From the NCBI GenBank assembly GCA_036009625.1, contig DASYLJ010000167.1, positions 1,323 to 65,322 of the forward strand: 64,000 nt of DNA, given 5' to 3'. The number at the start of each line of letters is the position of its first letter. Position 1 is the first letter of the stretch. This stretch comes from Candidatus Binatia bacterium. Lineage in GTDB: Bacteria > Desulfobacterota > Binatia > DP-6. Both the position numbers and the translations under genes were made by a program. The notes beneath the pieces are model-generated. The model did no database searches. It was not told where the DNA came from and was given only the letters and a program-made list of their open reading frames with translations. This document shows positions 1 through 64,000 of this stretch, piece after piece.

Positions 1-522
1 GTGCTCATCGTGCTGGGCGCGGCAGCCTGGTACTGGCAGAGCCAGATCATCGGCTATGGCGCGCAGTGGTACCTCGCGCGGCAGGCGCGGGCGGAGGAAT
101 CGTCGGGCGGCGTCGAGAAGCGGCGCGCGACCCTGGCGAAGTTCAACCAGATGCTGCTGATGCCGGTGCCGGACGACGCGCTGGTGCCGGAGCTCTACGA
201 TCTGGTGACGGCCCTGTCGTCCCGGGTGGCGACCGGCGAGATATCGATCAACTGGGCGGCCTACGTGTACACCACGTACCAGCGCGACATGGTGCGTGAC
301 CGGCCCACCGGCCAGCCGCGACGCTCCCCCGAGGAGGTCACGGCGCAGCTCGCGAAGTACATCGAGTTCTTCTCGATCCAGAAGCGTCCCGATGCGCGCG
401 GCATCACCGTCGGCGACGTCATCGGCGCCGACGGTGACGAGGTGATCACGCTCGACGAGATCGAAGAATCCGATCGCACCGGCAAGCAGATCGACCTGCG
501 TCACCGCGGCGAGCACGAGTGA
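1..522 (+). CDS. hypothetical protein with N-terminal hydrophobic segment (possibly 5'-partial at window edge)
   Basis: Open frame from base 1 (GTG) to stop at 520-522. N-terminus IVLGAAAWYW is hydrophobic. No family recognised. Confidence 0.45.
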   Translation: MLIVLGAAAWYWQSQIIGYGAQWYLARQARAEESSGGVEKRRATLAKFNQMLLMPVPDDALVPELYDLVTALSSRVATGEISINWAAYVYTTYQRDMVRDRPTGQPRRSPEEVTAQLAKYIEFFSIQKRPDARGITVGDVIGADGDEVITLDEIEESDRTGKQIDLRHRGEHE

Positions 523-526
523 CGCG

Positions 527-1352
527 TCACCCGGCGGCGGACACGCCCCGGGTCGCGAAGTGCTGCTCGGGGACGGCGAAGCCGGCTTCGCCGAACGTCT
601 CGCGGATCGTGCGGTTGGTGTCGAAGTACACCTGCCAGTAGCTGGCGTTGGCGGTATACGGCCGCACCGCGAGCACCGGACCGGCGAGCGTGAAGTCGAG
701 GATCTCGACGTCCGGGGCGGGGGTCTGCAGGACGTTCGGAATCGTGGCGAGACGCTCCTTCAGCAGCCGGACGGCATCGGCCGGATTCACGCCGTGCGCG
801 AGCTGTGCCGTCAGATCGACGCGACGATAGGGATTCGCCGAGAAGTTCTGGATCGTGTCGCTGAAGATCTTTCCGTTGCCGACGAACGAGCGGATGTTGT
901 CGGGTGTGTTGATCGTGGTGACGAACAGCCCGATCTCCTCCACCGTGCCGGTGACGCCGCCGGCGCAGATGAAGTCGCCCACCGCGAACGGCCGCAGGAC
1001 GATCAGGAACGCGCCGGCCGCGAAAGTTCGAGAGCAGCCCGCCCCAGGCGACGCCGATCGCTACGCCGCCGGCCGCGACGAGGGCGGCGAAGGTCGTCGT
1101 CTCGACGCCGAAGAAGCCCATGATGGCGATGATGAGCGCGATGTTCAGCATCACGCCGATGGTGTTCGAGGCGTAGGTCACGAGCGTCGGCTCGACGTGC
1201 CGGTGCAGCATGCTCACCGACATGAGGCGCAGCGCGCGGGCGATCAGCCAGCGGCCGACGATCCACAGCGCGAGCGCGCCGAGGAGCTTCAGTCCCACGA
1301 CCGTCAGGACGCTGATGAGCGTGGTGAGGAAGACGGGCGCATCGTTGGGCAT
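527..1352 (-). pseudogene. small-conductance mechanosensitive channel (MscS family), interrupted by a +1 frameshift
   Basis: The N-terminal TM part MPNDAPVFLTTLISVLTVVGLK...GVAWGGLLSNF starts at the ATG at 1352, inside the long 501..2411 ORF. The C-terminal part GDFICAGGVTGTVEEIGLFVTTINTPDN lies in ORF 527..982, in another frame. Dropping one base from the A-run at 1023-1025 restores the canonical junction LLSNFAAGAFLIVLRPFAVGDFI. The span is 826 nt, i.e. 275 codons plus 1. Confidence 0.75.
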
Positions 1353-1466
1353 CGTGACCTCCCGGTTGGGGCGCCGCCGTGGCGCGTGCTTCGTGCATGC
1401 CCCGTGTCGGCACCCCGAAGCAAGGTAGGTGGCCGGGCTGCTGGGCGATGGGCTAGAACCCCCGCC

Positions 1467-1874
1467 ATGACGACGACGAACGTGCAGCTCGCCCGGCGCT
1501 GGTTCGAGGAGGTGTGGAACGCCCGCAACCCCGGCATCATCGACGAGCTGGCGGCGCCCGCGTGCGTCGGCCACCACGAGGGCGGCGAGACCACGCGCAG
1601 CCCCGGTGAATGGCGGGCGATGCAGCAGCGGTTCCTCGACGCCATTCCCGACGCGTGCATCACGCTCGAGGAGGTGCTCGGCGACGGTGATCAGGTCGTC
1701 GTGCGGTGGCGCTGCACCGGCCGGCACACCGGCACCGGGCTCGACATCGAGCCCTCGGGGCGCCCGATCGACGTCCGCGGCGTCACTTGGCTGCGCTTCG
1801 AGGAGGGACGCATCGCCGAAGGCTGGGACAGCTGGAACCTGGGCGGCCTGCTCGCCCACCTGGCCGGCGTCTAG
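1467..1874 (+). CDS. SnoaL-like / ester cyclase family protein
   Basis: 135 aa starting MTTTNVQLARRWFEEVWNARN, then ...GDQVVVRWRCTGRHTGTG...VRGVTWLRFEEGRIAEGWDSWN. This is the typical NTF2-like ester cyclase pattern. It occupies the 3' part of ORF 855..1874. Confidence 0.7.
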   Translation: MTTTNVQLARRWFEEVWNARNPGIIDELAAPACVGHHEGGETTRSPGEWRAMQQRFLDAIPDACITLEEVLGDGDQVVVRWRCTGRHTGTGLDIEPSGRPIDVRGVTWLRFEEGRIAEGWDSWNLGGLLAHLAGV

Positions 1875-2525
1875 GTGTCGATGCGCTCGGCGGTGATCTT
1901 CGATTGCGACGGCGTCCTCTTCGACTCCTGGAAGGCGAACATCGCGTACTACGACGCGATTCGTGCGGCTCTCGGTCTGGCCCCGATGGACGCCGAGTGG
2001 CAGCGCCAGGCGCATTTCCTGGCGGCCTCGCAGCTCCTCGACGCCATGTTCGTGGCCGATCCGGCGCTGCTCACCGCGGCACGGGAGGCGGCACGGGCCA
2101 TCGACTACGGGCCGTTCTACGAGCTGATGGCGCCGGCGCCCGGGCTCTTCGAGCTGCTGAGCGAGCTGAAGACGGCGCATCGTCTCGGCATGGCGACGAA
2201 CCGCAGCACCACGGTGGCGGGGGTGATGACGCGGTTCGGACTCGGTCGGTGGCTCGACGCCGCCATCGGGCTGCTCGACGTCGCCCATCCCAAGCCGGCG
2301 CCGGACGTGATCGTCGCGTGCCTGGAAAGACTCGACGTGTCGCCGGCCGCGGCACTCTACGTCGGCGATGCCGAGTCCGACCTTCACGCGGCGCGCGCCG
2401 CGGGAGTCCACTTCGTCGCCGTCGGGTCGCCGGCGTGGAGTCCCGTCGCCGTGCCGGTGCTGTCGTCGCTGCCGGCGTACGTGCGGACGCTCACCCTCGG
2501 GACGTCACCCGTCGACCCGCGTTGA
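1875..2525 (+). CDS. HAD-superfamily hydrolase (phosphoglycolate phosphatase-like)
   Basis: HAD motif I is VIFDCDGVLFDS and the late motif is YVGDAESDLHAARAAG. GTG at 1875 directly follows the upstream stop; the alternative ATG is at 1881. Confidence 0.8.
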   Translation: MSMRSAVIFDCDGVLFDSWKANIAYYDAIRAALGLAPMDAEWQRQAHFLAASQLLDAMFVADPALLTAAREAARAIDYGPFYELMAPAPGLFELLSELKTAHRLGMATNRSTTVAGVMTRFGLGRWLDAAIGLLDVAHPKPAPDVIVACLERLDVSPAAALYVGDAESDLHAARAAGVHFVAVGSPAWSPVAVPVLSSLPAYVRTLTLGTSPVDPR

Positions 2526-2556
2526 GCGCCGCTGGCCGATGCGATAGCCGGTCGGC

Positions 2557-2922
2557 ATGACCGACGCCGACACCACGCTCTCCGTCCTGAAGGAACGGGT
2601 CACGGCCTTCTGCACGGCGCGCGACTGGGATCAGTTCCACGGTCCGCGCGACCTCGCCATCGGCGCCGTCACCGAGGCGGCGGAGCTGCTGGCGCTGTTC
2701 CGCTTCCGTACCGACGACGAGATATCGGCTACGCTTGCCGATCCCGTCGCCCGCGTGCCGGCCGAGCACGAGTTGGCGGACGTGATGTTCTTCCTGCTCC
2801 GCCTCGCGGCGCGACACGGCATCGACGTCGCCGGCGCGTGCGAGCGCAAGCTCGCCGTCAACGAGACGCGCTATCCGGTTGCGACGTCGCGCGGCAGCAA
2901 CCGGAAGTACACCGAGCTATGA
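2557..2922 (+). CDS. MazG-like nucleotide pyrophosphohydrolase
   Basis: FCTARDWDQFHGPRDLAIGAVTEAAELLALFRF and ELADVMFFLLRLA match the small all-alpha MazG/dCTPase-like family pattern. Confidence 0.7.
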   Translation: MTDADTTLSVLKERVTAFCTARDWDQFHGPRDLAIGAVTEAAELLALFRFRTDDEISATLADPVARVPAEHELADVMFFLLRLAARHGIDVAGACERKLAVNETRYPVATSRGSNRKYTEL

Positions 2923-3332
2923 GCGACACCGCGCTCGACGTGTTGTTGGTCGAGGACAACCGTCACGACCTCGACGTCACGCGCCAGGCACTCCGGCGCC
3001 ACCACCTCGTGAACGACGTCCACGTGGTCGGCGATGGCGAGGCGGCGCTGGCCCGTCTTCGCGACGGCGCCCCGCACCCGTCGCTGGTGCTGCTCGACCT
3101 CGATCAGCCGGGAATCCCGGGAATCGAGGTCGTGCGACGGCTGCGCGGCGACGCCCACACGCGGGCGATCCCGTTGATCGTGCTCACCGCGACGCGCCAC
3201 GAACCCGAGCTGCAGGAGTGCTACCGGCTCGGCGTCTCGACGTTCATCGTGAAGCCGGTCGACTTCGTGCAGTTCGCCACCGCCGTTCGCGAGCTCGGCT
3301 TCCGCTGGCGGCTGCTCCTGCCGGAGCGCTAG
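2919..3332 (+). CDS. single-domain response regulator (receiver only)
   Basis: [10 protein letters not shown]..., [24 protein letters not shown] and FIVKP are receiver motifs. The ATG at 2919 overlaps the upstream stop (ATGA). Confidence 0.8.
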
Positions 3333-4285
3333 CTGTCCTGCGCGAACAGCACCGTCGACAGGTAGCGTTCACCCGAGTCGGGCAGGACGGTGACGATGGT
3401 CTTGCCGGCGAAGGCGTCCTCATTGGCGAGGCGCAGCGCCACGACGGCGGCGGCGCCGCACGAGATGCCGCTCAGGATGCCTTCCTCCTTCGCGAGCCGG
3501 TGCGCCATGGCGATCGACTCCTCGTCGGTCACCGTCTCGACGCGATCGACGAGCGAGAGGTCGAGATTCCCCGGAATGAAGCCGGCACCGATGCCCTGGA
3601 TCTTGTGCGGCGACGGCTTGAGTGGCTCGCCGGCGAGACTCTGCGAGATGACGGGACTCTTCGCGGGCTCGACCGCCACGGTCACGATCGCCTTCTGCTT
3701 GGTCTTCTTGATGTAGCGCGAGACGCCCGTGATGGTGCCGCCGGTGCCGACACCGGAGACGAAGACGTCGATGGCGCCGTCGGTGTCGTCCCAGATCTCG
3801 GGGCCGGTGGTGCGCTCGTGGATCGCGGGGTTCGCCGGATTCGCGAACTGCTGCGGCATGAACCAATGCTCGGGATCGGAGGCCACGATGCCTTCGGCGC
3901 GCCGGATGGCGCCCGTCATGCCCTCGGCGCCCGGCGTGAGCTCGAGGTTGGCGCCAAAGGCGGCGAGAACCTTGCGCCGCTCGATGCTCATCGTCTCCGG
4001 CATCGTCAGCGTCAGCGGATACCCGCGCGAGGCGCAGACGAACGCCAGCGCGATGCCGGTGTTACCGCTGGTGGGCTCGACGACCTTCACGCCGGGCTTG
4101 AGGAGCCCGCGCTCCTCGGCGTCCCAGATCATGGCGGCGCCGATGCGGCACTTCACTGAATAGGCAGGGTTGCGGCCTTCGATCTTGGCCAGGATGCGCG
4201 CCTTGGCGCCGGCACCGATCCGCTTCAGGTGGACGAGCGGGGTGCCCCCGATGGACTGCGAGTTGTCTTCGAATATGTGGGCCAT
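3329..4285 (-). CDS. cysK: cysteine synthase A (O-acetylserine sulfhydrylase)
   Basis: Full-length 318 aa with [19 protein letters not shown] (PLP lysine), [12 protein letters not shown] and [10 protein letters not shown]. Confidence 0.95.
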
Positions 4286-4297
4286 GGAGCCTGCCTT

Positions 4298-5212
4298 TCA
4301 GATCTGGAAATCGAGAGCCGAATCGAGCTGCATCTGCTGCGGCGTGCGTACCACGATCCGCGTCTCCGGTGGAACGCTCTGCGTCAGCCAGACGTTGCCG
4401 CCGATGACCGAGCCGCGTCCGATGCGCACGGGACCGAGGATCGTCGCACCCGCGTAGATGGTGACGTCGTCCTCGATGTCCGGGTGTCGCTTGGTGCCCT
4501 TGATGATGCGGCCGCGGTTGTCGCGCGGGAAGCTGCGCGCGCCGAGGGTCACGCCCTGGTAGAGCTTTACGTTGTCGCCGATGACGGACGTGGCACCGAT
4601 GACGACGCCGGTGCCGTGGTCGATGAAGAAGCGGCGGCCGATGACGGCGCCGGGATGGATATCGATGCCGGTGCGCGAGTGCGCGAACTCGCTCATGACG
4701 CGCGGAACGATGGGGATGTCGTCGGCGTCCAGCTCGTGCGCGAGCCGGTAGACGGCGATCGCCTGCAGGCCGGGATAGGCGAGGATGATCTCCTCGAAGG
4801 AGTGCGCCGCGGGGTCGCCGTCGAAGGCGGCCTCGATGTCCGAGGCGAGCGCATCGCGGATCGCAGGGATGCGCTCGAGGAGCCGCAGGGTCGCCGTGGC
4901 GGCGCGGTCGCGACACTCGGCGAAGGGCGTGTCGCTCGGCGCGCGAAAGCGGCAACCCTTCTCGATTTCGCGATGGAGCCTCTGCTCGATCGAACGGACG
5001 CGTGCCGCGGTGCGGTCGGCGAGCTCGTCGGCCGCCAGTGCCGCCGGTTCGAGAAAGCCGGGGAACAGCAGCCGGAGGAGATCCTGGACCACGGCCCAGA
5101 TGATCTCGCGACTCGGGAGATGATCGCGGGCGACGTGCGCCAGCTCACCGCGCTCCTGGTAGCTGGCGAGGATGGCCGTGACGATGGGGGTCAACGCCGA
5201 GGCAGGCTCCAT
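4298..5212 (-). CDS. cysE: serine O-acetyltransferase
   Basis: Starts MEPASALTPIV (ATG at 5212). Has the N-terminal SATase helical region and the hexapeptide region GIDIHPGAVIGRRFFIDHGTGVVIGATSVIGDNV. It lies directly upstream of cysK on the same strand. Confidence 0.9.
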   Translation of the reverse strand: MEPASALTPIVTAILASYQERGELAHVARDHLPSREIIWAVVQDLLRLLFPGFLEPAALAADELADRTAARVRSIEQRLHREIEKGCRFRAPSDTPFAECRDRAATATLRLLERIPAIRDALASDIEAAFDGDPAAHSFEEIILAYPGLQAIAVYRLAHELDADDIPIVPRVMSEFAHSRTGIDIHPGAVIGRRFFIDHGTGVVIGATSVIGDNVKLYQGVTLGARSFPRDNRGRIIKGTKRHPDIEDDVTIYAGATILGPVRIGRGSVIGGNVWLTQSVPPETRIVVRTPQQMQLDSALDFQI

Positions 5213-5278
5213 GATCGCCGCAGTGTAGTCGTCGACGCGCAGCGTAACCAGATGCGCACGCTGGTGTTGGCGGAACCC

Positions 5279-5695
5279 ATGATGACGCTCCCCCGTGTCG
5301 CGGCCGGTGTGGCCGCACTCGCCCTGGTCGCCGGCTGTGCCGCGCGCCAGCCGGTCCTCTACCGCAACGCCACCTACGACGAGCGGGGCCCCGCCGTCGC
5401 CGACCAGAGCGTCGGGGAGTGCATGCAGGAGGCCGAGGTCTACGGGCAGTCGAATCCGGCGCCCGCGATCGTGCGCGACACGTTCATCGGTAGCGTCGTG
5501 GGCGCGGCCGGGGGCGTCGTCGGGGGCGCGATCTGGGGCAACCCGGGCATCGGTGCCGCCTCCGGCGCGGCGGCGGGCGCGGTCAGCTCGCTCCTCTACA
5601 GCGCGATCCAGCCGCGACCGGCCGATCCGGCCTACATGGCCGGCGTCACCCGCTGCCTCCACGATCGCGGCTACGAGGTCCTCGCCTGGCAGTGA
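5279..5695 (+). CDS. lipoprotein with glycine-zipper region
   Basis: Signal peptide plus lipobox AALALVAGC. Glycine zipper is GSVVGAAGGVVGGAIWGNPGIGAASGAAAGAV. It occupies the 3' part of ORF 4229..5695. Confidence 0.65.
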   Translation: MMTLPRVAAGVAALALVAGCAARQPVLYRNATYDERGPAVADQSVGECMQEAEVYGQSNPAPAIVRDTFIGSVVGAAGGVVGGAIWGNPGIGAASGAAAGAVSSLLYSAIQPRPADPAYMAGVTRCLHDRGYEVLAWQ

Positions 5696-5698
5696 CGC

Positions 5699-6757
5699 TC
5701 AGGGTCGCGCTTCGATCACTAGGTTGAATGGCGTGGAGGTGGCGAGCCGAATGCGGGTGAAGCCCGCCTCGGCGAGCACCGCCCGCAGGCGTCCTTCGCC
5801 GGCCTGGGCGCCGAGCGCCGCGCCCACCTCCTGCGACAGCGATGCCGGCGTGCACACCAACGTCGACACCGAATAGAAGATCCGACCGACCGGATTCAGG
5901 TTGTCCTCGACGGCGTCGTTCGCGAACGGCTCGACCAGCATCCAGGTGCCGTCCGGCGCCAGTGCCTCGCGGACGTGGCGCGCGGCGCCGACCGGATCGC
6001 CCATGTCGTGCAGGCAGTCGAAGAACGTCACCAGGTCGTAGCCGGTGCCTGGGAACGTCTGGGCGCTCGCGACCTCGAAGCGGGCGCGCTCGGCGACACC
6101 CGCGGCCTGCGCGCGCTCGCGCGCCTTCTCGATCGACGGCGGGTGATAGTCGAAGCCGGTGATGGTCGCGTGCGGGAACGCCTGCGCCATGATCAGGGTC
6201 GAGGCGCCGTGGCCGCAGCCGACGTCGGCCACCTTGCCGCCCCGGTCGAGCGCGGCCTGCACCCCGTCGAGCGCGGGAATCCAGGACGACACCAGGTTGG
6301 CATTGTAGCCCGGCCGGAAGAAGCGCTCCGTGCCGATGAAGAGATCGGGATCGTGCTCGTGCCAGCCGAGCCCGTCGCCGCTGCGGAAGCGGTCGATGAT
6401 CTTCGGCGTCGCGCGCATGGCCGCCGTCATGGCCTGGAAGCCGCCGAGCATGCAGGCGGGGCTGTTCTCGTCGGTGAGGCTGACGGCGTGCGCCTCGGGG
6501 AGCGTGTAGCGCTTCGTCGCCGGATCGTAGGTGACGTATCCCGCCGCGGCCTGCGCATTGAGCCATTCCCGCACGTAGCGTTCGACGGTGTCGGTGCGCT
6601 TCGCCAGCTCGGCGGGCGTCACGGCGCCGTCCGCCGCCATCGCGCGGTACAGGCCGAGGCGATCGCCGATGACGACCATCGAGGCCGTCAGCGCAGCGCC
6701 GAGGTCACCGAGGGCCTTCTCCACGAACTTGCCGACATCGGCTTCTGTAGCAGCCAT
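5699..6757 (-). CDS. class I SAM-dependent methyltransferase with N-terminal helical/wHTH-like domain
   Basis: SAM motif is VADVGCGHGASTLIMA, and FDCLHDMGDP lies downstream. GGGAGGA Shine-Dalgarno sits before the ATG at 6757. Confidence 0.85.
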   Translation of the reverse strand: MAATEADVGKFVEKALGDLGAALTASMVVIGDRLGLYRAMAADGAVTPAELAKRTDTVERYVREWLNAQAAAGYVTYDPATKRYTLPEAHAVSLTDENSPACMLGGFQAMTAAMRATPKIIDRFRSGDGLGWHEHDPDLFIGTERFFRPGYNANLVSSWIPALDGVQAALDRGGKVADVGCGHGASTLIMAQAFPHATITGFDYHPPSIEKARERAQAAGVAERARFEVASAQTFPGTGYDLVTFFDCLHDMGDPVGAARHVREALAPDGTWMLVEPFANDAVEDNLNPVGRIFYSVSTLVCTPASLSQEVGAALGAQAGEGRLRAVLAEAGFTRIRLATSTPFNLVIEARP

Positions 6758-6848
6758 CGTTCGATCCTCCCTGTGTGCGGTGAAGTGCGCCGGTCATGAC
6801 ACAGGTGGGATGGGGCCGCCATGGGTGGCACGCATTGACGCCGCGCCG

Positions 6849-7367
6849 ATGGCCGGCGATCCTCGGCCCATGCCGCTGCGCATTCGTCCCGCCGTCGCCG
6901 CCGACGTGTCGGCCCTGGCCGATCTCGTCCGCGAGCTGAACGCCTTCCACGGCGACCCAGTCGAGCACTGCACCGCCGAGACGCTGCTGCGCGACGGCTT
7001 CGGCCAGCGCCCGGCCTTCGCCGTACACGTGGCCGAGCTCGACGGGGCGCTCGTTGGTTACGCCCTCTACCACGATGCCTACGAGCCCGTGTACGCGGCA
7101 CGCGGTGTCTACATGAGCGACCTCATGGTGACGGCCGCGGCGCGCGGCAGCGGGGCAGGGCGCGCCCTGGTGGCGGCGGTGGCCGCCGAAGCGCGGCGAC
7201 GGGGCGCGTCGTTCGTCGGCTGGGTGTCGCGCGCCTGGAACCAGGACGCGCAGGCATTCTACCGTCGTCTCGGCGCCATCGAGGAGCCGACCATCAGCCA
7301 CGCGATCGCCTTCGAGGCCTTCACGACGCTCGCCGACGAAGCCGAGCGTCGTCAGGCGTCGGAGTAG
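6849..7367 (+). CDS. GNAT family N-acetyltransferase
   Basis: RIRPAVAADVSALADLV and the acetyl-CoA motif RGSGAGRALVAAVAAEARRRGA, followed by AQAFYRRLGA. An alternative start at 6870 (MPLRIRP) is equally plausible. Confidence 0.75.
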   Translation: MAGDPRPMPLRIRPAVAADVSALADLVRELNAFHGDPVEHCTAETLLRDGFGQRPAFAVHVAELDGALVGYALYHDAYEPVYAARGVYMSDLMVTAAARGSGAGRALVAAVAAEARRRGASFVGWVSRAWNQDAQAFYRRLGAIEEPTISHAIAFEAFTTLADEAERRQASE

Positions 7368-7371
7368 TCGC

Positions 7372-9690
7372 TCAGGCGGGTGTCGCGGGGACCGGTGCGG
7401 TGTCGATGGTGATCGGCGTCGCGGTCAGGCGGTCGATGCAGGCGGCGAGATCGGCGGCCTTGAGCGGCTTCGAGACGTAGCCGTCCATGCCGGCATCGAG
7501 GCAGCGCTCGGCGTCGCCCTTCATGGCGTGGGCGGTGACGGCGATGATCGGCAGGTGCCCGCCGACCTCGCGCTCGCGGGCGCGGATCGCGGCGGTGGCT
7601 TCGAGGCCGTCCATCACCGGCATCTGGACGTCCATCAGGACGACGTCGAACGGCTCGCGCGCGATGGCGTCGACCGCCTCGGCGCCGTTCTCGACCGCGA
7701 CGACGGTGTGTCCGAGCTTCTCGAGCACGCGCAGTCCGAGGAGCCGGTTCACAGGATTGTCCTCGGCCAGTAGGATGTGGCGGGACGCGCCGTGGACGAC
7801 CGCGACACGCGGGGCCGCGGGGGCCTGACGCTCCGCCGGTGCGCCGCCGAGCACCTGCTGGATGGCGCGCAGCAGCTCCGCGCTCTTGACCGGCTTCGTC
7901 AGATAGCCGGCGACGCCGGCGGCGCGACAGCGCTCCACGTCGCCCGAGCGTCCCGCCGAGGTGAGGATGACGATGGGCACGCCGCGCAGGCCGGGATCGG
8001 CGTGGATGTGCTCGGCGACCTCGATGCCGTCCATGTCGGGCATGTGGACGTCGAGGATGATCAGGCCGAACGGCAGACCGGCATGATGGGCCGCGCGCAG
8101 CGCAGCCAGCCCGGCGGCGCCGCCGTCGACGGTCATCGGCCGTGCCAGCCAGCCGCGGCACATCGCTTCGAGGATGCGACGGTTGGTGGCGTTGTCGTCG
8201 ACGATCAGTACCGGCAGGCCGTCGAGGACCAGCGGCGGGCACGGCGGTGGCGGCGCGACGCAGTCCGTGTCGATACCGAGATGGCACGTGAAGTTGAACG
8301 TGCTGCCGCTGCCGACCGTGCTCTCCACCCAGATCCGGCCCTGCATCAGGTCGACGAGCTGCTGCGAGATGGTGAGGCCGAGGCCGGTACCGCCGTAGCG
8401 GCGCGTGGTCGATCCATCGGCCTGCGTGAACGACTCGAAGACGCGGGCTTGGCGCTCGGGCGGGATGCCGATGCCGGTGTCGCGCACGGCGAACTGCAGC
8501 TGCACCTCGTTCTCCGACGCCGACAGGAGTCGGACCGCGACGGTGACCTCGCCGTGCTCGGTGAACTTGATGGCGTTACCGATCAGGTTGACCAGCACCT
8601 GCCGCAGTCGCACCGGATCGCCGACGATGCCGTCGGGCACGTCGCCGGCAACCTCGCCGGCGATCTCGAGGCCCTTGGCGTGTGCGCGCATCGCGAGCGT
8701 CTTCAGGGTGTCGCCGAGGTGGTTGCGGAGCGCGAACGGCACGCGCTCGAGGTCGAGCTTGCCGGCCTCGATCTTCGAGAAGTCGAGGATGTCGTTCAGG
8801 ATCGCGAGCAGCGAGTCGGCCGAGGCGCGCGCCACCTCGAGGTACTCGCGCTGCTCGGCCGTCAGGTCGGTGTCGAGCGCGAGCTCCGTCATGCCGATGA
8901 CGCCGTTCATCGGCGTCCGGATCTCGTGGCTCATGTTGGCGAGGAACTCGCTCTTCGCCTGGCTGGCCGCGGTCGCCGCCGTCACCGCCTCGTGCGCCTG
9001 GCGCGACAGGCGGTTGCCGTAGAGCGTCGCGACCAGGATCACGAGGATCACCAGCGCGCCCATCGCGTACTCGACCTTGCGCATGCCGCCGGCACGCTCG
9101 GCTTGTGCCGCCAGCCCCGCGTTCTGCGCCCGTAGGGCGACGGCACGGAGCTCGTCGAAGGCGGCGGTCACCTGGGCGAAGCGCTCGACCATGCTCGCCA
9201 TGCGCTCGGCGGCACGGTCGGTGAGCCCGGAGCGGAAGTACGAGAAGATGTAGTGCGAGCCGTTGACCGTCTCGTCCATCGCGGCGGAGATGCGTTGCAG
9301 GGCCTCCTGGATGGCTGGACGCGCGGCCTCGTCGATGGCGGTCGCTGCCTCCGTGCGTGCGCCGTCGAGTGCTTCCTCGAAGATCTCGAGCGCATCGCCG
9401 AGCTTCTCGATCGCGCCCTCGACCTCTTTGGACCGGAAGAGCTCGATGCTGGGCTCGTGCACCTTCCCAGCCAGCTCGGCGAGCTCGCCGTAGCGCAGGA
9501 GGCGGGCCGACCACTCCTGGTTGACGTGCACGGCATCGGCATAGTCGCGCACCAGCGTGCGGCTCAGGACGACGCTGGCGACGACGGCGAGCACACAGAC
9601 GGAGGCCTGCAGGAGGTAGAGCCATACCCACTTGGGCCGGTGCCCGAGCGTAGCGCTGCCCCCAGAGTGCTGTGCCGCCATCCGACTCAC
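7372..9690 (-). CDS. hybrid sensor histidine kinase with two C-terminal receiver domains
   Basis: Two TM segments flank a helical sensor region. H-box is [17 protein letters not shown] boxes are [16 protein letters not shown] and [10 protein letters not shown]. Two REC domains carry [13 protein letters not shown] and [13 protein letters not shown]. Confidence 0.9.
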
Positions 9691-9810
9691 ACTTCGGGTG
9701 ATCGGCGCCCCTCCTTGAATGCAAAGGTGATTTCTTCTTGATGGTGGTGAGCTCCCGGCGGCCAGCCCGGCAGATATTTCCTGGTCCCAGACCAGTGGGT
9801 CGGAGGATCG

Positions 9811-10200
9811 TCACGCCCCTGGTCGATGGACCGGCAGACCGCTCGCCACCCAGGCACGGAATCCACCTTCCATGTCGGTCGCGTGCACGAGGCCCAGGTC
9901 CTGCAGCACGGCGGCGGCGAGGCTCGATGCGTAGCCCTCGGTGCAGACCAGGACGATGGGCTGCTCGTAGCCGGTGACGGCGTCGATCCGGTACAGGCTC
10001 GACGGATCGAGACGCCACTCGAGGACGTTGCGGCCGATGGCGACTGCGCCCGGCATCTCGCCCTCGCGCTGGCGCTCCGACTGCGGTCGGAGGTCGACCA
10101 GGAGTCCACCACGCGACGCCACCGTCGCCGCAGCCTGCGGCGTGACGCGTGCGAGACGGGCACGCGCATCCGCCAGCAGCTCATCGACGGAGCGGCTCAT
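9811..10200 (-). CDS. rhodanese-domain sulfurtransferase
   Basis: 129 aa with LVDLRPQSE..., the active-site loop VCTEGYASS and GGFRAWVASGLP. Its ATG overlaps the upstream stop (ATGA). Confidence 0.8.
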   Translation of the reverse strand: MSRSVDELLADARARLARVTPQAAATVASRGGLLVDLRPQSERQREGEMPGAVAIGRNVLEWRLDPSSLYRIDAVTGYEQPIVLVCTEGYASSLAAAVLQDLGLVHATDMEGGFRAWVASGLPVHRPGA

Positions 10201-10712
10201 GACGCCACCGTCGCCGGACGCTCGGGGCCGCGGGCCGGCTCCGTGCGCAACGGACTGAGGAAGGTCTGCGCACGGTGGTCGTAGAACGTCATCGTCGACA
10301 GCGGTGGCGCGTAGACGTGGATGCTGGTCGCCGGTCGCTCGGCGTCGTTGTGCACGTCGTGGACGTGGCCGGGCGTCAGCGTGTGCATCGTGCCCGTGGT
10401 CCATCGTCGCCGGCGCAGCGCCGGCCGCGCATGCAGGTCGGTGTAATGCTCGACCAGCTCGCCGTCCAATGCCAGGACGACCGCGGCCGAGTCGCCGTGG
10501 TCGTGCAGCTCGATGCCGCGGGTCGCGGGCCAGGTGAGCAACCAGGCCTCCAGATCCGCGGTGCGGTAGAGCTGGACGAACCAGCGTTCGTGGGGGTCGT
10601 AGCGTGCGATGTGACGCCAGCGCTCGACGCGTCCAGCGATGGCGCGCGCCATCACCTGTAGGTCGACGATGCCGAGTCGTCGATCGTCGGGAAGATCGGG
10701 AATGTGGAGCAT
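10197..10712 (-). CDS. cysteine dioxygenase-like cupin
   Basis: RWFVQLYRTADLEAWLLTWPATRGIELHDHGDSAAVVLALDGEL fits the bacterial type I CDO pattern. Start chosen at MLHIPDL (10712); the longer ORF to 10865 runs through a hairpin-containing leader. Confidence 0.7.
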   Translation of the reverse strand: MLHIPDLPDDRRLGIVDLQVMARAIAGRVERWRHIARYDPHERWFVQLYRTADLEAWLLTWPATRGIELHDHGDSAAVVLALDGELVEHYTDLHARPALRRRRWTTGTMHTLTPGHVHDVHNDAERPATSIHVYAPPLSTMTFYDHRAQTFLSPLRTEPARGPERPATVAS

Positions 10713-10897
10713 GGAATCCCTCGTGAGGTCGGTTCGGCGAGGGGTGCGCAGCGCCAGAAACGACGAAGCCCACCAACCTCGCGGTGGTGGGCCGTGTGCG
10801 CGGAGCCGCTGCGATCTCAGTCGATCGCGGGCGGGCGACAGCCCATCCACCGCGATCGGCAACACACGACGCTGCGCAGCTCGAGAAGCACGCGGCG

Positions 10898-10926
10898 ACC
10901 GTAAGAGAGGAGCGGCCGTCTGTCAA
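10898..10926 (-). promoter_or_regulatory. candidate sigma-70-type promoter for the CDO-rhodanese pair
   Basis: On the minus strand, TTGACA (10926-10921), a 17-nt spacer, then TACGGT (10903-10898). The implied leader of about 180 nt is long. Confidence 0.3.
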
Positions 10927-11064
10927 TGCAAAAATCCGGCGCGACAGGACGATCGGGGCCGACGCCCCCGCACGCGCCATGTCACGTGGTGTGACGTAAC
11001 CCTGGTCGCGCCCGCCTGTTGCGACGGAAGCCGCACCCTTCGGTGCGGATGGAGGGTGTACTCG

Positions 11065-13272
11065 ATGCTCCGGATCCGGTTGCTCCCAGCACTCCTGCTG
11101 TTCATGACGACCTTCGGTGGCCCAGGGATCGCCGCCGCTCAGGAAGAGCGCGCCGAAGGACCGACGCCGCCCCGCCTCGCCACCATGGACGGCGACGTGT
11201 CGTTCTGGCGGCCGGGCGCGGACGACTGGGCCCCGGCTCAGGTGAACACCGCGCTCGCCGCGGGCGACCGTCTCTACACCGGGTCCGGCGGCGCGGTTGG
11301 ACTCGAGCTCGCACAGCGCGCGTGGGTGCGGGTCGATGCCGATACCGAGATCAGCCTCGCGTCGCTCGAGACGGGCTACCTGCAGCTGGAGCTGACGTCG
11401 GGCCGTGCGGCGCTCGATCTCCAGCGCCTGCCGGCGGGCCAGCGCGTCGAGGTCGACACCCCGAACGGGGCGTTCATGATCGATCGCGCCGGCTACTACC
11501 GCGTCGACGTTGCCGACGACACCACGTTCACGGTGCGACGCGGCGGCGAGGCCACCGTCGTCCCCGCCGGCGGCGACGATACTGCGGTGCGTGACGGCGA
11601 GCAGGTCGTCCTCACCGGGACGGATACGGCCACGCTTGCCAGCCGTCGCGCGCCGTCACCCGATGGCTTCGACCAGGTGAACGAGCAGCGCGTCGCGGCG
11701 CGCCCCGCGCAGGCGCGCAGCGCGCAGTACGTGGCGCCCGACGTCGCCGGTGCCGCCGAGCTCGACGATCACGGCGACTGGCGGGCGACCGCCGACTACG
11801 GCCAGGTGTGGGTGCCGCGTGATACCGGCCCCGACTGGGCGCCCTACACGACCGGTCGCTGGGTCTACGATCCGTACTATGCCTGGACGTGGGTCGACGA
11901 CGCGCCATGGGGCTGGGCGCCGTACCACTACGGTCGCTGGGTCTATGCCGACTCCTACTGGGGTTGGGCGCCCGGACCGATCATCGCGCAGCCGATCTAC
12001 GCGCCCGCACTGGTCGGATTCCTGGACGCCCCCGGGGTGAGCCTCTCGTTCAACGTCGGCGTCCCATTCGTCAGCTGGGTCGCGCTCGGGTGGGGTGAGC
12101 CCTGTCTGCCGTGGTGGGGGCCGCGTGGATTCCGCTCGCGGCCGTGGTGGGGCGGCTGGCACGGCCCGCGCTACGTCAACAATCACCACATCGACAACCG
12201 TCGCATCGTCAACGGTCGCGACATCGGCCGCTACCGGAACTTCGATGCACGCAACGGCGTCGTCGGCGCCCGTCGCGACCAGTTCGGCCGGGGTCGGAAC
12301 AACGTTCGCCTGACTCGCAACGACATCGACCATCTGCAGCCGATCCGTGGCACGCTCGGCCTGAAACCGACGTCGGCGAGCCTGGTGGCGCGCGAAGGCC
12401 GCGGGCAGCGCTCGCCGGATCGCGTGCGCAACCGCGGTGTCGTGGCCACGCGTGCGCCGCAGGATCCATCGCGTCGCCTCGAACGCGCCGGGCTGGCAGC
12501 GCCGAAGGAGCGCGGACCGCAGGCACGCATCGTGCCGCCGGGGACCCTCACGGCGCAGCGGGACCGTGCGGGAAACCAGGGCGCGCGCAACGACGGTCGC
12601 AATCGCCAGCAGCGTCTCGGCGGTGCACCGCCACCCCCGCGCGCTGCCCGGCGCGAGCAGGCCGACCTGTTCGGACGGCCGCGTGGGCAGAGCGACGACC
12701 CGGCGGTGCAGACGCGCCGGGACGTGCCGCAGCGCGAACATCGCGCGAACGGCATCTTGGATACGCGCCGTGCGAGCCGCGGGACGGAGCCACGGGGCGA
12801 CGCCCAGGTGCCGCCGCGGATCGATCGCACGCCGCCGCAGCGCACCGCGCCACGACGGCAGGCGTCGCAGCCGCCGCAGCAACGCGTCGAACGACAGCAA
12901 CCGCAGCAGCAGCGCGCGGAGCGGTGGCAGCCGCCGCAGCAGCGCGCGGAGCGCCGCCAGACACCGCCACCGCGCGTCGAGCGACAGCAGCGTGCACCCG
13001 AGGGCTACGCGCCGCGGCGGGCCGACGGGACGTACCGCGCGCCCCAGCAACGCGCCGAGCGGTCGTACGCGCCGCCGCAACAGCGAGCCGATCGCGCCTA
13101 CTCATCGGGAGGCGCCCAGGTCCGACGCGGGGGTGCCGAGCCGCCGCGTGCATCGGCGATGCGTCCGGAGATGCGCTGTCAGCCGCTGGGGGGTGGTGGC
13201 CGCGGCGGCAACGGAGGCGGCGACGGCGCGCGGCGCGGACAGCGCGACGGCGGTCGCCAGCGCGAAGGGTAG
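11065..13272 (+). CDS. secreted FecR-like / W-Y-G-rich (DUF6600-like) protein with basic repeat tail
   Basis: Signal peptide MLRIRLLPALLLFMTTFGGPGIAAA. FecR-like beta region is GDVSFWRPGADDWAPAQVNTALAAGDRLYTG. The aromatic region is WVYDPYYAWTWVDDAPWGWAPYHYGRWVYADSYWGWAPG. The tail is long and Arg/Gln/Pro-rich. Confidence 0.75.
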   Translation: MLRIRLLPALLLFMTTFGGPGIAAAQEERAEGPTPPRLATMDGDVSFWRPGADDWAPAQVNTALAAGDRLYTGSGGAVGLELAQRAWVRVDADTEISLASLETGYLQLELTSGRAALDLQRLPAGQRVEVDTPNGAFMIDRAGYYRVDVADDTTFTVRRGGEATVVPAGGDDTAVRDGEQVVLTGTDTATLASRRAPSPDGFDQVNEQRVAARPAQARSAQYVAPDVAGAAELDDHGDWRATADYGQVWVPRDTGPDWAPYTTGRWVYDPYYAWTWVDDAPWGWAPYHYGRWVYADSYWGWAPGPIIAQPIYAPALVGFLDAPGVSLSFNVGVPFVSWVALGWGEPCLPWWGPRGFRSRPWWGGWHGPRYVNNHHIDNRRIVNGRDIGRYRNFDARNGVVGARRDQFGRGRNNVRLTRNDIDHLQPIRGTLGLKPTSASLVAREGRGQRSPDRVRNRGVVATRAPQDPSRRLERAGLAAPKERGPQARIVPPGTLTAQRDRAGNQGARNDGRNRQQRLGGAPPPPRAARREQADLFGRPRGQSDDPAVQTRRDVPQREHRANGILDTRRASRGTEPRGDAQVPPRIDRTPPQRTAPRRQASQPPQQRVERQQPQQQRAERWQPPQQRAERRQTPPPRVERQQRAPEGYAPRRADGTYRAPQQRAERSYAPPQQRADRAYSSGGAQVRRGGAEPPRASAMRPEMRCQPLGGGGRGGNGGGDGARRGQRDGGRQREG
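12871..13100 (+). repeat. degenerate in-frame tandem repeats encoding PQQRAER-type units
   Basis: PQQRVERQQPQQQRAERWQPPQQRAERRQTPPPRVERQQ...APQQRAERSYAPPQQRADRAY. The underlying DNA repeats CCGCAGCAGCGCGCGGAGCG-like units. Confidence 0.6.
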
Positions 13273-13292
13273 GGCGATGCCGGCCGCGTCGC

Positions 13293-14111
13293 TCAGGGCT
13301 CGCGACGCGGCCGGTGATTCGGAATCAGCCCGCCCGTGATGCCGCTCATGAGCTCGATCGCCTGCCGTCGCGTCATCCGTGAGAGCATCTCCGCACCCAT
13401 GCGGTTCATCTCTCCGGGGACGACGTGTGGCTCGACGCCGAGGGTGGCCAGCGCCTCACGCACGACGTCGGCGGGATCCATCACCGGGAGGTCGGTACCG
13501 CCGCCGTCGCTCGGCTGCGACGACAGCCAACCGGGCGTGCGGGTCGAGCCGGGTTGCACCGACAGGACGTCGACGCCGTGCGGCTGCAGCTCGACCCAGA
13601 GCGCGTCTGCCAGGACCAGGTCGAACGCCTTGGTGGCGGCATAGGCGGAGAGCTGCGCCGAGCCGAAGTTGGCGGAGAGCGAGGACATGAGCACGATGCC
13701 GCCGCGCCCACGCGCCACCATGGCCGGCGCGAGGGCGCGGGCGAGCATCAGCGGTGCGCGGCAGTTGACGTCGAGGATGGCCTGCAGGTGCGCGGGCGGC
13801 AGCTCGAGAAACGGCGCCACCGTGCCGAGGGCGGCGTTGTAGATGAGCAGTCCGATCTCGCGCCGTTCGAGGGCAAGCGTCTCGACGAGGTCGCCGCGCG
13901 CCAGATCGATCGTGATCGGATCGACGGTGACGCCGTGCTCAGCGGCGATCGCCGAAGCCGTCTCGCGTAGGACGTCGCCGTCGCGGTCGAGTAGGACGAG
14001 GTCGATGCCGAAAGCGGCAACCTGTCTGGCGTACTCTGCCCCAAGACCGACGGCCGCACCCGCTATCAGCGCACAGGGACCGTACTTCGAACGGAACGAC
14101 GCATCCGACAT
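13293..14111 (-). CDS. short-chain dehydrogenase/reductase (SDR)
   Basis: Start MSDASFRSKYGPCALIAGAAVGLG (glycine-rich NAD(P) motif), then NAALG and the catalytic YAATKAF. Confidence 0.85.
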   Translation of the reverse strand: MSDASFRSKYGPCALIAGAAVGLGAEYARQVAAFGIDLVLLDRDGDVLRETASAIAAEHGVTVDPITIDLARGDLVETLALERREIGLLIYNAALGTVAPFLELPPAHLQAILDVNCRAPLMLARALAPAMVARGRGGIVLMSSLSANFGSAQLSAYAATKAFDLVLADALWVELQPHGVDVLSVQPGSTRTPGWLSSQPSDGGGTDLPVMDPADVVREALATLGVEPHVVPGEMNRMGAEMLSRMTRRQAIELMSGITGGLIPNHRPRREP

Positions 14112-14217
14112 GGGGTGCGAACCTATCCGAACAACCGCATGGGCCTCCAGCGAAAACAAAAGTTCATGTTTGAACCCGAATGGGGATGGCGGCAAAATTC
14201 GCCTACGCTATAGGTAA

Positions 14218-14241
14218 GGATTACCGGCTTGCCGGAAATCC
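14218..14241. promoter_or_regulatory. 11-bp imperfect inverted repeat in the divergent intergenic region (operator or leader hairpin candidate)
   Basis: GGATTACCGGC tt GCCGGAAATCC, 10 of 11 positions complementary. It sits 24 nt upstream of the GTG at 14265. Confidence 0.3.
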
Positions 14242-14264
14242 AACCCCACGATGGAGGTGTCTGA

Positions 14265-15185
14265 GTGAGGTATGCGCTTGCCGTCGCCATGATGGCGACA
14301 CTGCCCCTGATCGGTTTCGCTGCACCGGTTCCGCCCCCTGCGACCCCTGGAGCGTTCATCGACGTCGACAACAACGGCGTCTGGACCTCGGGTGACCTCC
14401 CCCTCGCCAACTTCACCGGCACGGGATCGGTCGGCTTCAATGCCTTCGCGACGCAGCCCGGATGGAAGCCCGTCACGCGACCCGTAGGCCTGGTGGTGCT
14501 CACCCCGCTGACGCTCAACGCCGACTTCGTGCAGCAGTTCATCGTCAGCGGCGACATTCGCATCATGGCAGACGTCAAGGTCTCGCAGGCCGACACGTTC
14601 GTCAGCTTCTCCACGATCGGTGGCAACATCACGATCGGTCCGAAGGTGTCCGTGTCGGGTAACGGCGACATGGACTTCCAGACGTTCAACGGCGGCGACA
14701 TCAGCGTCGGGGACGGGGCGAGCTTCACCACCCGCGGCGAGTTCAACACCGTGAGCCTCGACGCTGACGGCGTCATGACCCTCGGTTCCAAGCTGGCGTT
14801 CCAGCTGGCCGGCACCGGCTACAACGCCATCAACATCCATGCCCACGATGCGATCACGATCGGGCCGGGCATGACGACGCGCATCCCGAACCACGGCTAC
14901 TTCGATCTGCTCTGCAACTGCGACGTCACGCTGCCGAAGGCGAACTTTCGATCGGGCTACATCCGCATCGAGGGCTACTCGTCGGCGCGGCATCCCGAGG
15001 CCAAGCACGTGCGCGTGACCGACTCGACCCTCACCCAGACGTACAAGAACGGCGACTTCCGGATCATCGCGGGCGCCGACGTGCGGACGTCCCGATACGC
15101 GCCCGACGGGTTGATCCTCGAGAAGACGAAGATCTCCACGAAGAGCCTGCAGCCGCTGTACCTGCCCGACCCCATCGTCCGCTGA
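14265..15185 (+). CDS. secreted hypothetical protein, probable beta-solenoid
   Basis: Signal peptide MRYALAVAMMATLPLIGFAAP. Repetitive G/N/D/T-rich short strands such as GGNITIGPKVSVSGNGDMDFQTFNGGDISVGDGASFTT. GGAGG lies before the GTG. GC is visibly lower than in the neighbours. Confidence 0.6.
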   Translation: MRYALAVAMMATLPLIGFAAPVPPPATPGAFIDVDNNGVWTSGDLPLANFTGTGSVGFNAFATQPGWKPVTRPVGLVVLTPLTLNADFVQQFIVSGDIRIMADVKVSQADTFVSFSTIGGNITIGPKVSVSGNGDMDFQTFNGGDISVGDGASFTTRGEFNTVSLDADGVMTLGSKLAFQLAGTGYNAINIHAHDAITIGPGMTTRIPNHGYFDLLCNCDVTLPKANFRSGYIRIEGYSSARHPEAKHVRVTDSTLTQTYKNGDFRIIAGADVRTSRYAPDGLILEKTKISTKSLQPLYLPDPIVR

Positions 15186-15198
15186 CGCATCGTCGCGG

Positions 15199-15221
15199 GT
15201 GGGGGCCCTGGCGGCCCCCAC
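15199..15221 (+). terminator. GC-rich hairpin terminator candidate
   Basis: GTGGGGGCC ctggc GGCCCCCAC (9-bp stem), 14 nt after the stop at 15185, followed by a T-containing tract cTTcgcggcTTTcc. Confidence 0.55.
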
Positions 15222-15322
15222 TTCGCGGCTTTCCCCCCAGGAAGCAAGGGAGATGACGCACTAGCTCTCCCTTGACGTGTACGGGCTCGCCGTCGGATGG
15301 TACGCGCGACGGTGTTCCCTGC

Positions 15323-16378
15323 ATGTCCCAGTCCCTGCTGATCTACGGCGCCACCGGCCATACGGGGCGCCTCCTGGCCCGCGAAGCCGTTCGCCGCGGT
15401 CTCCGTCCGGTGCTCGCCGGACGTGACGCCGCCAAGGTGTCGGCCCTGGCATCGAGCCTCGGCTGCGAGGCGCGCGTCACGGCCCTCACCGATGCGGCCG
15501 GCCTGGCGAACGCCCTGCGCGACGTGGGCGTCGTGCTCCACGCCGCCGGACCGTTCTCGCGGACCGCCGCCCCGATGGCGGCCGCGTGTCTCGCGGCCGG
15601 GGTGCATTACCTCGACCTCACGGGCGAGATCGCGGTGTTCGCCGCGCTGAGCGTGCTCGATCGCGAGGCGCGCCGCCGGGGCATCATGGTGATGCCCGGC
15701 GTCGGGTTCGACGTCGTGCCGTCCGACTGCCTGGCGGCCCACGTCGCGCGCCGGCTGCCCGGTGCCACCCGACTGGCACTCGGCCTGCGCGGATTCGGGG
15801 CCGCCACCCGGGGATCGACGCAGACGCTCATCGAGCACGCCGGGCGCGACGTCCGCATCCGGCGGGACGGCGCGCTGGTGCCGATCGCCCCGGGCACGCT
15901 CGAGCGTCGGTTCGACTACGGCGTCGGTCCACGCGCCAGCGTCAACGTCGGCTGGGGCGACGTGTTCTCGTCCTGGTACACGACCGGCATCCCGAACGTG
16001 GAGACGTACGTCGAGGCCACACCGGCGATCCGGCTGCTGCTCGGCGCGAATCGCTGGCTCGCCCCGGTGTGGCGGTCGCCGTCGTGGCAGACGGTGGCGC
16101 AGAGCTGGGCCAGCCTGCTCCCCGACGGGGCCATGCCGCTCGGCGGCACGTCCGAGGGCATGACGATCGTGGCGGAGGCGGAGGACGACGCCGGGCATCG
16201 CGTGCGGGCGCGGCTACGGACGCCGGAGGCCTACGCCTTCAGCGGCGCGGTCGGCGTCGCCATCGCGGAACGCGTGCTCGCCGGCGACGTCGAGCCCGGC
16301 TACCAGACGCCGGGCCGCGTGTACGGCCCGGACTTCGTGCTGCGCTTCGCCGGCGTCGTGCGCGAGGACCTCCCGTGA
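15323..16378 (+). CDS. saccharopine dehydrogenase-like NAD(P)-binding reductase
   Basis: MSQSLLIYGATGHTGRLLAREA Rossmann motif, HYLDLTGE and GVGFDVVPSDCLA. This pattern fits the trans-acting enoyl reductase-like family. Confidence 0.8.
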   Translation: MSQSLLIYGATGHTGRLLAREAVRRGLRPVLAGRDAAKVSALASSLGCEARVTALTDAAGLANALRDVGVVLHAAGPFSRTAAPMAAACLAAGVHYLDLTGEIAVFAALSVLDREARRRGIMVMPGVGFDVVPSDCLAAHVARRLPGATRLALGLRGFGAATRGSTQTLIEHAGRDVRIRRDGALVPIAPGTLERRFDYGVGPRASVNVGWGDVFSSWYTTGIPNVETYVEATPAIRLLLGANRWLAPVWRSPSWQTVAQSWASLLPDGAMPLGGTSEGMTIVAEAEDDAGHRVRARLRTPEAYAFSGAVGVAIAERVLAGDVEPGYQTPGRVYGPDFVLRFAGVVREDLP

Positions 16379-18504
16379 CCGACGACGATCGACCATTGCG
16401 CGTCGCCGTCGTCGGCGGCGGGTGTGCCGCGCTGTCGGCCGCCTTCGAGCTGACGCAGCCGGAGCAGCAGGGCCGATACGAGGTCACCGTCTACCAGGTG
16501 GGATGGCGACTCGGCGGCAAGGGCGCCTCGGGACGCGGACCGGCAGGACGGATCGAGGAGCACGGCCTGCACGTCTGGATGGGTTTCTACGAGAACGCGT
16601 TCCGTTTGATGCGTGCGTGTTACGGCGCGCTCGGTCGCGATCGCGCCCGCGTGCCGCTGGCCGACTGGCGGGACGCGTTCGTGCCCGCGCCGTTGATCGC
16701 CGTCACCGAGCGGGGGCCGGGCGATGGCTGGCTGCCGTGGATGGCCGCACTGCCGCCCGCCGAAGGGCTGCCGGGCGATCCGCTGCCGCCGGGCGCGCGA
16801 CCGTGGAGCATGCTCGGCTACGTCCGTCGCATGGCAGGGCTGCTGCAGGCGGTGTTCGCGTCGCTCGATTCGGGACGTGAGCCCGCGGCCGCGAGCGCGC
16901 CGGCGCCTGACGCGATGCTCGCCCAGCTGACGCGGTGGCTGCGCTTCGGCGAGCTCGCCACGCTGGCGGGGTTGTCGCAGGCGGCCGGCGTGCTCGACGG
17001 CATGCTCGGCGCCTCGCCGCGTCTCACCGACGGACTGGTGTCGAGCTTCGTCGACGCGCTCGCGGCGAACGCGCGCGCGCAGCTCGAAGCCCGCGCCGGC
17101 GACGACCCCGAGCTGCGCCGGCTCTGGACCGTCGTCGATCTCACGCTGGCGACGATGCGTGGCATCGTCGCCTTCGGGCTCCTCACCGACGCGCGCGGCC
17201 TCGACGCCATCGATCAGTACGATTGCCGCGAATGGCTCCTCCTGAACGGCGCGTCGCGCACCGCCGTCGACTCGGCATACATGCGCGGCCTCTACGACCT
17301 GGGTTTCTCCTACGAGGACGGCGATCCCGCACGCCCGCGCATCGCCGCCGGGCAGGCGCTGCGCGGGCTCCTGCGCATGATGTTCACCTATCGCGGCGCG
17401 TTCTTCTGGAAGATGCAGGCCGGCATGGGCGACGTCGTGTTCTCGCCGCTCTACGAGGTGCTGCGTGCGCGCGGCGTGCGCTTCCGCTTCTTCCATCGTC
17501 TGGAGCAGGTGCGTCTCGCGGAGCGGTTGCTGCCGGGCGACACGCCCCACGTGGCGGCGCTCGAGTTCGACCTCCAGGCGCAGGTTGCGCGCGACAGGTA
17601 CGAGCCGTTGGTCGACGTGCGTGGGTTACCCTGCTGGCCAGCTGGGCCCGACTGGGCACAGCTCGTCGATGGCGAGTTGCTGCGGAGCGAGGGACGCTGC
17701 TTCGAGTCGCACTGGGACCGCCGGCGCGTCGCCACGACCACGCTGCGGGTCGGACACGATTTCGATTTCGTCGTGCTCGGCACCGGCATCGGCGAGATCC
17801 CGCGCGTCGCTCACGAGCTCGTCGCCCGCGACGCGCGCTGGCGCGCGATGGTCGATCACGTGCGCACGGTCGCGACGCAGGCGTTCCAGGTCTGGCTCGC
17901 GCCCGACATGGCCGCGCTGGGATGGCCCCACCCCAACGTCACCCTGTCGGGTTTCGTCGAGCCCTTCGACACCTGGGCCGACATGACGCACCTCGTGCCG
18001 CTCGAGGCGTGGCCGGCACCGCCGGGGAGCATCGGCTACTTCTGCAGCGTGCTCCCCGAGCTAGCGGGGGTCGCATCGACCGATCCCGCCTATCCGCTGC
18101 GCCAGCGCGAGCGCGTACACGAGAACGCGCTCGCGTTCCTCCGCCGCGACGTGCGCCACCTCTGGCCGGCGGCGATCGGTAGCGACGGGGAGTTTCGCTG
18201 GGACCTCCTCGTGGTGCCGCCGGGAACCAGCGTACCGCCGACCGCCGAGCGCTTCGCGAGTCAGTTCTGGACCGCGAACGTCAATCCGTCCGATCGCTAT
18301 ACGCTGACGCTGCCCGGCAGCAGCGCTTACCGCATCTCGCCCCTCGACACGACGTGGGACAACTTCACCGTCTGCGGCGACTGGACCGACTGCGGCTTCA
18401 ATGCCGGCTGCGTCGAAGCGGCGGTCATGTCCGGCCGGCTCGCGGCCCACGCCATCTCCCGATTGCCGGCGCTCGAGGACATCGTCGGCTTCGACCACCC
18501 GTAG
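16375..18504 (+). CDS. large NAD(P)/FAD-dependent oxidoreductase (amine oxidase / phytoene desaturase fold)
   Basis: GTG at 16375 overlaps the upstream stop (GTGA). Dinucleotide motif is RVAVVGGGCAALSAAFEL. EEHGLHVWMGFYENAF follows. The C-terminal flavin motif is CGDWTDCGFNAGCVEAAVMSGRLAA. Length 709 aa. Confidence 0.8.
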   Translation: MTDDDRPLRVAVVGGGCAALSAAFELTQPEQQGRYEVTVYQVGWRLGGKGASGRGPAGRIEEHGLHVWMGFYENAFRLMRACYGALGRDRARVPLADWRDAFVPAPLIAVTERGPGDGWLPWMAALPPAEGLPGDPLPPGARPWSMLGYVRRMAGLLQAVFASLDSGREPAAASAPAPDAMLAQLTRWLRFGELATLAGLSQAAGVLDGMLGASPRLTDGLVSSFVDALAANARAQLEARAGDDPELRRLWTVVDLTLATMRGIVAFGLLTDARGLDAIDQYDCREWLLLNGASRTAVDSAYMRGLYDLGFSYEDGDPARPRIAAGQALRGLLRMMFTYRGAFFWKMQAGMGDVVFSPLYEVLRARGVRFRFFHRLEQVRLAERLLPGDTPHVAALEFDLQAQVARDRYEPLVDVRGLPCWPAGPDWAQLVDGELLRSEGRCFESHWDRRRVATTTLRVGHDFDFVVLGTGIGEIPRVAHELVARDARWRAMVDHVRTVATQAFQVWLAPDMAALGWPHPNVTLSGFVEPFDTWADMTHLVPLEAWPAPPGSIGYFCSVLPELAGVASTDPAYPLRQRERVHENALAFLRRDVRHLWPAAIGSDGEFRWDLLVVPPGTSVPPTAERFASQFWTANVNPSDRYTLTLPGSSAYRISPLDTTWDNFTVCGDWTDCGFNAGCVEAAVMSGRLAAHAISRLPALEDIVGFDHP

Positions 18505-18515
18505 GACACGCGCAC

Positions 18516-19226
18516 ATGAACCGACCACGACGGCCAACCCTCCCTCGCACGACGCCGGTTCGCACCTGGACGTCGTTGTTCGGCGCACCGAAGCCCCCCG
18601 CGACCGATGGGACGCCCTTACCCGACGACGATGACCCGGCGGCGCTCGGTACGGTGATCCAACGCTCGGTGGAGCTCGCCTACCGGGTCGTCGACGACTA
18701 TCTGCAGCAGGGGCAACGCGCCGCCGAGCGCATCGCCGGTCGGTCGTACGGGCCCGACGCGTGGGTGACGGACGCGCAGGACGTCTCGGCGCGCTTCGCA
18801 CGCTACGCCTCCGACGCGATGGGCCTCTGGCTCGATGCGCTCGACGGTGTGCGCGACGGTCGCACGCCCGCGCCCGCGCCGGCGCCGTCCGGCGCCGCGA
18901 CGAACGGCGCCGTGCCGCCATCGCCCCCCACGAGCGGGTCGTGGCTCGTCATCGAGGTGCAGGCGACGCAGTCGGCCGCGGTGACCCTCGATCTGCGCGC
19001 GGGCGTCGCCGCGGGCACCGTCGTCGTGCACGCGTTGCGCGACGTCGAGGTCGAGAAGCCGCCGCTGCGCGACGTCGTCGTCGAGCCGGCCGTCGGTGAC
19101 GGTCCGGTGCGCGTGTGCGTGCGGGTTCCGGCCGGGCAGCCGGCGGGCACCTACCACGGTCTCATCGTCGACGACGAGACCAATCGCCCGGTCGGCAGCG
19201 TCAGCGTGCGGCTCCTCGATGCCTGA
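18516..19226 (+). CDS. hypothetical protein P1 (helical N-half, beta-rich C-half)
   Basis: 236 aa, starting 11 nt after the oxidoreductase stop, with its 3' end overlapping the next gene by 8 nt. Motifs are AMGLWLDALD and PAGTYHGLIVDDETNRPVGSVSVRLL. No family recognised. Confidence 0.6.
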   Translation: MNRPRRPTLPRTTPVRTWTSLFGAPKPPATDGTPLPDDDDPAALGTVIQRSVELAYRVVDDYLQQGQRAAERIAGRSYGPDAWVTDAQDVSARFARYASDAMGLWLDALDGVRDGRTPAPAPAPSGAATNGAVPPSPPTSGSWLVIEVQATQSAAVTLDLRAGVAAGTVVVHALRDVEVEKPPLRDVVVEPAVGDGPVRVCVRVPAGQPAGTYHGLIVDDETNRPVGSVSVRLLDA

Positions 19227-20268
19227 CGCCGCGACCGTTGCCGAAGCCGGGGATCTCGTCACCGAGGTGCTCGACGAGTACGGCGCCATGACGCGCGTCG
19301 CGCTGACGGAGTATCTCGCGCCGCGCGAGCCGCAGCGTCACCTGTACGCCATCGTGGCCGACTATCCGCGTCGCGGCGGTCGCATGCTGCGCCCGAGCCT
19401 GTGTCTCGCCGCGGCGCGGGCATTCGGCGCGTCCGCCGCCGACGCCGTCCGCTCCGCCGTCGCGCTCGAGCTGCTCCACAACGCCTTCCTGGTGCACGAC
19501 GACGTCGAGGACGAGAGCGACGTCCGTCGCGGCCGTCCGACGCTGCATGCGCTGCACGGCGTGGACGTCGCCGTGAACGCGGGCGACGCGCTCCTGCTGC
19601 TCGGCCTGCGCGCGCTGCTCGACAACGGGCGCACGCTCGGCCCCGTGCTCTCGATGCAGGTGCTCGAAGAGGCCGAGCGCATGGCGCGCGAGTCGGTGGA
19701 GGGGCAGGCGATGGAGCTCGGCTGGCGGCGCGACAACGCCGTCCATCTGGCCGAAGCCGACTACCTCCAGATGATTCTCAAGAAGACGTGCTGGTACACG
19801 ACGATCTTTCCGCTCCGCGTCGGCGCGCTCATCGGCTCGCGCGGACGCGCCCCGCTCGAGCCGCTCCTGCGCTTCGGCTTCCTGCTCGGCGCCGCGTTCC
19901 AGATCACCGACGATCTCCTGAACTTATGGGGCGACGAGGTGCGCTACGGGAAGGAGCTGCAGGGTGACCTGCTCGAGGGCAAGCGCACGCTCATGCTGAT
20001 TCGGCTGTGCGAGCAGGCGACGGCGGCGGAGCGTGCGCGCCTGCGCGCGGTGCTGGCCACACCGCGTCCCGCGCGTACGGCCGACGATGTGCGTTGGATG
20101 CGCGAGCGGATGGACGCCTACGACTGCCTGACGCACGCGAACACCGTGGCGCACGCGCTGGCGGGGGCGGCGCGCCACGAGTTCGCGGCGGTGTTCGGCA
20201 GCCTGCCCGACTCGCGGGACAAACGGTTCATCGCGGCGCTCGTCACCTGGGTGCTCGAGCGCCGCTGA
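19219..20268 (+). CDS. polyprenyl diphosphate synthase (trans-IPPS, GGPPS-like)
   Basis: First Asp-rich motif is LVHDDVEDESDVRRGRPT. The second motif, FQITDDLLNLWGDE, is followed by YGKELQGDLLEGKRT. Confidence 0.9.
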   Translation: MPDAATVAEAGDLVTEVLDEYGAMTRVALTEYLAPREPQRHLYAIVADYPRRGGRMLRPSLCLAAARAFGASAADAVRSAVALELLHNAFLVHDDVEDESDVRRGRPTLHALHGVDVAVNAGDALLLLGLRALLDNGRTLGPVLSMQVLEEAERMARESVEGQAMELGWRRDNAVHLAEADYLQMILKKTCWYTTIFPLRVGALIGSRGRAPLEPLLRFGFLLGAAFQITDDLLNLWGDEVRYGKELQGDLLEGKRTLMLIRLCEQATAAERARLRAVLATPRPARTADDVRWMRERMDAYDCLTHANTVAHALAGAARHEFAAVFGSLPDSRDKRFIAALVTWVLERR

Positions 20269-20274
20269 CGCGGA

Positions 20275-20814
20275 TCAGACCTCGGGTTCGGTGAGGACGA
20301 CCTGCACGCTCGCCACCGGCGTGTCGGGGAGCGCGTAGATGAGGCCCTGGTAGAGGCCGGCGACCGCCGTCGGCTCGGCGGGCGGCGTGGGCGGTGCCGG
20401 CACTTCCACCACCAGCGACAGCGTGCGGCGGTCGGCCGACAGCACCGGCTCGTCGGTGATCAGGACCTCGGTGCCACCGACGCGCTGGAGGGGAGTGACG
20501 GCGAGGACGGCCCCGATGCCGGGGGGCGCGATGGTGACGGCGCCGTCCTTGTCACCCGACGCCGCGAGCGCCGAGACGATCAGCATCGACGGTACCGTGC
20601 CGCCGCCGACGACGGGCACCATGCCCATCCAGAAGTCGACGGTGTCGAGCCAGAGACCGAGGCCGTTCGCGAGGAGCTTCTCGGTGGCCGTCGCCTCGTC
20701 GTTCTCTTCTGTGTCGCGTACCGTCTGGCGGAGCGTCAGGAGTCGCTGGTCGGTCGAGAGGAAGAACGCCGCGACGCTGCTCGCGTACTCCGTGAATGCG
20801 GTCAACCCAGTCAT
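20275..20814 (-). CDS. hypothetical protein P2 (distant paralog of P1)
   Basis: 179 aa with GGAGGTG Shine-Dalgarno before the ATG at 20814. Motifs are GLGLWLDTVD and VAGLYQGLIYALPDTPVASVQVVLT, in the same order as in P1. Confidence 0.6.
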   Translation of the reverse strand: MTGLTAFTEYASSVAAFFLSTDQRLLTLRQTVRDTEENDEATATEKLLANGLGLWLDTVDFWMGMVPVVGGGTVPSMLIVSALAASGDKDGAVTIAPPGIGAVLAVTPLQRVGGTEVLITDEPVLSADRRTLSLVVEVPAPPTPPAEPTAVAGLYQGLIYALPDTPVASVQVVLTEPEV

Positions 20815-20866
20815 GTCACCTCCAGATGGACGGTGTTATAGCGCCAGACATGGCTTTGTCTAGTCT

Positions 20867-21985
20867 CTAGGTGTCAATCGTTACGGGACAACAAGCCAGC
20901 TCTCCCATCTGGGCGGCGAGCTCGTCGAACAGCACCTCGAACATTGCCCGCACGGAGGCGTTCACGAGCGCGCTCTCGAAGCGGATCACCTTCGACGCCT
21001 CGATGCGGGTGCCGTCGCCGTGACGGGTGGCGACCGCCGACCCGGCGTCGACGACGATCTTCTGTCGCACGCCGAGCACCGAGCCGCAGACGGGACGGCG
21101 CAGCGAGTAGCTCACGGCGAAGGTGTCGACGGCCGCCTGCGTCGGGGCCGACCACCAGGTGGTGCGGATGTCGAGCAGGTTCGTGAACCACGACTCGAAC
21201 CCGGGGACGCCGGTCACGAAGTACTCGAACAGGACCTTCGGTGCCGGCCAGCCGTACACCGAGCCCGCCGTCTCGGCCGTGCCGATGGTGGCCGCGCAGT
21301 GCGCGGTGGGGTAGTCACCGCTGCCGGGAGCAGCGAGGTAGGTGCCGCCGAACGGGAAGAACGCGCTGCAGGTGTCCCAGCTCTGCGGGTCGATCGAGGC
21401 CCGCACGTCCTCGAGCGGCCGGTCGACGTCGACCTGGACCCACGCCGATGCGCTCTCGCCGACGGCGGGGACCGACACCTGCAGCCGGGTCCAGCAGTCG
21501 CTGGGCTCACCCATCAGCAGCGAGAGCTCGTCGCTCAGGGACCGTTCGAGTGCGACGGGAGCCGCGTCGAGCGTGGACATCGCCGTGCCGCGGGCCTTCA
21601 CGCCGGGCTTCGGACGCGCGGCGACGTGCTCGACGATGGCGCTGACGCGTTCGGCGACGTCTGCCGGCGCTGGAGGCTTGCCGCCGCTGCGCATTGCGCC
21701 CTCGACGATGACGCCGATCGCGTCGGTGATGCGCTGCACCGGGGCCGGCGCGAGCCCGGGCCGGCCGAGCCCGTACGCGGCAAGCTTGGCGACTGCCCGC
21801 CGGCGGCGGGACGCGGGGACGTCGTGTTTCTCGTCGGCGCCGGGCCGGTCGTCGGCCAGCATGCGGGCGGCCGCTTCGAGCGGCAGGGGGGTGAAGCCGC
21901 GCGGAAAGCGGCCGTGGGGATAGCGCGCGTGCGCGTGCACGCTGAGCATGGCGGTGAGCCGTCGGAGCGATCGCTCGTCTCTCAT
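20867..21985 (-). CDS. hypothetical protein translationally coupled to the STAND kinase
   Basis: The ATG at 21985 overlaps the kinase stop (ATGA). The C-terminal ~220 aa (CWTRLQVSVPAVGESASAWVQVDV...FEYFVTGVPGFESWFTNLL...RIEASKVIRFES) look like a mixed alpha/beta START/SRPBCC-like fold, which is a guess. The start is uncertain: 21994 or internal Met codons are possible. Confidence 0.55.
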   Translation of the reverse strand: MRDERSLRRLTAMLSVHAHARYPHGRFPRGFTPLPLEAAARMLADDRPGADEKHDVPASRRRRAVAKLAAYGLGRPGLAPAPVQRITDAIGVIVEGAMRSGGKPPAPADVAERVSAIVEHVAARPKPGVKARGTAMSTLDAAPVALERSLSDELSLLMGEPSDCWTRLQVSVPAVGESASAWVQVDVDRPLEDVRASIDPQSWDTCSAFFPFGGTYLAAPGSGDYPTAHCAATIGTAETAGSVYGWPAPKVLFEYFVTGVPGFESWFTNLLDIRTTWWSAPTQAAVDTFAVSYSLRRPVCGSVLGVRQKIVVDAGSAVATRHGDGTRIEASKVIRFESALVNASVRAMFEVLFDELAAQMGELACCPVTIDT

Positions 21986-24900
21986 GTGCTCCATTCCGCG
22001 AGGCGGGCATGCGCCTCGGCCTCGTCTCGCGTGTCGCCGCCCGGCACGAGCCGCGCGCAGGCGTCGCTCACCAGTCGCCGTGCCTCCAGCTGCTCGCCCT
22101 GCGCGGCGAGGAGCCGGCCCATGCCGAGGGCCGCACGCAGCGCGAACGCGTGCGCGCCCTGGCGTGCGGCGAGCTGCAACGCCGACTCGAGCTCGTGTCG
22201 CGCTCCGGCGACGTCGCCGCGACGGCAGAGGAGCTCGCCGCGCAGGCGTCGCAGTTCCGCTTCGTAGAAGCGGTCGACGTAGATCGCGGTCATGGCGAGC
22301 CCGGTGTCGACGGCGGCGAGCCCCGCCTCGTCGCCGTCGTCGCACGCGAGCCAGGCCTCGGCCTGCAGGGCGAGATGGTAGGGGTGCGTCGTGCGCAAGC
22401 CGACCATGTCGAACAGCCCGAGCCCGACCGCCAGCTCGGTGAGGCCCTCCTCGCGCGCGCCGCTCGCCACCAGCGCCCAGCCGTGGGTGCAGGTGGCCGG
22501 ACCGAGCCATAGGTAGAGCTTCTGCTCGTTGGCGTGCGCCATCGCGCGCGCCGAGACGTCGAGGGCACCGGCGACGTCGCCGATGCCGTGGGCGAGATTG
22601 GCGCTGAAGCCGTACGCGATCGCGAGCCCGTAGGGATTCCGCGAGCGCTGGGCGAGGGCGAGCATGGTGTCGCGGACACCGCGCGCGGCGAGCGCGTCGC
22701 CCTGGATGCACAGCGTCCACATCAGGTAGGCGTAGGCGTAGAGGCCGCCGTCGTAGCCGTACTCCGCAAGGAAGGCGCGATAGGCGTCGCTGTCGTACCA
22801 GGGCACCGCCTGTTCGAGTGCGTGACGCGCCGCCGGGAAGTCGCCGGACAGGAAGGCCGCGAGGCCGGTGTGCGCATGGGCGGTGAGCAGGTTGACGGGG
22901 TCCGGCGCGTGCTCGGCGAGGCGATGGAAGCGCGGCAGGATCTCGTCCACCGCGGCGCGGTTGCCGCGCGAGATGTGGACGCCCCAGATGCCGTGCAGCG
23001 CGCGCACCGGCACCTCGGCGCCGAGGCGATCGCAGACCGCCTGCGCGCGGGCGAACGTGGCCTCGACCTCGGGCGCCGCGTAGCCCTGCGTCGACAGCTG
23101 TGCCGTGCCGAGCGACTCGATCAGCCCGAGCTCGAGCGCGCCCAGCGTGGCGCGTGCGGGGGCCTGCTCGACGAGGCGGACGCCACGCTGCAGGTGACGG
23201 ATCGACTCGACGTAGGCGCCGCGCGCCATAGTGCGGTCGCCGACGCGCTTCCACTGCTCGGCTGCCTGCACCGTGCGTCCCGCGAGCTCGCAGTGGTGGG
23301 CGAGCATCTCGGGGCGGTCGAGGACGATGTCTGGAAAGAGCTCTTCCAGCACCCGTGCCACGCCGTCGTGCGCGCGCCGACGATCGGTGAGCGGCATCAT
23401 CTCGTAGGCGGCGTCCCGCACCAGCGCGTGCTTGAAGACGAAGCCGTCGGGACGTTGGCGGGTGCGCTGGTGGACCAGTCCGGCATCGGTCAGCTCGCGC
23501 AGATCTTCGCGCAGGACACCGTCTTCAGTGGCGGCGATCGCGCGCAGCAGCTCGAGGCGGAACTCGCGCCCGAGCGTGGCGGCCAGCTGCGCGGTCTCGC
23601 GTGCGCCACGCGACAGCGCGTCGAGCCGCGCCGTGAAGAGATCGCGCAAGGTGCCCGGGACGGTGACGGTCTCGGCGCCGTCGGCGGATGCCTCGGCCTC
23701 GAGCAGGACGCGCGCGATCTCCTCGACGAACAGCGGTATGCCGTCGGCGCGGGCGACGACGGCGTCGAGGATGCCGGATGGCAGACCGCGGGCGTCGCCG
23801 ACGGCACCGCCGACCAGCCGGATCACATCCGCGGCCTCGAGGCGCGCGAGCGGAATGGCGATGGTCGGGGACAGGGCGCCGAGGCCCTCCGGCGTCGGGC
23901 GCGCCGTGCCGACGAGGTAGAGCCGTGGCAGGGCATCGACGCTGCTCGATCCTGGCGGCGGCAGTGCCGCGAGGAGCTGGGAGAGGAGCTCGAGCGTCGT
24001 CGGGTCGGCCCAGTGGAGATCCTCGACGACGAGGACGAGGACGCGCTCGGTGGCGATGCGCAGAAGGAGGGTCGTGATCGCCTGCAGGGTGAGATCGCGT
24101 CGGCGATCGGGCGAGACGGCCAGCGCAGGGTAGCGTGGGTCGGGCGGCCGGCCGAACAGCTCTGCCAGCAACGGTTCCGTCTCGGCCGGGTCCAGACCGT
24201 GACGGAGGAGCAGGGCGTCGAGCGCGCCGTCGGCGACGGTCGCGAGCACGTCGGCGATCGGACGGAGCGGGCTGTCCTGGCTCTCCGGGATGCACCGCGC
24301 TTCCATCCACGACGCAGCGGGCACGCGCCGGCGCAGCTCGCGCACGAGCCGGGATTTGCCGATGCCCGGCTCGCCGGTGACGAGCGCGAATCCGGATCGT
24401 CCGCGTTGCGCCGCCGCCCATCCGTCGAGCAGGGTGTCGAGCTGCGGCGTGCGGCCGACGAGTGGCGTCTCGCGCGCGACGCGGATCGTGTCGCCGCCGG
24501 CCCGCGCATCCGGCGGTGTCAGGCGGAAGACGTCGTCGTGGGCGGTGGGCTCGCAACCGACGGCGCCGCGCAGCAGCCGCTGCGTGTCGAGGCTGACCAG
24601 GACGTCGCCCGCAGTGGCGAGCTCGTCCAGGTGGGCCGCCATGCGCGCGCACGCGCCGAGCGGCTCGCAGGCGCCGTCGCCACGACCGACCTCACGGACC
24701 AGGCCGAGCCCGGTGTGCACGCCGAGGCGCACCTCGAGTCGCGGCGTGGTCTGCGCGACGGCGCCCACCATCTCGAGTGCGGCACGCGCGGCGAGGCGGG
24801 CTTCGTTCTCCCGCGTCTGCGGATAGCCGAAGACGAAGAGCGCGCGATCGGCGAGCGTGCTGGTGCGGTGGCCTCCATAGCGCGTCGCGATCGCCGTCAG

Positions 24901-25890
24901 CGCCGTGATCTGCTCGTGCAGGAGCAGGTCGGCCTCCTCGGGATCGATGCCCGGCCCTTCCGACGCGGTGGCGCGCAGGCAGCATGACACCATCGTGAGC
25001 TGACGGCGCTGCGCCGTGGCCGGCCGGTCGGTGGCGGGGACACGGTCGCCGCCGGCGAGCGGCGTGATGGCGACGAGCTCATCGAGCACCTCGGCCGCGT
25101 TCGCGGCGCGGCGCTCGACGGCCTTCGTGGTGACGCGGCGGAGCAGGGCGCCGAGCGGCTGCCCGTGCAGCCACTCGGGCAGCCCGACCGCGTCGGGGCC
25201 GAGCTGGCGCAGCACCGCATCGTGCCGAGAGCCGGCGCGGACCGCGCGCTCTCCCGTCAGGCATTCGAGCAGGACCAGTCCCCAGGCGTACAGGTCGGAG
25301 CGCGGTGTCGCCGCCTCGCCGCGGAGCTGCTCGGGCGCGGCGTAGCCGGCGGTTCCCACCACCTCGCCGCGCTCGCCGTCGACGACGGTGGTGGCGAGCC
25401 CGAAGTCGAGCACCAGCGCATTGCGGCGCAGCCCGGTGGTGGTGACCATGATGTTCTCGGGCTTCAGATCGCGGTGCACCACGTCCTGCGCGTGGGCATA
25501 GCCCAGCGCATCGAGCACCTGCCCGAGGAGGTGCAGCGCCTCGGGGACGGGGAGCGGACCCTCGCGATCGAGGAGCGTCCGCAGCGACTCCCCGGGGATC
25601 AGCGCGAAGGCGGCCCAGGTCGCGCCGTCGGCCGTGCCGGCATCGAGCAGCGGGACGATGTTCGGATGTACGAGCGCCGCGCAGCGACGGATCTCGTGCT
25701 GCAGCTGCTGGTCGCCGTCGACGGGCGTCGAACCGTCGGATCGTCGCACCCGCTTGAGCGCCACCTCACGGTCGGTCGCGATCTGTCGCGCGCGGACGAC
25801 GTCGCCGAAGCCACCGACGCCGAGCTGGCCTAGGAGCTCGTAGCCCACCGGAACGCCGCTCTCGGAACGGAGATCTTGCTCACGGCGCAT
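21982..25890 (-). CDS. Ser/Thr protein kinase fused to a cyclase-homology-like domain, STAND/AAA ATPase and TPR array
   Basis: Kinase motifs are LGVGGFGDVVRA, VALK and HRDLKPENIMV. The class III cyclase-like segment is LTMVSCCL...LADRALFVFGYP...RLGVHTG. P-loop is GEPGIGKS (near 24352-24375). The C-terminus is long and TPR-like. An alternative start lies at 25926. Confidence 0.9.
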   Translation of the reverse strand: MRREQDLRSESGVPVGYELLGQLGVGGFGDVVRARQIATDREVALKRVRRSDGSTPVDGDQQLQHEIRRCAALVHPNIVPLLDAGTADGATWAAFALIPGESLRTLLDREGPLPVPEALHLLGQVLDALGYAHAQDVVHRDLKPENIMVTTTGLRRNALVLDFGLATTVVDGERGEVVGTAGYAAPEQLRGEAATPRSDLYAWGLVLLECLTGERAVRAGSRHDAVLRQLGPDAVGLPEWLHGQPLGALLRRVTTKAVERRAANAAEVLDELVAITPLAGGDRVPATDRPATAQRRQLTMVSCCLRATASEGPGIDPEEADLLLHEQITALTAIATRYGGHRTSTLADRALFVFGYPQTRENEARLAARAALEMVGAVAQTTPRLEVRLGVHTGLGLVREVGRGDGACEPLGACARMAAHLDELATAGDVLVSLDTQRLLRGAVGCEPTAHDDVFRLTPPDARAGGDTIRVARETPLVGRTPQLDTLLDGWAAAQRGRSGFALVTGEPGIGKSRLVRELRRRVPAASWMEARCIPESQDSPLRPIADVLATVADGALDALLLRHGLDPAETEPLLAELFGRPPDPRYPALAVSPDRRRDLTLQAITTLLLRIATERVLVLVVEDLHWADPTTLELLSQLLAALPPPGSSSVDALPRLYLVGTARPTPEGLGALSPTIAIPLARLEAADVIRLVGGAVGDARGLPSGILDAVVARADGIPLFVEEIARVLLEAEASADGAETVTVPGTLRDLFTARLDALSRGARETAQLAATLGREFRLELLRAIAATEDGVLREDLRELTDAGLVHQRTRQRPDGFVFKHALVRDAAYEMMPLTDRRRAHDGVARVLEELFPDIVLDRPEMLAHHCELAGRTVQAAEQWKRVGDRTMARGAYVESIRHLQRGVRLVEQAPARATLGALELGLIESLGTAQLSTQGYAAPEVEATFARAQAVCDRLGAEVPVRALHGIWGVHISRGNRAAVDEILPRFHRLAEHAPDPVNLLTAHAHTGLAAFLSGDFPAARHALEQAVPWYDSDAYRAFLAEYGYDGGLYAYAYLMWTLCIQGDALAARGVRDTMLALAQRSRNPYGLAIAYGFSANLAHGIGDVAGALDVSARAMAHANEQKLYLWLGPATCTHGWALVASGAREEGLTELAVGLGLFDMVGLRTTHPYHLALQAEAWLACDDGDEAGLAAVDTGLAMTAIYVDRFYEAELRRLRGELLCRRGDVAGARHELESALQLAARQGAHAFALRAALGMGRLLAAQGEQLEARRLVSDACARLVPGGDTRDEAEAHARLAEWST

Positions 25891-26077
25891 CTTGCTCACT
25901 GCGATTGTCCGAGCGCCGATTACCATGGGTACCCTACCACTATGCAACTTCTCATCCACGATATCGTGCCGGTGAACCTCGGCGGCGCGCGCGTACTGTC
26001 CTGTCGAGCAGACGAACTGTCCTCTCGAGAAGGCACGCTGGCGGCGTCGGCAGCGGCATCGTGAGGCTCGGCGGGAT

Positions 26078-26093
26078 GGGCCCATGCCTTGCT
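26078..26093 (+). promoter_or_regulatory. weak sigma-54-type promoter candidate upstream of the EBP pair
   Basis: gGGcccatgccTTGCt has GG and TTGC with the canonical spacing (GG at -10/-9 relative to the TTGC). The -24 box is GGGCCC rather than TGGCAC. It lies 240 nt upstream of the ATG at 26331. Confidence 0.25.
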
Positions 26094-26166
26094 TGTATCC
26101 GCGGTCATGATGCGAAGCCGTTCCGGAGTAGCCGCGCGACGCTTGCGGTTGCGACGGGCCCAGGGG

Positions 26167-26200
26167 GCCCCCCCCGCGACCGACCGGCGCGGGGTGGGGC
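26167..26200 (+). promoter_or_regulatory. strong GC hairpin in the leader/intergenic region
   Basis: GCCCCCCCCGCG accgaccgg CGCGGGGTGGGGC, an 11-12 bp G:C stem with one bulged T. It lies between the promoter candidate and the R1 start. Confidence 0.3.
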
Positions 26201-26330
26201 TACTGGTCGGCCAGTGCTCGGTCTGTCGCGTGCGGTTCGCGTCACGGCTCGAGCATCGTATCGACGTCGCCTACCTCCTCGTCGTCCACCAGCAGCTGTG
26301 TCCGGGCGGACGACGTGGCGGTGAGGTCGT

Positions 26331-27830
26331 ATGGCCGCTCAGCGGCTGAGGGCGGAGGCGCTGGGGGGTGTCGGGATGGCGTCGATGGCGTCGTCGGAGG
26401 TTTTCATCGCGGACGAGCTGGCGCAGGCGAGACGAGAGCGCGACCTCTACGTGAGGCTGCTGCGGCTCGGCGACGAACGCGGTGTCGAGCTCCTGCTGCG
26501 CGAGGCGTTGTCGCTCATCGTCGACGCCACCGGGGCGCGGCAGGTGTACATCGAGCTGCGTGCCGCCGGGGACGAGCCGTCGTGCCGTTCGGTCGCGTGC
26601 GGGCTGTCCGAGCCCGAGGTGGCTCGCGTCCGCACCGCACTGGCGCAGGGTGCCCTCGCCCGGGGACTGGCGACCGGGCGCACCGTGATCACACCGGCGG
26701 AGGTCGGCGATGCGCGCTCCAGCGTGCGGCCGCTCCGCCTCGGTGCCGCGCTCTGCACGCCCATCGGCATCGATCATCCGCTGGGCGCCCTCTACCTCAA
26801 GGGACCGCAGCATCGTGCCCACTTCACCGATGCCGACCGCGAGGCGGCCGAGCTGCTGGCACGACACCTCGCCCCACTCGCCGATCGCCTGCTCGCGGTC
26901 GAGCGACATCAGGCCGCCGTGGGCGCACCCCCGTTGCCACCGGCGTACGGTCTCGTCGGCGGGAGCGACGCCTTCACCACTCTGCTTCGTCAGATTGCGC
27001 TGGTGGCGCCGCTCGACGTGCCGGTGTGCATCGTGGGCGACGCGGGCGCCGGCACCACCCGCGTCGCGCGCGCGCTCCACGACGCCGGGCGACGGGCGAC
27101 GGGACCCTACGTCGTGGTCGACTGCTGCGGCCTCGCGGCCGAGCGTGGACGACTCTCGCGTGCGGTGGCCATCGCGGCGGGAGGCACGCTGCTGCTCGAC
27201 GACGTCGGCGCGCTCGATCTGGACGGGCAGGCCGACGTCCTCGCCGTCCTCTCGCATCGCCCCTACCGGCCGGTCGGGTCCGACGACGACGTCGCCGACG
27301 TGGGGGTGCTGGTGACGGCCGGCACCGAGCTGCAGGCCGCGGTCGACGCTGGTCGGTTTCGAGACGATCTCCAGCGGATCCTCGGGATCATGCCGTTGCG
27401 CGTGCCGTCTCTGGCGGAGCGCCGCACCGACATCACGATGCTCGCGGCCCACTTCCTGCGACAGACGTGCGGCGAGCGTGGCCTCCCGTATCTGACGCTG
27501 TCGCCGGGAGCGTTCCGTGCGGTCGAAGCCGCGGAATGGCGGGGCAACGTGCGCGAGCTGGCCGACGTCGTGGCGCAGGCGGCACGACGGGCGGCGGATG
27601 CCGGTGTGCGTCAGATCGAGTGCGCGCATCTCTTCCCCCCTGCCGCGGAGGTCACGGTGATGGAGACGACGTTGCAGGAGGCAACCCGACGGTTCCAGGC
27701 CGCGCTCCTCGTCGAGGTGCTCGAGCACACGTCGTGGGACGTCGCGCGGACGGCCGACCGGCTCGATCTGCGGTATGCTCAGGTAGATTCGCTGATTCGT
27801 ACCTTCGGGCTCGACAGGGGGAGTCGATGA
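26331..27830 (+). CDS. GAF-AAA+-HTH regulator R1, sigma-54-EBP-like with degenerate ATPase motifs
   Basis: GAF-like N-terminus is RERDLYVRLLRLG...ALCTPIGIDHPLGALYLKG. Walker A is GDAGAGTT (no Lys). About 20 residues are missing where GAFTGA should be. Walker B is LLLDDVG. WRGNVRELADVV and a C-terminal Fis-type HTH are retained. Confidence 0.8.
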   Translation: MAAQRLRAEALGGVGMASMASSEVFIADELAQARRERDLYVRLLRLGDERGVELLLREALSLIVDATGARQVYIELRAAGDEPSCRSVACGLSEPEVARVRTALAQGALARGLATGRTVITPAEVGDARSSVRPLRLGAALCTPIGIDHPLGALYLKGPQHRAHFTDADREAAELLARHLAPLADRLLAVERHQAAVGAPPLPPAYGLVGGSDAFTTLLRQIALVAPLDVPVCIVGDAGAGTTRVARALHDAGRRATGPYVVVDCCGLAAERGRLSRAVAIAAGGTLLLDDVGALDLDGQADVLAVLSHRPYRPVGSDDDVADVGVLVTAGTELQAAVDAGRFRDDLQRILGIMPLRVPSLAERRTDITMLAAHFLRQTCGERGLPYLTLSPGAFRAVEAAEWRGNVRELADVVAQAARRAADAGVRQIECAHLFPPAAEVTVMETTLQEATRRFQAALLVEVLEHTSWDVARTADRLDLRYAQVDSLIRTFGLDRGSR

Positions 27831-29416
27831 CGCCCACGTCAATCCTGCATCGCACTTCTCCGGGGTCGGTCGACGGTGCTATGGATGCGCCCGTGGGCAC
27901 ACCGTCGCAGAACGACGAGCTGCTGCGTATCCGTCGGGAGCGCGATCTCTATCTGCGCCTGATCCGCCTCGGCGAAGAAAACGATCTCGAGCCGTTCCTC
28001 GAAGAGGCGCTGGGCCTCGTCGTCGACATCACCGGCGCGCGTCAGGGCTATCTCGAGCTCATCGACGACGGTGGTGGCGGCGAGCGCCGATGGTGGAGTG
28101 GACGAGGGTTCTCCACCTCGGAGATCGACGGCGTGCGCGCCCTGTTGTCCCGCGGCATCATCGCCGAGGCGCTGGCGTCGCGACAGACGATCCTCACCGG
28201 CTCCGCGGCGCGCGACCCGCGTTTCCGCGAGTTCGACAGCGTGCGTGGGCTCGCCATCGACGCCGTGCTGTGCGCACCGATCGGCACCGATCCACCGCTC
28301 GGGGTGGTCTACCTGCAGGGGCGATCACCGAGCGGCGTCTTCGCGGAGGGCGACCGGGCCACCGTCGAAGAGTTCGCGCATCACCTGGCGCCGTTCGCCG
28401 ACCGGTTGCTGCAGCATCGCCGCCGCCGCGACGAGGCCGACGCGACGCGACCGCTGCGCGCCCGGCTGCGGCTCGATGGTGTCGTCGGACGGAGCGCCAC
28501 GCTCGCGGCCACGCTGCAGCAGGTGGGCCTGGTGGCGCCACTCGACGTCGACGTCCTACTGCTCGGCGATACCGGCACCGGCAAGACGCAGCTCGCGCGC
28601 GTCATCCACGACAACAGCCGCCGCGCCGCCGGCCCCTTCGTCGTGGTCAACTGTGCCGCGGTCCCGGACACGCTGTTCGAGGCCGAGATGTTCGGCGCGG
28701 CGGCAGGGGCGCACTCCACGGCCACGCACCGCATCGACGGCAAGATCGCCGTCGGGCAGGGCGGTACCATCCTGCTGGACGAGGTCGCGGAGCTCGGGGT
28801 GGCGTCGCAGGCGAAGCTCCTGCAGATCATCCAGTCGAAGCAGTACTTCCCCCTCGGCAGCAACAAGCTCGCGTCGGCCGATATCCGTATCATCGCGGCG
28901 ACGAACGTCGACCTGCCCGCCGCGGTGGCGGCGGGGCGCTTCCGCGAGGATCTGTACTACCGGCTGCTCGTCCTGCCGATTCGCGTGCCGTCGCTGGCGG
29001 AGCGTCGCGACGACATCGCCGCGCTCGCGGAGCGTTTCGTCCAGGTCGCGGCCGAACGCCATCGGCTGCCGGTCGTCGGGTTCTCGCCCGCGGCCGCGCG
29101 CGCGCTGCAGGTGGCGGAATGGTCCGGCAACGTGCGCCAGCTCGAGCACGTAGTCCAGGCGGCCCTGATCCGCGCCGTCGGCAGCGGCGCGCAGCAGATC
29201 GAGTGCACGCACGTCTTCCCCGATCCGCGCCCCGGCGGTCCGCCGGTCGAGCAGCACGAGACCTTCCAGGAAGCCACGCGTCGGTTCCAGGCTGGGCTCG
29301 TGCGCCAGGCGCTCGAGGACAGCCACTGGAACGTGATCGAGGCCGCGCGTCGCCTCGACATCGCGCGCTCGCACCTCTACACGCTGATCCGCGCGTTCGG
29401 GCTCGAGAGACACTGA
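27827..29416 (+). CDS. GAF-AAA+-HTH sigma-54-type enhancer-binding protein R2 (intact ATPase motifs, variant GAFTGA)
   Basis: The ATG at 27827 overlaps the R1 stop (ATGA). Walker A is GDTGTGKT, Walker B is ILLDEV and the R-finger region is RFREDLYYRL. WSGNVRQLEHVV is present. The HTH is IEAARRLDIARSHLYTLIRAFGL. GAHSTA stands at the GAFTGA position. Confidence 0.9.
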   Translation: MTPTSILHRTSPGSVDGAMDAPVGTPSQNDELLRIRRERDLYLRLIRLGEENDLEPFLEEALGLVVDITGARQGYLELIDDGGGGERRWWSGRGFSTSEIDGVRALLSRGIIAEALASRQTILTGSAARDPRFREFDSVRGLAIDAVLCAPIGTDPPLGVVYLQGRSPSGVFAEGDRATVEEFAHHLAPFADRLLQHRRRRDEADATRPLRARLRLDGVVGRSATLAATLQQVGLVAPLDVDVLLLGDTGTGKTQLARVIHDNSRRAAGPFVVVNCAAVPDTLFEAEMFGAAAGAHSTATHRIDGKIAVGQGGTILLDEVAELGVASQAKLLQIIQSKQYFPLGSNKLASADIRIIAATNVDLPAAVAAGRFREDLYYRLLVLPIRVPSLAERRDDIAALAERFVQVAAERHRLPVVGFSPAAARALQVAEWSGNVRQLEHVVQAALIRAVGSGAQQIECTHVFPDPRPGGPPVEQHETFQEATRRFQAGLVRQALEDSHWNVIEAARRLDIARSHLYTLIRAFGLERH

Positions 29417-29421
29417 GGACG

Positions 29422-29445
29422 CCGACCGAGCTACAGCTCGGTCGG
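29422..29445. terminator. hairpin between convergent genes (bidirectional terminator candidate)
   Basis: CCGACCGAGC taca GCTCGGTCGG, a perfect 10-bp stem, 6 nt after the R2 stop. No U-tract follows. Confidence 0.5.
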
Positions 29446-29526
29446 GGGCGAGAGTGTGGCGGTCGTGTACGCGCGACCATGGTGTCACGGCCGGCGAAGC
29501 CGGCGTGACATACGAACACGCGCGTT

Positions 29527-30309
29527 TTAGCTGCAGCGCGACGGCCAGGTGAGTTTCCACACCAGGTTGCGCACCTCGAGGGTTCCGCCGGGGACGCCTG
29601 GGCAGAGGCGTGGCGAAAGACCTTCGACCAGATTGCCGTCGATCGATATCCAGCCCGCGGCGGGGCGGAGGTCGGCGTGGCTGAAGTCCCAGCCGAAGCG
29701 GGAACAGCGGATGCTGCCGTCGGGGCGGCGGCCGAGGACCGGGAGGTGCTCGAAGAGACGGCGCACGGCGACGATCGTGGGGAGCGTCGTCCGGGTCGCG
29801 GGCTCCCAGGGACCGCGGGGCTCGACGGCGGCGTGGAGGAGGAGACGGTCGTCGTCCTCGGAGAGGATGAAGAGGGGGCCGTCGCTGCGCATGCGGGCGG
29901 TGGTCTTGGCGAAGCCGTAGTGGGCGTTGCCGTGCCAGGTGGCGGGGAAGTAGGCGGAGCACATGCGCGCCACGAAGACGTGCGGCGCCTCGCCGTGCCG
30001 CTGTCGCACGAACGGGACGAGGACGGCGAATTCGCCGTAGCGGATGCCGAGCGGGACGGGGCGGCCACCCACCAGCAGGGTGCCGTCCGCCTGCTCGCCG
30101 AAGACGAACAGGACGGGGTGCTGCGACGGATCGATGCAGCCGCCGGTCATGAGCTCGAGCGACGGGGGAAGGGTGGCTGCGACGTCGGCGCGCGGCAGGC
30201 CGACCACGCACATGCGTCCCGAGAACGTCGCCTGCCCGTTGAACGTGGTGCCGGCGTGGAGCGCCGGATCGGGCCGTGGAAAGGTCCCGGGGTCGAAGAA
30301 CGGCTGCAT
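29527..30309 (-). CDS. acetoacetate decarboxylase-like family protein
   Basis: 260 aa from MQPFFDPGTFP. GIRYGEFAVLVPFV and the MCSAYFPATWHGNAHYGFAKT segment resemble the ADC-family Y-x-E and GRE-x-WG-x-PK regions. Confidence 0.55.
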   Translation of the reverse strand: MQPFFDPGTFPRPDPALHAGTTFNGQATFSGRMCVVGLPRADVAATLPPSLELMTGGCIDPSQHPVLFVFGEQADGTLLVGGRPVPLGIRYGEFAVLVPFVRQRHGEAPHVFVARMCSAYFPATWHGNAHYGFAKTTARMRSDGPLFILSEDDDRLLLHAAVEPRGPWEPATRTTLPTIVAVRRLFEHLPVLGRRPDGSIRCSRFGWDFSHADLRPAAGWISIDGNLVEGLSPRLCPGVPGGTLEVRNLVWKLTWPSRCS

Positions 30310-30403
30310 GCGCGCGGCGGACGATAGCACAGCATCGCGCCGTGCGACCGCGCCTTGCGATCGAGCTCCGGTCGCGGGATGACTGACGGAGCGCCCAGGC
30401 CCC

Positions 30404-33289
30404 ATGAAGCCACCGTCCGTCATCCACTTTCCGCCGTTTCGCCTCGATCGCGTCGCCGGGCAGCTCTTTCGCGGCGACACGCCGGTGCCGCTGCGACCGA
30501 AGACCTGGGCGATGCTCTGCCACCTCGCGTCGCGCCCGGGCGAGCTGGTGACGAAAGACGAAGCGCTGGCGGCGGTGTGGCCCGACGTCTCCGTCACCGA
30601 GGACGCGCCGCGCGTCGCCGTGCGCGAGCTGCGGCGCGCGCTCGGTGACGACCCCGCCGCACCGGCGTTGATCGAGACCGTGCACGGCCGTGGCTGGCGG
30701 TTCCACGGCGTCGCGCGTGCGCCGCGTACGGCGGCGTCCGACGATGCCATCATGGTCGGCCGCGACGCGGAGCTGGCGACGCTCGAGGGCTGGCTCGAGG
30801 CCGCGTGCGGCGGCGAGCGCATGGTCGCACTCGTGTCCGGCGATGCCGGAGTCGGCAAGACGACGTTGCTCGACGCGTTTCTCGCCCGCGCCGGCGCGCG
30901 CGGTGACGTCGTCGTCGTGCGCGCAGAGTGTCGTCAGATGCTCGGCACGGGGGAGCCCTACCAGCCCTTGCTCGAGGGCGTGGCCGCCGCGGCCGCGGGT
31001 CCGGCGGGTGCCGCCGTGACGACGGCGTTGCGTACGCACGCGCCGAGCTGGCTGGTGCAGATTCCGTCCCTGCTCGTGCCCGACGAGGTCACGGCGCTCC
31101 GCCATCAGCTCGCCGGGTCGAGCGGCGAGCGCATGCTGCGCGAGCTGGCGACGTGGGTCGACGTGGTGGCCGGCGCGCGACCCGTCGTGCTGCTGGTGGA
31201 GGATCTGCACTGGAGCGACGGCGCCACGCTCGACGCCTTGGTGGCGCTCGCACACCGGCGGACGCCGGTGCATCTGCTGGTGGTCGCGACCTATCGGCCC
31301 GTCGAGGCGATCGTGGCCGATCATCCGCTGCGTGGCGTGCGGCAGGACCTGGTGCGCCGGCGGCTCTGTCGTACGCTTGCGCTGGGCACGTTGCCACCCG
31401 CCGCCGTGCTCGCATATCTCGCCGCACGCTTCGGCACGGTGGCGACGTCGTCGTCGCTGGTGTCCTTCGTGCACGAGCGCTCCGACGGCAACCCCTTCTT
31501 CATGACCGCCGTCGCCGATCAGCTGGTGGCCGGCGGCTGTCTCGTCCGCGGCGGCGACGGTTGGCGCGTCGACGAGACGGTGCCACTCGGCGACGTCGGC
31601 ATCCCCGAGACGTTGCGCGAGATGATCGAGCGCCAGCTCGACGCCGTCGACGCGCGCACGCAGGTGATCCTCGATGCGGCCAGCGTGGTGGGCACCGAGT
31701 TCGCGGTCGGCGCGGTGGCGGCTGCCGTCGACGATGCCGAGGTCGAGGTGGTCGAGGACGCCTGCGATCGGCTCGTGCGCCAGGGTCGTCTCCTACGCGC
31801 GGCGGGCGAGCAGGAGTGGCCCGACGGCACGGTCACCGCGCGCTACGCGTTCCGGCACGCGCTTTACCGCGACGTCCTCTATGCGCGTCTCGCGCCGTCG
31901 CGCCGCCATCGGCTCCACCAGCTCGCGGGCGAACGTCTCGAGCGGGCGTACGGTGGTGCCACGATGGTGATCGCCGCCGAGCTGGGCGGACACTTCGCGC
32001 GCAGCCGCGATCGCGGGCGGGCGGTGCGCTACCTCGGTCAGGCCGCCGAGGGCGCGCAGCAGCGCTTCGCCGAGCGCGAGGCGATCGCGAGCCTCTCGCG
32101 CGCCCTCGAGCTGCTCGACGGCATGCCGCCGTCGCACGAGCGCACGCAGCAGGAGCTGATGCTCCGCCTGATGCTCGGGCCGTCGCTCAGCGTGACGCTC
32201 GGGCACACTTGCCCGGAGCTGGCGACGTCGAGCGCGCGCGTGCGCGCGTTGCTGCCCGATCTCGGGGAGACGCCCGGCCACGTCTTCGCGCTGCTGTCGC
32301 TGTTCGCCTTCGAGGTGATGCGCGGTCGACTCGACGCCGCCGCCGAGCTCGCCGACCAGGCCTGCGTGCTGGGCCCGCGCGTCGCGCCCACCTTCATCGC
32401 CATCGCCGACATGTCGGCCGGTATCGTGCGCTGCTATCGCGGTGATCTGGCGGTCGCTCGACGTCATCTGGAAGCGACCATCGCGGCGGCGTCGCCGGAG
32501 TCGTTCCCGGTGAGCTTCGATCCGCGCCTGGTGGCGCTGAGCCATCTCGCCGATCGTTGTCTCGTGCCGCTCGGCGAGCCGGCGGCGGCGGTCGCCATGG
32601 GGGAGCGCGCCGTGGCGCATGCCGCCGGGCTCGGCCATCCGTTCTCGCGCGCGGTCGCGAGCAGCACCATCGCGCGCATGTACCTCGTGCTGCGCGATCC
32701 CGTGCGTGCGGCGGCGCTCGCCGCCGAGGCGCTCGCGCTGTCCGCGGAGGATGGCTATCCGGACATCGCGCTGCGCGCCTCCATCATCCACGGCTGGGCG
32801 CGCGCGCTCGGCCCCGAGCGCGCCGACGTCGTCGACGAGCTGCTGCCGCTGCTCGCGAGCTACGGTCAGCGCGCCGGCATGGTGGCGGTGACCACCGCCC
32901 ACCTCGCGGTGGTGGAGGCGGCGGTCGCCGTCGGCCGTCTCGACGATGCGCTGCATCTGGTGATGACCGCGGCGCGGCTCGTCGAGGAGACGGGCGAGCG
33001 CATGGAGGAGGCCGAGGTGCACCGCTGGCATGGCGAGGTGCTGCTCGGCCTGCGCGGACGCCAGGGACGCGCGGAGGCGCGCAGTCGCTTCGAGCAGGCG
33101 CTCGCCGTCGCCACCGCGCAGGGCGCGCGCTGGTTCGCGCTGCGTGCCGCGACCAGCCTGGCGCGGCTCGAGGGCACGCGCGCCGGTGACGCGCGCACGC
33201 GTCTCGCGACGCTCGTCGACGAGATCGGCGCGGGCGACGAGTGGCCCGACGTACGGGACGCCATGGGGCTCGTGACACGTCGCGGGTGA
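30404..33289 (+). CDS. OmpR/PhoB-type winged-helix DNA-binding domain fused to AAA/STAND ATPase and TPR array
   Basis: wHTH is FRLDRVAGQLFRGDTPVPLRPKTWAMLCHLASRPGELVTKDE...VHGRGWRF. P-loop is SGDAGVGKTTL and Walker B is VLLVEDLHWSD. The C-terminus is long and helical-repeat. Confidence 0.85.
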   Translation: MKPPSVIHFPPFRLDRVAGQLFRGDTPVPLRPKTWAMLCHLASRPGELVTKDEALAAVWPDVSVTEDAPRVAVRELRRALGDDPAAPALIETVHGRGWRFHGVARAPRTAASDDAIMVGRDAELATLEGWLEAACGGERMVALVSGDAGVGKTTLLDAFLARAGARGDVVVVRAECRQMLGTGEPYQPLLEGVAAAAAGPAGAAVTTALRTHAPSWLVQIPSLLVPDEVTALRHQLAGSSGERMLRELATWVDVVAGARPVVLLVEDLHWSDGATLDALVALAHRRTPVHLLVVATYRPVEAIVADHPLRGVRQDLVRRRLCRTLALGTLPPAAVLAYLAARFGTVATSSSLVSFVHERSDGNPFFMTAVADQLVAGGCLVRGGDGWRVDETVPLGDVGIPETLREMIERQLDAVDARTQVILDAASVVGTEFAVGAVAAAVDDAEVEVVEDACDRLVRQGRLLRAAGEQEWPDGTVTARYAFRHALYRDVLYARLAPSRRHRLHQLAGERLERAYGGATMVIAAELGGHFARSRDRGRAVRYLGQAAEGAQQRFAEREAIASLSRALELLDGMPPSHERTQQELMLRLMLGPSLSVTLGHTCPELATSSARVRALLPDLGETPGHVFALLSLFAFEVMRGRLDAAAELADQACVLGPRVAPTFIAIADMSAGIVRCYRGDLAVARRHLEATIAAASPESFPVSFDPRLVALSHLADRCLVPLGEPAAAVAMGERAVAHAAGLGHPFSRAVASSTIARMYLVLRDPVRAAALAAEALALSAEDGYPDIALRASIIHGWARALGPERADVVDELLPLLASYGQRAGMVAVTTAHLAVVEAAVAVGRLDDALHLVMTAARLVEETGERMEEAEVHRWHGEVLLGLRGRQGRAEARSRFEQALAVATAQGARWFALRAATSLARLEGTRAGDARTRLATLVDEIGAGDEWPDVRDAMGLVTRRG

Positions 33290-33308
33290 GGATAGGGTCG
33301 GAGGCCTC

Positions 33309-34460
33309 GTGGAAAACCTCCGACGTGTCTCCGCGCTCCTCGTCCTCGCCGTCGTCTCCTGGAGCGCACCGTACGCAGCTGCATCTCCCGCCGAGCGCGC
33401 CGATGCGCAGCTCGATGCCGCGCTCGCGGCGCTGATCACCATGCCGGGAGGCCCTCCCGGCGCGATCGCGGTGGTGCAGCGTGGACGTCGTCTGGCGGTG
33501 CACGCCGTCGGCGTCGTCGGCTTCGACACCCCCCGCCTCCCGAGCGAGACCGATCACATGCGGCTCGCGAGCGTGTCGAAGGCGTTCAATGGTGCGGTCG
33601 CGCTGGCGTTGGTCGCGCAGGGGCGTCTGTCGCTCGACGACACCATCGCCACGCGCCTGCCGTCGCTGCCGGCGGCCTGGGGTGCGGTGACGCTCGGCCA
33701 GCTCCTGAACCACACCAGCGGGATACCGAACTACCTGGGCGTGCCGGCGGCGCAGGAGGCGATCGGCGCGTCGCCGACGGTGGCGCTGCCGCCGTCGCAG
33801 CTGCTCGATTTCGTTACCGACCTGCCGCTCGAGTTCGCCCCCGGATCGACGTACCGCTACTCGAATTCCGACAACATCGCTGCCGGCCTCATGGTGGAGG
33901 CGGCCACCGGCACGACCTACGCCGAGGCGCTCACCGACGAGGTATACGCGCCGCTCGGCCTGGAGCAGACGTCGCTCCCGGAGGGTGCGGCGATGCCGGC
34001 GCCGTTCCTGCGTGGCTACGGCTTCGAGCCGCCGGCGCCGCCGGAGGATCTGAGCGAGGTGCTGGCGGCGGGGTGGCCGTGGGCCGCGGGCGGCGTCATC
34101 TCGACGCCCGCCGATCTCAATCGCTTCGTGCGTGGCTACGTGAGCGGCGCGCTCTTCCGTGGCCCGGCACGCCGGCGTCAGCGGACGTTCATCGCCGGCG
34201 GCAACTCCGATCCGCCCGGGCCGGGCTCGAACGACGCCGGCATGTCGCTGTTCCGCTACCGCACGCGGTGCGGCACCGTCTTCGGCCACACCGGTAACTT
34301 CCCGGGCTACACGCAGTTCGCCGCCGCATCGCGCAGCGGGCGACGCTCGACGACGGTATCGATCACGGTGCAGCTGCGCCCCGACATCGACACCGCGGTG
34401 TTCGCGGCGCTGCACGAGGCGTGGGAGCTGGCCGTCTGCGCGGCGATGGCGCGGTCCTAG
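33309..34460 (+). CDS. secreted serine hydrolase (class C beta-lactamase / DD-peptidase family)
   Basis: Signal peptide is present. The SxxK motif is LASVSKAF. LLNHTSGIPNY and HTGNFPGY follow. GGAGG lies before the GTG at 33309. Confidence 0.85.
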   Translation: MENLRRVSALLVLAVVSWSAPYAAASPAERADAQLDAALAALITMPGGPPGAIAVVQRGRRLAVHAVGVVGFDTPRLPSETDHMRLASVSKAFNGAVALALVAQGRLSLDDTIATRLPSLPAAWGAVTLGQLLNHTSGIPNYLGVPAAQEAIGASPTVALPPSQLLDFVTDLPLEFAPGSTYRYSNSDNIAAGLMVEAATGTTYAEALTDEVYAPLGLEQTSLPEGAAMPAPFLRGYGFEPPAPPEDLSEVLAAGWPWAAGGVISTPADLNRFVRGYVSGALFRGPARRRQRTFIAGGNSDPPGPGSNDAGMSLFRYRTRCGTVFGHTGNFPGYTQFAAASRSGRRSTTVSITVQLRPDIDTAVFAALHEAWELAVCAAMARS

Positions 34461-34470
34461 TGTCGGGACA

Positions 34471-34728
34471 CTAAGACCGCGGATCGTCGAGCCGGAGCTC
34501 GAACTCACCCGGGAGGTGACGCGCGAGCGCGGCGATGATCATCGGCGCCAGCATCTCGCCCGGGAGCACGCAGGTGCCGGTGTCGCAGTGGACGTTCGTG
34601 ACGTCGAGCCGCAGCTCGATGCGGGCCATGCGGGCGTCGGCTGATATCAGCACCAGATCGGCGCCGTCGCTGCGGACCAGCGTGCGCGCCGCCTCGAGCG
34701 CCGCGGCCACCTGCTCGTCAGTCCACAT
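34471..34728 (-). CDS. small NifU-C-terminal-like protein
   Basis: 85 aa. VRSDGADLVLISADARMARIELRL...HCDTGTCVLPGEMLAPMI resembles the Nfu/NifU C-terminal fold, with C-x4-C in place of CxxC. Confidence 0.5.
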   Translation of the reverse strand: MWTDEQVAAALEAARTLVRSDGADLVLISADARMARIELRLDVTNVHCDTGTCVLPGEMLAPMIIAALARHLPGEFELRLDDPRS

Positions 34729-35794
34729 GCGGCGCCTCCGCGCGCACGACGGCGACGCTCTGCATCTCGCTCTGACACCAGCTCGGCAGGATCATGGCGT
34801 GCAGGCTGCCGAGGCCGCCGCACACCACCGGCACGAACTGGTCCGGGCGATTGGTGAGGAAGACGCGACCCTGCGCGTCGACGCGCTGCTTGCGGCGCAG
34901 AATCTCCTGATTGGCAGGTCGCCACAGGTCGATCGGCTGCCAGGCGTTCTCCCAGAGACAGGTCTGGAAGTCCTCGATCGCCGGGAACGCGCGGCCGAAG
35001 CGCTCGGCCCACATCGGGTTCACCGCCACCACCACCTGCCCGCAGTCGCCGGTGATCTCGAGGTACCAGTTGCTCATCGGGTAGGCGATGCTCTTGGCGA
35101 GCATGTACGCCAGGTCGCGCGGGTCGTCGTTGTTGGTGTCGGCGACGGGGAAGTTGCCCTTGCTGCCGTGGACGGTGACGACCTCGTCGTCGGCGGCGAA
35201 GCCGCGACGCACGGCCAGCGACGGCCACGGCGAGCGCTCCTCCCATTCCGCGAGGCACTGTCCAAAGCGCCCCGCCTGACCGAACACGCTGCGTGACGTC
35301 TCGCCGGCGCGCTGGCCGCCGATGTTGCGCAGACAGAGCGCCAGCGCGCGGCCGATCGTCATCGAGCCACGGCCTGCCGCGCCGCCGAAGCAGCCCGCCT
35401 TGTAGTCGATCTGCAGGGCGTCACGGCGCGGGCCGTTCACGATGCCGATCGGGAAGACGCTCGACGTCGTGGTGGTGACGGCGACGGCGTTGAACTCCGG
35501 CCGCACGATCGCCTCGAGCGCCGCCAGCACGAGGGGAAACGCCGCGGGCGCGCAGCCGGCCATGACGGCGTTGATGGCCGCGAGCTCGACGGTGGCCTCA
35601 CCGTGTCGCGGTGGCAGACGCCCGATGACGTGCCCCGGTGGGTGTGGCGTCGCCGCGAGCAGCGCGTGGATGCGGTCGTCGGTGGGCGGGATAAGCGGCG
35701 CGCCGTCGCCCCAATGCTCGACGAGCGAGAGGGCATAGAACGCCTCGGCGTCGTCGTCGACCTCGATGGCGCGGCTGGTGAGCGCCGCCGTCAC
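34718..35794 (-). CDS. hypothetical protein (UGSC-associated)
   Basis: The GTG at 35794 overlaps the upstream stop (GTGA), and the 3' end overlaps the next gene by 11 nt. Contains HWGDGAPLIPPTDDRI and INAVMAGCAPAAFP. No named family recalled. Confidence 0.6.
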   Translation of the reverse strand: MTAALTSRAIEVDDDAEAFYALSLVEHWGDGAPLIPPTDDRIHALLAATPHPPGHVIGRLPPRHGEATVELAAINAVMAGCAPAAFPLVLAALEAIVRPEFNAVAVTTTTSSVFPIGIVNGPRRDALQIDYKAGCFGGAAGRGSMTIGRALALCLRNIGGQRAGETSRSVFGQAGRFGQCLAEWEERSPWPSLAVRRGFAADDEVVTVHGSKGNFPVADTNNDDPRDLAYMLAKSIAYPMSNWYLEITGDCGQVVVAVNPMWAERFGRAFPAIEDFQTCLWENAWQPIDLWRPANQEILRRKQRVDAQGRVFLTNRPDQFVPVVCGGLGSLHAMILPSWCQSEMQSVAVVRAEAPHVD

Positions 35795-36348
35795 CGTGTT
35801 GCTCCGAGCACGCGGAGGAACTGCGGGTAGACGGCGTCCGCGATGCGGCGCAGCTCGGGCTCGGCGCGTGTCTCGAGCGGGTAGGGCAGGACCAGGATCT
35901 TCAAATCGGGGTGGCCGAGGAACGTCGCCGTCGTGCGCGCGTGGGTGACGAACTCCTCGCAGATGGCGACGACGACGGGTTTCCGCCGCGCCTCGACCAG
36001 GATCGCGTCGCGCACCGACCACATCGTGCACGAGCCGCACGTCCCGAGCCCGACTACGGCGCACTCGATGTCGTCGAGCCAGCCGTCGAGATCGGTGCGC
36101 GTCTTCTCGCCTTCGGGTCCGGTGCGCTCACCCGTCTGCAGCAGCACGGGCGCGGCGCCGTCGGCGCGCAACCGCTCGACCCAGGCGCCGGCGATGACCT
36201 GCCACGAGCGCCAGGTGGCGTCCTGCCGCAGCCCGATGCGGACGCCGGCGATGCTGCGGCCGAGCGTGAACGCGGGCGCGCCGGTGTCGGCGGGGAAGGT
36301 CGCGGTGGGGCACCGGATGGTGATGCGTGGGCGCAGGGTCGTGTGCAT
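35791..36348 (-). CDS. UGSC family (seleno)protein homolog, Cys-containing form
   Basis: 185 aa from MHTTLRPRITIRCP. The central motif VVGLGTCGSCT has CGSC at the place I recall as UGSC in the selenoprotein members. Assignment is from memory. Confidence 0.5.
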   Translation of the reverse strand: MHTTLRPRITIRCPTATFPADTGAPAFTLGRSIAGVRIGLRQDATWRSWQVIAGAWVERLRADGAAPVLLQTGERTGPEGEKTRTDLDGWLDDIECAVVGLGTCGSCTMWSVRDAILVEARRKPVVVAICEEFVTHARTTATFLGHPDLKILVLPYPLETRAEPELRRIADAVYPQFLRVLGATR

Positions 36349-36440
36349 GACCGTCGTACGGAAGCAGCGATACGACGCGGCCCGCGCGGCGGTCAATCGG
36401 AGCTTTCGCGGCCCGCGGCATCGCATGCTACGGCGACGTC

Positions 36441-36905
36441 GTGGAGCTGTGGCACATCTGGGTCGGTATCATCGCGCTGTACGTCGCGGTGTGCGCAGCG
36501 ATCGTGTGGCGCGTGCGACGGCTGCGGCGCGAGGTGGCGGCGAGCAGTACGTGGCCGTCGGTGGCGAGCCGGGTGGTGGAGTCGCGCATGGACGAGATCC
36601 ACTCGGTCAAAGGTGGCACCACCTTCTTCCCGGTCGTGATCTACGACTACACCGTCGACGGCCGCGCCCTGCGCGGGGCACGCATGCACTTCGGCGACCC
36701 GGTCGGCTACAGCTTCCGACGTCGCGCCGACCGCCGGCTCGCCGACCTCACGGCGGCGGCCGCCATCCAGGTGCACCACGATCCGGCCGATCCGACTCAC
36801 GCCGTCATCGAGCGCCGCGCCCCGATCCTGCGCCGTGACGCCGTGCTGCTCGGCATCCTGCTCGTGGTCCTGGCGGGCATCCTCACGTTCCCGCTCTGGC
36901 TCTGA
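36441..36905 (+). CDS. DUF3592-like membrane protein
   Basis: N- and C-terminal TM helices flank WPSVASRVVESRMDE...FFPVVIYDYTVDGRALRGARMHFG. Confidence 0.6.
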   Translation: MELWHIWVGIIALYVAVCAAIVWRVRRLRREVAASSTWPSVASRVVESRMDEIHSVKGGTTFFPVVIYDYTVDGRALRGARMHFGDPVGYSFRRRADRRLADLTAAAAIQVHHDPADPTHAVIERRAPILRRDAVLLGILLVVLAGILTFPLWL

Positions 36906-36906
36906 C

Positions 36907-38739
36907 TCAGACCGCGATCTCGTCGACGTAGCACCAGCGCCAGGTCTCGCCCGGCTCGGCGGAGCGCACGATGGGATGCTGGCTCGCCCAGAAGTGCCGG
37001 CTCGCATGGCGGTGCTTCGACGAGTCGCAGCAGCCGACGTGGCCGCAGGCCAGGCACGCGCGCAGGTGGATCCACGTCTCGCCGAGCCGCAGGCATTCCT
37101 CGCAGCCGTCCGTGCGCGGCGGCGCATCGGTGATGGTGTCGAGATGGTCGCACGTCGGCGTGGCGTCGGTGTCGTCGAGCGGTTGGGTGCCGGCCGCATC
37201 CAGCGTGACGGCGGCGACGGCGGCGCCGGCCAGCACGAGGGCGGCGCACAGCAGCACGGCGCCACGGAAGCCGTCGAGGAAGGCGTCGTGCAGCAGCGTC
37301 GACAGCGCGGGTCGCTCGGTAGGAGCGACCCAGTCGGGAATGGAGGTGTCGGCGAGGTTGCGTCGCTCCGCCACCAGCGTGCGCGCGACGTCGGCCGGGA
37401 CGTCGGCCTCGACCAGGCGGTGCTCGAGGGCCGCGCTGTAGAGCGCCAGCGTCACCACGCCGGTGACGGCGACGGCGAGCAGCGTCCCGACGCGTGCGGC
37501 CGTGCTGTTGACGCCCGAGGCGACGCCGGCCGACGACGGTGAGACGGCGGCGAGCACGCTGGTCGTGAGTGGGGCGACCGTGAACGCCATGCCCAGCCCG
37601 GCCAGCGCCATCGGCCCGAAGAAGGTCGTCCAGTACGATCCGCCGATGCCGGGGAGCGCCATCGCGGCCAGCCCGAACGCTGCCAGGACGGGTCCAGCCA
37701 CCAGCATCGACTTCGTGCCGATGCGGTCGGCGAGGGCGCCGGTGCGCGACGAGAGGAGACCGATGATGAGCGCGAAGGGCAGGAACGCGGCGCCGGTCGC
37801 GATCGCGGAGTAGCCCTGCACCTGGACGAGGTTGAAGGGCAGCACGAAGAACGCGCCGGTGATGCCGGCGTACACCAGGACGGTGACGAGGTTGACGCCA
37901 CGGAACGCGCCCGACGCGAACAGCGCCGGCGGCAGCATCGGGTGCGGCGTGCGGCGCTCGTGCACCACGAAGCCGATCAGCGAGGCGATGCCCACGCCGA
38001 GCCCCACCAGGGCGGCCACGCCGACACCGATGATGCCGCTGACGATGCCGAAGAGCCCGAGCGTGGCGAGGGCGGCGCCGACCCAGTCGACGTCGGAGGC
38101 GCGCCGCATGACCGGCGGGTCGGGCACGCGCCACCAGGTCAGGACGAACGCCAGCAGTGCCGGCGGAATCGTGGCAGCGAACGCGACCCGCCACGAGCCG
38201 GCATCGACGAACCAGCCGCCGAGCATCGGGCTCAGCGCGCCGGTGATGGACGTGGCCGCCGACCAGGTGCCGATGGCCTTCCCACGCTCGGCACGCGGGA
38301 AGGCGGCGCTCAGCAGCGCCAGGCTGTTCGGCGACAGCAGTGCCGCTGCCAGCCCCTGCGCCGCGCGCGCGGCGACGAGCGTGTTCACGTCGGGTGCCAT
38401 GCTGGCCGCGACCGACGCCAGGGCGAGCCCGGCGGTGCCGACCAGGAACATGCGGCGGCGGCCGAAGCGATCGCCCGCGGCCCCGCCGGCAAGGGTCAGC
38501 GCCGCGAGCAGGATGGTGTAGGCGCTCGCCACCCACTGCATCTGCGCCACCGTCGCCCCGAGCGACGCCTGGATCGCCGGCAGCGCGACGTTGATGACCG
38601 AGGCCACCATGAAGACGAGGCTCGATCCGAGGATGGTGGCCGCCAGCACCCATTTGCGCGCGTAGGAGGCGCAGCCCGGGGTTTCTGGCGCGGTCCGGAC
38701 GACGGCGACGTCGCAGGATGGGCGTTCCTCGCCGATCAT
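36907..38739 (-). CDS. MFS transporter (DHA2/EmrB-like, about 14 TM) with C-terminal UBP-type zinc finger
   Basis: MFS motifs include LAGGAAGDRFGRRRMFLVG. The C-terminal 82 aa, CEECLRLGETWIHLRACLACGHVGCCDSSKHRHASRHFWASQHP, has the zf-UBP Cys/His pattern. Confidence 0.85.
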   Translation of the reverse strand: MIGEERPSCDVAVVRTAPETPGCASYARKWVLAATILGSSLVFMVASVINVALPAIQASLGATVAQMQWVASAYTILLAALTLAGGAAGDRFGRRRMFLVGTAGLALASVAASMAPDVNTLVAARAAQGLAAALLSPNSLALLSAAFPRAERGKAIGTWSAATSITGALSPMLGGWFVDAGSWRVAFAATIPPALLAFVLTWWRVPDPPVMRRASDVDWVGAALATLGLFGIVSGIIGVGVAALVGLGVGIASLIGFVVHERRTPHPMLPPALFASGAFRGVNLVTVLVYAGITGAFFVLPFNLVQVQGYSAIATGAAFLPFALIIGLLSSRTGALADRIGTKSMLVAGPVLAAFGLAAMALPGIGGSYWTTFFGPMALAGLGMAFTVAPLTTSVLAAVSPSSAGVASGVNSTAARVGTLLAVAVTGVVTLALYSAALEHRLVEADVPADVARTLVAERRNLADTSIPDWVAPTERPALSTLLHDAFLDGFRGAVLLCAALVLAGAAVAAVTLDAAGTQPLDDTDATPTCDHLDTITDAPPRTDGCEECLRLGETWIHLRACLACGHVGCCDSSKHRHASRHFWASQHPIVRSAEPGETWRWCYVDEIAV

Positions 38740-38897
38740 GCGCCGCCGGACGCCTCTCGCTGCATCGCCCCGTCCATGGCCCGCCGAGTTGTGTCCTCGC
38801 GGCGGAGCCGGCGCAACGGTGTTTCCCCGTCGGCGTCACGAAAATTCCCCGAAACTCTCCGGACCTCACCCCCGGGCGACGGGTAAAGGCAGCGCCC

Positions 38898-39134
38898 ATG
38901 ACGGAGCGATCCACGCTGGCTGGTCCCACCGACCATACCCACCCCGCCGACCACGCCTTCGTGATCCGGTTCCGGCTCGGCACCGATCCGACCAATGCCC
39001 ACGTGTATGGGCGCATCGAGCACGTCGTGTCGGGGCGTGGGGCGCGCTTCGTCTCCTACGAGGACCTGCTCGGCTTCATGCGGCGCATCCTCACCGAACG
39101 ACTCGCCTCGGGTTCGCGGGAGGACGCCGAGTGA
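38898..39134 (+). CDS. small hypothetical protein coupled to the downstream giant secreted protein
   Basis: 78 aa: FVIRFRLGTDPTNAHVYGRIEHVVSGRGARFVSYEDLLGFMRRIL. Its stop overlaps the GTG at 39131 (GTGA). Confidence 0.5.
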   Translation: MTERSTLAGPTDHTHPADHAFVIRFRLGTDPTNAHVYGRIEHVVSGRGARFVSYEDLLGFMRRILTERLASGSREDAE

Positions 39135-42100
39135 CGCGTTTGTGGGTGGCGCTGCTCGTCTCCGTGATCGCGGTGGCCGCCGGCACGGCGGCACGGAAGC
39201 CGGCGCCGTGCCCGGATGCGCGCTACGTGATCGGGGGCGCGCCGATCATCGCCGGCGCGACGTCACCCGACGTGGTGGCGATCGGATCGACGATCTCCAT
39301 CGGCAGCGGCTGCTCGCCGGTGAGCGTGAAGCGCAAGACCAAGAAGAAGGGCACCACGCTGAAAGCCGTCTGGAAGAGCGGCTGCACCGGCGTCACCGGC
39401 AAGGTGACGCTCACCGGCAAGATCGACGCGGCCTGCGGGACGGTGTCCGGCACCGTGCGCGGCAAGAAGGCGAAGCTGAAGCGCGCGTTCACCGCGACGC
39501 GGTCGTCCTGCGGTGACGGCGTGCGCGACGCGGGCGCCGAGGCGTGCGACGCCGGCAGCGGATGCGTGAAGGGGCAGAGCTGCACCAACGCGTGTGCCTG
39601 CGAGGGTGGCGGCGGTCCGGGGACGAATCAGGCGCCGACGGCGGCGGCGAGCGGCCCGAGCACGGCCACCGCGGGCACACCGGTCGTCTACGATGGCAGC
39701 GGCTCGACCGACCCGGACGGCGATGCGCTGACGCATTCGTGGGACTTCGGCGACGGCATCCGCGCCGGCGGCGGCCAGGTGGCGCACGTCTTCAATGCGG
39801 CCGGCACGTTCACCGTGCGGCTCACAGTGGGTGACGGCCGTGGCGGGACGGCGACGTCGGACGTCACCGTCACGGTCGCCGACGGTCCGGCGCCGGGGCC
39901 GGAGGTGATGGCGACCGGTCTGGTACGCACCACGGGCAGCGACCCCATCGCCGGTGCGTCCGTACGCATCGAGCCCGGTGGCACCACCGGCACGACCGAC
40001 GCCATGGGGAACGTGACGCTCGGTATCCGCACCGGCGTGCCGTCGCAGGTGCATGTGTCGAAGGCGGGCTTCGCCGATCAGATGATCGGCCTGCAGGCCG
40101 TGACCGGCTCCGAGGACTCCGTCTTCGAGGTGACGATGTTGCCGCGCGAAACGCCGTTGCTCCTCGCGGATGCCGCCGCCGGCGGCACGCTCGACGGCAA
40201 GCACGGCGCGCGCGTCGTCATCCCGGCCAATGCGCTCGTCGATACGAACGGCAACGCCGTGACCGGTGCGGTCGACGTCAGCGTGTCGCCGCTCGACGTC
40301 ACCGAGGAGCCGAGTGCGTTCCCCGGTCGCTGCGAGGGCGTGCGCACCGATGGTGCGCAGGGGCTCCTCGTCACGCACGGCACCGTCGAGTACGCGCTCG
40401 ACCAGAACGGGACGCCGGTGAACCTCCGGCCCGGCACCGCGGCGGTGATCGAGATTCCGGTCTACGCCGCGCTCGCCAAGGACGGCACGCCGCTCGCCCT
40501 CGGCGACACCTCGCCGCTTTGGTCGCTCGACGAGCAGAGCGGCGGCTGGGTGGAGGAGGGCGTGGGCACCATCGTGCAGTCGGCGGCGAGCCCGTCGGGC
40601 ATGGCACTGCGCGGCACGGTGACGCACTTCTCGTGGTGGAACCACGACGCGTTCGAGTTCCCGCCCGCACGGCCGAAGCCACGCTGCCTGGTCGACTCGA
40701 ATGCCGACGGCATCCTCGAAGACCTCACCGGCACCGGCTACTGCTGGCACGCCGGCACCGGCCCCGAGCAGCCCGACGACGGCTTCTCGTTGACGGGCGT
40801 CCATCCGGCGGTGACGGCGCCCCGCATCCCACAGTACACCGCGCAGACCACGCTGCCCGCGGCCGGCGGCGTCGAGCTCCCGATCCCGGCCGACATGGAC
40901 ATCCTGTTCCGGTCGCACGCCAAGGGCGGCACGCTGCGTGGCCAGAAGCTGGTGCGGCTCGGGCCGAACGTGTCGGAGACGGTCGACATCGTCCTCTATC
41001 CGCAGGACGCTCCGCTGCTGCCGATCGACCCGCTGCCGCACTCGGCCGACTACGAGCTGACGCACGACGGCCGTACCTTCACGTTCACCGCCACCGCCGG
41101 CGACCGGGTGTGGATCACGCTGACGCGATCCGACGACTTTCCGTTCACGCTCGGCGGCGCCTTCCTGATCGCGCCCGGCGACGTCGAGCTCGGGACGACG
41201 ACCTTCGGCGGCAACGGCGATCAGATCGGACAGATCGGCGCCGCGCTGCCGTCGACCGGCACGTACAAGATCAACATCGGGACGATGCAGGCAGGCGACT
41301 TCCACATCGAGGTCACGACGGGGACGGGACCGTTCCCGTTCTTCGTTTCGACGACGCCGGCGAACGGCGCCACCGGGGTGGCTGCGAGCACGAATCTCGG
41401 CGTCACCTTCAGCCAGGCGGTGACGTCGCCGGTGCACTTCCTCCTGGAGGGTCCGTCGTACAACGAGACCTTCGATCTGGCGATCGCCGGCGTCTCCACC
41501 GCGGGACCACCGTCGGTGCCGCTCGCGCCGGGGCTCACGTATCGCGCCACCGTGTCCACCGCCTTCGATGCGGTCACCGGTAAGCTGCAGGCGCCGAATC
41601 CCTACGAGTGGACGTTCATGACGGCGGAGGAGGACGGCGTCCCCGTCCCCGTCTTCGAGGCAAATTCCACCGATACGTTCCTCACGATCGCGGTCGCGAT
41701 CGGCGCCGGCGGCGAGGGCCACGCCGTGTGGACCACGCGCTTCACCCAGGGCAGCGGCGGCGGCCAGGTCTTCGGCGACGGCTACACCGCCGGCGAGGGA
41801 TGGGCCGCGTACCAGGAGCTGAGCATCCCCATCACGGGTCCGGCACCGAACGCTGCGGTGACCGTCGACGGGCAGGACGTCGGCACGGCGATCTGGACGC
41901 AACGGGAAGTCGGCGTGCAGCCGTTCCGGCACAGCATCTCCGCGAGCCGACGACAGCCGGGCGGCACGTGGAGCAGCCCGGTGCTCATCGAGACGTCGAG
42001 CATCAGCTTCGAGACGGAGGGCGTGCACGTCGGCGCGGATGCGGCCGGCAACGTCATCGCCGTGTGGAATCAGGAGTCGCCGCTGCCGAAGCAGCTGTGG

Positions 42101-42874
42101 TGGAACCGCTACACGGCCGGCGTGGGGTGGGGAACGGCCGCCGTGCTGACGGAGGGTGTCACCATCGGCACCCTGAACGAGCGTCATCGCGCGCTCGTGG
42201 TGTCGGCCGACGGCACCGCATTGCTCACCTACAAGGACCCCGCGCTGCACAACCACGTGCGGCGCTTCACGCCCGTCGGCGGCTGGGGCACGGCGAGCGA
42301 CTTCGGCACCGGCGAGCTGCGCATCGCCGCCAACGCCAGCGGCGACGGCATGGTCTACGTGCAGGCGAACGCGTCGACGCGTTCGACCTATCGTCTCTTC
42401 GCCGCCGGTGCGCCGGGGTGGTGCGCCGCGCCGCCCTGGTGCGAGCTGCCGTCGATGGGGATCGCCACCACCAGCAGCCCGTCGCTGGCGCTGGCCCCGG
42501 ACGGCTCGGCGATCGTGGTCCTGGTCGTTGCTGGGCAGGGTGTGGTGGCGGTGCACTACACGCCGCATCCGACGAATGCCGCTGCGGGAACCTGGGGTGC
42601 ACCGGTGGTGCTCCCGACGGCGCTCGAAGGCGCGGACCAGCTGCAGATGGCGATGGACGCCACCGGCGACGCGGTGGCGATCTGGAAGAAGAGCAGCGAC
42701 GTGGCGCAGCCGATGCGCTGGACGCGTTACACCGCCGGCGGCTCGTGGACCGCCCAGCAGACGGTCGCGGACATCGTGCAGGCGGTGCAGATCCGCCTGT
42801 TCATGGGTGCGGCGGGCGACACCCTGGTGCTGTCGCCGTCCGGCCAGGTGCTGCGGGCGGTGCGGCTCCCGTAG
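39131..42874 (+). CDS. large secreted multidomain protein (Cys-rich module, PKD, carboxypeptidase-regulatory-like, Ig-like domains)
   Basis: GGGAGGA lies before the GTG. Signal peptide is VTRLWVALLVSVIAVAAG. CGDGVRDAGAEACDAGSGC is a Cys-rich module. The PKD domain is YDGSGSTDPDGDALTHSWDFGDG...GTFTVRLTVGDGRGG (about 39630-39880). IAGASVRIEPGGTTGTTDAMGNVTL and PANGATGVAASTNLGVTFSQAV (SbsA/Big_5-like) follow. Confidence 0.8.
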   Translation: MTRLWVALLVSVIAVAAGTAARKPAPCPDARYVIGGAPIIAGATSPDVVAIGSTISIGSGCSPVSVKRKTKKKGTTLKAVWKSGCTGVTGKVTLTGKIDAACGTVSGTVRGKKAKLKRAFTATRSSCGDGVRDAGAEACDAGSGCVKGQSCTNACACEGGGGPGTNQAPTAAASGPSTATAGTPVVYDGSGSTDPDGDALTHSWDFGDGIRAGGGQVAHVFNAAGTFTVRLTVGDGRGGTATSDVTVTVADGPAPGPEVMATGLVRTTGSDPIAGASVRIEPGGTTGTTDAMGNVTLGIRTGVPSQVHVSKAGFADQMIGLQAVTGSEDSVFEVTMLPRETPLLLADAAAGGTLDGKHGARVVIPANALVDTNGNAVTGAVDVSVSPLDVTEEPSAFPGRCEGVRTDGAQGLLVTHGTVEYALDQNGTPVNLRPGTAAVIEIPVYAALAKDGTPLALGDTSPLWSLDEQSGGWVEEGVGTIVQSAASPSGMALRGTVTHFSWWNHDAFEFPPARPKPRCLVDSNADGILEDLTGTGYCWHAGTGPEQPDDGFSLTGVHPAVTAPRIPQYTAQTTLPAAGGVELPIPADMDILFRSHAKGGTLRGQKLVRLGPNVSETVDIVLYPQDAPLLPIDPLPHSADYELTHDGRTFTFTATAGDRVWITLTRSDDFPFTLGGAFLIAPGDVELGTTTFGGNGDQIGQIGAALPSTGTYKINIGTMQAGDFHIEVTTGTGPFPFFVSTTPANGATGVAASTNLGVTFSQAVTSPVHFLLEGPSYNETFDLAIAGVSTAGPPSVPLAPGLTYRATVSTAFDAVTGKLQAPNPYEWTFMTAEEDGVPVPVFEANSTDTFLTIAVAIGAGGEGHAVWTTRFTQGSGGGQVFGDGYTAGEGWAAYQELSIPITGPAPNAAVTVDGQDVGTAIWTQREVGVQPFRHSISASRRQPGGTWSSPVLIETSSISFETEGVHVGADAAGNVIAVWNQESPLPKQLWWNRYTAGVGWGTAAVLTEGVTIGTLNERHRALVVSADGTALLTYKDPALHNHVRRFTPVGGWGTASDFGTGELRIAANASGDGMVYVQANASTRSTYRLFAAGAPGWCAAPPWCELPSMGIATTSSPSLALAPDGSAIVVLVVAGQGVVAVHYTPHPTNAAAGTWGAPVVLPTALEGADQLQMAMDATGDAVAIWKKSSDVAQPMRWTRYTAGGSWTAQQTVADIVQAVQIRLFMGAAGDTLVLSPSGQVLRAVRLP

Positions 42875-42877
42875 CTC

Positions 42878-44893
42878 TCAGTTGGCCGGCGGGGCCGGGA
42901 GATTCGCCGCGAGCACCGGAACCCGCACGGTGCCGGAGACGTTCACGAGCGCGGCGACGTCGGTGCCCGAGCCGACGTATCGCGGCACGAACGAGGCGTG
43001 GATCAGGAGGCGCAGCTCTTCGCCCGGCGCCAGGCGCGCGGTGGCGCCGATGAGCTCGTCGTCGAACGCGCCGTAGCCGCGGAACGGCCGCACCTGGTTT
43101 GCCTGCAGCAGCGTGTCGAGGAGCGCGCCGGGTGCGCGTCGCGCCAGGCCGACGAAGACGATCGGATCGCCGAGCGAGAGACCGAGCGGATCCGCGACCT
43201 GCAGCTGGATGGTGGGAATACCGGCGACGACGGCGCCGTTCGGTCCGGCGACGGTGAGCACGATGCTCTGCACCAGCGGGCTCGCATCCTGCGCCAGCAC
43301 CGCCGTCGACGGAATGGCGAACGCCTGACCGCCCGCCGGCACGCCGTCGGTGACGACGCCGTCGTCGACGGTGGCATCCATGTGGAAGCAGGTACGCGGA
43401 ATGTAGTCGGCGTGGCCGGCCATGCCGCGGAGCTTCTCGTCGTACCAGTCGACGATCGACTGCGTCTTCTGCAGCGCGCCGCACTGCTCGCCGGTGTTGA
43501 ACCCGCCGATGCCGGGGAAGAGGCTGTCGTGGCCGCCGTTCTTCGTGAGCAGACGCACGTCGCCGCCGAGCGCCGCGACGCAGGCCGCGTTGTGCACCGC
43601 CTCGTTCAGATTGAAGAGCGTGTCGCTGGCGGACTGCCAGTAGAGCGCGTCGATCGGCGGTAGCGTGCCGGCTTCGCACTGTGTGATCAGGCTCGACGCC
43701 TTCAGGAGGTCGAGCTGCTGCTGCGTCAGGCTGTTCGTGGTGAGCCCCTGGATGAGGCCGGCGGTCACCTCCGGGTCCTGTCCACCCGGCGTGGCGGTGC
43801 CTGCCGCCGACAGCGCCACCGCCCAGAACGACTTGAAGACCGATCCCGAGAACAGCGCGGAGCGCAGGTCGTGCCACGTGATCTCGGGAGCGATCGCGTC
43901 CAGACGTCGCTGTGGGTCGTGGGCGTAGAGGATGTGCTGGAAGCCGCCGCCGTAGCTGCCGCCGGTGGCGCCGAGGAGCAGATTGCCGTCGCGGTAGGCG
44001 AGCCAGGACAGGGCGCCTTCCGCCCAGTCGACGATCTGGACGAGATCACGGCCCTCGAAGTTCGGATCGAGGATGCGGATCCGTCCGCCGCTGCCGCCGT
44101 GGCCGCGCTGGTCGACGGAGATGATGCCGTACCCGGCGTCGAGCAGGCGCGCGAACGTGTCGCTGCCGCCCGGCGCCGGGCGCTCGGCGGCGGCGATGCG
44201 ATTGCCGCCGTAGCCGTGTCCTTCGAGGATGAGCGGATACTTGCGGCCCTCCACGAAGGTGGTGGGCTCGTGCACGGTGAACGCGATGTTGGCGCCGTCG
44301 ACGCTCGACGGCATGACGACGTCGGTGGAGACGCCGTCGCGCGGCGTCGCGACACCGCCGGGGCAGCTCGCGGGGGCGGGCGCGTTCTTGGCGACGAAGG
44401 CGCCCGGCTGATTGCGCTTGATGATGCCGCCGAAGAGCGCGCAGTACCGCGTGTCGCCGGTGGTGAGGACGAGGCCGATGGCGCTCTGGCTGGGCTCGTT
44501 CAGCGAGATGCCGGTGGAGCGTGCCTTGACCTTGAGGCTGCCGTTCTTCAGCAGCGCCACCTTCACCGCCGACGGTCCCGCAGGCGCGTCGGGATTCTTG
44601 AACTTGTACGCCGTACCATTGCCGTTCGCCGTCCAGCGACTCGCCGGCAGGTCGATGGTGGCGGACTCGCCGCTGTCGGCGACGACGATGGCGAGCACGG
44701 CGCCGGTCGTGCGCGGGTCGCTGCCGTTGGTTGCGATCAGCGGCGACTTCGCTGTGAACGACAGCTGCTGGCGACCGGAGCGCGCCGACATCGCCAGTGA
44801 GCGACCGGGGATCAGACGGTCGGCCGCGTGCGCGCCGGCGGTCGAGAGGAGGAGCATCGAGACGACGGTGGACGCGGCACGGAATGACGGCAT
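42878..44893 (-). CDS. secreted CocE/NonD (S15, X-Pro dipeptidyl-peptidase-like) hydrolase with an extra N-terminal domain
   Basis: Signal peptide is MLLLSTAGAHA. The alpha/beta hydrolase core has PLILEGHGYGG, DQRGHGGSGG and the nucleophile elbow GATGGSYGG. About 150 aa of N-terminal domain are shared with the gene at 62562. Confidence 0.8.
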   Translation of the reverse strand: MPSFRAASTVVSMLLLSTAGAHAADRLIPGRSLAMSARSGRQQLSFTAKSPLIATNGSDPRTTGAVLAIVVADSGESATIDLPASRWTANGNGTAYKFKNPDAPAGPSAVKVALLKNGSLKVKARSTGISLNEPSQSAIGLVLTTGDTRYCALFGGIIKRNQPGAFVAKNAPAPASCPGGVATPRDGVSTDVVMPSSVDGANIAFTVHEPTTFVEGRKYPLILEGHGYGGNRIAAAERPAPGGSDTFARLLDAGYGIISVDQRGHGGSGGRIRILDPNFEGRDLVQIVDWAEGALSWLAYRDGNLLLGATGGSYGGGFQHILYAHDPQRRLDAIAPEITWHDLRSALFSGSVFKSFWAVALSAAGTATPGGQDPEVTAGLIQGLTTNSLTQQQLDLLKASSLITQCEAGTLPPIDALYWQSASDTLFNLNEAVHNAACVAALGGDVRLLTKNGGHDSLFPGIGGFNTGEQCGALQKTQSIVDWYDEKLRGMAGHADYIPRTCFHMDATVDDGVVTDGVPAGGQAFAIPSTAVLAQDASPLVQSIVLTVAGPNGAVVAGIPTIQLQVADPLGLSLGDPIVFVGLARRAPGALLDTLLQANQVRPFRGYGAFDDELIGATARLAPGEELRLLIHASFVPRYVGSGTDVAALVNVSGTVRVPVLAANLPAPPAN

Positions 44894-44960
44894 GGTGTCG
44901 CGACCTTACGGAGCGGCGCGGCGCGGTGCCTCCCGCGGCGACGTGACTCACATCCCGGGG

Positions 44961-46325
44961 ATGCGTGAGGTACCCAAGAATATTGCCAGGAGGGTGATTG
45001 ACGACGCGACGGGCTTGGGCGCACTCTCCCGGTCGGTGGGGGCGAGCGCAGCCATTCCGGTGCTCGACGATCTGATGCGTCACGAGCTGCTGGCGCTCCT
45101 CGATGCCATCGGTGCGCGGTGCGGATATCTGGCGCTCTACGGCGACGACGATGCGCCGGGCGAGCCGAGCTGGTGGATCGCGCAGCACCTGCAGCCGGGC
45201 GTCATCGCGGCGGTCGCTGCGCGCGTGTCGCGCGGCGGCACGGCACGCGCGTTGGCGTTGGGTGAGGTCGCCGAGGGCACGTCGTCGCTCTGTGCCGCCA
45301 TCGGTGCCGATCCGCCGTGCGGCCTGGTGTTCGTCGAGACGCCGGCCCCGGTCACCAGCCGGCAACGGATGCGCTTCGCCGCGGTGTTGCGAGGGGCGAC
45401 GACGCGGCTCATGCGGGCGTTGTCCGACGAGCATGCCCGCGATCCGCTCGCGGCGTTGCGCGGACACCTGTGTCTCGATGGTGTCGACGGCCGCAGCGCG
45501 GCGCTCGTGGCGATGCTCCAGGACGTCGCCGAGCTCGCGCCGCGGGACGTACCGGTGCTCGTGCTCGGGCCCACCGGTGCCGGTAAGCGGCGCGTGGCGC
45601 GCGTGCTGCACGACAGCAGCCCCTTCGGACGCGGCCCCTTCGTCGAGCTGCACGTCGAGGCGATCTGCGCGACGGCGATCGACGACGTGCTGTGGGGGAG
45701 TCGCGCGCCCGGTGGCCGGGCCGGCCTGTTGGCGATGGCGCGGGGCGGGACGTTCCATCTCGACGGCTACGGCTCGCACGATCCCGCCATCGAGGCGAAG
45801 CTGTCGGCGGTCCTGACGCAGCGATCGGTCGGATGTCGCATCGTCGCGAGCACGCGGTTCGCCACCGATGCATCGTGCCCGAGCACGCTCCTCGATGCCC
45901 TGCGCGACAACGTGGTGACCGTACCCTCGTTGGCCGAGCGCACCGGCGACGTCGCCCTGCTCGCGCGCACCGGGCTGGACACCGCCGTTCGACACCACGG
46001 CCTGGCGCCGATGGACATCTCGTCGGCGGCGCTGCGGTGGCTCGTGGCAGCGGACTGGCCCGGCAACGTGCGTTCGCTCCTCGACTGCGTCGAGCGCGGG
46101 GCGATCCTGGCCGGCGCCGAGCCGTCGTCCCTGGTGCAGCTCCGCCACCTCACCCACGACCCGCAGGCGCCGACGCTGCACGACCTGCCGCCCGACCAGC
46201 GCCCGACGGCGCTCGCGCGCGCGCTCGTCGGCTCGGGCTGGGACGTCGACGGTACGGCGCGGCGTCTCGACCTGCGACGCGCCGAGCTCTACCGCATGAT
46301 CCGCGACCACGGCCTCGCGGCCTAG
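44961..46325 (+). CDS. GAF-like-AAA+-HTH regulator R3, sigma-54-EBP-like with degenerate motifs
   Basis: Walker A GPTGAGKR is present. No GAFTGA is present. Walker B is FHLDGYG. WPGNVRSLLDCV and the C-terminal HTH TARRLDLRRAELYRMIRDHGL are retained. The start is uncertain. Confidence 0.7.
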   Translation: MREVPKNIARRVIDDATGLGALSRSVGASAAIPVLDDLMRHELLALLDAIGARCGYLALYGDDDAPGEPSWWIAQHLQPGVIAAVAARVSRGGTARALALGEVAEGTSSLCAAIGADPPCGLVFVETPAPVTSRQRMRFAAVLRGATTRLMRALSDEHARDPLAALRGHLCLDGVDGRSAALVAMLQDVAELAPRDVPVLVLGPTGAGKRRVARVLHDSSPFGRGPFVELHVEAICATAIDDVLWGSRAPGGRAGLLAMARGGTFHLDGYGSHDPAIEAKLSAVLTQRSVGCRIVASTRFATDASCPSTLLDALRDNVVTVPSLAERTGDVALLARTGLDTAVRHHGLAPMDISSAALRWLVAADWPGNVRSLLDCVERGAILAGAEPSSLVQLRHLTHDPQAPTLHDLPPDQRPTALARALVGSGWDVDGTARRLDLRRAELYRMIRDHGLAA

Positions 46326-47110
46326 TTGCTGCGCAGGGCGGCGAGTCGTTGCTGCAGGCGCGCGTCGCGGCGTTCGGCGACCAGCGCCACGGCGGCCTGC
46401 CGGCGGATGGCCGGTGACGGCGTCAGCGTGCCGACCTGTCGCGCGTCGATGCGCACCAGGTGCATCCCGTAGCTCGACGCGATCGGACCGATCCACTGCC
46501 CCGATGGCGCGTCGCGCAGCGCCGCGGCGAAGCCAGGACCGAACGTGCGATCGATGGCGTCGTCGGTGGCGGCGTCGAGGTGGCTGCCGAGCAGGAACGC
46601 GTCACCCATGGTTGCCGGATCACCGGCGCGAAGCCGTGCGAGCACGGCATCGGCCGCGGTCGCATCGTGCCGGCCACGTGCCAGGTAGACGTGCGTGAGG
46701 CTGGTGGTGGGCGGGGCGGCGAAGCGATCGGGGTGCGCGGCGAGCCACGCGTCGACGTCGGCGTCGGTGGCACGCTCACCGGCGCCGGGTGCCGACAGTG
46801 CCAGCCGCATCGCATGCACGAGATGACGGCGGATCACCGCGTCGGTGCCGACGAGCCCGAGGTCGCGCGCGGTGCGCTCGGGCTCGCCGACGACACCATC
46901 GGCGGCGACGAAGCGCCCGAGCTTCTCGAGGCGCTCGCGCACGAGCGGGTCGCGCTGATCCAGGCCGGAGGCGAGCGCGGCGCGGTAGAGCAGCTCGTCG
47001 TCGGGGACGGGGGTCGCCGGGACCGGTGGCGTCCACCAGGCCTGCGCCGCATACAGCGCCGCACCGAGCACGACGAAGTGGACGGCGGGCTGGCGCAGCA
47101 GACGCGTCAC
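46322..47110 (-). CDS. parvulin-type peptidyl-prolyl isomerase-like protein
   Basis: The GTG at 47110 overlaps the upstream stop (GTGA). It has an N-terminal TM segment. The C-terminal SGQWIGPIASSYGMHLVRIDAR is typical of PpiC-type rotamase ends. Confidence 0.65.
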   Translation of the reverse strand: MTRLLRQPAVHFVVLGAALYAAQAWWTPPVPATPVPDDELLYRAALASGLDQRDPLVRERLEKLGRFVAADGVVGEPERTARDLGLVGTDAVIRRHLVHAMRLALSAPGAGERATDADVDAWLAAHPDRFAAPPTTSLTHVYLARGRHDATAADAVLARLRAGDPATMGDAFLLGSHLDAATDDAIDRTFGPGFAAALRDAPSGQWIGPIASSYGMHLVRIDARQVGTLTPSPAIRRQAAVALVAERRDARLQQRLAALRSN

Positions 47111-49473
47111 CGCAGGTCCTTCCGTCGCGCCAGCCCGAGGCGATCGCGGCTCGCGAGCCAGAGCCGCGTGTGCGAGGTCTGCCACGTGCCCGCGCCGACG
47201 GCGATCGTCACCATGTGATCGCTGCGGTCGGCGCTGGCGAGATCACGCGGCGTGGTGCGGACGACGAGCCGCGTGTCGTTCCGTCGCTGGACGAGTGAGA
47301 GAGCGGCGATGCCGTCCGGCTTGCTGCGCTTGCCGACCAGCCGCCAGCGCCCGGCACCGGTGCGTCGCAGCGTGCCGGGCGGCAACGTCACGGCGACGAT
47401 GTCGTCGTCGTCGCTGACGCGGACGGTGAGCCCGTCGCGTGCGGGATCGAGGTGCTCGGTGACGCCGAAGCGAAGCCGCAGCGTGAGTACGTCGCGTCCC
47501 GGGCGACCGAAGGCCACCTGAGCTGCGGCACGGCCGATGGTGTCGGGGCGGTACCAGATCGGCGAGCTCCAGGCGCGCTCCTGCACGAGCGGCTCGGCGA
47601 AGGCGTCGTCGCCGCTGGTGCGGCAGCAGCTGGCGAAGTCGTCGCCGGCGGTCGCCGCCTGCGCCGCGCAATCGGGTGCGAGCGGATCGACGCCGACGGA
47701 GCGGCACAGCGTCGTCGTCCAGCGACAGACCGGCGTCTCGAGCACGCGCGCGTAGTAGAAGGCGTGCTCGCGCGGATCGAAGGCTGGGTCTTCCCAGACG
47801 GTGCACAGCTCGGCGAAGCCGGTCCCCTGCGGCGCGCAGGTGGCGGGATCGACGCCGCCGGCGGCGGCGTCCCCGGCGACGTCGACGACGCGCTCGTGCT
47901 GCACGCCAGCGACGTCGACCCAGCCCTTCACGATCTGGACGCGCTGCAGGTCGGTGCCGGGCTGCTCCGCCGTGCCGGCATCCTTCACCGCCCAGACGGC
48001 GAAGCGCGGCGCCGTTCCGGTGGGGCCGAGCTCGCCGCCCATCGGCACGCCGGTGGTGTAGGCGGCGCGGACGAAGTCGGGGCTGCCGCAGGCGACGTTG
48101 GCGAGGTCGCCGGCGAAAAAGCGGACGACGGGGCGCGTGCCGCTGGTGGCGAAGGTCTCGCGACGCCGCAATGCCGAGAAGATCGCGTCGCGCGAGTTCT
48201 CCTCCGCCCAGACCGCCGTCAGGCCGCCCGGGTTGTCGCGCGCGTTGTCGGCGATCTGGCGCGCGGGCGTGGCGTCGATGCCGCCCTGTGCGCCGTCCCA
48301 GCCGGTCTCGGCGACGCCGCCGCCGGTGCCGTTGTGGGTGTCGGTGCCACCAGTGAATCCGAGTCGGAACGGGTTCACGCCGAGCTGCTGCTCGAGGCTG
48401 AGCCCGTCCTTCAGCACGCTGCGCACCAAGTTGCGGCGCGGCCACGTGTCGACGGGGAGCGGGACGGCGTCGGGTCCTTCATGCGGGTTCGGCAGCTGCT
48501 CGAACGTGCAGAGCTCGTCGGCGCCGTCGACGCCACGGCCGAGCAGACGATCGAAGCGGCACTCGGAGGCGCCCTTCTGCTGGAAGATCTCGACGAGCGG
48601 CTCGCGCGCCTGGCGGCGCAGCGCCTCGGTGGCGTCGGCGGGATCGGGCCACTGCTCGCCGCCGCTCAGGTTCGAGTTGTGGGGAATGACGAGCGCGTCG
48701 CAGCCGGTGCCGGCGTCGAGGCACTGGGTCTCGAGCGCGGTCCACAGACCCTGCGGCACGCCGCCCGGTGTGTCGAGGTGCGACAACGCGATCGCCGGCA
48801 CGGTGGCATTGCGGAAGATGACGTTGCGATGGCGGTGGCGGCCGAGCGGGCTCGGGGTGTGCTCGTAACCGACGAAGCTGGTGAAGGTGCACGCCGACGT
48901 GCGGTCGTACGCCTCCTCGCTGGCTGCCTGCTCCTCCTGCCACACCGACACGGCGGCGGCGTCGCAGTCGACGCCCGGCAACGTGCAGATCGAGTGCTGC
49001 GTCGGTGGGTTCGGGATGCCGAGAGGGAAGAGCCAGGAGATGGTGACGCCCGACTGCGCGTCGGTGCCGGCGTCCACCTGGCGGAGCTGGGTGCAGAGCG
49101 TCTCGTCGAAGGCGGGCGAGCTCGGCGTGGCGCAGCGGTCGACCTCGCCGAAGAACTCGGCGTGATCGGTGACGGCACCGAAGTCGAGCGGACGGTCGAT
49201 GCGCCGGCTCTCGCGCGTCGCCGCCTCGTTGATGTCGGCGAGCAGCACGGTGCCGCGGCCGCGCATGAAGTCGTACGCGCCGCGCGGGTCGACGCGCGAG
49301 CCGAAGATGTAGGCGTCGGCGGAGTAGAGCGTGTGGACGTGGATGTCGCCGAAGAACGGGCGCCGCATCGGGTCGGACGCGGCGCACGGCTCGCGCGTCT
49401 CGGTGCGTTGCCATGGTGGCGGTCCGGCGAAGGCGGCCGTCGCGAGTGCCAGCAGGAGGACTGCGAGTCGCAC
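47107..49473 (-). CDS. DUF3604 (PHP-like metal-dependent) secreted protein
   Basis: Signal peptide is VRLAVLLLALATAAFAG. The hallmark motifs are FFGDIHVHTLYSADAY, AVTDHAEF, IPHNSNLSGG and GGTDTHNG. A C-terminal extra domain of about 150 aa follows. Confidence 0.8.
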   Translation of the reverse strand: MRLAVLLLALATAAFAGPPPWQRTETREPCAASDPMRRPFFGDIHVHTLYSADAYIFGSRVDPRGAYDFMRGRGTVLLADINEAATRESRRIDRPLDFGAVTDHAEFFGEVDRCATPSSPAFDETLCTQLRQVDAGTDAQSGVTISWLFPLGIPNPPTQHSICTLPGVDCDAAAVSVWQEEQAASEEAYDRTSACTFTSFVGYEHTPSPLGRHRHRNVIFRNATVPAIALSHLDTPGGVPQGLWTALETQCLDAGTGCDALVIPHNSNLSGGEQWPDPADATEALRRQAREPLVEIFQQKGASECRFDRLLGRGVDGADELCTFEQLPNPHEGPDAVPLPVDTWPRRNLVRSVLKDGLSLEQQLGVNPFRLGFTGGTDTHNGTGGGVAETGWDGAQGGIDATPARQIADNARDNPGGLTAVWAEENSRDAIFSALRRRETFATSGTRPVVRFFAGDLANVACGSPDFVRAAYTTGVPMGGELGPTGTAPRFAVWAVKDAGTAEQPGTDLQRVQIVKGWVDVAGVQHERVVDVAGDAAAGGVDPATCAPQGTGFAELCTVWEDPAFDPREHAFYYARVLETPVCRWTTTLCRSVGVDPLAPDCAAQAATAGDDFASCCRTSGDDAFAEPLVQERAWSSPIWYRPDTIGRAAAQVAFGRPGRDVLTLRLRFGVTEHLDPARDGLTVRVSDDDDIVAVTLPPGTLRRTGAGRWRLVGKRSKPDGIAALSLVQRRNDTRLVVRTTPRDLASADRSDHMVTIAVGAGTWQTSHTRLWLASRDRLGLARRKDLR

Positions 49474-49517
49474 GCCGTCGTCGTAGGCCGGTGACGGCCT
49501 ACTTGTCGAGAGTCGTC

Positions 49518-50486
49518 GTGCACGGGCATAGGGCTCGGGTGCTACGCGCCGTCGTGCTCGCCTGCGTGCTGGCGTCGGTGACGGCGGCAGCGCATCCGCT
49601 CGCACCCGGCCTGCTCGACGTGCGCGAGCTCGGTGACGGTCGCGTCGCGGTGGGATGGAAGATGCCGCTGGCGGTGCCGCGCGACGTCGCGCTCGCGCCC
49701 GATCTGCCGTGTCGAACCCTGACCACGCCGGTCATGGTGGAGGTGGAGGGTGGTCGCCGGACGGACTGGACCGCCGACTGTGGCGGCGGCCTCGTCGGCC
49801 TGCGCATCGGCGTGCGCGGCCTGGTGGCGCCGCTCACCGCAGTGGTGCGGGTGACGCTCGCCGACGGACGCGTGGCGCAGCGGGTCATCGACGCGGCGTC
49901 GCCGTCGCTGGTCGTGCCGGGCCGCCCGTCGCGGTGGGACGTCGTGGGCAGCTACGGCGCGCTCGGGTTCTGGCACGTCCTGTCGGGGGCCGACCATCTC
50001 CTGTTCGTGCTCGGGCTCGTGCTGCTCGGCGGCAACGTGCTGCTCACGGTGACGGCATTCACGGTGGGGCACAGCCTGACGCTCAGCCTGGCGGCGCTCG
50101 GCCTCGTGTCCGTGCCGGTGCGGCCCGTCGAGGTGGCGATCGCACTCAGCGTGCTGTGGCTGGCGATCGAGCTGGCGCGACCAGTGCCGTCGGCGCTCGG
50201 TCGCCGGCCGTGGCTGCTGGCGGCGACGTTCGGGCTGCTGCACGGGCTCGGCTTCGCGAGCGCACTGCGCGAGGCGGGGCTGCCGGCGGGCGAGATTCCG
50301 CTGGCGCTGCTGGCCTTCAATCTCGGAATCGAGGCCGGGCAGGTGGGGGTGGTGCTGCTCCTGGTCGTGGGGGCGCACGTCGTGCGACCGGTCATGGTCT
50401 CGGCGCCGGCGTGGGCGCAGCGGGTGCCGGTCTACGTGATGGGCGCACTGGCCGCGTTCTGGTGCTTCGCGCGCGCGTTCGGTTGA
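49518..50486 (+). CDS. HupE/UreJ family membrane protein with N-terminal periplasmic extension
   Basis: GFWHVLSGADHLLFVLGLVLLG and FGLLHGLGFASAL...FNLGIEAGQ. The start is a GTG at 49518 or 49539. Confidence 0.8.
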   Translation: MHGHRARVLRAVVLACVLASVTAAAHPLAPGLLDVRELGDGRVAVGWKMPLAVPRDVALAPDLPCRTLTTPVMVEVEGGRRTDWTADCGGGLVGLRIGVRGLVAPLTAVVRVTLADGRVAQRVIDAASPSLVVPGRPSRWDVVGSYGALGFWHVLSGADHLLFVLGLVLLGGNVLLTVTAFTVGHSLTLSLAALGLVSVPVRPVEVAIALSVLWLAIELARPVPSALGRRPWLLAATFGLLHGLGFASALREAGLPAGEIPLALLAFNLGIEAGQVGVVLLLVVGAHVVRPVMVSAPAWAQRVPVYVMGALAAFWCFARAFG

Positions 50487-50490
50487 AGCC

Positions 50491-50865
50491 TCAGCGCGGG
50501 AGCAGCACCGGACGATCGACGGACCGGAAGTCGCGGTCGAGCGTCAGGATGGCGCAATCCTCCGCGACGGCGAGGGCGTAGGCGAAGCAGTCGCCGAGAT
50601 TCAACGGGAAGCGGAGACGGGCCTGAGCCGCGATGCGCGCCTGCTGGGTGTCCGGTGCGACGAACCGGATGCCACTCGTCGTGATCTGAGTCTCGATCTC
50701 GTCTGCATCCCGTGGTTGGCGGTCGCGGATGAGGAGGAGGGTCTCCGCCAGGTTCACCGTGCTCATCCGGAGCTCCGAGGCGTGCTCCGTGAGCTGTGCG
50801 GCGGCCCATCCGGCGTCGGGCTCGTCGAACAGGACGGCGAGCAGGACCGACGTGTCGACGACCAT
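50491..50865 (-). CDS. vapC: PIN-domain toxin
   Basis: MVVDTSVLLAVLFDEP carries the first acidic residue. ...NLAETLLL... follows. GDCFAYALAVAEDCAILTLDRDF has the PIN acidic residues. Confidence 0.85.
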   Translation of the reverse strand: MVVDTSVLLAVLFDEPDAGWAAAQLTEHASELRMSTVNLAETLLLIRDRQPRDADEIETQITTSGIRFVAPDTQQARIAAQARLRFPLNLGDCFAYALAVAEDCAILTLDRDFRSVDRPVLLPR

Positions 50866-50912
50866 CCGTCAGCTCCAGAGCTGATCGTGCGAGTCGAACC
50901 GGGGCGTCTGAT

Positions 50913-51104
50913 TCACGGGGGATCGACGTCCAGGCCCCGCCATGCGGTGAAGTCGGTCGTGGTGCCTTTCCGAAGCGACGTCGAGAGGGCTTCCTCGACT
51001 GCCAGGCGAATGGCGTCGGACTTGGTCTTGATGCCGCGAACACGCATCAGTCGGGCGAGCTTCCGCTCGAAGTCCGGGGTCAGCTGCATGTTGAGCTGGG
51101 GCAT
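50913..51104 (-). CDS. vapB: antitoxin (RHH/VapB-like)
   Basis: 63 aa: MPQLNMQLTPDFERKLARLMRVRGIKTKSDAIRLAVEEAL. It lies directly upstream of vapC with a 47-nt gap, and GGAG precedes the vapC ATG. Confidence 0.65.
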   Translation of the reverse strand: MPQLNMQLTPDFERKLARLMRVRGIKTKSDAIRLAVEEALSTSLRKGTTTDFTAWRGLDVDPP

Positions 51105-51319
51105 GTATCGAACCTGTACATGACGTCGAGACGGCTCGCAATGCGAGAGGACTCCGTGCCGGGGGCGTCACGTAACATCGCGATGGACTAGCCCAAAGCG
51201 CGTAGCGTCTGCTCCCACAAAAATCGAGCTTCCGCGCCTTTCTCCCTTGGCCCTATTCGCGCCCGCATGGTACGCCCCCGAGGCTGCCGGGACCGGTGGC
51301 ACATTCTGGAGGGGTATCG

Positions 51320-54154
51320 ATGACGTTCTGGAGACGAGTTCCGTCCGCGCTTCTGCTTCTGGCCGCCGTATCGGCTGCACCGGCCATGGCCACCACCTGG
51401 GGTGTCCCGGGTGACGGGTCGAACGCCTGCACCACGGGTACGCCGAGCTGCAACACGATCGCTCAGGCGGTCACCGCGTCGAGCAACAACGACACCATCA
51501 ACGTCGGAGCCGGGAGCTTCGCGGTGCCGGCGACGCTGACGCTCACCAAGACGCTCACGATCGCGGGTGCGGGCCAGGCCAGCACCTTCCTGCAGCCGGG
51601 CGCCGGTCTCGCGGCGTTCTCGGTGCGCACGGACAACATCGTGCTGCGCGACTTCACCATCCAGAACGGCGCCACCGGCGTCGCGTTCCAGGGCACGTCC
51701 AGCAACAACACGCAGATCACGCGCGTGACGTTCACCGGCCAGAACTCGCGTGGCATCGACATCTCGCTCGGTGCCGCCACGCCGGTGAGCAACATCCAGG
51801 TCGCCGACAGCACGTTCACCACGTCGGCCATCGCGATCCGCATGTCGTCGCAGAGCCAGGTGACGGGCCTCTCGGTCACGGGCTCGACGTTCACCGGCAA
51901 CACCTACGGCATCTACCAGGCGAACGACGGCAACGTGTCGAAGCTCACGGGTCTCACCGTGCAGAACTCGACCTTCACCAACCAGGTGAACTACGGCCTG
52001 TACCTGGAAGAGGTCCGCGATGCGCTGATCGAGGCCAATGAGTTCACGGGTGGCGCGGTCGGCATCGGCGTCCTCAAGTTCTACACCAGCAACGGCGTCG
52101 CGGTGTCGAACGTCGTCATCCGCCAGAACACGTTCTCGGCGTTCAAGGCGAACGCGCTCGACTTCGAGATCTTCGGCTTCGGTCTCGAGACCGGGCTGAC
52201 GTTCGAGGGCAACACCGTGCAGAAGGACGCCGCCATCTCGACGTCGGCGGCCAGCACGTTCGTGCGGCTGAACCCGTCGGTCGTGAACGCGCAGGCCAGC
52301 TTCATCGACAACGACATCACCGTGTCGGGTGTCTTCGGTGCCGGCACGGCAGCGCACGCCATCCAGCTGCGCGGCAACGGCCCGGTGGTGATCACTGGTA
52401 ACGTGCTCGACGGCGGCAACGTCGGCGGTACGGCCGTGAACCCGCCCTCGTCGGGCATCTTCATCCAGTCGAAGTCGGGCACGACGATCATGCCGGCGAC
52501 GACGACCATCAGCGCCAGCTGCAACCGTATCCAGGGCTTCCGCAACGGCGTCAGCGTGTACGACAACGTTGCCGGCGCCTACGGTGGTCTCACCGCCGGC
52601 GCGCTCGTGACGCTGTCCGACAACGCCATCGAGAACAACAGCGATGCCGGTGTGGTCAATGGTGCTGCGGCGCCGACGGTCGACGCCGAGGACAACTACT
52701 GGGGCTGTCCCGACGGTCCGACGGACGGCGCCTGCGACAGCGCCGTCGGCAATGTCGACGCCGATCCGTTCCAGACCACGATTCCCGCGTGCGTCGAGTG
52801 CGTGGTGAACGGCGAGTGCAACGACGGCGCCTTCTGCAACGGCGGCGAGACCTGCAACATCGGCTCGGGCGCCTGCGTGCCGTCTGCTGATCCCTGCACG
52901 GGCGGAGCGACCTGCGCGAACCTGTGCAACGAGGCGGCGGACAATTGCTTCGTCCCGTCGGGCACCGAGTGCCGTGCGTCGGCCGGTGCCTGTGACGTCG
53001 CGGAGACCTGCACGGGTCTCGGCGGCGGCTGCCCGGTCGATGTGCTGGTGAGCGCCGGCACTGGCTGCCGGGCCTCGGCGGGTGCGTGTGACCTGGCCGA
53101 GACGTGTACCGGCTTGAGCACGGCATGTCCGGCCGATGCGAAGAGCACGGCTCCCTGCCGCGCCTCGGCGGGCACCTGCGACGTCGCGGAGAGCTGCGAC
53201 GGCGTGTCGGACGCGTGTCCGGCCGACGGCTTCGCGCTGCCGAGCACCGTCTGCCGCACGGCGGCTGGCGCGTGCGACCTGCAGGAGACCTGCACCGGGT
53301 CGGGTGCTGCGTGCCCGGCCGATGCGAAGAGCACGGCGGTGTGCCGTGGCGCGGCCGGTACGTGCGACGTCGCGGAGAGCTGCGACGGCGTAGGAAATGC
53401 CTGCCCGACGGACGTGTTCCAGCCGTCGAGCACGGTGTGCCGTCCGGGGTCGGGCGTGTGTGACGTCGCCGAGAGCTGCACCGGCTCGAGCGCCGTCTGC
53501 CCGGCCGACGTGGGTGCGACGGACACCGATGGTGACGGCACCTGCGACGCGCAGGACATCTGCCCGAACGTGTCGGATCCGGCGCAGCTGGATGGTGACA
53601 ACGACGGCTTCGGCGACGCCTGCGACAACTGCCCGGCGATCGCCAATGCCGACCAGGCCGACCTGGACGGTGACGATGCCGGCAACGTCTGCGATGCCGA
53701 CGAGGGCGTCCTCAACCCGACGAAGGTGCGCCTGAAGTTCAGCAGTGGCAGCCCCGACAAGAGCAGCACGTCGATCAAGGGCGACTTCGTGGTCCTCCAG
53801 CCCGGCGACGTGTTCAACGCCGCCGCGGGCATCGCGTTCACGGTCAGCGACGGCAAGCCGATGCCGACCGTGCGCACCACGACGTTCGCTCCGGCCGACT
53901 GCACGACCGCGTCGAACGGCAACAAGATCCTGTGCAAGACGGCCGATCGCGCCAGCAAGGCGACGTTCAAGACCGCGCCGTCGGCGAACGGTATCTGGAA
54001 GTTCAGCGCGAAGCTCAAGAAGCAGACCCTGACGGCGCCGCAGGTCGGCCCGTTGACGGTGACGCTCACCTACGGCCCGGCCATCGACCGGGTAGGCACC
54101 ATCGAGGACTGCGTGTCCTCGTTCACGACGCTCAGCTGCCGCAAGCGGCGCTAG
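51320..54154 (+). CDS. secreted parallel beta-helix protein with Cys-rich disintegrin-loop-like repeats, TSP3 repeats and a C-terminal beta domain
   Basis: GGAGGGG lies before the ATG. Signal peptide is MTFWRRVPSALLLLAAVSAAPAMA. PbH1-like repeats include IVLRDFTIQNGATGVAFQG, VTGSTFTGNTYGIYQ and VVIRQNTF. The Cys-rich repeats, TSP3 repeats and a K-rich beta tail follow. Confidence 0.85.
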   Translation: MTFWRRVPSALLLLAAVSAAPAMATTWGVPGDGSNACTTGTPSCNTIAQAVTASSNNDTINVGAGSFAVPATLTLTKTLTIAGAGQASTFLQPGAGLAAFSVRTDNIVLRDFTIQNGATGVAFQGTSSNNTQITRVTFTGQNSRGIDISLGAATPVSNIQVADSTFTTSAIAIRMSSQSQVTGLSVTGSTFTGNTYGIYQANDGNVSKLTGLTVQNSTFTNQVNYGLYLEEVRDALIEANEFTGGAVGIGVLKFYTSNGVAVSNVVIRQNTFSAFKANALDFEIFGFGLETGLTFEGNTVQKDAAISTSAASTFVRLNPSVVNAQASFIDNDITVSGVFGAGTAAHAIQLRGNGPVVITGNVLDGGNVGGTAVNPPSSGIFIQSKSGTTIMPATTTISASCNRIQGFRNGVSVYDNVAGAYGGLTAGALVTLSDNAIENNSDAGVVNGAAAPTVDAEDNYWGCPDGPTDGACDSAVGNVDADPFQTTIPACVECVVNGECNDGAFCNGGETCNIGSGACVPSADPCTGGATCANLCNEAADNCFVPSGTECRASAGACDVAETCTGLGGGCPVDVLVSAGTGCRASAGACDLAETCTGLSTACPADAKSTAPCRASAGTCDVAESCDGVSDACPADGFALPSTVCRTAAGACDLQETCTGSGAACPADAKSTAVCRGAAGTCDVAESCDGVGNACPTDVFQPSSTVCRPGSGVCDVAESCTGSSAVCPADVGATDTDGDGTCDAQDICPNVSDPAQLDGDNDGFGDACDNCPAIANADQADLDGDDAGNVCDADEGVLNPTKVRLKFSSGSPDKSSTSIKGDFVVLQPGDVFNAAAGIAFTVSDGKPMPTVRTTTFAPADCTTASNGNKILCKTADRASKATFKTAPSANGIWKFSAKLKKQTLTAPQVGPLTVTLTYGPAIDRVGTIEDCVSSFTTLSCRKRR
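52970..53512 (+). repeat. six in-frame tandem Cys-rich repeats, CR-x5-CD-x2-E-x-C-x-G-x4-CP-x-D
   Basis: Representative units are CRASAGACDVAETCTGLGGGCPVD, CRASAGACDLAETCTGLSTACPAD and CRPGSGVCDVAESCTGSSAVCPAD. Units 2-3 and 4-5 form a 62-aa AB super-repeat with long identical DNA stretches (tgcgacgtcgcggagagctgcgacggcgt). Confidence 0.85.
53519..53708 (+). repeat. thrombospondin type-3-like calcium-binding repeats
   Basis: DTDGDGTCDAQDICPNVSDPAQLDGDNDGFGDACDNCPAIANADQADLDGDDAGNVCDAD follows the D-x-D-x-DG-x-x-D-x-C-D-N-CP grammar. Confidence 0.65.
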
Positions 54155-54164
54155 CGTGAGGGAA

Positions 54165-54192
54165 GGGCGGGCGCCGGCAACGGCGCCCGCCC
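54165..54192 (+). terminator. perfect 12-bp GC hairpin with GCAA tetraloop
   Basis: GGGCGGGCGCCG gcaa CGGCGCCCGCCC, starting 11 nt after the TAG at 54152-54154. No U-tract follows. Confidence 0.6.
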
Positions 54193-54269
54193 GCGCCCCG
54201 CAGAAATGCGCGGATGCCGTGTGGTCTGCGGTGGCTCACGGGATTCCAGCGCGTGTACGGTCCAAACCG

Positions 54270-56387
54270 ATGAGCAGCGTCCGAATCCTTCTCCTGTGCG
54301 TCGTCGCTCTCCTCTTCCGGGGGGAGGCCGACGCGGCGACAACGCTGACGGTCGACAGCACGGCGGACAGCGGAGCCGGAACGCTCCGCCAGGCGATCGT
54401 CGATGCCAACGGCGATCCGTCGGAAGAGCCCGTGACCATCGAGTTCGCGATCGGCAGCGGCCCGCAGTCGATCGCGCCGACCTCGGCGCTGCCGGTGATC
54501 ACGCGTCCCGTCGTCCTCGACGGTACGTCGCAGCCGGGATTCGACGGCGTGCCGCTCATCGAGATCCGCGGCGACTCGGCCCCCGCCGGCACCTCCGGGC
54601 TGGTCTTGAGCGGGCACAGTGGCAGCGAGGTGCGCGGCCTCATCGTCAACCGGTTCGCGACCGACAACGGCGTCGGCGGCTACGGGCTCATCGTCGAGAC
54701 GGGGAGCGACCAGCACGTCATCGCCGGCAACTGGTTCGGCGTGACCGGTGACGGCAACACGGCGGCGGGGAACACTCGCGGCGGGGTCTGGGTACGGGGC
54801 AGCGACGTCCACGTCGATGGCAACGTCATCTCGGGGAACATCCTGTACGGTGTGTTGGCCAATGCCGGCACCGGCCTCCTCGTTCGCGGCAACTACATCG
54901 GGGTGGGTGCCGACGGCGAGACCCCGCTGGGCAATGGCAGCGGTGTCTTCGTGCTGGACTTCGCGACCGACGGCACGTTCGGGGGTGACGGCGAGGGCGA
55001 CGGCAACGTCATCAGCGGCAACCTCGGCGCGCAGGTGGCGATCGGCAACGACGGCGCGAGCGGGCACGTGGTGCGCGGGAATCGCATCGGCGTCGATGCG
55101 GACGGGACCGCCGTGGTTCCCGGCGGCAGCGCCGGTATTTCGATCAACGGTGCGCCGGACATCACCATCGTCGACAACGTCATCGGCGGCCAGTCGTCGG
55201 CCGCGATCCAGGTGGTGAACGTGGGATCGGATAGCATCACGATCCAGGGCAACCGGATCGGCATCGACGTGTCGGGTGCCATCGCGCTCCCGGTCACGCG
55301 CGGCATCGCCGTCGGGTTCAGCGCGAGTGGATCGCCGTCCGACGTGACGATCGGTGGCGTGGAAGAAGGCGAGGGGAACGTCATCAGCAATGCGAGCGGG
55401 GCCGCCATCGCAGTGCTCGGCGGCTTCTCGGGCAACGTCGGTGCGGTGACGTCCCCGGCGCGGGTGAGCATCCGCGGCAATTCGCTGTTCGCGAACATGG
55501 GGCTCGGGATCGACCTCGAGGGCGATGGGGTCACGCCGAACGATGCCGAGGACGCGGACGACGGGGCGAACGGCCTGCAGAACTATCCCGTCGTGACGGA
55601 GGCGGAGGTGTCGAATGCGGGTACGGCGGTGACCGGCACGCTCGCCTCGACACCGTCGACCACGTTCGTCGTCGACGTCTACGTGAGCCTCGACGCGCAC
55701 CCGAGCGGCTTCGGCGAGGGTGTGGCGTTCCTCGGGTCGACGCAGGTCACGACCGATGCCGCGGGCGACGGCGAGTTCAGCATCGGTCTGCCGGTGCTGT
55801 TCCCAGGGCTGATCGTGACCGCGACCGCGAGCACGCTCGACGGCAACACGTCGGAGTTCTCGCAGGCGGTCGAGGTGACGGGTGACCCGAACAGCCCGCC
55901 GGCGACGACCACGACGACGTCGTCGACCACCACGTCGACCACGAGCACGAGCAGCACGACCGCATCGTCGACGACGAGCAGCAGCACGACGTCGAGCAGC
56001 ACCACGTCGTCTGTCATCGCGACGAGCACCACCGTCACGACGTCGACATCGACCACGACGACGACGATCGCGTGTGCGGAGACGGGCGTGCCGCAGGTGT
56101 TGTGCGTGCTGGCCGACGTGCCGTCCGCATGCGACGGCATCACGGTCCCGAAGCGGATTGCGCGCGGGATTGCCGGGGCGCGCAAGGTGATCGAGAAGGC
56201 CGGGGCGGCGCCGGCGGGGCGGTCGCGCCGTCTCCTGAAGAAGGGCGCCGGTCGTTTGGCCCGGATGTCGGTGGCGCTGCGGAAGGCCGGCGCGCGCGGC
56301 AAGGTGGCGTCGACATGCGCCGCCGAGCTCGCGACACAGCTCGACACCGCGCGAGGGCTGGCGCTGGCGATCGTCGCGGCGCCGTGA
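54270..56387 (+). CDS. secreted CSLREA-like / parallel beta-helix protein with Thr/Ser linker and C-terminal Cys-containing helical domain
   Basis: Signal peptide is MSSVRILLLCVVALLFRGEADA. TVDSTADSGAGTLRQAIVDAN is the CSLREA-like motif. Many repeats resemble GN-x-IG-x-D/GNVISGN. A T/S-rich linker follows. The tail is CAETGVPQVLCVLADVPSACDG...KVASTCAAEL. Confidence 0.8.
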   Translation: MSSVRILLLCVVALLFRGEADAATTLTVDSTADSGAGTLRQAIVDANGDPSEEPVTIEFAIGSGPQSIAPTSALPVITRPVVLDGTSQPGFDGVPLIEIRGDSAPAGTSGLVLSGHSGSEVRGLIVNRFATDNGVGGYGLIVETGSDQHVIAGNWFGVTGDGNTAAGNTRGGVWVRGSDVHVDGNVISGNILYGVLANAGTGLLVRGNYIGVGADGETPLGNGSGVFVLDFATDGTFGGDGEGDGNVISGNLGAQVAIGNDGASGHVVRGNRIGVDADGTAVVPGGSAGISINGAPDITIVDNVIGGQSSAAIQVVNVGSDSITIQGNRIGIDVSGAIALPVTRGIAVGFSASGSPSDVTIGGVEEGEGNVISNASGAAIAVLGGFSGNVGAVTSPARVSIRGNSLFANMGLGIDLEGDGVTPNDAEDADDGANGLQNYPVVTEAEVSNAGTAVTGTLASTPSTTFVVDVYVSLDAHPSGFGEGVAFLGSTQVTTDAAGDGEFSIGLPVLFPGLIVTATASTLDGNTSEFSQAVEVTGDPNSPPATTTTTSSTTTSTTSTSSTTASSTTSSSTTSSSTTSSVIATSTTVTTSTSTTTTTIACAETGVPQVLCVLADVPSACDGITVPKRIARGIAGARKVIEKAGAAPAGRSRRLLKKGAGRLARMSVALRKAGARGKVASTCAAELATQLDTARGLALAIVAAP
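55905..56066 (+). repeat. low-complexity Thr/Ser-coding tract (ACG/ACC/TCG/AGC codon repeats)
   Basis: Encodes [54 protein letters not shown]. Confidence 0.85.
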
Positions 56388-56428
56388 ATCGCAGGCCGGC
56401 TGGTGACCGGTCGGGTGGAGAGGCCGTA

Positions 56429-56662
56429 GTGCGCGGTGACTTCGAGAGTGGCGAGGATGTCGCCGCCGTGCGCCGATTCACCGGTCTGTCGCAGGAGACG
56501 CTCGCCCTGGTGCTCGGCATCAGCGTTCGCACGCTCCGCAATTGGGAGCGGGGCAGAGGCATGCCCGTTGGCCCGGCGCCGACATTGCTGCGCGTCGGCG
56601 CGCGTCACCCGAAGATGCTGCGCGGGAATCCGGTCGATCGCGGCGGCCTCACGCCGCGCTGA
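56429..56662 (+). CDS. small HTH protein of the YiaG/MqsA-like antitoxin type (no adjacent toxin)
   Basis: 77 aa with GTG start after GGTGGAGAGG. FTGLSQETLALVLGISVRTLRNWERGRGMPVGPAPTLLRV matches the HTH ... WEQGRR-P-GPA pattern. Confidence 0.6.
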   Translation: MRGDFESGEDVAAVRRFTGLSQETLALVLGISVRTLRNWERGRGMPVGPAPTLLRVGARHPKMLRGNPVDRGGLTPR

Positions 56663-56683
56663 CGCGCGCCTTCGCTGCGTCGC

Positions 56684-57625
56684 TCAGCCGCCGACGAGCT
56701 TCCAGGTCGTGTTCGGATCGTAGGCCGTCATCGCCGCCACGGTCGCGTCGGTCTTGTCCCCGAGATCCTTCTCGTAGACGCGACCATCGGGGCCGACGAC
56801 GAAGGTCATGATGCCCGTCGATCCGTAGACGGCGGGAGTCGCGACCAGCGCGAAGCCGCCCGTCATCTTCCCCTTCGCGACGTAGTCGCGTGCGCCGCCG
56901 GGTGCGTCGGCACCCTGTGCGGTGAGGATGCGGAAGCGGTAGCCGCGCCACACGCCCGACGTCTCGGCGAGATCGGCGACGATCGGGGACAACGGGCTCG
57001 CATCCTTCTTGCCCGTGGACTCCCAGTAGAGGCCGTCCTTCTTTCCGGGTGTGCTGACGATGCGCTGCGCGTAGGCTTTACCACCCCCGATACGCCGGGC
57101 GGCATACTCTTCCTGCGCCTCGACGTAGACGTGGCAGGCGGCGATCGCCTCGAGCTCGTTGGCGCCGATCTTACGGCGACGGATCTCCTGCATGCCGGCG
57201 GCGACGTCGAAGTGCCATGCCTTGCCGGCCTTCACGAGCGGGATCGGCAGCGCCCAGTCGTCGGTGCCGACGACGATCTGGACGGTTTCGGGGCCCGTCG
57301 GATCGAGGCGGGTCGACTGCTTGGAGGCTTCGAGGAGCTTTTCGCAGCGCTCGCGATCCGCGGCGGCGTCACCCGTGCTCACGATCGGCTTCGCCTCTTC
57401 GCCGAAGATGGCGATCACCTTCGCCTCGTCGTTTGCCTGGCAGGCGGCGAGGAGCGCGTCCAAGGCGGCCTTTGGCGTCGCGAACGTCAGCCCCGTAGTG
57501 GTTGCCGCCGTCGATCCCGGTGCGTGTTTGGCGCAGCTCGAGAGGAGGAGTGCCACCGCGATCGTGGCGAGCAGAGAGCGTCGTGCATTCATCCGGAGAG
57601 TGATCATGTCGTTCATCCTCGTCAC
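56684..57625 (-). CDS. DUF2950 family lipoprotein
   Basis: Lipobox is LLLSSC. The hallmark is GGFALVATPAVYGSTGIMTFVVGPDGRVYEKDLG. The more likely start is MNARRSLL at 57592. Confidence 0.8.
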   Translation of the reverse strand: MTRMNDMITLRMNARRSLLATIAVALLLSSCAKHAPGSTAATTTGLTFATPKAALDALLAACQANDEAKVIAIFGEEAKPIVSTGDAAADRERCEKLLEASKQSTRLDPTGPETVQIVVGTDDWALPIPLVKAGKAWHFDVAAGMQEIRRRKIGANELEAIAACHVYVEAQEEYAARRIGGGKAYAQRIVSTPGKKDGLYWESTGKKDASPLSPIVADLAETSGVWRGYRFRILTAQGADAPGGARDYVAKGKMTGGFALVATPAVYGSTGIMTFVVGPDGRVYEKDLGDKTDATVAAMTAYDPNTTWKLVGG

Positions 57626-57634
57626 GCCGCGCGC

Positions 57635-58828
57635 TCAGCGCCGCCCGCCAAAACCGCCGCCACGGAAGCCGCCGCCACCGCCGCGGCCGAATCCACCGCC
57701 GCCGCCGAAGCCGCCACCACCACCGCCGCCGCCGCCCCAGCCGCGACCGCCGGAGCTACCGTAGCCGCGATTGCTCGCGTCCTGCGCGCCCCATCCGCCG
57801 CCGCCCATACCGTGGAACGCGTCACCGCCGCTGCCGCCACTGGAGCCCCAGCCCGAGTGGGAGCCGCCCCATCCGTCGCTGCCACCGCTGCTGTGGTACG
57901 CGTCGTTCGAGGACTTGTTGTACGTGCCGCTGGACCCGTTCTTGTTGTAGTTGCCGGACGACGGATTGTACGTCCCGTAGTTGCCGGTGTGCGGATTGTA
58001 CGCGCCGTAGGTGCCGGTCTTCGCGTTGTAGCCGGTGTAGGTGCCGGATCCCGAGTGATAGGTGCCGCTCGATCCGGTGCTGGGGTTGTAGCGCGTGTAC
58101 GAGCTGCTGCCGCCCGGGTGATAGTTGTTGTAATTGTTGTTGTAGTTGTAGTGGTAGTTGTTGTTCACCGTGACGCTGCCGTAGCCGCCGTAGTGCCCCC
58201 AGTCGCAGGCGTAGGCGGTGGCCGCGCCGGCGGCGAAGCCGATGCCGAACGTCATGAGCGGCGCGTAGGCGTAGTACGGAGCCGGCGCCAGGATGGCGAC
58301 CGGGTTGTACTGCGGTACGTAGATGTATTGCGGGTTCGCCGGCTCGATGACGATGGTGGTGCCCTGCGTCTGCACCACCTGCTGCTCGTTCGACTTGAGG
58401 TTACCGGCGGCCTGCGCCTGCTGGCGCACCTGCTGGATCGCCGTCATTACGGCGCCCTGATTCGCGACCACCGCCTGGCCGAGCTGCGTCGTCCAGTCGA
58501 GCTTGTCGTTCATCATCTTGAGCACGGACGGGAACGAGAGCAGGGCCTGCACGCTCGGGTCCCACTGCGACGCCGTGGCCTGGTCGGGCCGTGCGCCGTC
58601 CGCCACCGCCCGTGCCGCTTCGACGATCTGGACCGGCTGCGTCGACGCGGGAAGGATCTGCGCCACCAGCGCGTCGGGATAGAGCGCGATGGGGGCCACC
58701 AGTGTTTGGAGACCGCCGCCACCGCTCGGAGGCGCGGAGTACTGGGCTGCCGACGGTGCCTGCGTCTGGCCGCAGGCCAGGATGATGGCCATCGCGAGTG
58801 GAAGGTATCGATGCATCCGTGCTCTCAT
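57635..58828 (-). CDS. DUF3300 domain protein with N/Y/G/T-rich and RGG-type low-complexity C-terminus
   Basis: Signal/lipobox is LAMAIILACG. The DUF3300 hallmark is LVAPIALYPDALVAQILPASTQP. The low-complexity part is NNNYHYNYNNNYNNYHPGG...TGTYGAYNPHTGNYGTYNPSSGNY...GGGGGGGGFGGGGGFGRGGGGGFRGGGFGGRR. Confidence 0.8.
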   Translation of the reverse strand: MRARMHRYLPLAMAIILACGQTQAPSAAQYSAPPSGGGGLQTLVAPIALYPDALVAQILPASTQPVQIVEAARAVADGARPDQATASQWDPSVQALLSFPSVLKMMNDKLDWTTQLGQAVVANQGAVMTAIQQVRQQAQAAGNLKSNEQQVVQTQGTTIVIEPANPQYIYVPQYNPVAILAPAPYYAYAPLMTFGIGFAAGAATAYACDWGHYGGYGSVTVNNNYHYNYNNNYNNYHPGGSSSYTRYNPSTGSSGTYHSGSGTYTGYNAKTGTYGAYNPHTGNYGTYNPSSGNYNKNGSSGTYNKSSNDAYHSSGGSDGWGGSHSGWGSSGGSGGDAFHGMGGGGWGAQDASNRGYGSSGGRGWGGGGGGGGGFGGGGGFGRGGGGGFRGGGFGGRR

Positions 58829-58860
58829 GGGCGGCGTCTCCTCTGGTTGCGAGGCGCATC

Positions 58861-58883
58861 TTGCCGTTTCCGTTGCCCGTTTC
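58861..58883. repeat. tandem direct repeat in the divergent intergenic region
   Basis: TTGCCGTTTC cg TTGCCCGTTTC, between the DUF3300 start (58828, minus) and the beta-propeller start (58919, plus). Confidence 0.3.
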
Positions 58884-58918
58884 AACAGTTCGAGACGAAA
58901 CTTTTGAGGGAGGTCCGC

Positions 58919-59923
58919 ATGCGAGTCGGAAACGTCACGAGGGTCGTGTTGGGGCTCATGGTGCTGGCGGGATGCGGAGGGCCCGGAGGCATGTCTCCGA
59001 GTGGGCCTCCGTTGTCACCGGCCGCCGTCCTCGCGACCATCCCCGTGGGCACGCCACCGACGCTGCTCGCGATCAGTCCCGACGGCAGTCGCGTGTTCGC
59101 GGCGTCGAGCGGCCAGCTTGCAATCATCGCGACGGCCAGCAACGCAGTTACCGCGACGGCGACGATCCCGTCATACGCGAACGGCGTGGCCGTCACGCCC
59201 GACGGGACGAAGGTGCTCGTCGACAGCGTCCTGGGCGCCTCGATGACCGTCGTCGATGCCGCCAGCGGTGCGGTGCTGTCGCCGATCGATCTCATCATCG
59301 AGATCCACCCCGGTGGCTACGGACGCCTCGCCGTCGCGCCCAGCGGCCAGCGCGCCTTGGTCACCAATCAGGGGAAGGAGTACCTGGCGATCGTCAACCT
59401 GAACGGGCAGCCGACCACCGAGTCGTTGCTCGACCAGCGACCGAGCGACGTGACGTTCTCGCCCGACGGTCGCACGCTGTACGTGACCGGGTGCCGCGAC
59501 TTCTGCACGACGGGAACGGTGGAGGCGCTCGACGCGTCGAGCCTGGCGACGGTGCGGTCGTTCGTCGTCGGGCCGGGGCCGTATCGCTTCGCGCTGTCGC
59601 CGGACGGGACGCGCGGCTACACGACGAACATCGGTGGGCCGAGCCTGTCGATCCTAAACATGGCCAGCGGCGCCATCGTCGCCACGGTGCCCGTCGGCGT
59701 CGAGCCGTCGGGGCTCGCGGTGTCACCGGACGGCACGAAGGTGTACGTCGCCAGTCAGGCGCAGAGCACGCTGACCGTCATCGACGCGAAGGCGGGCACG
59801 GTCCTCGCGACGATGGCGACGCCGGCCGGGGCGCGTGAGATCGTGGTGAGCCCGGACGGTCGTCGCGTGTATCTGTCGACGCGGGGCTCGGTGCTGGTGC
59901 TCGACGCGCAGGCGCTGCTGTAG
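58919..59923 (+). CDS. YncE/YVTN-type beta-propeller lipoprotein
   Basis: GAGGGAGG lies before the ATG. Lipobox is LMVLAGCG. Repeated units are SPDGSRVF, TPDGTKVLV, SPDGRTLYV, SPDGTRGY, SPDGTKVYV and SPDGRRVYL. Confidence 0.8.
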   Translation: MRVGNVTRVVLGLMVLAGCGGPGGMSPSGPPLSPAAVLATIPVGTPPTLLAISPDGSRVFAASSGQLAIIATASNAVTATATIPSYANGVAVTPDGTKVLVDSVLGASMTVVDAASGAVLSPIDLIIEIHPGGYGRLAVAPSGQRALVTNQGKEYLAIVNLNGQPTTESLLDQRPSDVTFSPDGRTLYVTGCRDFCTTGTVEALDASSLATVRSFVVGPGPYRFALSPDGTRGYTTNIGGPSLSILNMASGAIVATVPVGVEPSGLAVSPDGTKVYVASQAQSTLTVIDAKAGTVLATMATPAGAREIVVSPDGRRVYLSTRGSVLVLDAQALL

Positions 59924-60052
59924 ACAACTCGCTTCGCGCGACGGGCGGTCTTGCGATGCGCAAGCCGGGGGCGAACACATGCGCGACCGCTGGATTGCTC
60001 TGGCTGTCGTCTGGGTTTCGTCCGATGACGCTACGCGTGTGGATGTGATGCA

Positions 60053-60285
60053 GTGATCATTCTCGACCTGTTCGAGAAGAGTGGTCGAGCGACCCCCGAT
60101 CGTGTGATCGCGTCAGGTCGGGCGAGAGCGGCAGCGGCCAAACTTCTCGGATCGAGTCGGTCGGGTGTCGCGAGGATGGAGGCGGGGACACGACGGAGAG
60201 CGTCGATCTGCTCGGGCGGGCGCTACGTGCGATCGGCGCGTCTCGGGGCGAAATCGCGAAGGCCTTCGCCCGCCGGGCTGCCTGA
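60053..60285 (+). pseudogene. possible relic of an XRE-family HTH (antitoxin-like) gene with a frameshift
   Basis: Frame 1 reads ...AAAKLLGSSRSGVARMEAG. After a 4-G run near 60184-60187, the continuation ESVDLLGRALRAIGASRGEIAKAFARRAA-stop (TGA 60283-60285) is in another frame. Together they resemble the ...SQSRVAKMEAGD-SVS-DLLIRAL-ALGA pattern. Confidence 0.3.
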
Positions 60286-60389
60286 TCGGGCAAAAACCTC
60301 GCCAATCAAGGTCATTCACCTTTCGCCTCGCTCGCCATTCGCCTATCATCGCGACCTCACGGACGAATCACGCCAACCAAGGAGGTTTC

Positions 60390-60800
60390 ATGGCGAAGAG
60401 GAAGAAGGCGGTAGTGAAGAGCGCGGCCGTCGAAAAGGATCTGGCAACGTCGCTCGCGAAGCTGGCGACGGCATTCGAGGCGGGGGACGCGGCGGTGTCC
60501 ACGCGGAGCAAAGAGGCCAAGCGCCTCGCGGCGACGACGAAACTGCTGGGACGCAAGCGGAAGGCGCTGATCAAGCGCAAGGTCCTATCGGCGAAGCGCG
60601 CGAAGGCCACGCCGAGCGGCGAAACGCGCAAGACGCTGCGTTCGACGGTGAAGGAGCTCGCCAGCGTGCGCACGTTGCTCGGGAAGACGCGGGCAGTGAA
60701 GGCGGCCAACGCCGCCGAGCTGGCGGCGCTGAAGGCGGCACACCGCCGGGCCACCGCGTACGCGAAGGCGATCGCGCAGGCCGACAAGAAGCTCGGCTAG
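60390..60800 (+). CDS. highly basic Lys/Ala/Arg-rich helical protein (histone-H1-like/nucleoid- or granule-associated candidate)
   Basis: A strong AAGGAGG lies 5 nt (tttc) before the ATG. 136 aa: MAKRKKAVVKSAAVEKD...LGRKRKALIKRKVLSAKRAKAT...AAELAALKAAHRRATAYAKAIAQADKKLG. Confidence 0.65.
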   Translation: MAKRKKAVVKSAAVEKDLATSLAKLATAFEAGDAAVSTRSKEAKRLAATTKLLGRKRKALIKRKVLSAKRAKATPSGETRKTLRSTVKELASVRTLLGKTRAVKAANAAELAALKAAHRRATAYAKAIAQADKKLG

Positions 60801-60814
60801 TAAGTCGGCGTGGG

Positions 60815-60834
60815 GCGCGGGCACAGGCCCGCGC
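60815..60834 (+). terminator. hairpin terminator candidate
   Basis: GCGCGGGC acag GCCCGCGC, a perfect 8-bp stem, 15 nt after the TAG at 60798-60800. Confidence 0.45.
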
Positions 60835-60884
60835 AGCGCCGTCACTTCGATGAGATGACGCGGGACCCCGTTCTCGGGCGCCAG

Positions 60885-61142
60885 ATGGTTCGCGGCGCCC
60901 TGTGCCTGCTGTTCCTGGGCTTCGTACTCGGGTCCTGCCGCCGCATGCCGATCCCTCCCGACGCCGGCAGCAACGCCGAACGGGAATGCCAGTCCGTCTG
61001 CCGCGAGGGCCAGGCCCGTTGCCTGGGTGCGGGCGCCAGCAGCGACGCGTGGAATGCACTCATCTCCGCCGGTGTCGGTCTCTTCCGGAGCGGAGACTGC
61101 AGTGACGGGCTGGCGCAGTGCTATGCGCGGTGCCCCTCATAG
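60885..61142 (+). CDS. small Cys-rich lipoprotein
   Basis: MVRGALCLLFLGFVLGSC is the lipobox. The mature part has five further Cys (ECQSVCREGQARC...GDCSDGLAQCYARC). Starts at 60855 or 60810 are less likely because the upstream hairpin would fall inside. Confidence 0.45.
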   Translation: MVRGALCLLFLGFVLGSCRRMPIPPDAGSNAERECQSVCREGQARCLGAGASSDAWNALISAGVGLFRSGDCSDGLAQCYARCPS

Positions 61143-62425
61143 GGTGTCGTTCCGAGTGCAGGACTATCCTTGCTGTCGATGACGAGCTGGACCGTGTCGA
61201 GCCGGCCGGTCGCGAACGCGGCCTCGCACATCGCGAGGTACAGCTCCCATTTGCGGATGAACGGTTCGTCGAATCCGAGCGCTGCGACGTCGGCGCGACG
61301 GCGCAGGTAGCGCTCGCGCCAACAGTGGAGCGTCGTGGCGTAGTCGCGGCCGATCCGCGTCGTCGAGGCGATGTGCAGATTCGTCTCGGCGCCGAGTGTT
61401 CCTCGGATCGCGTTCATCGAAGCGAGGAGGCCGCCGGGGAAGATGTGCTTCCGGATCCAGTCGTCGTCCCGGCGATAGGCGTCGAAGCCGGCGTCGGGGT
61501 AGGTGCTGGTCTGCAGGAAGAGCGAGCCTCCCGGACGCAGCAGGCGCTCGCACGTGCGGAAGAACGTGCCGTAGTGCTCGGAGCCGACGGCTTCGAACAT
61601 CTCGATCGCGACGATGCGATCGAACCGGCCGAGCACGTCGCGGTAGTCGCAGAGCTGCACGTCGACGACTGACTCCAAGCCGGCGGCGCGGACGCGATCG
61701 CGTGCGAGTGCATGTTGGGCAGCGGAGAGCGTGATCGATCGGACGCGGCAGCCGTAGGTGCTCGCGGCGTGGATTGCGAAGGAGCCCCAGCCGCCGCCGA
61801 CGTCCAGGACGTCGAGGCCGGGTCCGAGACCGATGCGGCGGCATATGCCGTCGAGCTTGTGGTGTTGGGCCTCCTCGAGCGTCGCGTCCTGGGTGGCGAA
61901 CACCCCGGCGCTGTACGTCATCGTGTCGTCGAGGAAGAGACGGAAGAAGTCGTTGCCGAGATCGTAGTGCGCACGGACGTCGCGGGTTGCGGATCGCGGG
62001 TGGCCTCGGCGTCTCCATCCGGCCGCGATCCGGTTCGTCGTGTAGCGACGGCGTCGCGCGAGGGATGTCGGTTGGAGCAGTAGGCGAAAGAACGCGACGA
62101 GGTCGTCGCAGTCCCACGCGCCGGCCATGTACGACTCGCCGAGGCCGATGTCGCTCTGGGCAATGACGCGGGTGAAGAATGCCCAACGGCGTACGCGCAG
62201 CGTGACGGCGCGGTCGGACGTGGTGTCGCCGAGCTCCCAGGTGGATCGATCGGGAAGCTCGACTCGTAGCGCACCGATGCGTGAGGAGGAGAGCCAGCGG
62301 CGCACGATGGCGGCGCTCATGCGGTGATGGAAATCGGGTCGCGTCGGGAGGGCGTCGGCCCTCGGTGTGACGACGTCCTCGGTCGCTGACCGTCCCGTCA
62401 TCGAAAATGATGTACCGAGCGCCAT
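61121..62425 (-). CDS. cfa: cyclopropane-fatty-acyl-phospholipid synthase family methyltransferase
   Basis: AHYDLGNDFFRLFLDDTMTYSAGVF, the SAM motif VLDVGGGWGSFAIHAA, IVAIEMFEAVG and YLAMCEAAF. Confidence 0.9.
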   Translation of the reverse strand: MALGTSFSMTGRSATEDVVTPRADALPTRPDFHHRMSAAIVRRWLSSSRIGALRVELPDRSTWELGDTTSDRAVTLRVRRWAFFTRVIAQSDIGLGESYMAGAWDCDDLVAFFRLLLQPTSLARRRRYTTNRIAAGWRRRGHPRSATRDVRAHYDLGNDFFRLFLDDTMTYSAGVFATQDATLEEAQHHKLDGICRRIGLGPGLDVLDVGGGWGSFAIHAASTYGCRVRSITLSAAQHALARDRVRAAGLESVVDVQLCDYRDVLGRFDRIVAIEMFEAVGSEHYGTFFRTCERLLRPGGSLFLQTSTYPDAGFDAYRRDDDWIRKHIFPGGLLASMNAIRGTLGAETNLHIASTTRIGRDYATTLHCWRERYLRRRADVAALGFDEPFIRKWELYLAMCEAAFATGRLDTVQLVIDSKDSPALGTTPYEGHRA

Positions 62426-62561
62426 CTAGTATCGTCAACCAAGGGCAGAATCGTCGAATACTTGTTGACGGTCGGACCGAGGGCGCGTAGCCATCACACC
62501 ACCGTAAGACAAGGAGCCCGACCGCGCGTCGCCGGCGATCTCCAGCAGTTGAGGAGATCAC

Positions 62562-64000
62562 ATGAGCAGTCGCATGGTCCCGTCCGGGTTCGGAGTCGCC
62601 GTGGTCGTTGGGCTTCTTGGCGCGTTCTCGCAGGCGCTCGCGGTGGACATCCCGCTCGACGGCAGCCGCATGCGGATCAGCGATTCGCCCCATCCCCAGG
62701 GGCGGCGCAATACCGTCGGACTCCAGGATGTCGACGTGGCGCTGGCGACGCTCGACCCGACCGTGACCGGCGCCACCGTGTCGCTCGGCCGCGTGGGCGC
62801 GGGCGCGGTGACGGTGCTCGACCTGCCGGCGAGCGGCTGGACCCGGACCGGCAACGCCCCCCGAGCCGACTTCAAGTTCAAGAGCCGGACGGACCCGGTC
62901 GTCTCGGCGCGGCTGATCGATGGACGGTCGCTGCGGTTCTCCGCGTACGGTGCGGGCGCATATGCCCTCGGCGGGACGGCGCAGGATGCCGTGGGCGTGA
63001 CCGTGCAAGTTGGTGGGACGCGCTTCTGCGGTCTCTTCGGCGGGACGATCGATCGCGACGATGGCCAGCAGTTCAAAGCGCGGCGAGCGCCTGCACCGAC
63101 GGCCTGCCCCGCACTGGGAACGGCGCCGACGACCACGACGACGGTGTCGACGACGACCAGCACGACCGAGTCGACCACGACGACTTCGGAGTCCACGACT
63201 AGCACCTCCGAGTCGACGACGACGACGAGCGTGTCGACGACGAGCAGCAGCTCGACCTCGACGACGATCCAGTCGACGACGACCACCACGACGACGACCA
63301 CGACCACGACGACGTCGATCCCATCGACGACGACCAGCACCACGATCCCATCGACCACGACCACGACGATCTCCCTGCCAGCCTGTGGCGCGGATGGGGA
63401 CTGCGACGACGGAAACGCCTGCACCGTCGATTCGTGCGACGTCGCTTCGGGCACGTGCGCGAATCCTCCCGCGACGGAGTGCGCTCCGTGCGACGATGGC
63501 AACGGCTGCACCCAGATCGACTACTGTCGGGCTGGCGCATGCGTCGGGAGTTCGGACGTCGTCTGTGGCGGCGACATCTGCGATCCCTCGACCGGGAAGT
63601 GCCCCCGCCCAATGTCCGACTGCGGCGGCAGCCTCTGCCCCGTGGGGGACTGCTGCGGTGGCACCTGCCTCCCGCCTGGAACGATGTGCGGTCTGACCTG
63701 CAGCGTGACGACCACCGAGCGGTGCGATGACAACTCCGACTGCCTCGACTGTTTCTTCGACGACCGATGCCAGGCCGGTGAGACCTGTACGGGGCAGGGC
63801 ATCTTCCCGAGAAACTGTGGCGCTGGGATCTGCCCCAACGACCGATCCTGCTGCGGCGGTAGCGTCTGCTGCGACAGCGCCACCGAAACGTGCGCGCTCG
63901 GCCAGTGCGTGCCTACGTGTGAGTCTCCCAACATCGCATGCGGCGCTGCCTGCTGTGCCGACGGAGAAGTATGCGTCGGGGGCACCTGCAAGACCCAGTG
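62562..64000 (+). CDS. secreted protein, 3'-partial: shared N-terminal domain, Thr/Ser linker, Cys-rich C-terminal region
   Basis: Not in the supplied ORF track (no stop before the window end); I translated it by hand. GAGGAG lies before the ATG at 62562. Signal peptide is MSSRMVPSGFGVAVVVGLLGAFSQALA. The N-domain ends GGTRFCGLFGGTIDRDDGQQFKARRAPAPTACP. A T/S linker follows. The Cys-rich part is CGADGDCDDGNACTVDSCD...CCGGSVCCDS...CCADGEVCVGGTC. Confidence 0.8.
   Translation, partial: MSSRMVPSGFGVAVVVGLLGAFSQALAVDIPLDGSRMRISDSPHPQGRRNTVGLQDVDVALATLDPTVTGATVSLGRVGAGAVTVLDLPASGWTRTGNAPRADFKFKSRTDPVVSARLIDGRSLRFSAYGAGAYALGGTAQDAVGVTVQVGGTRFCGLFGGTIDRDDGQQFKARRAPAPTACPALGTAPTTTTTVSTTTSTTESTTTTSESTTSTSESTTTTSVSTTSSSSTSTTIQSTTTTTTTTTTTTTSIPSTTTSTTIPSTTTTTISLPACGADGDCDDGNACTVDSCDVASGTCANPPATECAPCDDGNGCTQIDYCRAGACVGSSDVVCGGDICDPSTGKCPRPMSDCGGSLCPVGDCCGGTCLPPGTMCGLTCSVTTTERCDDNSDCLDCFFDDRCQAGETCTGQGIFPRNCGAGICPNDRSCCGGSVCCDSATETCALGQCVPTCESPNIACGAACCADGEVCVGGTCKTQ
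63128..63369 (+). repeat. low-complexity Thr/Ser-coding tract
   Basis: Encodes TTTTTVSTTTSTTESTTTTSESTTSTSESTTTTSVSTTSSSSTSTTIQSTTTTTTTTTTTTTSIPSTTTSTTIPSTTTTT. It has the same codon-repeat style as 55905-56066. Confidence 0.85.

Follow-up and report, generated by a model that had tools for sequence, protein, structure and literature searches.

A translationally coupled pair of GAF-AAA+-HTH regulators from a Binatia bacterium in which one paralogue is a predicted pseudo-ATPase

Two adjacent regulator genes of an uncultured Candidatus Binatia bacterium, R1 and R2, were found to encode paralogues of the same GAF-AAA+-HTH architecture, of which R2 has retained all its ATPase motifs and R1 is predicted, with strong support at the sequence level, to be a pseudo-ATPase. 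The genes lie in a 64,000-nt stretch of assembly GCA_036009625.1 (contig DASYLJ010000167.1), which is referred to here as the window. Enhancer-binding proteins are usually drawn as rings of six identical ATPases, and to our knowledge both partners remain catalytically competent in the known paired paralogues; our literature search found no report of a dead paralogue of a bacterial enhancer-binding protein (bEBP) coupled to a live one. It is quite possible, and we put this forward tentatively, that R1 acts through contact with R2, and a braking role seems likelier than that of a co-activator. The genes discussed first are the following:

26107..26349, + strand: small ORF of 80 aa, basic and disordered at its N-terminus, then a C-x2-C ... 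H-x3-C domain
26376..27830, + strand: R1, predicted dead-ATPase GAF-AAA+-HTH paralogue without the L1 loop (alternative start 26331)
27827..29416, + strand: R2, GAF-AAA+-HTH regulator with all ATPase motifs intact
27827..27830, + strand: ATGA overlap of the R1 stop TGA and the R2 ATG, kept in loci L014, L015, L016 and L001

The earlier note on this DNA had described R1 and R2 as paralogous GAF-AAA+-HTH reading frames joined by a stop/start overlap, and this description held. Both frames were present at full length, GAF, Sigma54_activat, AAA_lid_14 and HTH_8 were detected in each of them with Pfam, and the overlap was seen at 27827-27830, with ggggagtcgATGAcg as the sequence of the junction. 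The paralogy was borne out by an identity of 43% over the full length (BLASTP, E = 6e-121), and the two genes can be regarded as old duplicates. The Sigma54_activat profile gave a strong match in R2 (187 bits) and a weak one, split over two stretches, in R1 (83.1 bits; cut-off 20.2), and the HTH_8 match of R1 (18.9 bits) was under the 22-bit cut-off. The end of R1 at 27830 was placed correctly, whereas its start, given as 26331, more likely lies at ATG 26376; the resulting 484-aa form corresponds to database entry P0001 and to the orthologues, and the conserved small ORF ends at 26349. Some gene callers chose the alternative start Met19 (27881) of R2 in the orthologues; we favour 27827 because the ATGA is conserved and its Shine-Dalgarno sequence is stronger (GGGGGAG, just 5ʹ of the R2 ATG and inside the 3ʹ end of R1). 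The claim of obligate co-expression was supported as well, by an ATGA overlap in every locus with DNA and by the lack of a conserved internal promoter. A possible R2 promoter inside R1 (TGG-N8-TTGCA at 27661) was rejected as a chance match, as the orthologues do not have it.

The motifs on which the assignment of R1 as a pseudo-ATPase is based, and their counterparts in R2, are located as follows:

27036..27059, + strand: R1 degenerate Walker A, GDAGAGTT, without Lys (R2 equivalent GDTGTGKT)
27111..27185, + strand: R1 stretch VVVDCCGLAAERGRLSRAVAIAAGG, with the L1-loop region shortened by 17 residues and the glutamate-switch Asn changed to Asp
27189..27206, + strand: R1 Walker B, LLLDDV, with the catalytic Glu changed to Asp in 6/6 orthologue clusters
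27351..27383, + strand: R1 GRFRDDLQRIL, arginine-finger site, where YYRL of R2 reads QRIL
28565-28588, + strand: R2 Walker A, GDTGTGKT
28706..28723, + strand: R2 L1-loop motif GAHSTA, not GAFTGA, aligned to the GAFTGA of ZraR, NifA and FlrC
28769-28786, + strand: R2 Walker B, ILLDEV
28889-28906, + strand: R2 sensor I, AATN
28934-28966, + strand: R2 arginine fingers, RFREDLYYRL

Alignment to R2 and to known bEBPs upheld the motif loss that had been read in R1. The lysine-free Walker A at 27036-27059 and the Walker B LLLDDV (ILLDEV in R2) were seen as described, Walker A, Walker B and RFREDLYYRL were all present in R2, and the L1 loop of R1 proved to be missing, with a gap of 17 residues against R2 and against FlrC where about 20 had been estimated. 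Further losses had gone unlisted: those of the glutamate-switch Asn (N275; R2 numbering here and below), of sensor I, where AATN of R2 reads VTAG in R1, of the arginine finger (R379), of the GAF motif DPRF and of the HTH arginine R514. Across the six 90% clusters that make up the small R1 clade, E319 is Asp throughout, N360 is Gly, Thr or Ala, the arginine-finger position R379 is Ile, Val or Leu, and Walker A reads GDPGAGAT, GEPGVGKR, GERGVGKR or GAPGAGIT in the orthologues, so that cis and trans catalytic elements as well as the L1 loop have been lost in six orthologue clusters. The GAF motif DPRF is deleted in R1, and R514, a recognition-helix Arg otherwise invariant in the family, is Tyr in R1 and Tyr, His or Glu in its clade. 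Substitutions L226F, L244C, E319D, I448R and N502D are fixed in the clade. Judged by the features that define bEBPs, R1 shows AAA+ homology and has neither canonical Walker A/B motifs, nor GAFTGA, arginine finger or sensor I Asn.

The fold of R1 is retained in its AF2 model (mean pLDDT 87.1), in which the 27111-27185 region forms short helices (pLDDT 85-93); its AAA+ core fits onto those of FlrC, NtrC1 and PspF (TM 0.80-0.84, rmsd 2.1-2.4 Å). The best structural matches of the model include NtrX and VpsR. Also preserved in R1 are the GAF core, the lid, two helices (the N-terminal RRERDLYxRLLxLG, which is invariant in the family, and QEATRRFQ) and a C-terminal HTH scaffold, which the R1 clade has conserved.

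Independent Binatia contigs show the same R1 losses, the same overlap and the same succession of genes: order and ATGA overlap are conserved in the locus of the window (W) and in L014, L015, L016 and L001, and the order is also found in the contig of P0006, so that the tandem arrangement is present in related genomes. This bears on the reading of R1 as a functionless decaying gene or an assembly artefact, which we regard as close to refuted and give a very small chance. It is true that all domains of R1 change faster than those of R2, that R1 evolves at two to three times the rate of R2, and that conserved residues have been lost in its GAF, AAA+ and HTH domains. However, every R1 domain is under purifying selection, with a dN/dS of 0.18-0.35 for close pairs (0.10-0.14 for R2), and the ORF is intact at about 471-484 aa in six clusters from independent assemblies, with dS up to 0.75; the clade-specific substitutions are fixed and the AF2 model is confident. 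The same losses in independent assemblies rule out an assembly error in R1, and a pseudogene was rejected on the intact ORFs and omega <0.45. A genome scan for further R1-type loci found only L001, and a metagenome scan returned only ordinary subfamily members of <=46% identity. Loci L002-L004 carry single R2-like genes without a partner.

Two further loci, L018 and L017, hold the same overlapping tandem pair with both members intact (the overlap in L018 is 4 bp as called). In an NJ tree the position-1 and the position-2 genes form separate clades, both supported by 100% bootstrap, whose topologies mirror each other. Given the intact pairs, the two genes therefore diverged in parallel before the decay of R1, which sits on a long branch; the duplication is old, and the degeneration of R1 came later. 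We place the tandem duplication in one Binatia lineage. A dead R1 under selection and sister lineages with an intact pair together make a natural before-and-after series, with which one could study the number of live subunits or loops that a ring needs, or the way in which a duplicate becomes a regulator.

The L1 loop of R2 is also non-canonical, an observation absent from the earlier note. Its GAHSTA motif is carried by 82/120 of the closest homologues, which flags a large GAF-bEBP subfamily with GAHSTA for GAFTGA; 'GAHSTA' in the L1-loop sense was not found in our literature search.

The region upstream of the operon contains a divergent gene and candidate control elements:

21982..25926, − strand: divergent gene for a Ser/Thr kinase with cyclase-like domain, AAA_16 and TPR (Pfam)
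25943..25958, − strand: sigma-54-like promoter TGGATGAGAAGTTGCA (GG-N10-GC) before the kinase gene, an exact TGG-N8-TTGCW match
25997..26014, no strand: candidate enhancer (UAS) palindrome 1 TGTCCTGTCGAGCAGACG, of TGTCC-N8-GGACA type
26018..26035, no strand: candidate enhancer (UAS) palindrome 2 TGTCCTCTCGAGAAGGCA, at a spacing of 21 bp to the first
26079..26093, + strand: sigma-54-like promoter GGCCCATGCCTTGCT (GG-N10-GC) before the small ORF, R1 and R2

The divergent GG-N10-GC elements flank the two palindromes, which lie ~85 bp from each predicted start, and these DNA motifs may point to sigma-54 dependence. A generic promoter scan (TGGCAC-N5-TTGC, 2 mismatches) was uninformative, with 52 matches vs 55 expected in the window; the stricter TGG-N8-TTGCW pattern (4 exact matches in the window vs 1.08 expected by chance) and conservation were needed to single out the promoters. 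The kinase-side promoter is unchanged in L014 and L015, differs by one change in L001 and reads TGGACGCGAAGTTGCA in L018. On the operon side, four loci have the same GG and TTGCT with differing spacers, and the element before the first regulator gene is TGGTCCGATCGTTGCTT in L018 and GGCCCAATCGTTGCA in L017. The position of palindrome 1 is conserved in W, L014, L015 and L001, its version in L018 being TGTCCACTCCGCCGGACA, and the palindrome spacing of 20-21 bp is conserved in four loci. Altogether the layout recurs in all six loci that were compared (W, L014, L015, L001, L018 and L017), in L017 only partially: this locus has a different genomic context, one weak palindrome and no kinase-side promoter. 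The predicted transcription starts are only 3-7 nt from both ATGs, which is unusual. Elsewhere in the window TGTCC-N8-GGACA matched 32 times vs 28.7 expected, and we claim no further sites; there is no rpoN within the 64-kb window, and a literature search for sigma-54 in Binatia found nothing. The true start of the kinase gene is likely ATG 25926 because the MVIGAR codons are conserved with synonymous changes. This gene has the same position in L014, L015, L001, L018 and the P0006 contig, and we propose it as a putative target of the regulators.

The mechanism that we infer for the pair is as follows. R2 would be the working ATPase descended from the duplication of a GAF-AAA+-HTH enhancer-binding protein, and R1 the copy that would have kept the fold and lost ATP binding and hydrolysis, the arginine finger for its neighbour's site and the L1 contact with sigma-54. 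One message would yield R1, R2 and the small Cys2-His-Cys protein, the R1:R2 ratio being probably fixed via the ATGA overlap. R1 would join R2 in mixed dimers or oligomers at shared TGTCC-N8-GGACA enhancer sites and control whether R2 builds an active ring; it would thus be a brake, a paralogue-derived anti-activator whose grip could be set by its own diverged GAF domain, and the pair would act on the divergent sigma-54-type promoters, that of the kinase gene and that of its own operon. We consider a brake more likely than a productive ring subunit because the R1 interfaces are predicted to be catalytically dead both ways. The N-terminal helix, the lid and the QEATRRFQ helix retained in R1 are the parts that would serve association. 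On the other hand, a fixed R1:R2 ratio would leave the system switched off in the absence of a signal that releases R1, and with DPRF deleted from its GAF pocket R1 may sense nothing. By analogy, published pairs hetero-oligomerise and an inactive partner silences the active one (PMC10084136, PMC3105312), which would be consistent with a brake.

Such an arrangement departs from the textbook homohexamer, as the earlier note had stressed; it is not new in kind, since HrpR/HrpS, FleQ/FleT, RedR1/RedR2 and VnfA1/VnfA3 have been published, and is rather a more extreme variant. New here are the small Cys2-His-Cys gene, the divergent promoter/palindrome layout and the GAHSTA loop of R2. The order of the genes, with R1 directly upstream of R2 and translationally coupled to it by the ATGA overlap, is of the modulator type. 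NifL is a modulator co-transcribed and translationally coupled with its activator NifA, to which it is unrelated. The same organisation holds for VnfZ and the activator under its control, VnfA3, again with co-transcription, translational coupling and no relatedness between the two (PMC9542535). As in these systems, the candidate modulator R1 is coupled to the activator R2, but R1 is the activator's own duplicate.

HrpR and HrpS of Pseudomonas syringae are operon-mates that arose by duplication, are non-redundant, contribute unequally to ATPase activity and form a hetero-hexamer; Walker A and a GAFTGA-type loop (GAFTGV, GAYTGA) are present in each, neither protein is dispensable, sensor domains at the N-terminus are absent, and control is exerted by HrpV and HrpG (PMC3105312). 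R1 and R2 are likewise tandem paralogues of one operon that diverged together; unlike in HrpR/HrpS, Walker A, Walker B, the arginine finger and the entire L1 loop are gone from one partner, R1, and GAF domains occur in R1 and R2 alike. The resemblance to these tandem, overlapping and co-diverging paralogues raises the alternative of a productive R1-R2 hetero-hexamer in which R1, though non-catalytic, would be structurally indispensable and would act as a co-activator in the way that HrpR does with HrpS; such a ring would run on R2 active sites and R2 loops alone. We find this unlikely. Substitutions in Walker B and sensor II of HrpS kept significant residual activity, discussed as 'partial paralogue degeneration' (PMC3105312), the intact pairs of L018 and L017 suggest a hetero-complex predating the decay, and the proposed PspF spiral uses at least 2 functional L1 loops for sigma-54 binding. 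However, R1 has no arginine finger to offer in trans, so in an alternating ring each R2 site would be without one, HrpRS needs Walker A and the GAFTGA threonine of both partners (PMC3105312), and mixed RedR1/RedR2 oligomers are active only when both partners are active (PMC10084136). If a mixed ring did operate, RNA polymerase would be remodelled with half the ATP sites and half the sigma-54-contact loops, and the ring would be a bacterial counterpart of pseudo-ATPase subunits in eukaryotic AAA+ hetero-hexamers.

RedR1 and RedR2 of Aromatoleum anaerobium are, like R1 and R2, two full-length GAF-containing paralogues; they are 97% identical, both competent, and prefer hetero-oligomers in which an inactive partner blocks the active one (PMC10084136). 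Inactivity is signal-state dependent there, whereas that of R1 would be hard-wired by motif loss. FleQ/FleT of Rhodobacter (Cereibacter) sphaeroides is described as a hetero-oligomeric activator in which FleT lacks the N-terminal and HTH domains and is still an AAA+ activator (PMC10084136). On that description one partner is a reduced paralogue in both systems, but R1 keeps all domains and has lost catalytic and sigma-54-contact residues.

R1 could also be an independent, ATP-independent DNA-binding factor, a repressor or a sigma-70-type activator without contact to R2, with which it may compete for the palindromes; TyrR, NtrX, VpsR and Caulobacter NtrC are precedents. Like R1, these are Sigma54_activat-type AAA+ proteins without a functional GAFTGA; NtrX acts without sigma-54 and VpsR lacks residues needed for sigma-54 contact. 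The conserved C-terminal HTH scaffold and the presence of NtrX and VpsR among the best structural matches agree with this alternative, as does R3, a second dead paralogue in the same window that the earlier note had not mentioned as such: because R3 stands alone, dead family members can exist without a coupled partner, which suggests that they can work alone. Yet the HTH_8 match of R1 is sub-cut-off and the clade has replaced R514, the conserved ATGA coupling and the mirrored co-divergence with R2 would be left unexplained, and the known examples act solo and mostly retain nucleotide binding, whereas R1 has an intact paralogue as its coupled partner and, in the copy of this window, no P-loop lysine. 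An independent role is unlikely in our view.

Two genes follow the pair:

29527..30309, − strand: convergent conserved 260-aa gene without a Pfam match
30404..33289, + strand: OmpR-type winged-helix regulator fused to AAA_16, a conserved neighbour (Pfam, synteny)

A gene of 226-267 aa occupies the site equivalent to the former in L014, L015, L018 and the P0006 contig.

The small ORF at the head of the operon had also been overlooked as its third member. Orthologues, which differ by indels whose lengths are multiples of 3, were found in L014, L015, L016 and L001 (dN/dS 0.09-0.23), and its family comprises 29 representatives in which C37, C40, H61 and C65 are invariant. AF2 modelled residues 31-80 with pLDDT 94-98; there was no match to a Pfam family, and a structure search of the model against the PDB gave no fold match (best E = 3.3). 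Homologues elsewhere are solitary beside unrelated genes, and no function emerged from their context. The small ORF precedes R1 only where R1 is dead and is missing where the first regulator is intact. On a reading that we hold to be distinctly unlikely, R1 might be a lasting part of a functional mixed ring without being catalytic, with the small protein as a third component that arose with the loss.

The ORF check bore out both reading frames of the regulator pair R1 and R2 at the coordinates given for them in an earlier note made from the sequence alone, together with the paralogy, common architecture and ATGA stop/start overlap claimed there. The two products aligned over their full length with 43% identity (E = 6e-121) and each carried the same four domains. 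In the Pfam search the Sigma54_activat match was weak and split in R1 (83 bits, versus 187 bits in R2), and the HTH_8 score of R1 (18.9 bits) was under the Pfam cut-off of 22 bits. R1 was 100% identical to P0001, a protein whose database entry gives a Candidatus Binatia metagenome-assembled genome as its source; the G+C content of the window is 71%. The sequence at the junction is GGGGGAGTCGATGACG, so the stop of R1 and the start of R2 share ATGA, and a good Shine-Dalgarno sequence of R2 is located within the 3' end of R1. Since a small ORF upstream has its stop at 26349, the ATG at 26376 is the likelier start of R1. The pair and its motifs are as follows:

26331 or 26376 to 27830, plus strand: R1, ORF with GAF, Sigma54_activat, AAA_lid_14 and Fis-type HTH domains
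27036-27059, plus strand: Walker A of R1, GDAGAGTT (GDTGTGKT in R2)
27189-27206, plus strand: Walker B of R1, LLLDDV (ILLDEV in R2)
27827-29416, plus strand: R2, ORF with GAF, Sigma54_activat, AAA_lid_14 and Fis-type HTH domains
28706-28723, plus strand: L1 motif of R2, GAHSTA, aligned to GAFTGA of ZraR, NifA and FlrC

The motif losses attributed to R1 in the earlier note, i.e. a Walker A without lysine, an altered Walker B and a missing L1 region, were all found, as was the intactness of R2, in which every ATPase element is kept. The L1 gap amounted to 17 residues and was reproduced in alignments to R2 and to FlrC (PDB). We then set the six R1-type clusters against 56 further subfamily members, looking at positions conserved in at least 90%. 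In the AAA+ core, 26 of 82 such positions were gone from the R1 clade, including (R2 numbering) the P-loop Thr251, the glutamate-switch Asn275, the entire 280-299 loop, the sensor I Asn360 and the arginine finger Arg379, and the Walker B Glu319 was replaced by Asp in all six clusters. Outside the core, the DPRF motif of the GAF domain was gone and Arg514 of the HTH recognition helix was replaced by Tyr, His or Glu. Judged by these motifs, R1 does not qualify as a working bEBP, yet it clearly belongs to the fold family.

The GAHSTA motif of R2 was present in 82 of its 120 closest homologues, and GAFTGA or GAYTGA in a handful only; at the sigma-54 contact, the subfamily as a whole is therefore non-canonical. 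The GAHSTA-bearing GAF-AAA+-HTH subfamily is large, with members annotated from Binatia, Sorangium, Spirochaetaceae and various candidate phyla, and we found no mention of the motif in the literature searched. At locus L003, two canonical TGGCA-N6-TTGCT promoters lie some 0.6-1.1 kb upstream of a single-copy member. We also noticed that the family-invariant N-terminal helix RRERDLYxRLLxLG (R1 26430-26471, R2 27932-27973) resembles the AAA+ Arg-finger helix RFREDLYYRLL; the likeness appeared as a second BLAST HSP that was not significant (E = 0.2), and any mimicry would be pure speculation.

Five more R1-type clusters (P0002 to P0006), 83-53% identical to R1, had the same loop deletion, with the degenerate P-loops GDPGAGAT, GEPGVGKR, GERGVGKR and GAPGAGIT among them. 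Their contigs came from independent assemblies and had one common gene order, in which the tandem R1-R2 arrangement recurred, with the ATGA overlap kept in all loci with DNA to check:

first, a polyprenyl synthase gene
second, with all three genes on the minus strand, two unknown genes and then a fusion of Ser/Thr kinase, cyclase-like domain, AAA_16 and TPR
third, R1 and then R2
fourth, a gene of about 260 aa without Pfam family (29527-30309 in the window, minus strand)
fifth, an OmpR-type regulator fused to AAA_16

The dN/dS values (Nei-Gojobori) were 0.26-0.43 for R1 and 0.11-0.25 for R2 over all pairs; for single domains in the closest pairs they were 0.18-0.35 in R1, the AAA+ core included, and 0.10-0.14 in R2. 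Selection on R1 is relaxed but remains clearly purifying. Recurrence in independent assemblies and purifying dN/dS led us to reject the view that R1 is an assembly error or a pseudogene. The AlphaFold2 model of R1 had a mean pLDDT of 87.1, with short helices confidently modelled in the former L1-loop region, and its AAA+ core superimposed on FlrC, NtrC1 and PspF with TM 0.80-0.84 and rmsd 2.1-2.4 Å.

R1 has kept the family-invariant N-terminal helix, the GAF core, the lid, the QEATRRFQ helix and the HTH scaffold. It has no ATP site of its own, no finger to complete the site of a neighbour and no loop to touch sigma-54, and the simplest reading, given the conserved stoichiometric coupling, would be that R1 acts through R2, in mixed dimers or oligomers at a shared enhancer. 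The closest systems are HrpR/HrpS, RedR1/RedR2, FleQ/FleT and VnfA1/VnfA3 with VnfZ; in none of these four pairs is a partner without Walker A, Walker B, finger and L1 loop, whereas R1 is without all four. Overall, the observation of the earlier note was confirmed and considerably extended, and the pair is relevant to AAA+ and sigma-54 specialists.

RedR1 and RedR2 preferentially form hetero-oligomers, and an active member is silenced by an inactive one (PMC10084136). We tentatively favour R1 as a brake, that is, a paralogue-derived anti-activator that may be released by some signal or by the product of the small ORF. Both partners of HrpR/HrpS need Walker A and the loop threonine, although HrpS substituted in Walker B and sensor II still showed significant residual activity (PMC3105312). 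It seems rather unlikely that R1 is a productive non-catalytic subunit of the ring. The window also contains a third paralogue, with about 32% identity to R1 and R2:

about 44892-46325, plus strand: R3, unpaired, divergently oriented to a Peptidase_S15 gene

R3 has Walker A GPTGAGKR, Walker B HLDGY and no L1 motif, and its pre-sensor I hairpin and Arg-finger helix are deleted. Being unpaired and degenerate, it shows that dead members of the family can exist without a coupled twin, and it seems that this genome acquired dead copies on more than one occasion. That R3 is unpaired and more degenerate than R1 speaks for R1 being an independent ATP-free transcription factor, which we likewise hold to be improbable. 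That R1 has no function at all is hardly credible. The brake was placed before the other two readings, and absence of function last, because of what R1 has lost and retained and because of the RedR1/RedR2 and HrpR/HrpS precedents.

A search with R2 revealed two contigs with an intact gene at the R1 position. L018 has the same synteny (P0020 then P0015, with a 4-bp overlap) and L017 another genomic context (P0008 then P0120); the motifs of P0020 and P0008 read GDSGTGKS and GAHSTA, with AATN or ATTN at sensor I. In a neighbour-joining tree (200 bootstraps), P0008, P0020 and the R1 clade formed one group and P0120, P0015 and the R2 clade another, both at 100%, with mirrored internal topology and a long stem under the R1 clade. 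The tandem overlapping pair is therefore old and co-diverged, with the motif loss of R1 occurring later, in one sublineage. R2-like single genes in other phyla (L002 to L004) were without partner, and scanning metagenomes yielded no additional locus of R1 type; pairs of one dead and one live member are thus rare, with a narrow distribution, the R1 clade being small and its hosts uncultured.

The region between the divergent kinase gene and R1 contained the following elements:

25943-25958, minus strand: sigma-54-like element TGGATGAGAAGTTGCA, TGG-N8-TTGC type, kinase side
25997-26014 and 26018-26035: two palindromes of TGTCC-N8-GGACA type, 21 bp apart
26079-26093, plus strand: sigma-54-like element GGCCCATGCCTTGCT, regulator side
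26107-26349, plus strand: small ORF, 80 aa, unannotated (orthologues: L014 7723-7965; L015 7023-7256; L001 5807-6019)

The GG and TTGC elements were invariant in four loci, with variable spacers. In L018, matching promoter elements flank both sides and the palindromes are present; in the different context of L017 there is only one GG-N10-GC element, on the regulator side, with a single weak palindrome. Exact TGG-N8-TTGCW occurred four times in the window, versus 1.08 expected by chance, and a looser sigma-54 pattern gave no enrichment across the window as a whole. One of the three other exact matches, at 27661 within R1, was not conserved and was dismissed as chance. The true kinase start is probably the ATG at 25926. 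The palindromes lie about 85 bp from each predicted transcription start, and both predicted starts are just 3-7 nt from ATGs. The predicted layout is that of one enhancer serving two putative divergent sigma-54 promoters, suggesting that the system activates its own genes along with the kinase gene.

A stretch of about 45 bp (25924-25960), reaching from the TGG-N8-TTGCA element on the minus strand up to and including the kinase ATG, showed no change across four loci with a synonymous divergence of 0.6-0.75. It holds the palindromes GGGTACCC and CCATGG; its conservation exceeds the needs of a promoter alone and may reflect an operator or leader element. Two conserved syntenic genes without Pfam family, at 20867-21985 (minus strand, about 372 aa) and 20275-20835 (minus strand, about 186 aa), lie 3' of the kinase gene in a putative single operon and, being downstream on the same strand, may be among what the system controls.

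The DNA upstream of R1 was conserved beyond the level of synonymous sites. Orthologues of the small ORF were separated by many synonymous changes and by indels whose lengths are multiples of three (omega 0.09-0.23), and belong to a family of unannotated 46-118-aa proteins with invariant C-x2-C ... H-x3-C-P-G-G. AlphaFold2 predicted a hairpin-plus-helix domain (pLDDT 94-98) for which we found no family in Pfam and no fold match in PDB. The small ORF lies beside regulators only where R1 is dead, being absent in L017, L018 and L019, and its ATG is at the position of the start of the intact first regulator in L018; at other sites the family is solitary, adjoining unrelated genes. Elsewhere in the window, 36907-38835 (minus strand) encodes an unusual fusion, an MFS transporter with a C-terminal zf-UBP zinc finger.
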